NCBI GenBank assembly: GCA_031285625.1
Contig: JAITVV010000028.1
Coordinates: forward strand, 1-27,087
DNA length: 27,087 bases
Reading direction: 5' to 3'
Source: Prevotella sp.
GTDB lineage: Bacteria > Bacteroidota > Bacteroidia > Bacteroidales > Dysgonomonadaceae
The notes under the pieces are model-generated. The model was not told the origin of the DNA, searched no databases, and worked only from the letters and a program-made list of their open reading frames with translations. Both the position numbers and the translations under genes were made by a program. Position 1 is the stretch's first letter, and each line of letters begins with the position of its first letter. Of this stretch, positions 1-27,087 are shown piece after piece.

Positions 1-81
1 CAATGTATACTAAATTTAATAATTTGACAAGAGTGAACTCCATTTTTTCGGCTGAAAATTTGGAGGTTAGCTATGTTTTAT

Positions 82-150
<69 letters not shown>

Positions 151-382
151 AGATCACATCTACACTATACTTTACATTCCTATAATAATTTTCATGGAGA
201 TTTTACATGCATACTTTTATATGCTAGTATTTTTACATGCTTACATACGCACATACGCACGATTGTAATTAATAAATTTCAAACAAACAAAATACTTTCA
301 ATTCTTTTCTATAAAAAATTGAAGAGCCACATATCAGAAGTATATTATCTAATATATTCTGATTTGTCATGCAAAATTCCAC

Positions 383-512
383 AAATTCAATGTCTTGAGA
401 AATATGGAGTGTTAAAAAAATACTGCTTGTTGTCTTTAGTATTTATCTTCGATCCATTGTCTTACTTACGGTTTGGGAAAATAGGAAGTGAGAACTTCGA
501 GACATTGAATTT
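383..512 (+). ncRNA. Candidate cis-regulatory structured RNA (three-stem junction), copy 1
   Basis: Closing stem AAATTCAATGTCTTGA (383-398) / TCGAGACATTGAATTT (497-512). Inner stems ATGGA/TCCAT, AAATACTG/TAGTATTT and TCTTACTT/AAGTGAGA. A homologous copy with compensatory changes lies at 2553-2680. Confidence 0.6.
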
Positions 513-573
513 TTATCAGACTTATAAATATCTATAAATATAATCACGAATGCTTAACTAAACTAGAGAAATT

Positions 574-2103
574 ATGAAGACAAAACTTACGGTTTTATTT
601 ATGAGCTGCACATTAATATTGCAAGGAATATCATCCCTTTCCGCTCAGGTAACAATTGGAACAAATGATCCACCTCAAAAATATTCAGTATTGGAAGTGG
701 TTTCCACAGCAACCAATCCCGGAGGATTACGACTGCCTCATGTAAGCGACACCGATAAGACTGCCCTGGAAGCGGACTTATTAGCTGATCCGAATAATAG
801 CAAAGGGTTATTAATCTACAGTACGAATAATGGACGCGTCGAATCATGGGATGGGACAAAATGGGTAGCTACTCAACAGCCATGGTTAGTTTCAGGAAGT
901 ACCACAGAGGCTACAACCAATACTCAGAATATATACCAGATGGGATCTGTAGCTATTGGGCATAATGGTGCAGTAGATCCTACTGCTATATTGAATGTAC
1001 AGTCTGCCAACAAGGGTGTATTACTTCCAAGAGTAGCATTAAAAAGCTCTACAGATGATGTAACAATCCCTACCCCTACCACCGGATTATTGGTATATAA
1101 TACAGGTGCTGAGTCAACTTTTACCACTGTGGGTTATATGTTTTGGGATGGTTCAGCATGGAAGTTATTTGCTAATTCTTCTTCAGAATCCGGATCTGCC
1201 AGACTGAACTGCGCGGGAGCAACTATGAGTCCTGCTCAGCAAATTGTAGGTGGAACAGATATTATAGCAGGTACTATACTACAGATACCATATACAGGTA
1301 GCAATGGCGGTAGCTTCAACGGTGCTACACTCACTTCCACCGGAAATCCTGACGTAACAGCGACAATTGCTGGAGGCATGCTATCAGCTGGTAATGGCGT
1401 ACTTAATTTTTCACTATCCGGTACTCCGACTACAAATCAACAGGCACCTAATGGCATTACTTTCGATCTCACAGATTTTCTTGATGCCAATACTGGCATT
1501 ACAGGTTGTGATGAGGTAGTAGTAGGTAATGTTTTAACCGCATCTATTGAATCTACAGCCGTGATGGGTTACTTAATGTATACAGTGGACAATACTGGCA
1601 ATGATGTGGGTACCGCAGGCTATACATTGCAATGTAATTCACCTGACGGTAAATTTTCGGCCAGAGTTCGTGTACCTGACAACCAATCTACAATTGTGTT
1701 AGGAAATCAATATATAAACATACAAATAAGGAATAACCAAAGTACTACACAAACCGTAATATGGAACTACAACACCATCTATAGCGGAGGAACTGTAGCC
1801 GGGGCAAATACTCTTACTATGCCTGCTCAGAGATGGGGTGGAAATAATAGTGATAGTGGCAGCACATGGTATAATGCTACTGCTGGCGCCACAGCCTATG
1901 GCGGCTATATGGGGAATTTAGGTATTTATGATGGTAGCGGACCTGAATATAGACGATATACATGGATTCCACTGGGAGCAGAGAATAAGGTATCTTATGA
2001 AATACATGTTATGGCAGCATTAGATACCACGACTCCGTCAACAGCAGTTTCTCCAACTAAACTAAAAGTTTATATTAAGTTCGACCAAGTAACAGCTCAG
2101 TAA
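574..2103 (+). CDS. Secreted hypothetical protein, putative fibre/adhesin-like surface protein (509 aa)
   Basis: Sec signal ending SA-Q. Two repeats of the module (V/A)IG...L.V.S..(G/K)G..LP.V...GLL.Y.T...WDG..W. Remainder is Thr/Gly/Asn-rich. Function inferred. Confidence 0.75.
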   Translation: MKTKLTVLFMSCTLILQGISSLSAQVTIGTNDPPQKYSVLEVVSTATNPGGLRLPHVSDTDKTALEADLLADPNNSKGLLIYSTNNGRVESWDGTKWVATQQPWLVSGSTTEATTNTQNIYQMGSVAIGHNGAVDPTAILNVQSANKGVLLPRVALKSSTDDVTIPTPTTGLLVYNTGAESTFTTVGYMFWDGSAWKLFANSSSESGSARLNCAGATMSPAQQIVGGTDIIAGTILQIPYTGSNGGSFNGATLTSTGNPDVTATIAGGMLSAGNGVLNFSLSGTPTTNQQAPNGITFDLTDFLDANTGITGCDEVVVGNVLTASIESTAVMGYLMYTVDNTGNDVGTAGYTLQCNSPDGKFSARVRVPDNQSTIVLGNQYINIQIRNNQSTTQTVIWNYNTIYSGGTVAGANTLTMPAQRWGGNNSDSGSTWYNATAGATAYGGYMGNLGIYDGSGPEYRRYTWIPLGAENKVSYEIHVMAALDTTTPSTAVSPTKLKVYIKFDQVTAQ

Positions 2104-2117
2104 AAATAAAAGAATAT

Positions 2118-2163
2118 ATATAAAAATAACGGATATCTCTAGGGATATCCGTTATTTTTATAT
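2118..2163. terminator. Intrinsic terminator (symmetrical, likely bidirectional)
   Basis: 20-bp perfect inverted repeat ATATAAAAATAACGGATATC / GATATCCGTTATTTTTATAT just after the stop at 2103. Confidence 0.85.
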
Positions 2164-2260
2164 GTCTATTTTATCACTAAGTTATTTGACATATAAATAT
2201 AGAGTCACTATTACACATAGCAAAATACATACTATTATGCATTATTTTTTACTAAAAGAC

Positions 2261-2289
2261 TTGTTTTTCTAAAAAAAGCATTACTTTTG
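2261..2289 (+). promoter_or_regulatory. Bacteroidetes primary-sigma promoter (-33 TTG, -7 TACTTTTG)
   Basis: TACTTTTG at 2282-2289 matches TAnnTTTG. TTG at 2261-2263 gives an 18-nt spacer. Implies a ~420-nt leader before the ATG at 2717. Confidence 0.6.
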
Positions 2290-2552
2290 CATCGTATCAA
2301 AGACAAGACAATAAGCGCAATGTACACCTTCACGAATAATTAAACATGAACGTACTCTATTTTCGTCTGAAAATCTAGAGACTGGCCTGTTTTATTACAG
2401 CTAGAGAGAGATTGAGAGAGAAGATATATCAGAGAGAAAAAAAGATCTATATTAGATAATAGATCGAAGAGAGAGATAAAGATATATTTAGAGTGAGAAC
2501 TAATCTATAAATACCCTTTACATTCTTATAATATTTTTACAATGAATTTTAT

Positions 2553-2680
2553 AAAATTCAATGCCTTAGAAAATATGGAGTAAAAAAATACTGCTTGTTG
2601 TCTTCAGTATGTGTATTCAATCCATTGTCTTACTTCGGTTTGGGAAAATAGAAAGTATGAATTTTGAGACATTGAATTTT
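2553..2680 (+). ncRNA. Candidate cis-regulatory structured RNA, copy 2
   Basis: Paralogue of 383-512. Closing stem 2553-2571 / 2662-2680. Inner stems ATGGA/TCCAT, ATACTG/CAGTAT and TACTT/AAGTA. Conserved loop sequences CTTGTTGTCT and CGGTTTGGGAAAATAG. Confidence 0.6.
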
Positions 2681-2716
2681 TTTCAAACTTTTTAAATACT
2701 ATAACTAAAAAAAATT

Positions 2717-3946
2717 ATGAAGACAAAACTTGCGATTCTATTATTGAGCTTCCTATTCATATTATCAGGAAACTCAAAACTCTTAGCCCAGGTAACAGTT
2801 GGAGATGATGAATCTCCGATTCAAGGCGCCCTACTCCAGCTGAAGGACAAATCAGATGTTACCGACGATAGTGATAATGCAACAAAGGGATTTGCTTATC
2901 CCCGAGTAAAATTAGAAGAAAGAGACCAGCTATACCCGATGTATAAAGGTAGTACAGAATATGCATCCGACAAGGTAGATATCGATAAACAACATACAGG
3001 TCTTACTGTATATAATACTTTCAAATCGGCGGATACTGAAACAAATGACAATCTCAAATTTCAAAAAGGACTTTATATCTGGACAGGTACCAGATGGGAA
3101 AGCGTTGGAGCCCCTCAGGTAGAGAACGGATTGAACATCGATAACCAAAGTGTTATTAGATTGGGAGGAACGCTTAATCAGGATACGGAAATAGATCAGG
3201 ATGGAAATACCCTGACTATTGCATCAGATCAAGATTTATTGTATATAACAGGATTGGCTGAAGGTAGCCAGAATGATTCCCGGGCCTTGGTTGTGGATAT
3301 AAATACCGGAAAGGTAGGTACTGCACCCTCTTTACCTGCGGTATTAACATTTGTACAATCTGAAACCATATACGACTTTAATTCAGGGAATAATGGGGTG
3401 GCCAAGAACCAAACGATGAGCACATCTTCATCTGCATTTAATACCAATCTTAATACCGGACAGAAAGTTGTTGTGCCATTTACGGATGACGACATTGTCA
3501 CAAACAACAAACTGACTTCCTTTAGCAACAGTGTATTTACCCTTTTGGAAGAAGGAAATGTGGAAATTAGCGGCTATATAAACTACAGTTGTGGAAATTC
3601 CGGAACTGAGGAAGTATTATTAAACCTGACATTACAGATCAGGAAAAATACAGGTACGCCTGAAGCGCCAGCCTATGCAAATGACTGGGAAGATTACAGT
3701 TCTGTACGTGCTGTATGGGTAGATGCACAACCTTATTATAGAAATACATTGATGGTTCCTCCTGCTATATATGACGGAAAAAAAGGGGATCAGATTCGCA
3801 TGGTTGTAGTAAGACCTTATGAAGTAGTAGGCACAACCGCTACTTTCCTTGGAGGACGACATGGAATAAACCAAAACTATGAGGTTTCATTTACAATCCC
3901 TTGGGGTACAAAATTCTCGAGAGGATTGAAAATTATTGCTCAATAA
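2717..3946 (+). CDS. Secreted hypothetical protein, paralogue family of 574-2103 (409 aa)
   Basis: Starts MKTKL and has a signal ending LA-Q-VTVG. Module GALLQLK...KGFAYPRVKL...GLTVYNT...GLYIWTGTRW. Ends in AQ like the upstream paralogue. Confidence 0.75.
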   Translation: MKTKLAILLLSFLFILSGNSKLLAQVTVGDDESPIQGALLQLKDKSDVTDDSDNATKGFAYPRVKLEERDQLYPMYKGSTEYASDKVDIDKQHTGLTVYNTFKSADTETNDNLKFQKGLYIWTGTRWESVGAPQVENGLNIDNQSVIRLGGTLNQDTEIDQDGNTLTIASDQDLLYITGLAEGSQNDSRALVVDINTGKVGTAPSLPAVLTFVQSETIYDFNSGNNGVAKNQTMSTSSSAFNTNLNTGQKVVVPFTDDDIVTNNKLTSFSNSVFTLLEEGNVEISGYINYSCGNSGTEEVLLNLTLQIRKNTGTPEAPAYANDWEDYSSVRAVWVDAQPYYRNTLMVPPAIYDGKKGDQIRMVVVRPYEVVGTTATFLGGRHGINQNYEVSFTIPWGTKFSRGLKIIAQ

Positions 3947-3967
3947 TATAGATATAGATCTAATTTG

Positions 3968-4000
3968 TAAAAGGGAATAAGAATGACTTATTCCCTTTTA
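3968..4000. terminator. Bidirectional intrinsic terminator between convergent genes
   Basis: TAAAAGGGAATAAG-aatga-CTTATTCCCTTTTA, 14-bp perfect stem. Confidence 0.85.
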
Positions 4001-4003
4001 TAT

Positions 4004-4777
4004 TTATTTCTTCACCGGATTTCTTTCATATTCTTTCAACTCATAAAAGAATATATTCTCTCCTTTCTCATTATATTCTGTATTCTCTCCTACCACTCGT
4101 ATAATAACGTATGGTCTGTCAGTTTTTTCTTTTGGCAATTCTGTTTGTATAATAAAGGCTCCCATACCGGGGTTATTCTCTCCAACATATTCCTGAATAG
4201 GCTGTACCGAATTAACCTTTACTTCCTTATCATCTATAAAAACTCTTACCTTAAAAAATTCCGGGCTTACAGATATACTGGCCTCTCTTTCAGCTTTCGC
4301 TTTATCCAGCAAGACTTCTTTTGAATAAGTTAGTAATTTACCTGTACTCATAGGGCGTGTATATATAAATAAGCCATTATAGCCACCCTCTACCTTGAAA
4401 GCATTAGTACCATAAAGTTCCAGACGATGGTAACGGGGATTGATCGTTAGGTCTCTATCGGCAATTACATTCCATGCCCAAAATTCAAGTCGTTTATCCT
4501 CATCAGGTACTTTATCCAAACGTGGATATTCTTTTATACGGAGGGCATACATAGCCATATACTTTCCTTTCTTCACTTTTAATGAATAATACCCATCCTT
4601 ATCTGAATGAGTTTCATAGGCTGCTGAAAAATCAGTGTAATCAAGTCCTACCCAACAGCTATCAATCGGATTACCATCATAATCTGTAACCCGTCCGGAA
4701 ATAGTCACTGTCTCTTGCGCTTCTATAGCAACAACACCTAGTACAAATAAAATCAGGAATAAGCTTACCTTTTTCAT
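4004..4777 (-). CDS. Secreted protein with N-terminal carboxypeptidase regulatory-like domain
   Basis: Signal peptide ending EA-Q, followed by TISGRVTDYDGNPI...SDKDGYYSL, typical of the fold. Confidence 0.75.
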   Translation of the reverse strand: MKKVSLFLILFVLGVVAIEAQETVTISGRVTDYDGNPIDSCWVGLDYTDFSAAYETHSDKDGYYSLKVKKGKYMAMYALRIKEYPRLDKVPDEDKRLEFWAWNVIADRDLTINPRYHRLELYGTNAFKVEGGYNGLFIYTRPMSTGKLLTYSKEVLLDKAKAEREASISVSPEFFKVRVFIDDKEVKVNSVQPIQEYVGENNPGMGAFIIQTELPKEKTDRPYVIIRVVGENTEYNEKGENIFFYELKEYERNPVKK

Positions 4778-4805
4778 ATAAAATAATTTAGTAATTTCTT
4801 TATAT

Positions 4806-4832
4806 GACGGAAAAAGAACACAAAAGGTTACA
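4806..4832 (-). promoter_or_regulatory. Putative ECF sigma promoter TGTAAC-N17-CGTC
   Basis: On the minus strand upstream of the 4777 start. The same motif and spacing recur at 10684-10710. Confidence 0.6.
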
Positions 4833-4844
4833 TGAAAAAAATAA

Positions 4845-4876
4845 AAAAGCGGACACCTGTTCAGATGTCCGCTTTT
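4845..4876 (-). terminator. groEL intrinsic terminator
   Basis: AAAAGCGGACA...TGTCCGCTTTT inverted repeat followed by a T-run on the minus strand. Confidence 0.85.
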
Positions 4877-4897
4877 GAAATATTATTGAGTAAATGA

Positions 4898-6541
<1,644 letters not shown>

Positions 6542-6559
6542 TTATTAAAAATGTTAGTA

Positions 6560-6829
6560 TTAAATAATTGCAAGAATATCCGATTGACGCATAATCAGGT
6601 AAACTTCACCATCCAGTTCAATTTCTGTTCCGGCATATTTGCCATAAAGAACCTGATCTTTAGGTTTTACTACCATTTCCTCATCTTTTGTTCCATTACC
6701 TACTGCAATAACTTCACCCTTAAGTGGTTTTTCTTTTGCTGTATCCGGAATAATGATACCTCCCACACTCTTTTCTTCGGCAGCTGCAGGCTTTACAAGC
6801 ACTCTGTCTGCTAATGGTTTAATACTCAT
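6560..6829 (-). CDS. groES: Co-chaperonin GroES
   Basis: [21 protein letters not shown] and KYAGTE; immediately upstream of groEL. Confidence 0.99.
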
Positions 6830-6889
6830 GATTCTTAAATTTTAATAGTTATATATTAATTTATTTTTATGTATTTCTGTTTAGGGATA

Positions 6890-6906
6890 AGCGAAATCTG
6901 TGCCAA
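6890..6906 (-). promoter_or_regulatory. Putative sigma-54 (-24/-12) promoter of groES-groEL
   Basis: Minus strand reads TTGGCACAGATTTCGCT, i.e. GG-N10-GC with TGGCAC, about 60 nt upstream of groES. Confidence 0.6.
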
Positions 6907-7108
6907 ATTTTTATTCTGTCAAAACAGCAGAATAGTGACAAACATGTACTGACAAGTAGTCATTTTTGCATATGAGTCCACAATATCAGCAAACATGAAT
7001 AGTAACAAAAAGTGACAAAAGTTACAGTTTTTGCGCAAATTTACATTGTAACTTTCCTATGTGTATTATTGGGGAATACGTATTATTAGATAATTTTTTT
7101 CTATAAAA

Positions 7109-8122
7109 TCACTCTATAACAAAGACTATTGTTTTTTCAGTTGGAGCCCAATCATATACAAATTTTGCATGCGAAGTTGCATTCCTTACACACATATGCG
7201 AACGTGGAGTAGTTCCCAATGATGCACTATATTCTATCAGTGCTGTCCGCGGAGCATTTACAGGAATACCATGTATATAACCTCCATTACAAAAACGGTT
7301 GGCATAAGGGGCAAAACCGCCTGTCCGGGTTGTACCATCTACAAGGAAATACATTTTTGATTTTTTTTCCTGAATTACAAAGATTCCGAGTGGAGTTTCC
7401 TGTTGATATGGAGGCCGGTGTAACCCTGTGGTAGCTGGGTTCATACTTCTCACAATCCATTTTGAATCGACTTTTTCGAGTGTAACGATATTTTCATTAT
7501 TCCGATCTACAAAGATAGCTTTCTTAAATATAACCGAATCATGTATAGCCTTTACATATTTTTTAGGAACGAGCCATAACCCTTTGGAATCAATAGTTGC
7601 CACTTTATAAAAACTACCGACACTATCTTTCATTAGTTTGACCAATGCACCATCCCTGCCATATCTTTCTCCTGTTACCGAATCGTTAGGGAGAAATAGA
7701 GGAACAGACTGATACCGTTCGATACCTAAAGTATCCGCAACACGCTTATACTCATTTCTTACATATTTCTTTATTAAAGGCGCCTCCCCATTATTGTTCC
7801 TGTAATTTTGCAAAATACCCCATGCGAAAAATTCATGTTGAAAATTTTCTAACACAGCTAATCCTTTTTTTATTTTATCCCATTGAAATGAACGTGTTGT
7901 ATCCCGATAAGGATATGTATCATCGAGCGTGTATTTATCATATAAAAGTTCTTTCTCTATTACTATATCTTCGGGTTTTATACCAACCAAACTTCTTGCT
8001 TTTTCTATCAATACCGAATCTTTAGCTATCTGATCATAATATTTATCCTCCTTCGATTTTTCTGTGCAAGCTATAAAGCAAAATAAACTAAGGAAAAGAA
8101 ATATAGTTATGCCTATTCTCAT
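7109..8122 (-). CDS. L,D-transpeptidase (YkuD-family) lipoprotein
   Basis: Lipobox FIAC, TPLG motif, and YIHG...SHMCVRN catalytic His/Cys motif at the C-terminus. Confidence 0.88.
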   Translation of the reverse strand: MRIGITIFLFLSLFCFIACTEKSKEDKYYDQIAKDSVLIEKARSLVGIKPEDIVIEKELLYDKYTLDDTYPYRDTTRSFQWDKIKKGLAVLENFQHEFFAWGILQNYRNNNGEAPLIKKYVRNEYKRVADTLGIERYQSVPLFLPNDSVTGERYGRDGALVKLMKDSVGSFYKVATIDSKGLWLVPKKYVKAIHDSVIFKKAIFVDRNNENIVTLEKVDSKWIVRSMNPATTGLHRPPYQQETPLGIFVIQEKKSKMYFLVDGTTRTGGFAPYANRFCNGGYIHGIPVNAPRTALIEYSASLGTTPRSHMCVRNATSHAKFVYDWAPTEKTIVFVIE

Positions 8123-8272
8123 GAAATGTTATTATTCATTTATTATGTTTGTGACTATCTACAATAATAGTATTGTGTACAATACAAACAATAAAGATAC
8201 ATAATTGTTTTATAAATAATTTATGTAGCTAACTAATAATTGGTTATCCAGCTAAGACTGGAAATTAATAGA

Positions 8273-8302
8273 AAAGCCCGTTTCCAAATTGAGACAGGCT
8301 TT
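8273..8302 (-). terminator. Probable intrinsic terminator of the 8331-10652 gene
   Basis: Imperfect inverted repeat AAAGCCCGTTTC / GAGACAGGCTTT just past the stop codon. Confidence 0.5.
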
Positions 8303-8330
8303 CATTTACAATATAACGATCAACTGGATT

Positions 8331-10652
8331 TTATTTTTTTGCTCCCGACATTATGCCGGCATCAGTATCTGCATTATTGATACGTCTGCCGTTTCCGTTA
8401 AACTGCCGGCCAAAATTGATATTGAAAGAAAACTTAACAAATAACAAAGGTGTGAGATCATAACCTGTCAGTTGTGATTTACTGGAGTACAGATTCGACC
8501 ATGATTCGTTTCTGGTTTTATAATCTGTTCCTAATGGATTCATCGCCCCCACCATTACAGAATAACTGGGCTTATTATATCCGACAGATGCCATATGGAG
8601 TGCCTCTCCCTGATACATAGACTCTCCATAAAACCAATTATTTGCCGTGGTTGCCCAAAAGTTCATAATCCAGTTTTTGTACATAACATCTATATTGATG
8701 CGCATATAAGGATTGGTATAATTATGCTTATAGTTATTACCGTAGCTTCTGTAATAATTAATACCCGGCGTAATACCAATTGTCAGATGATCTTTTAGCG
8801 GACGTATTTTGAAGGTAGATTCTACATTTAACCGTTGATAGCTTTTTTGATTTTCCGGCATCTTAATAAACTTGCCATTCTCCAGGAAGATACTCTCCAT
8901 TACAGGTTTACGTAAATATTTATATCCAGCATTAAGATCTACACCCAGAATCCCTTTGTTGTACCCAAAAGTTAAGTTTGCTCCGTAGTCGAGATACGAT
9001 TTCAGATTAGGGTTTCCTCTACGTATCTGCAATGAATCAACAGCCTGCTCTACATTATTAAGATCTCCCAATGAAGGATTACCACCCCAGATATATGCGC
9101 GCGCCCTTACGAAAGTAAAATCGTTGATATTATAAGCTGTGCTAAAACTAGGACGGAACGTATATTTATCTTGTTGCTCATCACCCTGACGATAGTAAGT
9201 GCGCATAACTCCAATATTAGCTGTATAACTAAATTTACCTCTTTTCCAAAGATATTCGGCATAACTATAAATCTCGGATGTATTCATACCTACATTGGCT
9301 GTTGTGTTCCCCGAATAGATGTTATGTGTATAACTTTGACTATATTTCAACCCTCCGGTTAATTTGCTTTTATCAAAATTTTTCTCATATATACCTTCAG
9401 TTATAAGTGAATACCTGTCACCTGATATTTTAGAAAGAATATCCGTTACGGGTATATTTTCCCTGTGCTCCTGATATAGCCTGCTGCTCGAAGAAGTTAT
9501 ATAAGTCCCTACCACATTGAATATCAATAACTGGTTATTTTTTAAGTTTTTCTGAAAGTATAAATCCAGTGCCGGAATATTATTCTTTAAGCTTTGGTGA
9601 TCGTATATATTCAATGGAATAGGATTATCCGATGTAACAAGCGTACTTTTACGGTCGGTATATGCATTGGGCTCTTCGTTGAAATTATACCTGAACCTGG
9701 CATTAAAGTAATAATTATCTTTATCAAGAAGACTATAGTTTATTGTCGTATTAATAACATTCTGCTTGAATTTTGTAGGCAATCCATCTTCAACCCTTTC
9801 CAACTCTTTATCTGAAAATCTGAATGTTTCATCATTTTTTCGTGTCCAGTCAAAATTACGGTTACTTGCATATATATTAGTTGAAAATTCTGATTTTCGG
9901 TGATTAAATTTTGCTGATAAAAAATTATCACTAAAAACGGATTTTGCTATTACATTCATCCCATTCCCATTTATATTACCACCCGATTCCCGACGCCTTA
10001 CAATATAGTCAAGTACAGCTTCAGCATTTCCGTAGCGGGCACCCGGCTGGTCATGATATTCGATACGTATAATGTCTTCGGGGCGTAAGGCTACTATTTC
10101 GCTGTTTGTAACTTCTACTCCGTTAATTCTCAGTTGCAATTCTCCATTTCCGGCTAATGCAACCTTATTATTTATAAAGTCGTATGTAAGACGGGGCAGT
10201 TGCATTTTCTGTAATAACTCTATACCATTAGCAGAAGCTTTTATTTGCGCATCGGTAGGCATTATTAGTTTCCTATCCAATTTGTTGATTATAGAATGTC
10301 CTGTAACTGTAACGTCCTGTAAAGCAATTGAGGAGGGATCAAGATAAATATCACCAATATCCAAGTCATCTTTATCTTTCCGAATAGGGATAAGTGTACT
10401 CTCGTACCCTATAAATGTGACAGAGATCAGATAATCACCTTGTTCTATGTTTATAAATGTAAATTTACCATCTACATCAGAATTTACACCTTTGATTAAA
10501 GAGGAGTCACTAGCCATTAATGTAATATTGGCATACTCGATAGGCTTAGAATCTCCTTTATCTATGATCTTGCCTGAAATAATAGGCTGTTGTGCTATAA
10601 TACAATTCGATAATACTAAAAAAAGTGTGAGTGCGAAGATTTTTATTTTCAT
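8331..10652 (-). CDS. Outer-membrane beta-barrel protein (TonB-dependent-receptor-like) with N-terminal carboxypeptidase regulatory-like domain
   Basis: Signal peptide, ISGKIID...PIEYANITL...DGKF domain, plug-like LRPEDIIRIEY segment, GNPNLK motif and amphipathic beta strands; 773 aa. Confidence 0.8.
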   Translation of the reverse strand: MKIKIFALTLFLVLSNCIIAQQPIISGKIIDKGDSKPIEYANITLMASDSSLIKGVNSDVDGKFTFINIEQGDYLISVTFIGYESTLIPIRKDKDDLDIGDIYLDPSSIALQDVTVTGHSIINKLDRKLIMPTDAQIKASANGIELLQKMQLPRLTYDFINNKVALAGNGELQLRINGVEVTNSEIVALRPEDIIRIEYHDQPGARYGNAEAVLDYIVRRRESGGNINGNGMNVIAKSVFSDNFLSAKFNHRKSEFSTNIYASNRNFDWTRKNDETFRFSDKELERVEDGLPTKFKQNVINTTINYSLLDKDNYYFNARFRYNFNEEPNAYTDRKSTLVTSDNPIPLNIYDHQSLKNNIPALDLYFQKNLKNNQLLIFNVVGTYITSSSSRLYQEHRENIPVTDILSKISGDRYSLITEGIYEKNFDKSKLTGGLKYSQSYTHNIYSGNTTANVGMNTSEIYSYAEYLWKRGKFSYTANIGVMRTYYRQGDEQQDKYTFRPSFSTAYNINDFTFVRARAYIWGGNPSLGDLNNVEQAVDSLQIRRGNPNLKSYLDYGANLTFGYNKGILGVDLNAGYKYLRKPVMESIFLENGKFIKMPENQKSYQRLNVESTFKIRPLKDHLTIGITPGINYYRSYGNNYKHNYTNPYMRINIDVMYKNWIMNFWATTANNWFYGESMYQGEALHMASVGYNKPSYSVMVGAMNPLGTDYKTRNESWSNLYSSKSQLTGYDLTPLLFVKFSFNINFGRQFNGNGRRINNADTDAGIMSGAKK

Positions 10653-10683
10653 AGTTTATTTCTATAGGTTATTATAGAAATAA

Positions 10684-10710
10684 GACGAGAATAGTCGGAT
10701 TTTAGTTACA
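10684..10710 (-). promoter_or_regulatory. Putative ECF sigma promoter TGTAAC-N17-CGTC
   Basis: Same motif and spacing as 4806-4832, about 30 nt upstream of the ATG. Confidence 0.6.
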
Positions 10711-10754
10711 AAGAAAATTCATAAAATTTCTACTATACTGAATATCAGTCTCTA

Positions 10755-11291
10755 CTAGTTTACAAAGATACTGAAGTTTACGCTTCCATATACCCTTTTA
10801 CTATCGAAGAGGGATTGGTCCGAGAAATCATAATCTTTGGAATGCTCGAGAATAAACATACCATCTTTTTTAATTAAATCTCTCTCGAAAACAAGCCGGG
10901 GAACATCTGCAAAATTTTTCAGATCATATGGCGGATCTGCAAAAATAAGATCGAATTGTTCTTTAGAATGTTCCAGATAACTAAAAACATCCATCTTAAG
11001 TAAATTCATCTCCGACTGTATTTTCAGCTCAGCCTTTGTTTTTTCTATGAATGAAGCGTGATTGAAATTCTTTTCTACACAAACAACGCGTGGACATCCT
11101 CTCGATACCAGTTCAAAACTAATACCTCCTGTACCTCCAAATAGGTCGAGAGCTGTGGTTTCCTCCCAGTCAATGGAATTATTAAGGACATTAAATAGGT
11201 TCTCTTTTGCGAAGTCTGTTGTCGGGCGGGCTTTGAAGCTTTTAGGCGGATCAAATCTACGCCCTTTATATTTTCCACTTATTATTCTCAT
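10755..11291 (-). CDS. rsmD: 16S rRNA m2G966 methyltransferase RsmD family
   Basis: MRIISGKYKGR, RPTTD, LDLFGGTG and DPPY motifs. Confidence 0.93.
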   Translation of the reverse strand: MRIISGKYKGRRFDPPKSFKARPTTDFAKENLFNVLNNSIDWEETTALDLFGGTGGISFELVSRGCPRVVCVEKNFNHASFIEKTKAELKIQSEMNLLKMDVFSYLEHSKEQFDLIFADPPYDLKNFADVPRLVFERDLIKKDGMFILEHSKDYDFSDQSLFDSKRVYGSVNFSIFVN

Positions 11292-12097
11292 AGAGCTAAT
11301 GTTAATAGGTCGAGAGGGGCTTTCCGGGCATCCTCACTCCACAGGAATATTTCACTGGGAGTATTTGATTGTTCTATATTTTTAATATACTCTTGCAGAA
11401 GAGTTACAAGTTGTCTTTCCGGCTCACCTATAATATATAGATGGTCATCCGTCTGGCTGAATCTACATTGTTCCCATATCTTAAGTATAAAGTACAACTG
11501 ATTCATCATAGGTTCATTTTCATACGTCAAGCTATGGATCAGTTTATTTCCTGCAAAACATATAACATCCAGAAAATTATCATGAAAATTAAGGTACATT
11601 CTCGAAGCATTACCTGTTAACTTTGTCTTCGTTTCAAAATAATTGATAAGCAGATTGGAATGATGAAAGAAATGCGGAGTCCATAGATTCCTTGACAAAA
11701 ATTCGAATATTTCCTTATTCAGATTAAAAAGAGTTATGATATCCTGATTCTCTAATATACCGGATATTATATGCTCTGATTTGCATGTATGTGTAAAATC
11801 ATAAAGATGTTCTTTTTCTTTAGCATCAAAATAAGTAGCAGGAACCAGATCATAGTCTTTAGAAACAATAACAACATTTGTTCGCTTAAACTCCTGAGTA
11901 AGGAAGTTAAAGTCAAAAATAATACGTTGTATATTGCTCAGCTGATTATCAGTTATAGAAAAACTGGTTTCGCGCAAACAGTAGCTTTTCCCTGATTCAG
12001 GTTCAGAAATAGAGAACATAAAGCCATCCGGTTTTATACGGATAGAAAGAACGTATTTCTCTGATTGACCAAGGTCTATATTTTCGGGTAAGAACAT
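11288..12097 (-). CDS. DUF3822 family protein
   Basis: LSIRIKPDGFMFS N-terminal pattern, ~270 aa, 4-nt overlap with rsmD, its usual Bacteroidetes neighbour. Confidence 0.8.
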   Translation of the reverse strand: MFLPENIDLGQSEKYVLSIRIKPDGFMFSISEPESGKSYCLRETSFSITDNQLSNIQRIIFDFNFLTQEFKRTNVVIVSKDYDLVPATYFDAKEKEHLYDFTHTCKSEHIISGILENQDIITLFNLNKEIFEFLSRNLWTPHFFHHSNLLINYFETKTKLTGNASRMYLNFHDNFLDVICFAGNKLIHSLTYENEPMMNQLYFILKIWEQCRFSQTDDHLYIIGEPERQLVTLLQEYIKNIEQSNTPSEIFLWSEDARKAPLDLLTLAL

Positions 12098-12100
12098 ATT

Positions 12101-12571
12101 TTATAATGTAGAATTTTCAGTTTCAGTATTTTCTATTGAACACTTTATATTCGGAAATTTAGATAGGTTCTCGTCTGAAACAAATCTCTGGTTAACATGC
12201 CCTATCATTCCGGTCATAGGACTATTAAACATCCATTGGGCAACTCCTTTATCCTTATCTTCCCAAACAATTTTAAATTCATCTATTCCCTCAATAGCAT
12301 CCACAATTCTGGTCTCAATTACGATAGTGTCACCTGCTTGATAAGAACTTATAATTTTATATTTTTCCACATCATTAGTCCTATTTATATAGAGTAAGTC
12401 ATCTCCATCTATTGCCAGTTTCTCTGCATTATCGCAAATATAGTAGGGCACTTCTATATTTAATGCTGTCCACATTACAGGTAATGTCTTATGATCAAAA
12501 GAGTGCTTTGTTTTACCACAACCACCTAAAACTATAAAGAGAATACCTAAAAAGTAGGTTGCTTTTTTCAT
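12101..12571 (-). CDS. Hypothetical lipoprotein
   Basis: Start re-called at ATG 12571 (MKKATYFLGILFIVLGG-C lipobox). Ends 3 nt before the DUF3822 start. Confidence 0.75.
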   Translation of the reverse strand: MKKATYFLGILFIVLGGCGKTKHSFDHKTLPVMWTALNIEVPYYICDNAEKLAIDGDDLLYINRTNDVEKYKIISSYQAGDTIVIETRIVDAIEGIDEFKIVWEDKDKGVAQWMFNSPMTGMIGHVNQRFVSDENLSKFPNIKCSIENTETENSTL

Positions 12572-12736
12572 TGTTCCTTTATTTCTTTGTTGTAAAGATA
12601 GCAATTTTTCTGCAATGCGGTATGCAATAAGGATTTGAACAGTCAATATTCAGCGACAGGTAATGAGATAGAAACTACCTAACCGCTTCACCCCGCTTCA
12701 TTTTTCATCATTTCAATTAACTCTTTTGTAGTGTTA

Positions 12737-12767
12737 CAAAGATAAACATTATCCTCAAATTCCCAAA
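12737..12767 (-). promoter_or_regulatory. Outward-facing consensus promoter TTTG-N19-TATCTTTG near the ICE end
   Basis: Exact Bacteroides -33/-7 consensus with a 19-nt spacer on the minus strand. Confidence 0.65.
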
Positions 12768-12839
12768 GAGACGGAATATTTTTCATTCGTATTTAGCCTA
12801 TTTTCAAATCTGTTGCTGGCGCAACCATCCATTCTCCGG

Positions 12840-13114
12840 TATCGTTTCCCTTTCCCATTCCTCATTGTCGTAGGTATCCGTCAGGTCGCTGTTTTTCGTT
12901 CGATTGGCAAAGGTATCCCAAAGAGGCGATACGTCAAATCCGGCGCCTTTCAGGTTTTGCCCGAAATCTTCCTCTTTCCCTTCGGGCGAGCGTATTTAGT
13001 GCAAAAAATTTGTCTGTATCACCCCCTCCGACCTTTTACTGCCAATACGAAACAAAAAACAGCCGACCTGACGGATGCCGCAGAAAAAAAAAGTCATGGA
13101 AAAGAGAAACGATA
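12840..13114 (-). promoter_or_regulatory. Long imperfect foldback, candidate ssDNA (Frpo-like) promoter
   Basis: Nested arms 12840-12858/13096-13114, 12873-12888/13064-13079, ATTGGCA/TGCCAAT and GCCCGAA/TTCGGGC. The left arm carries TTTG-N19-TACCTTTG on the minus strand (12938-12908). Confidence 0.6.
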
Positions 13115-13359
13115 GAACGAAACAAAGCAACCTCACTTCTGGAATTAACATAAAATTTGTATTCAGGTTGGCATGTATAGTAGTATGTGTATGGCTACTG
13201 ACAAAAGTTAGTGTTGCTGCATGGTCATTCTTGGGTATGGTGGTTATATACCTGTTTATCCGCTTACTGATCAAGTGTGTATTCAAACTGATTGGCATCC
13301 TTATCTCTGTTTTTCTTTTTCTGCTTATCGCTTCATTAATTACAGTATTCATCTTCTAA
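13096..13359 (+). CDS. Small membrane protein, hypothetical
   Basis: ATG at 13096 after an A-run (alternative start 13075); two to three hydrophobic segments. Confidence 0.55.
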   Translation: MEKRNDRTKQSNLTSGINIKFVFRLACIVVCVWLLTKVSVAAWSFLGMVVIYLFIRLLIKCVFKLIGILISVFLFLLIASLITVFIF

Positions 13360-13370
13360 CATTTACTATC

Positions 13371-13964
13371 ATGGATTACAAATCATTACCGGTATACGAA
13401 AAATTGAAAAGAATACAGGAACTTAACTTCTGTCGTGCGGAACGGCACAACGTGGCAGTATATCTAAGTGCATTAAGGCACAACGACAGGCAGGTCATAG
13501 ACGAATACGAGCGTTTCGGCGATAGCCCACGCCAGCTGCTGATGAACAAACGGGAGTACGAAAGGCATTTACTGTTCGGCTTCACCGGGATAGCGTTTAA
13601 CGAATACGGCTGGCTGGCAAATCCCGAGTTCCTGGAACGTGAGGAAATACAGTTTCCCCACAGGAACGGCTGGGCGGTATCAAACTATATCACATTGGGT
13701 ATGGGATTGAACGGCAAATGGACATACGGCATGAGGTATTCTTACAGCACAGGCGGACATGGCTACGGGCTGAATGTATGGGGAAAGCTGTTCGACAACA
13801 GAAAGGATTGCCTGAAAGCTGCTTTAGACGAAATGATGACAGGGCTTGATAAGGACAGCGCTAAGACCGATAAATACGCCATAATCGTTTTGAAGCAAGT
13901 TAAAAGCCTCTTTGATGAAATCACAGGACGCAAAGCCATCCAGTTATCACTGTCATTTTTCTGA
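13371..13964 (+). CDS. ICE hypothetical protein (197 aa)
   Basis: Start re-called at MDYKSLP (13371) so it does not overlap the upstream gene; ends KAIQLSLSFF. Confidence 0.75.
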   Translation: MDYKSLPVYEKLKRIQELNFCRAERHNVAVYLSALRHNDRQVIDEYERFGDSPRQLLMNKREYERHLLFGFTGIAFNEYGWLANPEFLEREEIQFPHRNGWAVSNYITLGMGLNGKWTYGMRYSYSTGGHGYGLNVWGKLFDNRKDCLKAALDEMMTGLDKDSAKTDKYAIIVLKQVKSLFDEITGRKAIQLSLSFF

Positions 13965-14007
13965 TATTCCTAACAGTCAGTAACAACCAATAATACAATC
14001 AACAGAT

Positions 14008-14688
14008 ATGAAACCAACTAAAATAGCCATCACATACAGGAATAAAGTCTATTTCCTTGACAGGGTAACAACAGAAAGCAAGCATTATCAGATAGGCTTT
14101 GAAGCCGGCAGGTGGAGCATCCACATCTATTTGTTGCAGAATGGTCAGGTACGGGTAATCATCAACAAGTCAGTCAAAAAGAGCGACATGCATTACAGTA
14201 CGCAATTCCATTACGACTGCTATTGTACGCTTGATGCAAACGGCTTATTTCTTAATGATATACACGACCCTGCTACCTGCAAGCGCATATGGAATCAAAC
14301 CAAATGGTTTGTTATCGAACCGATGCTAAAGGCAATATACGTCCAGCTCAAAGACGAACTCAAAGCCCTGCATCCCTTTGACCTGATACACGATATAAGG
14401 GATTTAGTGCAATTCATCTATCGTAAAATGGAAGCATACGGGGAAACAGAATACCAGATAAACAACTCATTGCGTTTCGGTATCGGGGAAAATGCCTGCA
14501 CTACGACGGAAGAAGCCTTGCAAGCCAAAGAAACAGAACCTGTTGTCTTGCTGAACCTGTACAACGGCCATCATGTGATTTCAAAAGATACGGTTGTGTT
14601 TTTTCTGTACTGGCTTTTAGACAGGGATAAGTACCTGAACATATCGGACGGGCAACGGACTAAAACAATCTGTACGAATCCTGAATAA
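14008..14688 (+). CDS. ICE hypothetical protein (226 aa)
   Basis: Long ORF with A-rich translation start context, co-oriented with neighbours; no motif recognised. Confidence 0.7.
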   Translation: MKPTKIAITYRNKVYFLDRVTTESKHYQIGFEAGRWSIHIYLLQNGQVRVIINKSVKKSDMHYSTQFHYDCYCTLDANGLFLNDIHDPATCKRIWNQTKWFVIEPMLKAIYVQLKDELKALHPFDLIHDIRDLVQFIYRKMEAYGETEYQINNSLRFGIGENACTTTEEALQAKETEPVVLLNLYNGHHVISKDTVVFFLYWLLDRDKYLNISDGQRTKTICTNPE

Positions 14689-14720
14689 CGAATATAGCGA
14701 ATATAGTGAATATAACGAAT
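14683..14720. repeat. Degenerate 9-bp tandem repeat GAATATARY
   Basis: GAATAAC-GAATATAGC-GAATATAGT-GAATATAAC-GAAT. Confidence 0.75.
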
Positions 14721-14761
14721 TATTAATCAGGGCGGAGAAGTCCGCCCGCAACACTAAAGCG

Positions 14762-14995
14762 ATGAAACTGAAAATAAATCAAACAGATAAGACCTGCACT
14801 ATCAGCGGGCTGACTCCTACTGAAGCCGATGTGATACTGGCAATCGTGGATACAGCCAACAGGCGGTGCTTCCGAGAACAGGAAGAAAGCGGGGAATGGT
14901 ACAGCAACGATGATTTTATACTGCGCCTGACCGATGAACAGCGTAAAGCATTAGCAAAGGTCGGCGAAGAAATACAGCAAATCTATAACAGCTAA
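14762..14995 (+). CDS. ICE hypothetical protein (77 aa)
   Basis: ORF in operon position with a plausible start. Confidence 0.65.
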   Translation: MKLKINQTDKTCTISGLTPTEADVILAIVDTANRRCFREQEESGEWYSNDDFILRLTDEQRKALAKVGEEIQQIYNS

Positions 14996-15019
14996 CTAAA
15001 CAGAATAACACTTAATATT

Positions 15020-15697
15020 ATGGCACAGGAGAGGATAGACAATTTTATGCAATATGCAAAAGACATAGCCAAAGCCGAAAAGGATTTGAAAATAGAGCAC
15101 TGGGTGTATATTACTTTTGAGATAAGGGACGGGAATGGGAATCGAAACCGTGAAGTACTGTACGAAATAGACCTTCCCCGTAAGATGTTAGACCGTTGGC
15201 GGTGGGTTATCGAGTGGCGCAGGGCAAAGCTGGTATGCAAATACCCACGAAAGAAGATAGAAATATACCATTGCTATTATGACAAGCAGACAGGCTTGCA
15301 GACAGGGTTCAATTTTCTGTTGACAAAAGTAGCTTCTGCCAAAGCGCAGATAACAAGGGTAGAACGGATAATTACCCAATATATAAAGGATGAAACACAA
15401 AACAATTTATTTTTCAATCCTGATACGGATGAGCAGTTATTCAAAGCCAATGCGAAGCTGGAACAGAAGAAGATAAACTATAACGAAGCATACGCCATTT
15501 TACAGGCAGAAGTAGAAAATCATAAACAGAATAAGGATATGTATAAATTATTCGCAGGATTCAGGAAACTGGGTGAGTTCAAAACCATACCGGAAGCCAA
15601 ACGCTTTGCCGACAATAGCGGAGAGGTCGGGGTATTCAACCTGATTGGCGATAAGTATCGGGACAGCTGGTATGTCCCCATGTATATCAATGATTAA
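15020..15697 (+). CDS. Conserved Bacteroidales conjugative-transposon hypothetical protein
   Basis: Patterns AKD.AKAE..LKIE.WV, W.WVI.WR.AKL.C.YP and SAKAQIT..E...QNNLFF..TDE.L resemble a family I recall from CTn termini; function unknown. Confidence 0.8.
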   Translation: MAQERIDNFMQYAKDIAKAEKDLKIEHWVYITFEIRDGNGNRNREVLYEIDLPRKMLDRWRWVIEWRRAKLVCKYPRKKIEIYHCYYDKQTGLQTGFNFLLTKVASAKAQITRVERIITQYIKDETQNNLFFNPDTDEQLFKANAKLEQKKINYNEAYAILQAEVENHKQNKDMYKLFAGFRKLGEFKTIPEAKRFADNSGEVGVFNLIGDKYRDSWYVPMYIND

Positions 15698-15705
15698 TTA
15701 ATATG

Positions 15706-15738
15706 AGTCGGGCGGAACAATCTTCCCGGCTTCTTTTT
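15706..15738 (+). terminator. Probable intrinsic terminator
   Basis: AGTCGGG...CCCGGCT stem followed by TCTTTTT, just after the 15697 stop. Confidence 0.5.
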
Positions 15739-15947
15739 ACAGTGAACCTGAGCGGTCGAAAAAGAGGAGCAAAAAACCGATGCACAAATTCCACCTACTT
15801 TGTTAAACAAAAATATATTTCTGTTTAACAGAGAGGGTGCTTCCGATGCAGCACAAATTCGAGACTGCTTTTAAGGTATTTTGGATAGGATTTTCCCTGT
15901 CCTTTTTTTATGTCTATCTTTACGGCGGATTTAGCCCCTAAAAAATT

Positions 15948-16355
15948 ATGGCAGAAGTATTTTATGATATGTCACATCTGACGACAAATGAACTTCGGGA
16001 GTTGTTTATCTCCTACCGAAAGCTGGGATGGATAGACTATGAATATGACGTATTGGACGAGGACAATCCTCCAGTACAACCTCTTTCGGATGCCGAAATT
16101 ATTCTGAATATCCAAGCTGGGGACGAAAAGAACTACTTTGTTTTCATGCTCGACCACGAGGATGAGAAAGACGGCGTGATGATTGGCTTCGGGTTAAACT
16201 ACCATGAGGATTTCTCGGCATATCTGCATTTGCCCCCCAACTACCTGAAAGAACTTATCGAAAAATATGCACTGGTAAGCAAGGCGACGAATGTTGAGAA
16301 TATGACGGTTGAGCAGTATTTGATAGGGTTGGCGAAAAGTGGGGCGATGAATTAA
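15948..16355 (+). CDS. Acidic hypothetical protein (135 aa)
   Basis: AAAAAATT-ATG start context; strongly acidic; no family recognised. Confidence 0.7.
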   Translation: MAEVFYDMSHLTTNELRELFISYRKLGWIDYEYDVLDEDNPPVQPLSDAEIILNIQAGDEKNYFVFMLDHEDEKDGVMIGFGLNYHEDFSAYLHLPPNYLKELIEKYALVSKATNVENMTVEQYLIGLAKSGAMN

Positions 16356-16419
16356 TCGGTGGGGAGAAAGAGTGACAGAAAACCTTAACGAAGATATATA
16401 GTTATATCCTCCATATAAT

Positions 16420-18161
16420 CTATACAAATTCTATTCCGGGTAATCTCATAAAGCAACTGTAATTTTTTTCGTATGTACCATTTCTTGTAAGTTGGGTATT
16501 ACTCGCGGTAAAATAAACCTGCTTTTTGGCTCTGGTTACAGCAACATAAAATACACTTAATTCTTCTAAAAATGCTTTTTCTATTTCACTACTAATCACA
16601 AAAATACAATCTGTGCCACACTTACATTTACTGCATAACCCAAACCAATTAGGAAATGAATCTTTTTCCATATCTGGTAATATCACATAATCCCATTCCA
16701 AACCTTTAGCCGCATGAACTGTAGATATTATAATTTGAATATCTAAAAACTCCATATACTGTTTTATGCCATTATGCTCAAAAGTATCCTTTATTAAGTT
16801 GATTTTGTCTTCGTTAGGAAGGAATGAATAATCAGCAACAGTGCTTTTATAACAGGAGAATCTTTATCTACATATATCTCTTTAATTTTATCTATATGCT
16901 TTCGACTTAATTTCTTCGTAATCTTTGTACTTATTTTGAGGAATTCAATAAATTCATAAAGACATTTCCTATTGAATTGCAAATACTCTGCATCATCATC
17001 AGTGAATAAGCCATAAAAGAAAGAAATTTTATTGTGGTCAAATGTTTTAATAATATGTTCGATATTTGGCCCTCTTTGTTTTGCTAATATTGCAACTTTA
17101 GAAGTTGGATGCAGACCCTGTATCTCTTGTGATTTTATTACCACCTCTAAAGCTTCCTTTACCTGATCCTCATAGATGTTAAATTCTATTTTTGAACTTA
17201 AAGCATTGGGGTTCTCGAATGGAGTAATTGCATTTTGCCTAATTATTTTATCCAATTGGAGCATATTTTCATTTGATGCAAATCTATAGTTTCTATCTAA
17301 TGAAATAAGTTTAAGTTTAAAATGGCTTTGGGCTCTACTTAATAAATTTGGCACTGCACCTATGAAACCATAAATTCTTTGTAAGGAGTCCCCTAAAAAA
17401 AGTACATTTGATTTATCCGAAATTAAATAGTTCAGAAGCCAATAACTTAACAAATTTGTATCTTGAAACTCATCAACAAGTATAGTTGTGTAATAATTTT
17501 GGTAAAATGATAAGACACTTGGATGCTCTTGAAATAATTTAATGGTTAATGTTATAATTGCATTAAAAGGTATAGCTTCTTTTTGCAATATCTCAGCAAT
17601 TACTACGGAGTTATATCCATTAATATTTTCCCTTAAATAAGTTCCTTTTATTTCTCTTACTGCAGAATTATAATTAGATAAAACATCAGCATCATTTATT
17701 GAAATGTTTTTAAATGACCGCATGATATTATCACTTCTGCTATCATCTATCGGTTGTAATGTGTCTAATTTAGATAAAGCTGGGTGTAATATGTGTCCGT
17801 ATTTTTTCAATACACTTCGGCAAAATCCATGATAATTAGATATATATGTTTTTTCTTTAATGTTTATTTGTTTGTCAAGCCCATCTAACAATTCTGGGAT
17901 ATTCTTACTTACATCTTTCTTTATCTTATAAGCAGCATTGACACTAAAAGTGAGTGCTAATAATCTTTTGGGTACAGGGATTTGCCCTATTGCAATCAAG
18001 TATGCAATCCTGCTTACCATTGTGTGAGTTTTACCATATCCTGCCGGAGCTTCAACTAAGAGACGTTTGTCAGGGGAGAAAATCACTTCTAATTGCTTAC
18101 TATCTCCTTGATGCTTTTCCTCTATTCGGGATTTAATAACAGATATTTCTTCGGGACTCAT
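16420..18161 (-). pseudogene. gajB: UvrD/Rep-family helicase (Gabija GajB-like), split by a frameshift
   Basis: 5' ORF (18161-16794) has APAGYGKT, VDEFQD, GDSLQRIYGF and NYRF. 3' ORF has STVHAAKGLEWD and YVAVTRAK. The -1 frame near 16840 reads continuously (ADYSFLPNEDKINLIKDTFEHNGIKQYMEF). ATGA overlap with the upstream nuclease. Confidence 0.75.
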
Positions 18162-19882
18162 GAGCACAAACCTTTAGCATGTTCAATTAAGGAAATATAG
18201 ATTTGTGGAATATCTTCTTTTTCAAGTTTCATTCCTATTAAAAGACCTAAGGGCTGCGATTTATTTATAGAAAACCATGTCGAATAAAAAGCCTTTAAGT
18301 TCACAATATCTGTATCATCTATTTCGGAAAGTTTTAAATTTGTTGATGTTGGAGCAGGTAAATAATTGTATTTTTTGTGTGCTCTTTTATTCAATGCAGC
18401 AGCTTCCATCACTCTATTCTCTCCTTCAGAATCAAATTCAATAACAATATCATACAAGACGCTCCCTTTCCCTGAATCAACTAAAGCCATTAATTCTGCT
18501 TCAAAATCACGTTCTGTGGTTTTCCATAAATTAGGGATTCCTGTTGAGGTTGGATCTCCGTCGCTATCTTTGATTCCAACGCAAGGTATTCCAAATTTTT
18601 CAGCCAATTGAATCAACTGTAAAACAGAATCTCCACCTGCTTGAATAACGCAAATCCCATATTCATCGATGTCTATGTCGCATTTTTGAGCAAAAAAGGG
18701 AAAACTGCCATACTCTGAATCACCTTCAACAAAAATTGCACATCTGGCAAAAAAAGCTTCTTTAATAAAAGGGAAATGTAACAGTAAATGCTTTTCAAGC
18801 TGTTCCCCTAACGTCAAATTTATCCCGGATACAATTTTAGTATCGTTATTATCTTTATAAAGTCGTATTATTTGTCTAAAATCATTCAATATAATACTCG
18901 GAGAATGTGTTGCAACAATAATTTGCCCATCAAACTTATCAATATCAAATAGCTCTTTTATCAATATGCTTAAATCCGAATCTTGATTATTAATAACTTT
19001 ATTTAAATATTTTATTAACGAGCGTTGCATATAAGGATGTAAGTGGATTTCAGGCTCATCAAGACCTAAAACTACAGATATAGATTTACGTCCTGTTTCT
19101 TCATTCACAAAAACACCTGTTTCTTTTCTTTGATCTGAAATTGTTTGAAGTTTATCTAATATAGAAAGTGTGACTAATAATAGAAATTGGATTCCATATC
19201 CACATTTTGAAAGAGGTGCACCTTTATTATCTTGTAATGAAAATAATTTGGGGATTAGTTGTAGAACATCCCCCTCTAAAACGGCGGATATTCCATTGTC
19301 TTTAAAGGACTTTATCCTTCCAAGTTTAGCATTTACATCTGCCAATAGACTTCCTGTAAATTCAGCAGCAATTAAATTTTCCGATACAATATCTTCTTCA
19401 TTTGCCAAATAATCTTTTATCATTCTGGATAAGAAACGACCAACGCCACGGCTACTATCAAAGTTAATTTCGGATATAGGATTCCTTAAAGAATCATAAT
19501 AGATGAAATTTAAACATTTTATAAGTGAAAGAGAAATATAGGTTTCTGTTTCTAAATGGTAAAACTCCATATTTTCATCCGGAGCCACTTGCCTACATAC
19601 AATGTTTATATATGTATAATCGTCCAAATCAAATAAATCTTCGAAATGCCCAATCTCGTCAATGGCAAGTTTTATTCGGACATTAACAGTTATGGGTAAT
19701 GTGGCGTCATTAAAATCATCATAAGCGAAACCTCTTCGGGCAAAAACAATATTCAATAGATTTAGAATATTTGATTTCCCTAAATTATTTTCTCCTACAA
19801 TAAAATTACATGATTCCTCAAATGCAATCGTTGCAGTACTCAAATTCCTGTAATTTTCAACAGAAAGTTCTTTTATCCTCAT
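18158..19882 (-). CDS. gajA: OLD-family ATP-dependent nuclease (ABC ATPase + TOPRIM), Gabija GajA-like
   Basis: Walker A GENNLGKS, Walker B/D-loop LDEPEIHLHP, H-loop ATHS, TOPRIM VEGDSE and DSD. Coupled to a UvrD helicase. Start re-called at MRIKEL. Confidence 0.8.
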   Translation of the reverse strand: MRIKELSVENYRNLSTATIAFEESCNFIVGENNLGKSNILNLLNIVFARRGFAYDDFNDATLPITVNVRIKLAIDEIGHFEDLFDLDDYTYINIVCRQVAPDENMEFYHLETETYISLSLIKCLNFIYYDSLRNPISEINFDSSRGVGRFLSRMIKDYLANEEDIVSENLIAAEFTGSLLADVNAKLGRIKSFKDNGISAVLEGDVLQLIPKLFSLQDNKGAPLSKCGYGIQFLLLVTLSILDKLQTISDQRKETGVFVNEETGRKSISVVLGLDEPEIHLHPYMQRSLIKYLNKVINNQDSDLSILIKELFDIDKFDGQIIVATHSPSIILNDFRQIIRLYKDNNDTKIVSGINLTLGEQLEKHLLLHFPFIKEAFFARCAIFVEGDSEYGSFPFFAQKCDIDIDEYGICVIQAGGDSVLQLIQLAEKFGIPCVGIKDSDGDPTSTGIPNLWKTTERDFEAELMALVDSGKGSVLYDIVIEFDSEGENRVMEAAALNKRAHKKYNYLPAPTSTNLKLSEIDDTDIVNLKAFYSTWFSINKSQPLGLLIGMKLEKEDIPQIYISLIEHAKGLCS

Positions 19883-19904
19883 GACGCTTAATTTAAAATC
19901 GTCA

Positions 19905-19934
19905 CAAAAATACGCATATAAAAACACCTGACAA
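19905..19934 (-). promoter_or_regulatory. Promoter of the gajAB cassette (TTG-N19-TATTTTTG)
   Basis: TAnnTTTG match 22 nt upstream of ATG 19882, with TTG at a 19-nt spacing. Confidence 0.55.
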
Positions 19935-19952
19935 TGACTTATCAGGTGTTTT
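19921..19952. terminator. Inverted repeat: tra operon terminator or operator
   Basis: AAAACACCTGA-N10-TCAGGTGTTTT; on the minus strand the stem ends in a T-run. Confidence 0.55.
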
Positions 19953-19978
19953 CCAATAATTTAATGGTTTATTCGAGG

Positions 19979-20089
19979 CTATTCTACCTCCTCCCCCCAC
20001 AACTCCACATCCGTCTTAGCATTCCGGCAGGCGACATACGCCCAACCATCAACTACGGTAGCGAACAAAATGTAGCATAGAATAAACAT
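19979..20089 (-). CDS. Putative 36-aa peptide coupled to traQ
   Basis: TGATG stop/start overlap with traQ; MFILCYILFATVVDGWAYVACRNAKTDVELWGEEVE. Confidence 0.3.
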   Translation of the reverse strand: MFILCYILFATVVDGWAYVACRNAKTDVELWGEEVE

Positions 20090-20538
20090 CATATCCCCGA
20101 AGTTTCAGTTTCTACCTCCTCTTCCGTTGTCTCATTGTTGAACGTGAATATCAAAGGAAATTCCCTTCCAAAACTATCGAAGAATACCACTTCTACATTA
20201 TGCGCATCTTCTGACATGGAACGAAAATACAGCCTGAAAGAAATATCTGTTATTTCGTATGCATCATTCGGAAGAAATGGCTCATCATCATTCATCCATA
20301 AGAGACCGGAGCCATCATATTGGAAGTAACGCAGATAGTAGCGGGTATTGTCGTATTCGCCCTGCCGGTGCAGCGTACAGCGTATTTCGGCTACCTCATT
20401 CACCTGTAGCTTTTTCGGCACAGGCAGGTGAGAGACCGAGAATTCATAATCCTGCATAATATCAATATCGTCGCTACAGGCACACGCTATCGCAGCCAGC
20501 AATAGCGTAAAAATAATATAGGATGCACATTTTCTCAT
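20089..20538 (-). CDS. traQ: Conjugative transposon lipoprotein TraQ (DUF3872)
   Basis: Lipobox then DDIDIMQDYEFSV.HLPVPK, EIRCTL and RYFQYDG.G. Confidence 0.88.
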   Translation of the reverse strand: MRKCASYIIFTLLLAAIACACSDDIDIMQDYEFSVSHLPVPKKLQVNEVAEIRCTLHRQGEYDNTRYYLRYFQYDGSGLLWMNDDEPFLPNDAYEITDISFRLYFRSMSEDAHNVEVVFFDSFGREFPLIFTFNNETTEEEVETETSGI

Positions 20539-20567
20539 TTTGTTTTATTTTTTTAGATGTTAAATAT

Positions 20568-21155
20568 TTAATTCAGGATAAACTTGATACCTCCGCCTAT
20601 TTGGGTATGAAACAGGTTAATGGAGGAACCGCCCAGAATACGTTCCCTGACAGTGAGCAGCAATACAATACGGTCGGATAAGTATGTTTCCACCTCGAAT
20701 GTTACCGCCCCGCCGTACAGGAAATTATCCTCACTGCTAATGGTAGCCCCATCGAACAGGAGCTTCTCTCCCCAGTTCACCGTTTCGTACCCCGCCATCG
20801 CCGAAGCTCCGATAGAGAAGAAAACCGTCTTGCTCGGGTCGCTCAGGAACTTGTAGTAATACCCGCCCTCTACTGTGAATTGGACGGTTGGTATCAACTC
20901 CGTTTTATATTGGTAGGACTTTTGCAGGTACTCCCCGCCGAATACCCAGCGGTTGCCGTTCTTCGTGTAGGTGGTAAGGGCGATACCGCCCGCAAAGGCT
21001 TGTTTGTTCCCCTTTTCCAAATAGAAGCCATCTACCGCACTTGCTGTTACTTGTAGTCCTTTCTGTCCCGGCAAATAACGCTGAGCGTGTGCCTGCCCAC
21101 AGAGGGCAAGGCTCAATGAAAAGGCCAATGTGATTATTAATGTTATTCTGTTCAT
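20568..21155 (-). CDS. traO: Conjugative transposon protein TraO
   Basis: AHAQRYLPGQKG, QFTVEGGY, GYETVNWG; position after traN. Confidence 0.92.
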   Translation of the reverse strand: MNRITLIITLAFSLSLALCGQAHAQRYLPGQKGLQVTASAVDGFYLEKGNKQAFAGGIALTTYTKNGNRWVFGGEYLQKSYQYKTELIPTVQFTVEGGYYYKFLSDPSKTVFFSIGASAMAGYETVNWGEKLLFDGATISSEDNFLYGGAVTFEVETYLSDRIVLLLTVRERILGGSSINLFHTQIGGGIKFILN

Positions 21156-21197
21156 CTGTTTTTATATTATATCTGTTAACAGAAGGGTCTGTGACCC

Positions 21198-22208
21198 TTA
21201 CTTTATTTTCAGTTCGTTGATTTGTTTAGCACAAATAAGGTCGGTGTTCTCAATGGTAAAGGTCTGGTTCCGTCCGCCGTTCTTCTCAAAGACTTCAATA
21301 ATCAGTTGCTTGTCGGCAGGAATCGTGATTTTGTCCAATGCGAACACCGTGCGTTCCATCTGATTAGCCCCAACGGATGAAACGAAGTTGTAGGAACGAA
21401 GCGGATAGATAACCGTTTCCTGCATACTGGTTCGTTTCGCCAGCTTCTTATCAACGATTTTCATCCGCACAAAATCAATATCGAAGGATACATTGGTGGA
21501 GTTCTGAATCTGTGTATGCAGGTACAGGAGGTTGTTGTGCGAATAAACCCCTTTCAGGGTATACCGGATACCGAAACGTTTTCCGCCGATGTGCTTGATG
21601 TGGCGTTTGTTGTCGGTGTATATGGCACGGTTTATCAGGTACACAATGCGGGGCGATTCACTGCCGAGTTCTTTCAGATAGATGTCTAAACTGTTATTCG
21701 GACGGTTGGTAGCGATGCCATCGTGCATAAAGTCCTTCATTTCAATGTTGAGCTTTTCCGGCTCGTCCGCATATTTTACATTATAGGTGTAATAGCTTCC
21801 TTCGTCCGTAATCACGGCAAGGTTGGTTTCTGTTTCAAAGCCCCGGATAGCTGCTTTGACTCGCAGGATATTTTCCGAAGTACCCGCCTTGCCTGCAATG
21901 ATATTCGCCGAACCCAAGTCCACATAACGGATGGACGAGGGAAAGATGATATGCACCGTTTTGTCAAATGTAACCTCCAGTCCATAAGGCGGTATCATCC
22001 GGTCAAAGGTGATTTTCTTGGTCAAGCCTTCGTAATAATCCCCGAATGTGGGATTGAGTACTTGCTGCAGGTCTTCCTGCATCTCTTCCGGTGTTTTATT
22101 GACAACAGGAATCGTATCGTTATTTTCTTTTCCTGTATTGTTTTCTGTCTGTGCATTGGCTGTAATCGTTGTTACCGCCAAAGCGAATAATAAAATGTAC
22201 TTTTTCAT
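21198..22208 (-). CDS. traN: Conjugative transposon protein TraN
   Basis: FDRMIPPYGLEVTFDKTVHIIFP, YVDLGS and EKNGGR. Confidence 0.93.
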   Translation of the reverse strand: MKKYILLFALAVTTITANAQTENNTGKENNDTIPVVNKTPEEMQEDLQQVLNPTFGDYYEGLTKKITFDRMIPPYGLEVTFDKTVHIIFPSSIRYVDLGSANIIAGKAGTSENILRVKAAIRGFETETNLAVITDEGSYYTYNVKYADEPEKLNIEMKDFMHDGIATNRPNNSLDIYLKELGSESPRIVYLINRAIYTDNKRHIKHIGGKRFGIRYTLKGVYSHNNLLYLHTQIQNSTNVSFDIDFVRMKIVDKKLAKRTSMQETVIYPLRSYNFVSSVGANQMERTVFALDKITIPADKQLIIEVFEKNGGRNQTFTIENTDLICAKQINELKIK

Positions 22209-22251
22209 TTTTCTTTTTTATTTATTTGATTATTAAAATGTTTGTTGAATC

Positions 22252-22283
22252 CATTGGCACATTGGCACATCTTCACATTGGCT
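22252..22283. repeat. Octamer tandem repeat (CATTGGCA-like x4) between traM and traN
   Basis: CATTGGCA CATTGGCA CATCTTCA CATTGGCT. Confidence 0.75.
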
Positions 22284-22285
22284 AA

Positions 22286-23629
22286 TTAGTCTTGTTTAGG
22301 AAGCAACATCACCCGATAGCCGCTTTTCAGATGCACTTTCACCTGTCTGATTTTCTTCTGCATATACTGGCTGACACCCTGTATCGCCCCTTTGGTCAGG
22401 TCGGAGGTAATCTGTGCTCCCGCATCATCGGTTATCGTGAAGCCCGAACCGACCGAGCTTCCCATATTGGCGGCAATCTCCTTGACAGCATCCAGTTCCA
22501 GCGAGTTCGGAATAAAAATGCCCCGCTGCCCGTCCGAATCGTAAATGTCGATTTCCACCGGGATAATCGCCCCGCCCAACTCAATGGAATTGATGGAGAT
22601 ACCCAGCCGTTCGCCTTGCAGAGCCGCCGTTCCCGTCAAAATGGAGTTGGCGGGGATGACCGTTGTTCCCGCAATCAGGGCTTCGGTCAGTCGCAAACGG
22701 ACACTTTGCCCGCTGATAAGCGTCTGGTCATCGTGTATCACCGCCGAAATGGTATTTTTCTCATTTACCCCGGCAGTGGCCTCCATTGTGTTAAATCCCA
22801 TATTGCGGGGCTGGTTGAAGCCTGCGATAAACTCAGTATTGGGAATATGCTGTGCCAGTGCCGATACCGTTTGTTCCCGCACCTGCTTGATAACCGATAC
22901 CTGCGTCCTGTCATTCCTGCCACTGTTGTTGGAGGAAGAATTGGCTTGAGAGCCTCCAGCTTCCAATGTTATAGATTCACTCTTTGCCGATTGTCCTTGC
23001 GGGGTTTGTCCACCCGGCATATACTTAGCTGCCAGCTGGTAGGATTTTTCGATAAGAGCCAGCTGGTCATTGGCAGCATCCTGCTTGGTGGTTTCCTCTT
23101 CCAATTTGCGTTCCAGCTCCTGCATACGCCATTCGAGGGCAAGCTGTGCCTGTTCATCTACCTCTGTGGCGGGCTCTTCATAGAAATTGCTCAAGGTGCT
23201 GCTGATATTCCGGTAGGAAGATGCCGAGTTACGAATGGCATCATCCGAAGGCGCACTTTTCCGGCTTATTTTCTCTTCGGTAATCCCAATCACATTTCCG
23301 TCTATCGCCTCCTGCTCGTCCCCGATAAGGGAAGAGAAGTCTTCGAGCGATTTACGCTTATTATCCCTGTTGTGCATCAATGCTTCCTGTTCATAGGCTT
23401 TCTGCTTGTCGCCGATGATTCCCTGATTGTTCGGGTCGGGGATTTCGGTATTGAAGCCCTGTCCCTGTTCTTCTTTTTCCTTATCGGAAGACGAGGGTGC
23501 GAAAATCAGGTACAATACGCCCAAAAAGATAATGCCGATAAGGGCGAAGAAACCATATTTTTTTAACAGTTGCTTCTGCTTCTCTTTCTCCTGCTGCTCA
23601 TCCCCTGTTTTTTCCTGTTCTTTTTTCAT
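22286..23629 (-). CDS. traM: Conjugative transposon protein TraM
   Basis: N-terminal TM, GFNTEIPDP, SYQLAAKYMP, GQSVRLRL, YDSDGQRGIFIP and VKVHLKSGY. Confidence 0.93.
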   Translation of the reverse strand: MKKEQEKTGDEQQEKEKQKQLLKKYGFFALIGIIFLGVLYLIFAPSSSDKEKEEQGQGFNTEIPDPNNQGIIGDKQKAYEQEALMHNRDNKRKSLEDFSSLIGDEQEAIDGNVIGITEEKISRKSAPSDDAIRNSASSYRNISSTLSNFYEEPATEVDEQAQLALEWRMQELERKLEEETTKQDAANDQLALIEKSYQLAAKYMPGGQTPQGQSAKSESITLEAGGSQANSSSNNSGRNDRTQVSVIKQVREQTVSALAQHIPNTEFIAGFNQPRNMGFNTMEATAGVNEKNTISAVIHDDQTLISGQSVRLRLTEALIAGTTVIPANSILTGTAALQGERLGISINSIELGGAIIPVEIDIYDSDGQRGIFIPNSLELDAVKEIAANMGSSVGSGFTITDDAGAQITSDLTKGAIQGVSQYMQKKIRQVKVHLKSGYRVMLLPKQD

Positions 23630-23993
23630 TGCTTATTAAAAATTTGTCGTTTATACTATCTATATTATCTGTGTCTTGCAGGTAGAGTTCTATATCGACC
23701 GGAGAATCCATTAATTCCATCCTGTTGATATTGTCGCTATCATTCTCTGCGTCAGAGTCCATAATACCCAAGCCCTCTATATGCTGCATTTCGGGAATTT
23801 CTTGTCTTCCGTCCCTATGTCCCCAGTTGTATATAGTGAAGATGGAGAAATACAGATTCCCTATGGTAAATATCAGCAGCATGGAGAGGATGACCATCAG
23901 CCGTGCATCTTCCGAAAGCCCTCCGCATATCCGGCGGAGTCTGTCATTGATGCTATATCCCAGTTCTTTGAAAATATGCTTTAAATACTTCAT
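23598..23993 (-). CDS. traL: TraL-family conjugative transposon protein
   Basis: LRRICGGLS..ARL.VIL plus a TM and MQHIE; located between traK and traM. Confidence 0.75.
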   Translation of the reverse strand: MKYLKHIFKELGYSINDRLRRICGGLSEDARLMVILSMLLIFTIGNLYFSIFTIYNWGHRDGRQEIPEMQHIEGLGIMDSDAENDSDNINRMELMDSPVDIELYLQDTDNIDSINDKFLISNEKRTGKNRG

Positions 23994-24004
23994 AGCCTTG
24001 TGGA

Positions 24005-24631
24005 TTAGCGTTCAACGGTCAGGATGTCCTTATTCTCCCTTATCTCGAAATTCTCCATAAAGAAGCCGTGAGGGTTATCGTCCGAACGGGAGGTATTCAA
24101 CAATTGGCAAGTAGTAACCAACGAGCGTTCCGTCAAATTACTTTCCCTTATGATAATCTGCCGGGCATAAGTCGCTACCTGGTAGGGGTACACATCAAAG
24201 TCGCATTTGATACTGTCCACAATCACGTTCTGGATGATATTGCCGGAGATGATACGATTGTAATACCCCTTTTCCGCCCAGTCCTTGTAATAATTAAAGG
24301 CGGTCTTGTCACACAGCACCATTGCCCGCTGAATATTGCTTTCTATCGCATTCTTGTCGGGCGAGAGGGTAAAGAACAATTCGTGAAAGCGTTTGACATG
24401 TTCCCGCGCTTCGACAGGTCTGTTTTGCGACAAGTCCTGCGAGAGAGCCAGCATCAAGGATTTTCCTTCGTCCAGCACATAGATTTTCTCCCTTTGCTTT
24501 TCAGCAAAACCGTAGGCGCTCCATACGGAATATCCCGCGACTATGGCACACAGGCAAAGGGATACGATGCTGAACAGCCTGATTTGCCGGAAACTGGTTT
24601 CTATATTTTTTAAACTTTTAAATTCCATCAT
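24005..24631 (-). CDS. traK: Conjugative transposon protein TraK
   Basis: MEFKSLKNIETSFRQIR, HVKRFHELFFTLSPD and RSDDNPHGF. Confidence 0.95.
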   Translation of the reverse strand: MMEFKSLKNIETSFRQIRLFSIVSLCLCAIVAGYSVWSAYGFAEKQREKIYVLDEGKSLMLALSQDLSQNRPVEAREHVKRFHELFFTLSPDKNAIESNIQRAMVLCDKTAFNYYKDWAEKGYYNRIISGNIIQNVIVDSIKCDFDVYPYQVATYARQIIIRESNLTERSLVTTCQLLNTSRSDDNPHGFFMENFEIRENKDILTVER

Positions 24632-24733
24632 ACTAATGTGATAATTTGAGAATATGCCGATATGCCAATGGTAATTACCGAGCCGTGTAATTATCCGTCC
24701 ATTGGCACACCGGCCTGTTAAACTATTGGCTCC

Positions 24734-25831
24734 TTAAGTTCTCTCCGGAGAGTTGGAGTTTCTGCCATTTGTAGAGTAGTTTCGTCCCTGAGGCTGGCTG
24801 CCATTGCTGCTACCGGAATTTCCGCTATTGCCTCCGGAACCACTGCTTTTTAGTCTTCCTACAATATTTCCACCTGCTGCACCGGCTCCGGCACCTGCCA
24901 CGGAAGCGCCCTTAGATGTGGACTGGTTGACGTTCTTACCGTAGTTACCCATACCACCCGCTTGGATGATCCATCCTGCAACAGTCGGAATGGTGAAGAA
25001 TCCCACAATGCCGATGAGCAGGAAGACCACATATACGCCGTCCGAAGCATCCAGTGAATAGTTCGGATCTTCCTGCATACGGAGAATGTCGCTTTCCAGC
25101 ATCCGCACTTGGAGCCGCGCCATAATGGAACTGAACAAGTCCGATACGGGAAGCCACAGATAAACGCTGACATAGCGTGTGAGCCACTGGACAAGCGTCG
25201 ATTGGAAGCCATCGAAGACCGATATGGCAAAAGCTATCGGCCCCAGTATGGCAAGCACAATCAGGAAGAACGTCCGTATCACATCTATTATCAGGGCGGC
25301 GGCGTTAAACAGCGTTTCCAAAAACGAGCGGAACAAACCCTGAAACCATTTCTTCATATCGTAGAAGGAGCGCTCTATATACATCCCCGCTATTTCCGGC
25401 GCATCCGTGATGCCCAGTTCTTCCAGTTTCTTGTCGAACTCCGCCTGATCGACCAAATAAGCGGTTTCCTTGTTCCGCTTCTTCTGTTCGATTTCGAGCT
25501 TGTCATTGGTCTCCGCCAATGCCTGCATATCCAGTGTCTGCTGTCCCAAGATACCGTGTGCACCCTGTACGACCGGATTGAGGATAGAGTTTACCGTACC
25601 CAGCACCAATGTAGGGAAGAACATAATGCAGATACCGATAGCAAAAGGGCGTAAGAGCGGATACACATCTATCTGTTCTGCCCGAGCGATGCTTTGCCAT
25701 ACACGGGACGAGACATAGAGCAATGCTCCGATACCGGCGATGCCTTTGGCTACCCCGATAAGGTCGCCGCAGAGCGGCATCATGTCGTTGTAGAGGTCGC
25801 GGAGTATCTGATGAATACTTTCAAAATCCAT
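24734..25831 (-). CDS. traJ: Conjugative transposon protein TraJ (VirB6-like)
   Basis: AKGIAGIGAL, IDVYPLLRPF, FDGFQSTL.QW..RY.SVYLWLPVSD; low-complexity G/S/N tail. Confidence 0.95.
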   Translation of the reverse strand: MDFESIHQILRDLYNDMMPLCGDLIGVAKGIAGIGALLYVSSRVWQSIARAEQIDVYPLLRPFAIGICIMFFPTLVLGTVNSILNPVVQGAHGILGQQTLDMQALAETNDKLEIEQKKRNKETAYLVDQAEFDKKLEELGITDAPEIAGMYIERSFYDMKKWFQGLFRSFLETLFNAAALIIDVIRTFFLIVLAILGPIAFAISVFDGFQSTLVQWLTRYVSVYLWLPVSDLFSSIMARLQVRMLESDILRMQEDPNYSLDASDGVYVVFLLIGIVGFFTIPTVAGWIIQAGGMGNYGKNVNQSTSKGASVAGAGAGAAGGNIVGRLKSSGSGGNSGNSGSSNGSQPQGRNYSTNGRNSNSPERT

Positions 25832-25840
25832 AAATTTTTA

Positions 25841-25980
25841 ATTTGAAGATTTGACAAATAACATTCGCCGAAGCGAATGCGAGGCAATTAGCAAATTCGG
25901 AAATGAAAAAACATTTGCTAATCTCCGAATTTGCTCATTTGCTCATTGTTGACTGTTAACTGCTCACTGTTAACTGTCCA
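25841..25980. repeat. Composite intergenic repeat: octamer-based inverted repeat, 29-nt insert, heptamer array
   Basis: AGCAAATTCGGA/TCCGAATTTGCT arms (25890-25901/25924-25935); five YTG-start heptamers at 25946-25980; insert at 25859-25887. Confidence 0.7.
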
Positions 25981-26610
25981 TTACCAGTACCTGTCGTTTT
26001 CGTCCCCGTACAAGTCCAGTACACGCCCGGTCGTATTTTTCTCCTTTGCCCGGAGCAGGGAGACGGAGATATTCTTGTTGGTATAGTACTTTACCAAAGA
26101 GCGGTATTCCAGCATCTTGTTGTAGGCATTGTCTATCACCTCCATCCGCTCCTTATCCGAGAGGGACAGGGTGCTGACGTTCACTATCCCCTTGAGTTCC
26201 TGCAACACGTCATCCGATTCGTTGAGCAGCTTGGTGTAGCCGTCTGCGATAGCTACCAGTTCCTCTACCGTAAAATTGTCATCGGAGAGCATATTCTCAA
26301 AGCTGTTTACATAGATGTCGGTAATCTCACCCACCAAGAGGATGGTTTTCTGCACTTTCTTGGCATCCTTTACCATGTTGTTTACCTTTTTCAGGGCATC
26401 GTAGTATTCTTTTCCCTGATTGTATACCTTTTGAACCTCCTTAAAGTTGTTCAGCATGTTGGTAGCCGTACTGGAAGTCTGCACGATGTTTTTAGTGGCA
26501 TTGATAATGCCCTGCGCCAGATTACCCGGGTCACTTACGACCCACTGGGCTTTCGCCCCCGTTACGGCAAGCATACAGCTTACGCATAACATGAAAATTC
26601 TTATCTTCAT
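25981..26610 (-). CDS. traI: DUF4141 conjugative transposon protein (TraI)
   Basis: AQWVVSDPGNLAQ, GKEYYDALK.VN and YYTNKNISVS; upstream of traJ. Confidence 0.88.
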   Translation of the reverse strand: MKIRIFMLCVSCMLAVTGAKAQWVVSDPGNLAQGIINATKNIVQTSSTATNMLNNFKEVQKVYNQGKEYYDALKKVNNMVKDAKKVQKTILLVGEITDIYVNSFENMLSDDNFTVEELVAIADGYTKLLNESDDVLQELKGIVNVSTLSLSDKERMEVIDNAYNKMLEYRSLVKYYTNKNISVSLLRAKEKNTTGRVLDLYGDENDRYW

Positions 26611-26706
26611 ATTCACTTGTTTTTAATTAATAAATTACTGATTAATAAACTCTTGTTTACTCTTTGTCTTTCGTTTTTTCTGTATTCTCGTTATCGTGGT
26701 TTACCC

Positions 26707-26762
26707 AAGTCCCCCTTTGGGGAAACAGCGTTCGCCGAAGCGTAGGCGAGGCAATTAGGGGG
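26707..26762. repeat. REP-like GC-rich palindrome containing a second copy of the 29-nt insert
   Basis: AAGTCCCCCTTTGGGGAAA[26726-26754]TTAGGGGG; insert is 24/29 identical to 25859-25887. Confidence 0.65.
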
Positions 26763-27087
26763 CTGCCAGCCGTTTTATCGCCAACTCCAAATCCCCTCCC
26801 AATTCTTCGGCTAAGCGGAAGACCTCCACCTTTTCCGTCTCTTCGGTGGTATAGGTCAGGTACTCGCTTTTGGAAACCTCTGTCGCATAGACCGCCGACT
26901 GCATACCTCCCAGTCCTATCCATACCTCCTTGTAAAGCCTTGCCGGGTCGTTTGCCATGTTGATGGATAGTATCTGTCCCCGTTCCTTGTCCGTCAGTCC
27001 GAGCATGTTCTGAATGCCATCGAACTTATTCATGTATTTTCGCTGGTCTAACAAAATCTTACAGTCGGAGTTGGTGATAATGGCTTC
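26755..27087 (-). CDS. traG: TraG VirB4-like ATPase, C-terminal fragment (runs off window)
   Basis: EAIITNSDCKILLDQRKYMNKFD...YKEVWIGLGG.QSAVYATEVS..EYL.YTTEETEK. Confidence 0.93.
   Translation of the reverse strand, partial: EAIITNSDCKILLDQRKYMNKFDGIQNMLGLTDKERGQILSINMANDPARLYKEVWIGLGGMQSAVYATEVSKSEYLTYTTEETEKVEVFRLAEELGGDLELAIKRLAAP

Follow-up and report, generated by a model that had tools for sequence, protein, structure and literature searches.

The window, by which we mean the whole stretch of 27,087 nucleotides analysed here, holds near its left end two paralogous genes for secreted proteins of one family, here named AQVTIG, and just upstream of each gene, on the same strand, a copy of an element of ~130 nt (Table 1). 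Both genes are monocistronic and each is closed by a canonical terminator of its own. In the predicted fold of the element, a long closing stem (P1) surrounds two arms, one formed by the short helix P2a and the hairpin P2, the other by the hairpin P3, and a U-run lies at the 3' end.

Table 1. Coordinates of the element, its parts and the neighbouring genes (entries that begin with a locus number give positions within that locus)
Feature	Position	Strand	Basis and remarks
Copy 1, whole model match	380-518	+	Covariance model R1, 137.4 bits; R2, 121.1 bits; RNAfold -36.6 kcal/mol, z -3.2
Copy 1, P1 5' arm	383-399	+	Pairs with 496-512; RNAfold, 17 pairs
Copy 1, P2a 5' arm AUGGA	404-408	+	Partner UCCAU at 453-457; RNAfold
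Copy 1, P2 hairpin	418-444	+	Stem 418-425/437-444; loop 426-436 = CUUGUUGUCUU; RNAfold
Copy 1, P3 hairpin with internal loops	460-493	+	Tip GUUU(GGGA)AAAU at 471-482; RNAfold
Copy 1, P1 3' arm (496-512) running into U-run (510-514)	496-514	+	Sequence and RNAfold
AQVTIG gene 1, 509-aa secreted protein	574-2103	+	Terminator at 2118-2163
Copy 2, whole model match	2551-2685	+	Covariance model R1, 140.5 bits; RNAfold
Copy 2, parts	P1 2553-2571/2662-2680; P2 2588-2610; P3 2628-2660; U-run 2677-2683	+	RNAfold
AQVTIG gene 2, 409-aa paralogue	2717-3946	+	ATG ~33 nt past the U-run; terminator at 3966-4002
HTH proteins beside the element	L035 494-1477; L038 1029-1994; L125 9-974		Weak BetR-type domain, E 3.4e-5 (L035) and 1.2e-3 (L038); none for L125
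Tandem orphan copies	L042 934-1045 and 1501-1645; L114 743-871 and 1327-1471		

Over 130 nt the two copies share 86% identity. A preliminary description of this DNA had read compensating changes from them, and its particulars are all found in the sequence. In the closing stem, G397-C498 and A398-U497 of copy 1 are replaced by A2568-U2665 and G2569.U2664 in copy 2, whose stem contains a single mismatch (C2564 x A2669). In the inner hairpin, which reads UACUG-CUUGUUGUCUU-UAGUA in copy 1, the wobble pair G425.U437 becomes a G-C pair in copy 2 (...CAGUA). The loop CUUGUUGUCUU and the stretch CGGUUUGGGAAAAUAG are the same in both copies by pairwise alignment, and both closing stems are followed by a U-run.

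When each copy is folded by itself with RNAfold, the energy of copy 1 is equalled by 0 of 200 shuffles. Copy 2 gives a weak result (-26.5 kcal/mol, z = -1.5, with 18 of 200 shuffles equally good) and its reverse strand folds comparably (z = -2.8), so that two copies are insufficient to settle either structure or strand, and an alignment of 65 copies was needed.

Structure and strand across 65 copies

Two covariance models were made here, R1 from 4 copies and R2 from 40 copies, and 65 copies were fitted to R2 in an alignment (A6) on which the support for the pairs described below depends. In this alignment 87.2% of the cells at modelled pairs are paired, against 71.6 +/- 0.5 in shuffles; changes on both sides occur at 39 of 44 pairs, against 31.3 +/- 1.9 in shuffles; and the covariation score is 0.445, against 0.201 when shuffled and 0.057-0.111 (4-8 fold lower) when the pairing partners are slid. 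Not one of 500 shuffles reaches any of these measures.

Each helix contributes to this signal. P1, which varies from 17 to 24 bp in length, has 19 modelled pairs, with 91.5% of cells paired and 17 of the 19 pairs changed on both sides; examples are CAAUGCC/GGCAUUG becoming CAAUACC/GGUAUUG, and UUC/GAA becoming UCC/GGA. The cores of its two arms, TCAATG and CATTGA, are strongly conserved in sequence. P2a has 5 pairs, of which all 5 covary and 90.3% of cells are paired, and its raw sequences keep complementarity through variants such as AUGGA/UCCAU, AUGAAGG/CCUUCAU, GGGG/CCCC and AGGGAG/CUCCCU. P2 has 8 pairs (79% paired), and its loop carries a conserved UUGUCUU; a second copy of this motif, UUUGUCUUC, lies 3' of the 3' arm of P2. 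The resulting direct repeat, TTGTCTT-N6-TTTGTCTT, is conserved as sequence and not as pairing. More generally, the junction and the loops are conserved across copies.

In all 65 copies P3, which has 12 pairs, closes with a GNGA tetraloop (GUGA in 36, GGGA in 18, GCGA in 7 and GAGA in 4). Towards the loop, its tip is made up of a C-G pair, a 1x1 loop in which an A is conserved, a wobble pair, a C-G or U-A pair, two U-A pairs and the tetraloop. The wobble pair is G.U in 36 copies, A-U in 6, G-C in 6 and another combination, including A.C, in 17; below the tetraloop, at alignment pair 196/205, C-G changes to U-A.

RNAalifold on collected homologues, which the preliminary description had proposed as a check, was run on a structure-blind MAFFT alignment. 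P1 and the tip of P3 are recovered and the plus strand scores better than the minus strand (-27.0 versus -20.6), whereas P2 and P2a are absent from the consensus, so that the support for these two helices comes from the model-fitted alignment and from inspection of the raw sequences.

The strand is further indicated by the wobble pairs. The ratio of G.U to A.C is 84:30 in P1, 33:10 in P2a, 46:8 in P2 and 93:45 in P3, or 256:93 in total, and the GNGA loop has no counterpart on the opposite strand. The G.U excess in every helix, together with this loop and the better plus-strand consensus fold, indicates an RNA read in the sense of the downstream genes. By this comparative sequence evidence the element is a structured plus-strand RNA of ~130 nt whose compensatory changes, found in P1, P2a, P2 and P3, exceed those of controls; the branched plus-strand RNA with covariation that had been proposed from two copies is thus upheld with 65.

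Distribution and gene context

Searches with nhmmer and with R1 and R2 found about 12 copies in the genome to which the window belongs, on contigs C55 (2), C62, C10, C42 (2), C23, C84, C37, C12 (2) and C29. Several of them lie at contig ends, so that the assembly is broken by the repeat. Contigs C42 and C62, for instance, share identical final ~120 bases that include the 3' half of the element, and the break falls inside the repeat. The pair on C42 is a tandem around a gene remnant: in that locus (L038, G000:C42, 72-507, minus strand) the two copies are split by a 110-aa remnant ORF that has the MKTKL start and lacks the AQVTIG domain.

With R2, 20 of the 34 further species searched in the genus proved to carry the element, in up to 14 copies each, and it was found in none of 116 genomes from 20 sister genera of the family. 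The genus as a whole holds roughly 76 copies. Across 149 sampled genomes of the order outside the genus, a single marginal match of 44 nt was obtained. The carrier genus is probably Dysgonomonas; the carriers with a name are Dysgonomonas sp. PF1-14 and a Dysgonomonas metagenome-assembled genome (MAG). The sequencing run that matches the window best, and that may be its source, carries the label termite gut metagenome. An exact-pattern scan returned 26 loci in genome contigs, of which only 4 are real, all in Dysgonomonas, 54 loci in metagenome contigs, of which 1 is real, and 2 loci in viral contigs, of which 0 are real; such a pattern is too narrow for mapping the distribution.

Rfam 15 gave no match at the gathering score over the whole window. 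When the threshold was relaxed to E <= 10 for bases 1-3000, 7 weak matches appeared, which are confined to 1663-2194 and touch neither 380-518 nor 2551-2685. The element is thus a candidate RNA family outside the curated families of Rfam 15, and would add a new family to RNA catalogues. Literature searches on noncoding RNA, RNA motifs, invertons and phase variation in Dysgonomonas returned no report of it.

Its genomic setting is markedly regular. An ORF of the AQVTIG family (signal peptide and AQVTIG motif at its start) lies on the same strand just downstream of 45 of the 65 copies, 43 of these having been linked by pattern and two, in loci L109 and L068, by inspection. Among the 44 family ORFs that were measured, the start codon lies 31-96 nt after the element in 38 and 163-279 nt after it in 6. 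Three more copies are cut by a contig end or stand ahead of a gene remnant. Some 17 of the 65 copies keep the fold and have no family gene behind them. They include a locus shared by three species (L062, L070 and L072), where the element precedes another gene by 195 nt, and tandem copies in two species, ~290 nt upstream of a gene for a KdpD-like sensor, with no AQVTIG gene (Table 1). With 45 of 65 copies in fixed position and orientation before one gene family, the element would not appear to be a mobile repeat (MITE) scattered in either orientation.

The proteins are more widely distributed than the RNA: their family is present in 31 of 34 genomes of the genus, and many of its genes have no element, as in genome G027, with 33 protein matches versus 2 RNA matches. 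Local searches of Pfam, NCBIfam and PHROGs gave no match for AQVTIG proteins, which carry a precomputed PF26696 label in a large protein database. An AlphaFold model is beta-rich (pLDDT 80.7), and a Foldseek comparison with the PDB gave no usable fold match (best E 2.9e-4, TM <= 0.17). The best named relatives of the downstream protein are a protein from a Dysgonomonas MAG (92% identity) and one from D. termitidis (61%).

The spacer between the element and the ATG is A-rich and unstructured. Bacteroidota largely do without Shine-Dalgarno pairing, and in most family genes the spacer contains a conserved AACUAAA(C) 10-25 nt upstream of the ATG (window 540-573 and other spacers), which may be a translation-initiation enhancer.

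A candidate leader and competing explanations

In copy 2, only ~33 nt lie between the U-run and the ATG. In Bacteroides thetaiotaomicron, only ~3.7% of 5' UTRs are shorter than 10 nt (PMC7366714). The spacer of copy 2 is too short to accommodate both a promoter of its own and a normal 5' UTR, so that transcription of the gene would have to pass through the element. Contigs assembled from RNA libraries (X2) connect the element with the ORF, at 2517-3942 and 415-1655, and are consistent with transcription of the element; they also cover the gene-free interval 2151-2526 at about half the depth, and the libraries may contain DNA.

The consensus of the Bacteroidota -7 box is TAnnTTTG. Within 110 nt upstream, this canonical box is absent from 34 of 40 copies, and the matches in the other 6 stand at no fixed distance. 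A TTTACA...TATAAT-like stretch upstream is common to only some copies. About 230 nt upstream of copy 1 lies a pure (GA)n microsatellite of ~35 units (window 78-146); a degenerate GA-rich stretch precedes copy 2 (2400-2500), and a masked CT/GA repeat precedes the copy in locus L063 of another species. Changes in the length of such GA tracts could matter for promoter activity.

At six columns following the core of P1, T is present in 42-58 of 65 copies, and the 5'-side partner is A in 37-57; at one tail column, T occurs in 56 of 65 copies and its partner is A in only 37. A run of at least four T residues is found in 43 of 60 tails. The U-run is therefore kept better than pairing requires, which is an intrinsic-terminator signature and points to a 5' leader in which P1 and the U-run would attenuate transcription.

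Of the two functions that had been put forward in the preliminary description, a terminator-forming domain keeps part of its force: a stable stem stands directly before a U-rich tract (17 bp in P1 of copy 1), and this tract is conserved beyond the needs of pairing, whereas the stem is branched and A-U rich beside the U-run. The G+C-rich hairpin with a short loop that typifies simple terminators is not what is found here, the loop being replaced by the two-arm insert of ~95 nt, and a simple terminator scan restricted to loops of 3-8 nt flags 2118-2163 and 3966-4002 and not the element. The aptamer-like domain is not borne out: a search for an alternative fold, whether antiterminator or expression platform, found none, no metabolic gene context was seen, no ligand was found and the conserved junction and loops mark out no binding pocket. 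UUGUCUU was considered as an alternative partner of the 3' arm of P1 and was rejected, the motif being unchanged where the P1 arms become CAAUACC/GGUAUUG; it shows no covariation with either the P1 arms or the start region.

On balance we think it probable that the element is the 5' leader of the mRNAs for secreted, beta-rich AQVTIG proteins in a single genus, and that its P1 and U-run form an attenuator set by a trans-acting factor. P1 encloses two arms, P2a/P2 with its two UUGUCUU motifs (one in the loop, one in the 3' flank) and P3 with GNGA above a conserved wobble pair; with the conserved U-run that trails it, P1 would attenuate in the manner of an intrinsic terminator. The trans-acting factor would recognise the tetraloop and the invariant single-stranded motifs, and would thereby set the level of transcription or translation of the gene downstream; a short RNA of ~135 nt, with its 3' end at the U-run, would arise as a by-product. 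As the effector, we favour an RNA-binding protein over a small molecule. The attenuator and its effector are inferences, in that the promoter was not located, no alternative fold was found and the expression data consist of contigs that also cover intergenic DNA.

Two facts of distribution count against a leader, namely the orphan copies that keep the fold and the family genes that lack an element, and the orphans would equally fit a free-standing small RNA. Under that alternative, which we consider unlikely, every copy would be a separate gene of ~135 nt, with P1 and the U-run at its end, and would act in trans through UUGUCUU, for example on starts reading AUGAAGACAAA, the neighbouring protein gene being merely linked or a target. 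The conserved U-run after a long helix would suit such an RNA, as would the folded copies before the KdpD-like gene and at the locus shared by three species. UUGUCUU(C) is, moreover, complementary to the first codons of a subgroup of family genes beginning MKTKL (AUGAAGACAAA), to which both window copies belong. The MKTKL duplexes reach -11 to -14.7 kcal/mol, which only 1-15% of control start regions match, and 22 of 44 starts have an AGACAA or AAGACA site nearby, compared with 4.9% of windows taken at random from the genome. Families of multicopy RNAs that block start regions are also known in Bacteroides, an example being FopS, with 14 copies (PMC11697453). However, most of the 22 sites represent one inherited signal-peptide start and are not independent, and the subgroups beginning MKQ... 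and MIQ... keep UUGUCUU without a match. Masking of the start codon by UUGUCUU as a family-wide mechanism was accordingly rejected: over 44 copies, the proportion of control start regions that pair equally well has a median of 0.35. Close association with a single gene family, on one side only (45 of 65 copies, always on the same strand), is expected of a leader, and the spacer of copy 2 is too short to hold a promoter for the gene itself.

The remaining explanations differ in what they make of the motifs and of P1. We give a low probability to a branched aptamer-terminator sensor that would bind a dedicated protein or a metabolite through the UUGUCUU loops and GNGA, and would coordinate which of the dozen paralogous secreted proteins are made, possibly in a mutually exclusive manner; if real, this circuit would do at the level of RNA what DNA inversions do in other Bacteroidales. 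Somewhat less plausible still is a passive fold, that is, a 5' stabiliser, an insulator or an RNase III site protecting an abundant surface-protein mRNA, the TTGTCTT repeats and TCAATG/CATTGA serving as DNA operators of BetR-type HTH proteins. A stabiliser would be consistent with the length and high stability of P1, with its location at or close to the 5' end and with the A-rich spacer that comes next, ahead of the ATG. Conservation of TTGTCTT-N6-TTTGTCTT as sequence rather than pairing would suit operators, as would the paralogous BetR-type HTH proteins of ~320 aa that adjoin the element in 7 of 61 loci, divergently upstream in L035 and L038. Yet a passive fold leaves the invariant GNGA tetraloop, the conserved wobble pair and the two invariant loop motifs unexplained; a spacing of 13 bp is unusual for operators recognised as direct repeats; and the HTH genes form a large family found near only a minority of copies. 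Besides the three in Table 1, they occur beside copies in L041, L049, L054 and L057, with a weak partial match in an eighth locus (L127). In this genome the family occupies at least 15 places on 13 contigs, with tblastn matches at about 20, and three tandem HTH copies adjoin the element on contig C37, on the opposite strand. These proteins may be locus-specific regulators.

An inverton, in which the P1 arms would be inverted repeats and a recombinase would flip a ~95-bp promoter to switch a surface-protein gene on or off, is in our judgement highly improbable. Inverted repeats of 16-24 bp do surround a short segment directly upstream of genes for surface or secreted proteins, which is the usual setting of invertons in Bacteroidales; the TCAATG/CATTGA arm cores are strongly conserved, and the two arms of an inverton would be expected to co-vary at each locus. 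Against this, all 45 gene-linked copies in this genome and its relatives in the genus stand in one orientation and 0 are flipped relative to the AQVTIG gene, which argues against an invertible promoter. Covariation extends to the inner helices P2a, P2 and P3, where an inverton has no need of it, and the GNGA loop and the excess of G.U over A.C, 84:30 even within P1, are features of RNA that tell the strands apart. Inspection of the segment revealed no canonical promoter box, a Pfam scan of 25 window ORFs revealed no recombinase, and no strand-changing joints were seen in four sequencing runs, examined as contigs, which drop minority forms.

Relation to known systems and the rest of the window

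We return to the preferred reading, a leader with a P1/U-run attenuator. Like orphan cis-regulatory motifs and riboswitch candidates (of the Weinberg/Breaker type and in Rfam), the element is a conserved multi-stem junction 5' of one class of genes, on the sense strand, with covarying helices, invariant nucleotides in loops and junction, and a GNRA-type tetraloop. It differs from these in its P1 of 17-24 bp, far longer than the usual switching helix, in the lack of an alternative expression-platform fold and in its genes, which encode secreted proteins without assigned function rather than metabolic enzymes or transporters; it also differs in being confined to one genus among the genomes searched, with no Rfam 15 match. 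With intrinsic terminators and attenuators it shares a stable helix with a conserved U-run (4-8 nt) immediately behind it and an A-run on its 5' flank, and a location between the promoter region and the start codon. Unlike theirs, its 'loop' is a structured insert of ~95 nt with two arms instead of 3-8 nt, its helix is A-U rich beside the U-run, and no competing antiterminator was found.

FopS and GibS of B. thetaiotaomicron are the nearest multicopy RNAs in the order (PMC11697453, PMC7366714). They are described there as short, unbranched and trans-acting, and FopS as RNAs of ~65-70 nt with canonical promoters and SusC-like mRNA targets (PMC11697453). Like the element, they are Bacteroidales RNAs present in a dozen or so copies per genome, with a conserved single-stranded motif able to pair at the start codons of envelope-protein mRNAs (PMC11697453, PMC7366714). 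Compared with FopS, the element is longer (~130 nt) and branched, has no canonical promoter that can be recognised and stands fixed in cis ahead of a single gene family. It showed no similarity in sequence to FopS or GibS, Rfam scans being empty and the model finding nothing outside the genus. Bacteroidales invertons share with it the inverted repeats around a short segment upstream of genes for surface or secreted proteins, in many copies per genome; the single orientation of 45 of 45 copies, the covariation of the inner helices, the strand-specific G.U excess and the absence of a recombinase among the window ORFs set it apart.

The combination of a long P1 with a U-run, a dozen copies per genome, the tie to a multigene family of secreted proteins and the restriction to one genus among the genomes searched is unusual. 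A long P1 fused to a U-run would be an uncommon attenuator architecture, if the element is an attenuator. To our knowledge, Bacteroidota lack Hfq, ProQ and CsrA, and we know of few cis-acting RNAs in this phylum beyond the common riboswitches, its RNA regulation being poorly charted. A structured leader that is specific to one genus, present in many copies and linked to a single family of secreted proteins would offer a handle on the control of the surface repertoire in insect- and gut-associated bacteria.

The remainder of the window contains genes of other kinds. On the minus strand, at 16420-19927, a protein of the OLD-family ATPase-TOPRIM type (589 aa) adjoins a UvrD-type helicase that is apparently split into ORFs of 457 and 111 aa, an arrangement that we take to resemble the Gabija defence pair. 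Also on the minus strand, at 20089-26616, lies a run of transfer genes of the CTnDOT conjugative-transposon type (TraJ, TraL, TraM, DUF4138, TraO and TraQ), which indicates that the right half of the window belongs to an integrative conjugative element.

What the first reader, a model, noticed from the sequence alone, without database searches (positions are those of the whole stretch)
12840..13114. Candidate Bacteroidetes single-stranded-DNA promoter for zygotic expression of ICE genes
Seen: a ~275-nt nested foldback. The left arm has a perfect TTTG-N19-TACCTTTG on the minus strand. The right arm has only a degenerate plus-strand copy (TTTG...GACCTTTT, ~13009-13037). Of the wobble-type mismatches I checked, four are G.T on the minus strand and two on the plus. 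Established: Frpo/ssi-type promoters work only when the transferred strand folds, and in CTnDOT oriT lies between mob and tra. Inference: the minus (tra-sense) strand is transferred; folded, it presents the consensus as non-template and the right arm as template, giving RNA from ~13045 into the plus-strand genes only in a new recipient. I know of no description of such a promoter using the Bacteroidetes -33/-7 consensus.
Basis: partly seen in the sequence, partly recalled or inferred. Interest (0 to 1): 0.85.

Follow-up and report, generated by a model that had tools for sequence, protein, structure and literature searches.

The report
Hairpin promoter before ICE anti-restriction genes
A long DNA hairpin conserved in many Bacteroidales conjugative elements looks built to act as a promoter only when one strand is single-stranded, switching on anti-restriction and establishment genes, but whether that strand is the one transferred is still unproven.

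Summary
The foldback at 12840-13114 is real and is one member of a large conserved family. Both strands fold far better than shuffles (z -8.0 and -8.7). In 77 of 77 relatives the minus strand folds better. G.T wobbles favour the minus strand 424 to 116. Sixteen of 31 consensus pairs show compensatory changes.

The Bacteroidetes -33/-7 consensus sits on the left arm in minus sense. It is exact in 55 of 83 relatives and one letter off in 26 more. The plus strand almost never carries it (1 of 83).

Folded, the minus strand would direct transcription rightwards into genes that start at the hairpin base. In relatives these genes are ArdA (4 loci), ArdC (2), ParB-like, PcfK/PcfJ and SLOG proteins. 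In the window they are proteins of no known family.

The element lies beyond traQ and converges on the tra operon in 38 of 39 cases.

My best reading is a Frpo-like single-stranded-DNA promoter (confidence 0.5). The weak point is the premise that the minus (tra-sense) strand is the one transferred. I could not establish it. Relaxase-operon architecture favours it. The gene order of a CTn341-like element, combined with a second-hand account of an Hfr-type transfer, argues against it. No description of such an element turned up in the literature searches.

The parts
12840..13114 (-). Whole imperfect hairpin of about 275 nt. The minus strand is the better-folding strand.
   Evidence: DNA folds. 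Minus strand more stable in 29 of 29 and 48 of 48 relatives. Covariation.
12908..12938 (-). Consensus Bacteroidetes promoter TTTG-N19-TACCTTTG on the left arm. In the folded minus strand this arm would be the non-template strand.
   Evidence: Exact match. The -7 box is exact in 31 of 35 and 24 of 48 relatives. One-letter variants at the same place account for 4 and 22 more.
13009..13044 (+). Right-arm counterpart (TTTG, 17 nt, GACCTTTT, then TACTGCCAA). It lacks TAnnTTTG and carries about 4 extra bases opposite the -7 box. In the folded minus strand this arm would be the template.
   Evidence: Sequence. Alignments. Plus-sense TAnnTTTG found in 1 of 35 and 0 of 48 relatives.
12966..12997 (.). 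Apical core: ATCTTCCTCTTTCC, a small variable-loop hairpin, then GCGAGCGTATTT. It is the most conserved part of the element.
   Evidence: 89-97% identity across genera. 24 specified bases match exactly in at least 119 stretches from many Bacteroidales and related families. Pairs AAAT/ATTT, CTC/GAG and CC/GG.
12945..12955 (.). Small side hairpin H1 (CC-TTTCA-GG) followed by a T run. Its structure, not its sequence, is kept among relatives.
   Evidence: Read from the alignment (for example CCC/GGG against CAC/GTG and TCC/GGA). Not scored formally.
13096..13359 (+). First gene, a small hydrophobic protein. The ORF may start at 13075. Its first codons form the base of the hairpin.
   Evidence: ORF list. 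No Pfam, NCBIfam or PHROG family. A homologous first gene is seen in many relatives.
13371..16355 (+). Five further plus-strand ORFs of unknown family: 13371-13964, 14008-14688, 14762-14995, 15020-15697 and 15948-16355. They would be transcribed from the hairpin.
   Evidence: no family found. Atlas neighbours of the 13371-13964 product are unnamed Bacteroidota clusters.
20089..26616 (-). tra operon (TraQ, O, N, M, L, K, J, I-like), convergent with the hairpin operon. It fixes the element's orientation within the ICE.
   Evidence: Pfam and NCBIfam matches.

Best explanation
The element is a strand-specific, single-stranded-DNA promoter of the Frpo kind, adapted to the Bacteroidetes -33/-7 promoter type.

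Proposed mechanism:
1. When the minus strand is single-stranded it folds into a hairpin of about 275 nt.
2. The left arm supplies the consensus TTTG-N19-TAnnTTTG as the non-template strand.
3. The right arm is the template. It has a few extra bases opposite the -7 box, so that box sits in a bulge or internal loop.
4. Host RNA polymerase would start near 13042-13048 and transcribe rightwards into genes that begin at the hairpin base.
5. In double-stranded DNA the rightward direction has no consensus promoter, so the operon would be largely silent once the element is established.
6. If the minus (tra-sense) strand is the transferred strand, this gives a burst of expression in a new recipient.

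Shown: the fold, its covariation, the strand bias, the promoter placement and the kinds of downstream genes.

Inferred: that polymerase uses the fold, that the double-stranded form is silent rightwards, and that the folding strand is the transferred one.
For: 1. Fold: z -8.0 and -8.7.
2. Covariation on 35 relatives: 93.6% of cells paired against 82.0% in shuffles. 126 cells changed on both sides against 39. None of 500 shuffles reached the observed value on any of the five measures. With partners slid by 1-3 columns, 31-58% of cells pair.
3. Strand bias: the minus strand is more stable in 29 of 29 and 48 of 48 relatives. Minus-strand G.T wobbles number 218 against 52 and 206 against 64. The aligner scored all transitions alike.
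4. Promoter placement: the -7 box in minus sense on the left arm is exact in 31 of 35 and 24 of 48. A one-letter variant at the same place adds 4 and 22 more. One is displaced and one is absent. Plus-sense TAnnTTTG anywhere in the 286 nt occurs in 1 of 35 and 0 of 48. Columns of the -33 box covary with the other arm, UA 18 against AU 17.
5. Gene placement: the first ORF starts 92-153 nt after the core anchor in 35 of 37 loci and 90-160 nt in 35 of 43.
6. Downstream genes in relatives: ArdA as first ORF in 4 loci and ArdC in 2. Others carry ParB-like, PcfK/PcfJ, YpsA-SLOG and DUF3873 proteins.
7. Orientation in the ICE: opposite to tra and convergent with traQ in 38 of 39 cases within 20 kb (hand tally).
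8. Precedent: Frpo stem-loops rebuild promoter boxes, drive leading genes and are switched off by conversion to double strand (passages read).
Against: The transferred strand of CTnDOT-type elements is not established by anything I could read.
- The conserved oriT-like block is nearly two-fold symmetric. The few wobbles in its hairpins point both ways.
- In a CTn341-like element, int (locus tag 3354) and rteA/B/C (3370-3373) lie on the mob side of oriT, and traA-Q are 3381-3397. A citing paper says the Hfr-type transfer of int-disrupted CTnERL was scored with a marker 20 kb from oriT. If that marker lay on the mob side, the plus strand leads and this reading fails for recipients.
- On the tra-first order, the hairpin operon would enter only after the whole tra operon, here 7-14 kb and elsewhere more. 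That is not at the very front, unlike F.
- The left-arm promoter would also fire leftwards from double-stranded DNA. In some relatives two HTH_17 genes lie there, so part of its conservation could be ordinary.
- The window's own downstream genes have no known function.
- The relatives are kin, so the counts overstate independence.
Confidence: 0.5

Rival explanations
1. It is the same folded-strand promoter, but it works on the strand that is NOT transferred. The retained strand would be exposed in the donor while the other strand is unwound and exported. Alternatively some other state exposes the minus strand. Donors in the act of transfer would then make ArdA, ArdC, ParB-like and the other proteins, perhaps for export with the DNA.
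For: All structural evidence of the best explanation applies unchanged. The indirect hints that the mob side leads would put the folding strand on the retained strand. Passages read state that in F donors the helicase makes single-stranded DNA faster than it is exported or complemented. A listed abstract (mBio 2021) reports transfer of SSB, ParB-like and PsiB proteins through an F-type secretion system.
Against: I know of no precedent for a promoter on the retained strand. ArdA in a donor has no obvious use unless it is exported, and that is not shown for these proteins. Replacement synthesis normally follows unwinding closely.
Confidence: 0.15
2. It is an ordinary double-stranded control region. 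A strong leftward promoter makes an RNA or serves leftward genes. A weak non-consensus rightward promoter serves the operon. The long palindrome is an operator or a by-product of duplication.
For: The consensus promoter is a perfectly normal double-strand promoter pointing left. In L038, L039 and L041 two HTH_17 genes lie on that side. A second full consensus promoter lies 170 nt further left in the window and shares part of its spacer.
Against: Leftward neighbours differ among loci: a lipoprotein gene here, HTH_17 pairs, a cNMP-binding regulator, UmuD, or a co-directional helicase. Yet the box is kept in all contexts. A double-strand operator does not explain the roughly 4 to 1 wobble bias towards one strand. 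Nor does it explain covariation over arms of more than 100 nt, or hairpins in the apex whose loop lengths vary.
Confidence: 0.15
3. It is a single-strand origin: a priming site for synthesis of the complementary strand, as in rolling-circle plasmids and ICEBs1. It would not be a promoter for genes.
For: It is a strand-specific long hairpin with a promoter-like site. A review read cites a single-strand origin in ICEBs1. Frpo itself was described as serving both transcription and priming (title cited). Copies also occur in small islands without tra genes.
Against: The predicted transcription runs away from the apex and straight into ORFs that begin at the hairpin base in 70 of 80 loci. A mere priming site would not need that. 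This reading needs the same unproven strand assignment.
Confidence: 0.08
4. It is an RNA-level element. Minus-sense read-through transcripts coming from the tra and Gabija side would fold into the hairpin, which would act as a terminator, a stabiliser or a processing site.
For: G.U pairs are well tolerated in RNA. The tra and Gabija genes are minus-sense and point towards the hairpin. An Rfam scan places a chance-level hit to a long-hairpin model on the minus strand over exactly 12839-13115.
Against: Such an RNA would have to cross 3-4 kb of antisense operon. This reading does not explain the conserved promoter boxes, their spacing, or the bulge at the -7 box. No Rfam family reaches its threshold.
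Confidence: 0.06

Closest known systems
Frpo / ssi single-stranded-DNA promoters of F and ColIb-P9 leading regions
   Same: A non-coding stretch whose single strand folds into a long stem-loop that rebuilds the host promoter boxes. It lies directly upstream of establishment and anti-restriction genes (ardA, ssb and psiB there; ArdA and ArdC here in relatives). The folded strand is the template for those genes. Conversion to double strand is predicted to silence it.
   Different: Different promoter type: the -33 TTTG and -7 TAnnTTTG of the Bacteroidetes primary sigma factor instead of -35/-10. There is a highly conserved branched apex with no described counterpart. The element lies beyond the far end of the tra operon, not next to oriT. 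The transferred strand is not known. Sequence likeness to Frpo was not tested.
Single-strand origins (ssoA/ssoU of rolling-circle plasmids, sso1 of ICEBs1)
   Same: A strand- and orientation-specific imperfect hairpin of 150-300 nt that would be recognised by host RNA polymerase on single-stranded DNA.
   Different: As I recall, in ssoA a short primer is made towards a conserved loop element. Here the start points away from the apex into coding sequence, and the element always abuts a gene start.
Ordinary Bacteroides -33/-7 promoters
   Same: The left arm carries an exact consensus with 19-nt spacing.
   Different: It points away from the conserved genes. It is embedded in a covarying hairpin with a one-strand wobble bias, and its mirror copy is kept non-consensus.

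Membership tests
Frpo/ssi-type ssDNA promoter | The single strand folds into a long, stable stem-loop | tested here: met
   z -8.0 and -8.7. Covariation score 0.330 against 0.128 in shuffles and at most 0.082 when partners are slid.
Frpo/ssi-type ssDNA promoter | The stem rebuilds the host's two promoter boxes at proper spacing, on the arm that acts as non-template | tested here: met
   TTTG-N19-TACCTTTG on the left arm in minus sense. The -7 box is exact or one letter off in 81 of 83 relatives. The -33 columns are paired and covary.
Frpo/ssi-type ssDNA promoter | The folding strand is the transferred strand and the element lies in the leading region | tested here: inconclusive
   The oriT-like block is two-fold symmetric. 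Indirect hints conflict. The primary papers are not held.
Frpo/ssi-type ssDNA promoter | Directly upstream of early establishment or anti-defence genes, with the folded strand as their template | tested here: met
   The first ORF starts at the hairpin base in 70 of 80 loci. ArdA is first in 4 loci and ArdC in 2; others have ParB-like, PcfK/J and SLOG proteins. The window's own genes are of unknown family.
Frpo/ssi-type ssDNA promoter | Recruits RNA polymerase as single-stranded DNA and is silent as double-stranded DNA | not testable with these tools
   No RNA run was listed for this DNA. This needs in vitro transcription or a mating time course.
Frpo/ssi-type ssDNA promoter | Sequence homology to F Frpo | not tested
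ssoA-type single-strand origin | Primer synthesis directed towards a conserved apical loop element, independent of neighbouring genes (feature recalled, not read here) | tested here: not met
   The -7 box points away from the apex towards the hairpin base and an ORF start.
Origin of transfer (oriT) | Lies beside the relaxase gene and carries the conserved nick region | tested here: not met
   In relatives the conserved oriT-like block lies between traA and mobA, 13-20 kb away. By eye it does not resemble the hairpin core.
Miniature inverted-repeat transposable element | Many dispersed copies in unrelated contexts | tested here: not met
   Two copies in the window's own genome, both before homologous genes in mobile islands. 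Elsewhere the element keeps fixed synteny with traQ.
Any Rfam RNA family | Score at or above the family's gathering threshold | tested here: not met
   0 matches at gathering thresholds. The best sub-threshold hit scores 31.6 bits against a threshold of 245, to a plant miRNA precursor model.

The most novel reading that the evidence does not exclude
The folding strand is the strand that stays behind. The hairpin would then be a single-stranded-DNA promoter on the non-transferred strand, firing in the donor only while the element is being unwound for export. Anti-restriction and establishment proteins would be made exactly in transferring cells, and perhaps shipped with the DNA. This would follow if the mob side of CTnDOT-type elements enters first, as the Hfr-type account hints.
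Probability: 0.13. Interest if true: 0.9.

Novelty: new variant of a known kind. Interest (0 to 1): 0.77.

Why it matters
Single-stranded-DNA promoters are documented experimentally only for enterobacterial plasmids. There they time the first gene expression after DNA entry and protect the incoming DNA.

The conjugative elements of Bacteroidales are main carriers of gene flow in the gut. Nothing I could find describes how they express anti-restriction genes early. Full-text searches for Frpo or "ssDNA promoter" together with Bacteroid- returned no relevant paper.

A conserved, easily recognised element before ArdA, ArdC and ParB-like genes, built on a different promoter grammar, would have three consequences:
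- It would extend the principle to another phylum and another sigma factor.
- It would give a sequence marker for "early" genes of unknown function, including the six in this window.
- It would make the direction of transfer of these elements directly testable, because the element predicts which strand enters.

Tried and rejected
- Known RNA or tRNA: no tRNA. No Rfam family at threshold. Only a chance-level long-hairpin hit in the permissive scan.
- oriT or an att site at the hairpin: rejected. A separate conserved oriT-like block lies between traA and mobA in relatives. Genus-wide core homology ends near 12105, so the hairpin lies about 740 bp inside the element.
- Transposable-element copy: rejected.
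- Inferring the nicked strand from the oriT hairpins of 21 variants: led nowhere. IR-B is always perfectly paired, and the few wobbles in IR-A and IR-C point both ways.
- A hairpin near a Mob_Pre relaxase, which might have fixed the strand: none lies within 20 kb of one.
- Other long hairpins in the ICEs: the repeat tool at the settings found none. It also missed this hairpin at those settings, so the blank means little.
- RNA-seq: no RNA holder was listed.
- Plasmid collection: one match (Phocaeicola massiliensis record OY725985.1), with the same layout as the ICEs.
- Function of the window's downstream proteins: Pfam, NCBIfam, PHROGs, PADLOC and one Atlas look-up gave nothing.
- Papers not held: Peed 2010, Whittle 2006, Nguyen & Vedantam 2011, Li 1995 and Bacic 2005.
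- Earlier findings of this scan: none for this genome.

Full report
**Context.** The window is a whole contig.
- Positions 1 to about 12100 carry core genes: GroEL, a YkuD transpeptidase, an outer-membrane protein, RsmD and DUF3822. Genus-wide homology ends near 12105.
- From there on the DNA is mobile:
  - a lipoprotein gene (12101-12571, minus strand) found in no other genome of the genus;
  - the foldback (12840-13114);
  - six plus-strand ORFs of no known family (13096-16355);
  - a Gabija pair on the minus strand;
  - TraQ, O, N, M, L, K, J and I-like genes on the minus strand.
- This is the traQ-distal end of a CTnDOT-type conjugative element. The relaxase and oriT lie on other contigs.

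- As single-stranded DNA, the plus strand of 12840-13114 folds at -54.3 kcal/mol and the minus strand at -61.2. The z-scores are -8.0 and -8.7, and no shuffle folded as well.
- TTTG-N19-TACCTTTG is exact at 12908-12938 on the minus strand. The full consensus pattern occurs twice in the window against 0.21 expected.
Its spacer is 17 nt.

**It is a family, not a one-off.**
- A second copy lies in a small integrase-bearing island of the same genome.
- In the same bacterial family, 49 of 170 genomes have a match, often several.
- The apical core (12966-12997) is the best-kept part. A pattern of 24 specified bases matches exactly in at least 119 stretches. The records are titled Dysgonomonas, Bacteroides, Phocaeicola, Alistipes, Parabacteroides, Petrimonas, Proteiniphilum, Paludibacter, Prevotellaceae, Prolixibacteraceae and others.

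**Structure is under selection.**
- On 35 non-redundant relatives aligned in minus sense, RNAalifold found 31 pairs, 16 of them with compensatory changes.
- Counted with controls, 93.6% of cells pair against 82.0% in shuffles (0 of 500 as high).
- 126 cells changed on both sides against 39.
- The covariation score is 0.330, against 0.128 in shuffles and at most 0.082 when partners are slid. With partners slid by 1-3 columns, 31-58% of cells pair.
- The alignment covers the inner two thirds of the hairpin. The outer arms align poorly and were assessed only sequence by sequence.

**One strand is favoured.**
- With DNA parameters the minus strand is the more stable in 29 of 29 and in 48 of 48 further elements at most 90% identical to the earlier set and to each other.
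- I aligned each left arm to the reverse complement of its right arm, with a score that treats all transitions alike. Positions that are G.T on the minus strand number 218 against 52 on the plus strand, and 206 against 64 in the second set.
- The relatives are kin, so these are not independent events. The bias is nevertheless seen in each of the divergent lineages.

**Promoter anatomy.**
- The -7 box TAnnTTTG stands on the left arm in minus sense in 31 of 35 relatives. The other four are near-misses.
- In the second set it stands there in 24 of 48. A further 22 have a one-letter variant at the same place, 1 has it displaced and 1 lacks it.
- In plus sense the motif occurs anywhere in the 286 nt in 1 of 35 and 0 of 48.
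- The right arm carries a few extra bases exactly opposite the TTTG of the -7 box. In the fold that box therefore lies in a bulge or internal loop, flanked by covarying GGGC/GCCC pairs.
- The -33 box is paired and covaries.
- Folded, the minus strand would therefore present a consensus promoter whose template is the right arm. RNA would start near 13042-13048 and run rightwards.

**What it would switch on.**
- The first ORF begins 92-153 nt after the core anchor in 35 of 37 loci and 90-160 nt after it in 35 of 43. That is at the base of the hairpin.
- The first gene is ArdA in four loci (L031, L134, L147, L164) and ArdC in two related loci (L037, L042).
- Other loci have a small membrane protein followed by a protein of about 330 residues, then PcfK and PcfJ. 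Others have DUF3873 with a ParB-like protein, or a YpsA-SLOG protein.
- ArdA is the classic gene expressed by zygotic induction in ColIb-P9 (passage read).
- The window's own six genes are of unknown function.

**Position in the element.** Thirty-nine hairpin hits share a contig with a TraQ match within 20 kb.
- In 38 of them the hairpin lies on the opposite strand and converges on traQ.
- In the one exception a second hairpin and two integrase genes lie in between (hand tally).
- About 29 further hits had no TraQ match within 20 kb, many of them at contig ends.
- Where a PF03432 relaxase was found beyond the tra operon on the same contig (six elements, and a Phocaeicola record), it lies on the same strand as the hairpin genes.

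**The weak link is which strand is transferred.** The intergenic region between traA and mobA holds a conserved block with three covarying hairpins. The block is nearly two-fold symmetric, and the few wobbles point both ways. The sequence alone therefore does not tell the nicked strand.

For the tra-sense (window minus) strand:
- The mob operon has the order accessory protein (NikA/MobC-like), PF03432 relaxase, coupling protein. As I recall, this is the order of IncP- and IncI-type relaxase operons, and those enter last.
- A preprint read gives the usual definition of the leading region as the side opposite the relaxase. It warns that this is unverified where oriT lies between the mating-pore operon and the relaxase gene.

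Against the tra-sense strand:
- Locus tags in a paper on B. fragilis HMW615 place int and rteA/B/C on the mob side of oriT. The same paper says the Hfr-type transfer of int-disrupted CTnERL was scored with a marker 20 kb from oriT. If that marker lay on the mob side, the mob side leads.
- I also recall, without having read it here, that the CTn341 oriT was placed within 100 bp of mobA.
- The primary papers are not held.

**Verdict.** The anatomy matches a single-stranded-DNA promoter of the Frpo kind point for point, apart from the unproven strand assignment. I put 0.5 on the zygotic reading, 0.15 on the same device acting on the retained strand, and the rest on ordinary double-strand control, a priming site or an RNA element. 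Supplementary tables of the Nature 2024 paper on leading regions, which I could not open, may list candidate promoters from Bacteroidota. Its main text has no occurrence of "Bacteroid".

Noticed in passing
window 16420-18167 (minus strand): The Gabija helicase GajB is split into two ORFs. ORF 16794-18167 matches profile positions 4-445 of 587 and ORF 16420-16755 matches 473-582, so the gene looks interrupted. GajA (18158-19927) is intact, E 2.6e-220.
   Followed up: partly
window 12737-12767 (minus strand): This is the only other full TTTG-N19-TAnnTTTG in the window. It lies 170 nt left of the hairpin promoter, in front of a 32-codon ORF and the lipoprotein gene 12101-12571. It shares CTCTTTGGGA with the hairpin promoter's spacer, so it may be a partial duplicate.
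   Followed up: partly
L005 4331-11000 (own genome, contig C28): A small island holds a tyrosine integrase, an ArsR-like regulator and a 922-residue SF1 helicase with anti-phage-type matches. It also has a second copy of the hairpin with the same two first genes. No tra gene or relaxase is nearby.
   Followed up: partly
L036 about 8300-8600 (G032:C1 near 360436): A remnant keeps only the apical core and the small side hairpin. In place of the left arm stands an integrase, RhuM-like and YhcG-nuclease cassette ending in a terminator. This suggests another element inserted beside the core.
   Followed up: no
L047:4300-5010 and homologues (traA-mobA intergenic region of relatives): A conserved oriT-like block has three covarying hairpins and a nearly two-fold symmetric centre. 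A consensus TACCTTTG promoter pointing at mobA lies upstream of it, so the block is also part of the mob leader RNA.
   Followed up: partly
L059 17500-19932 (G033:C114): UmuD-like and UmuC-like genes and a small endonuclease-like gene lie on the minus strand immediately left of that element's hairpin, divergent from the hairpin operon.
   Followed up: no
window 15792-15839: A 24-nt perfect-spacing inverted repeat (83% complementary) lies just upstream of the last plus-strand ORF, 15948-16355.
   Followed up: no
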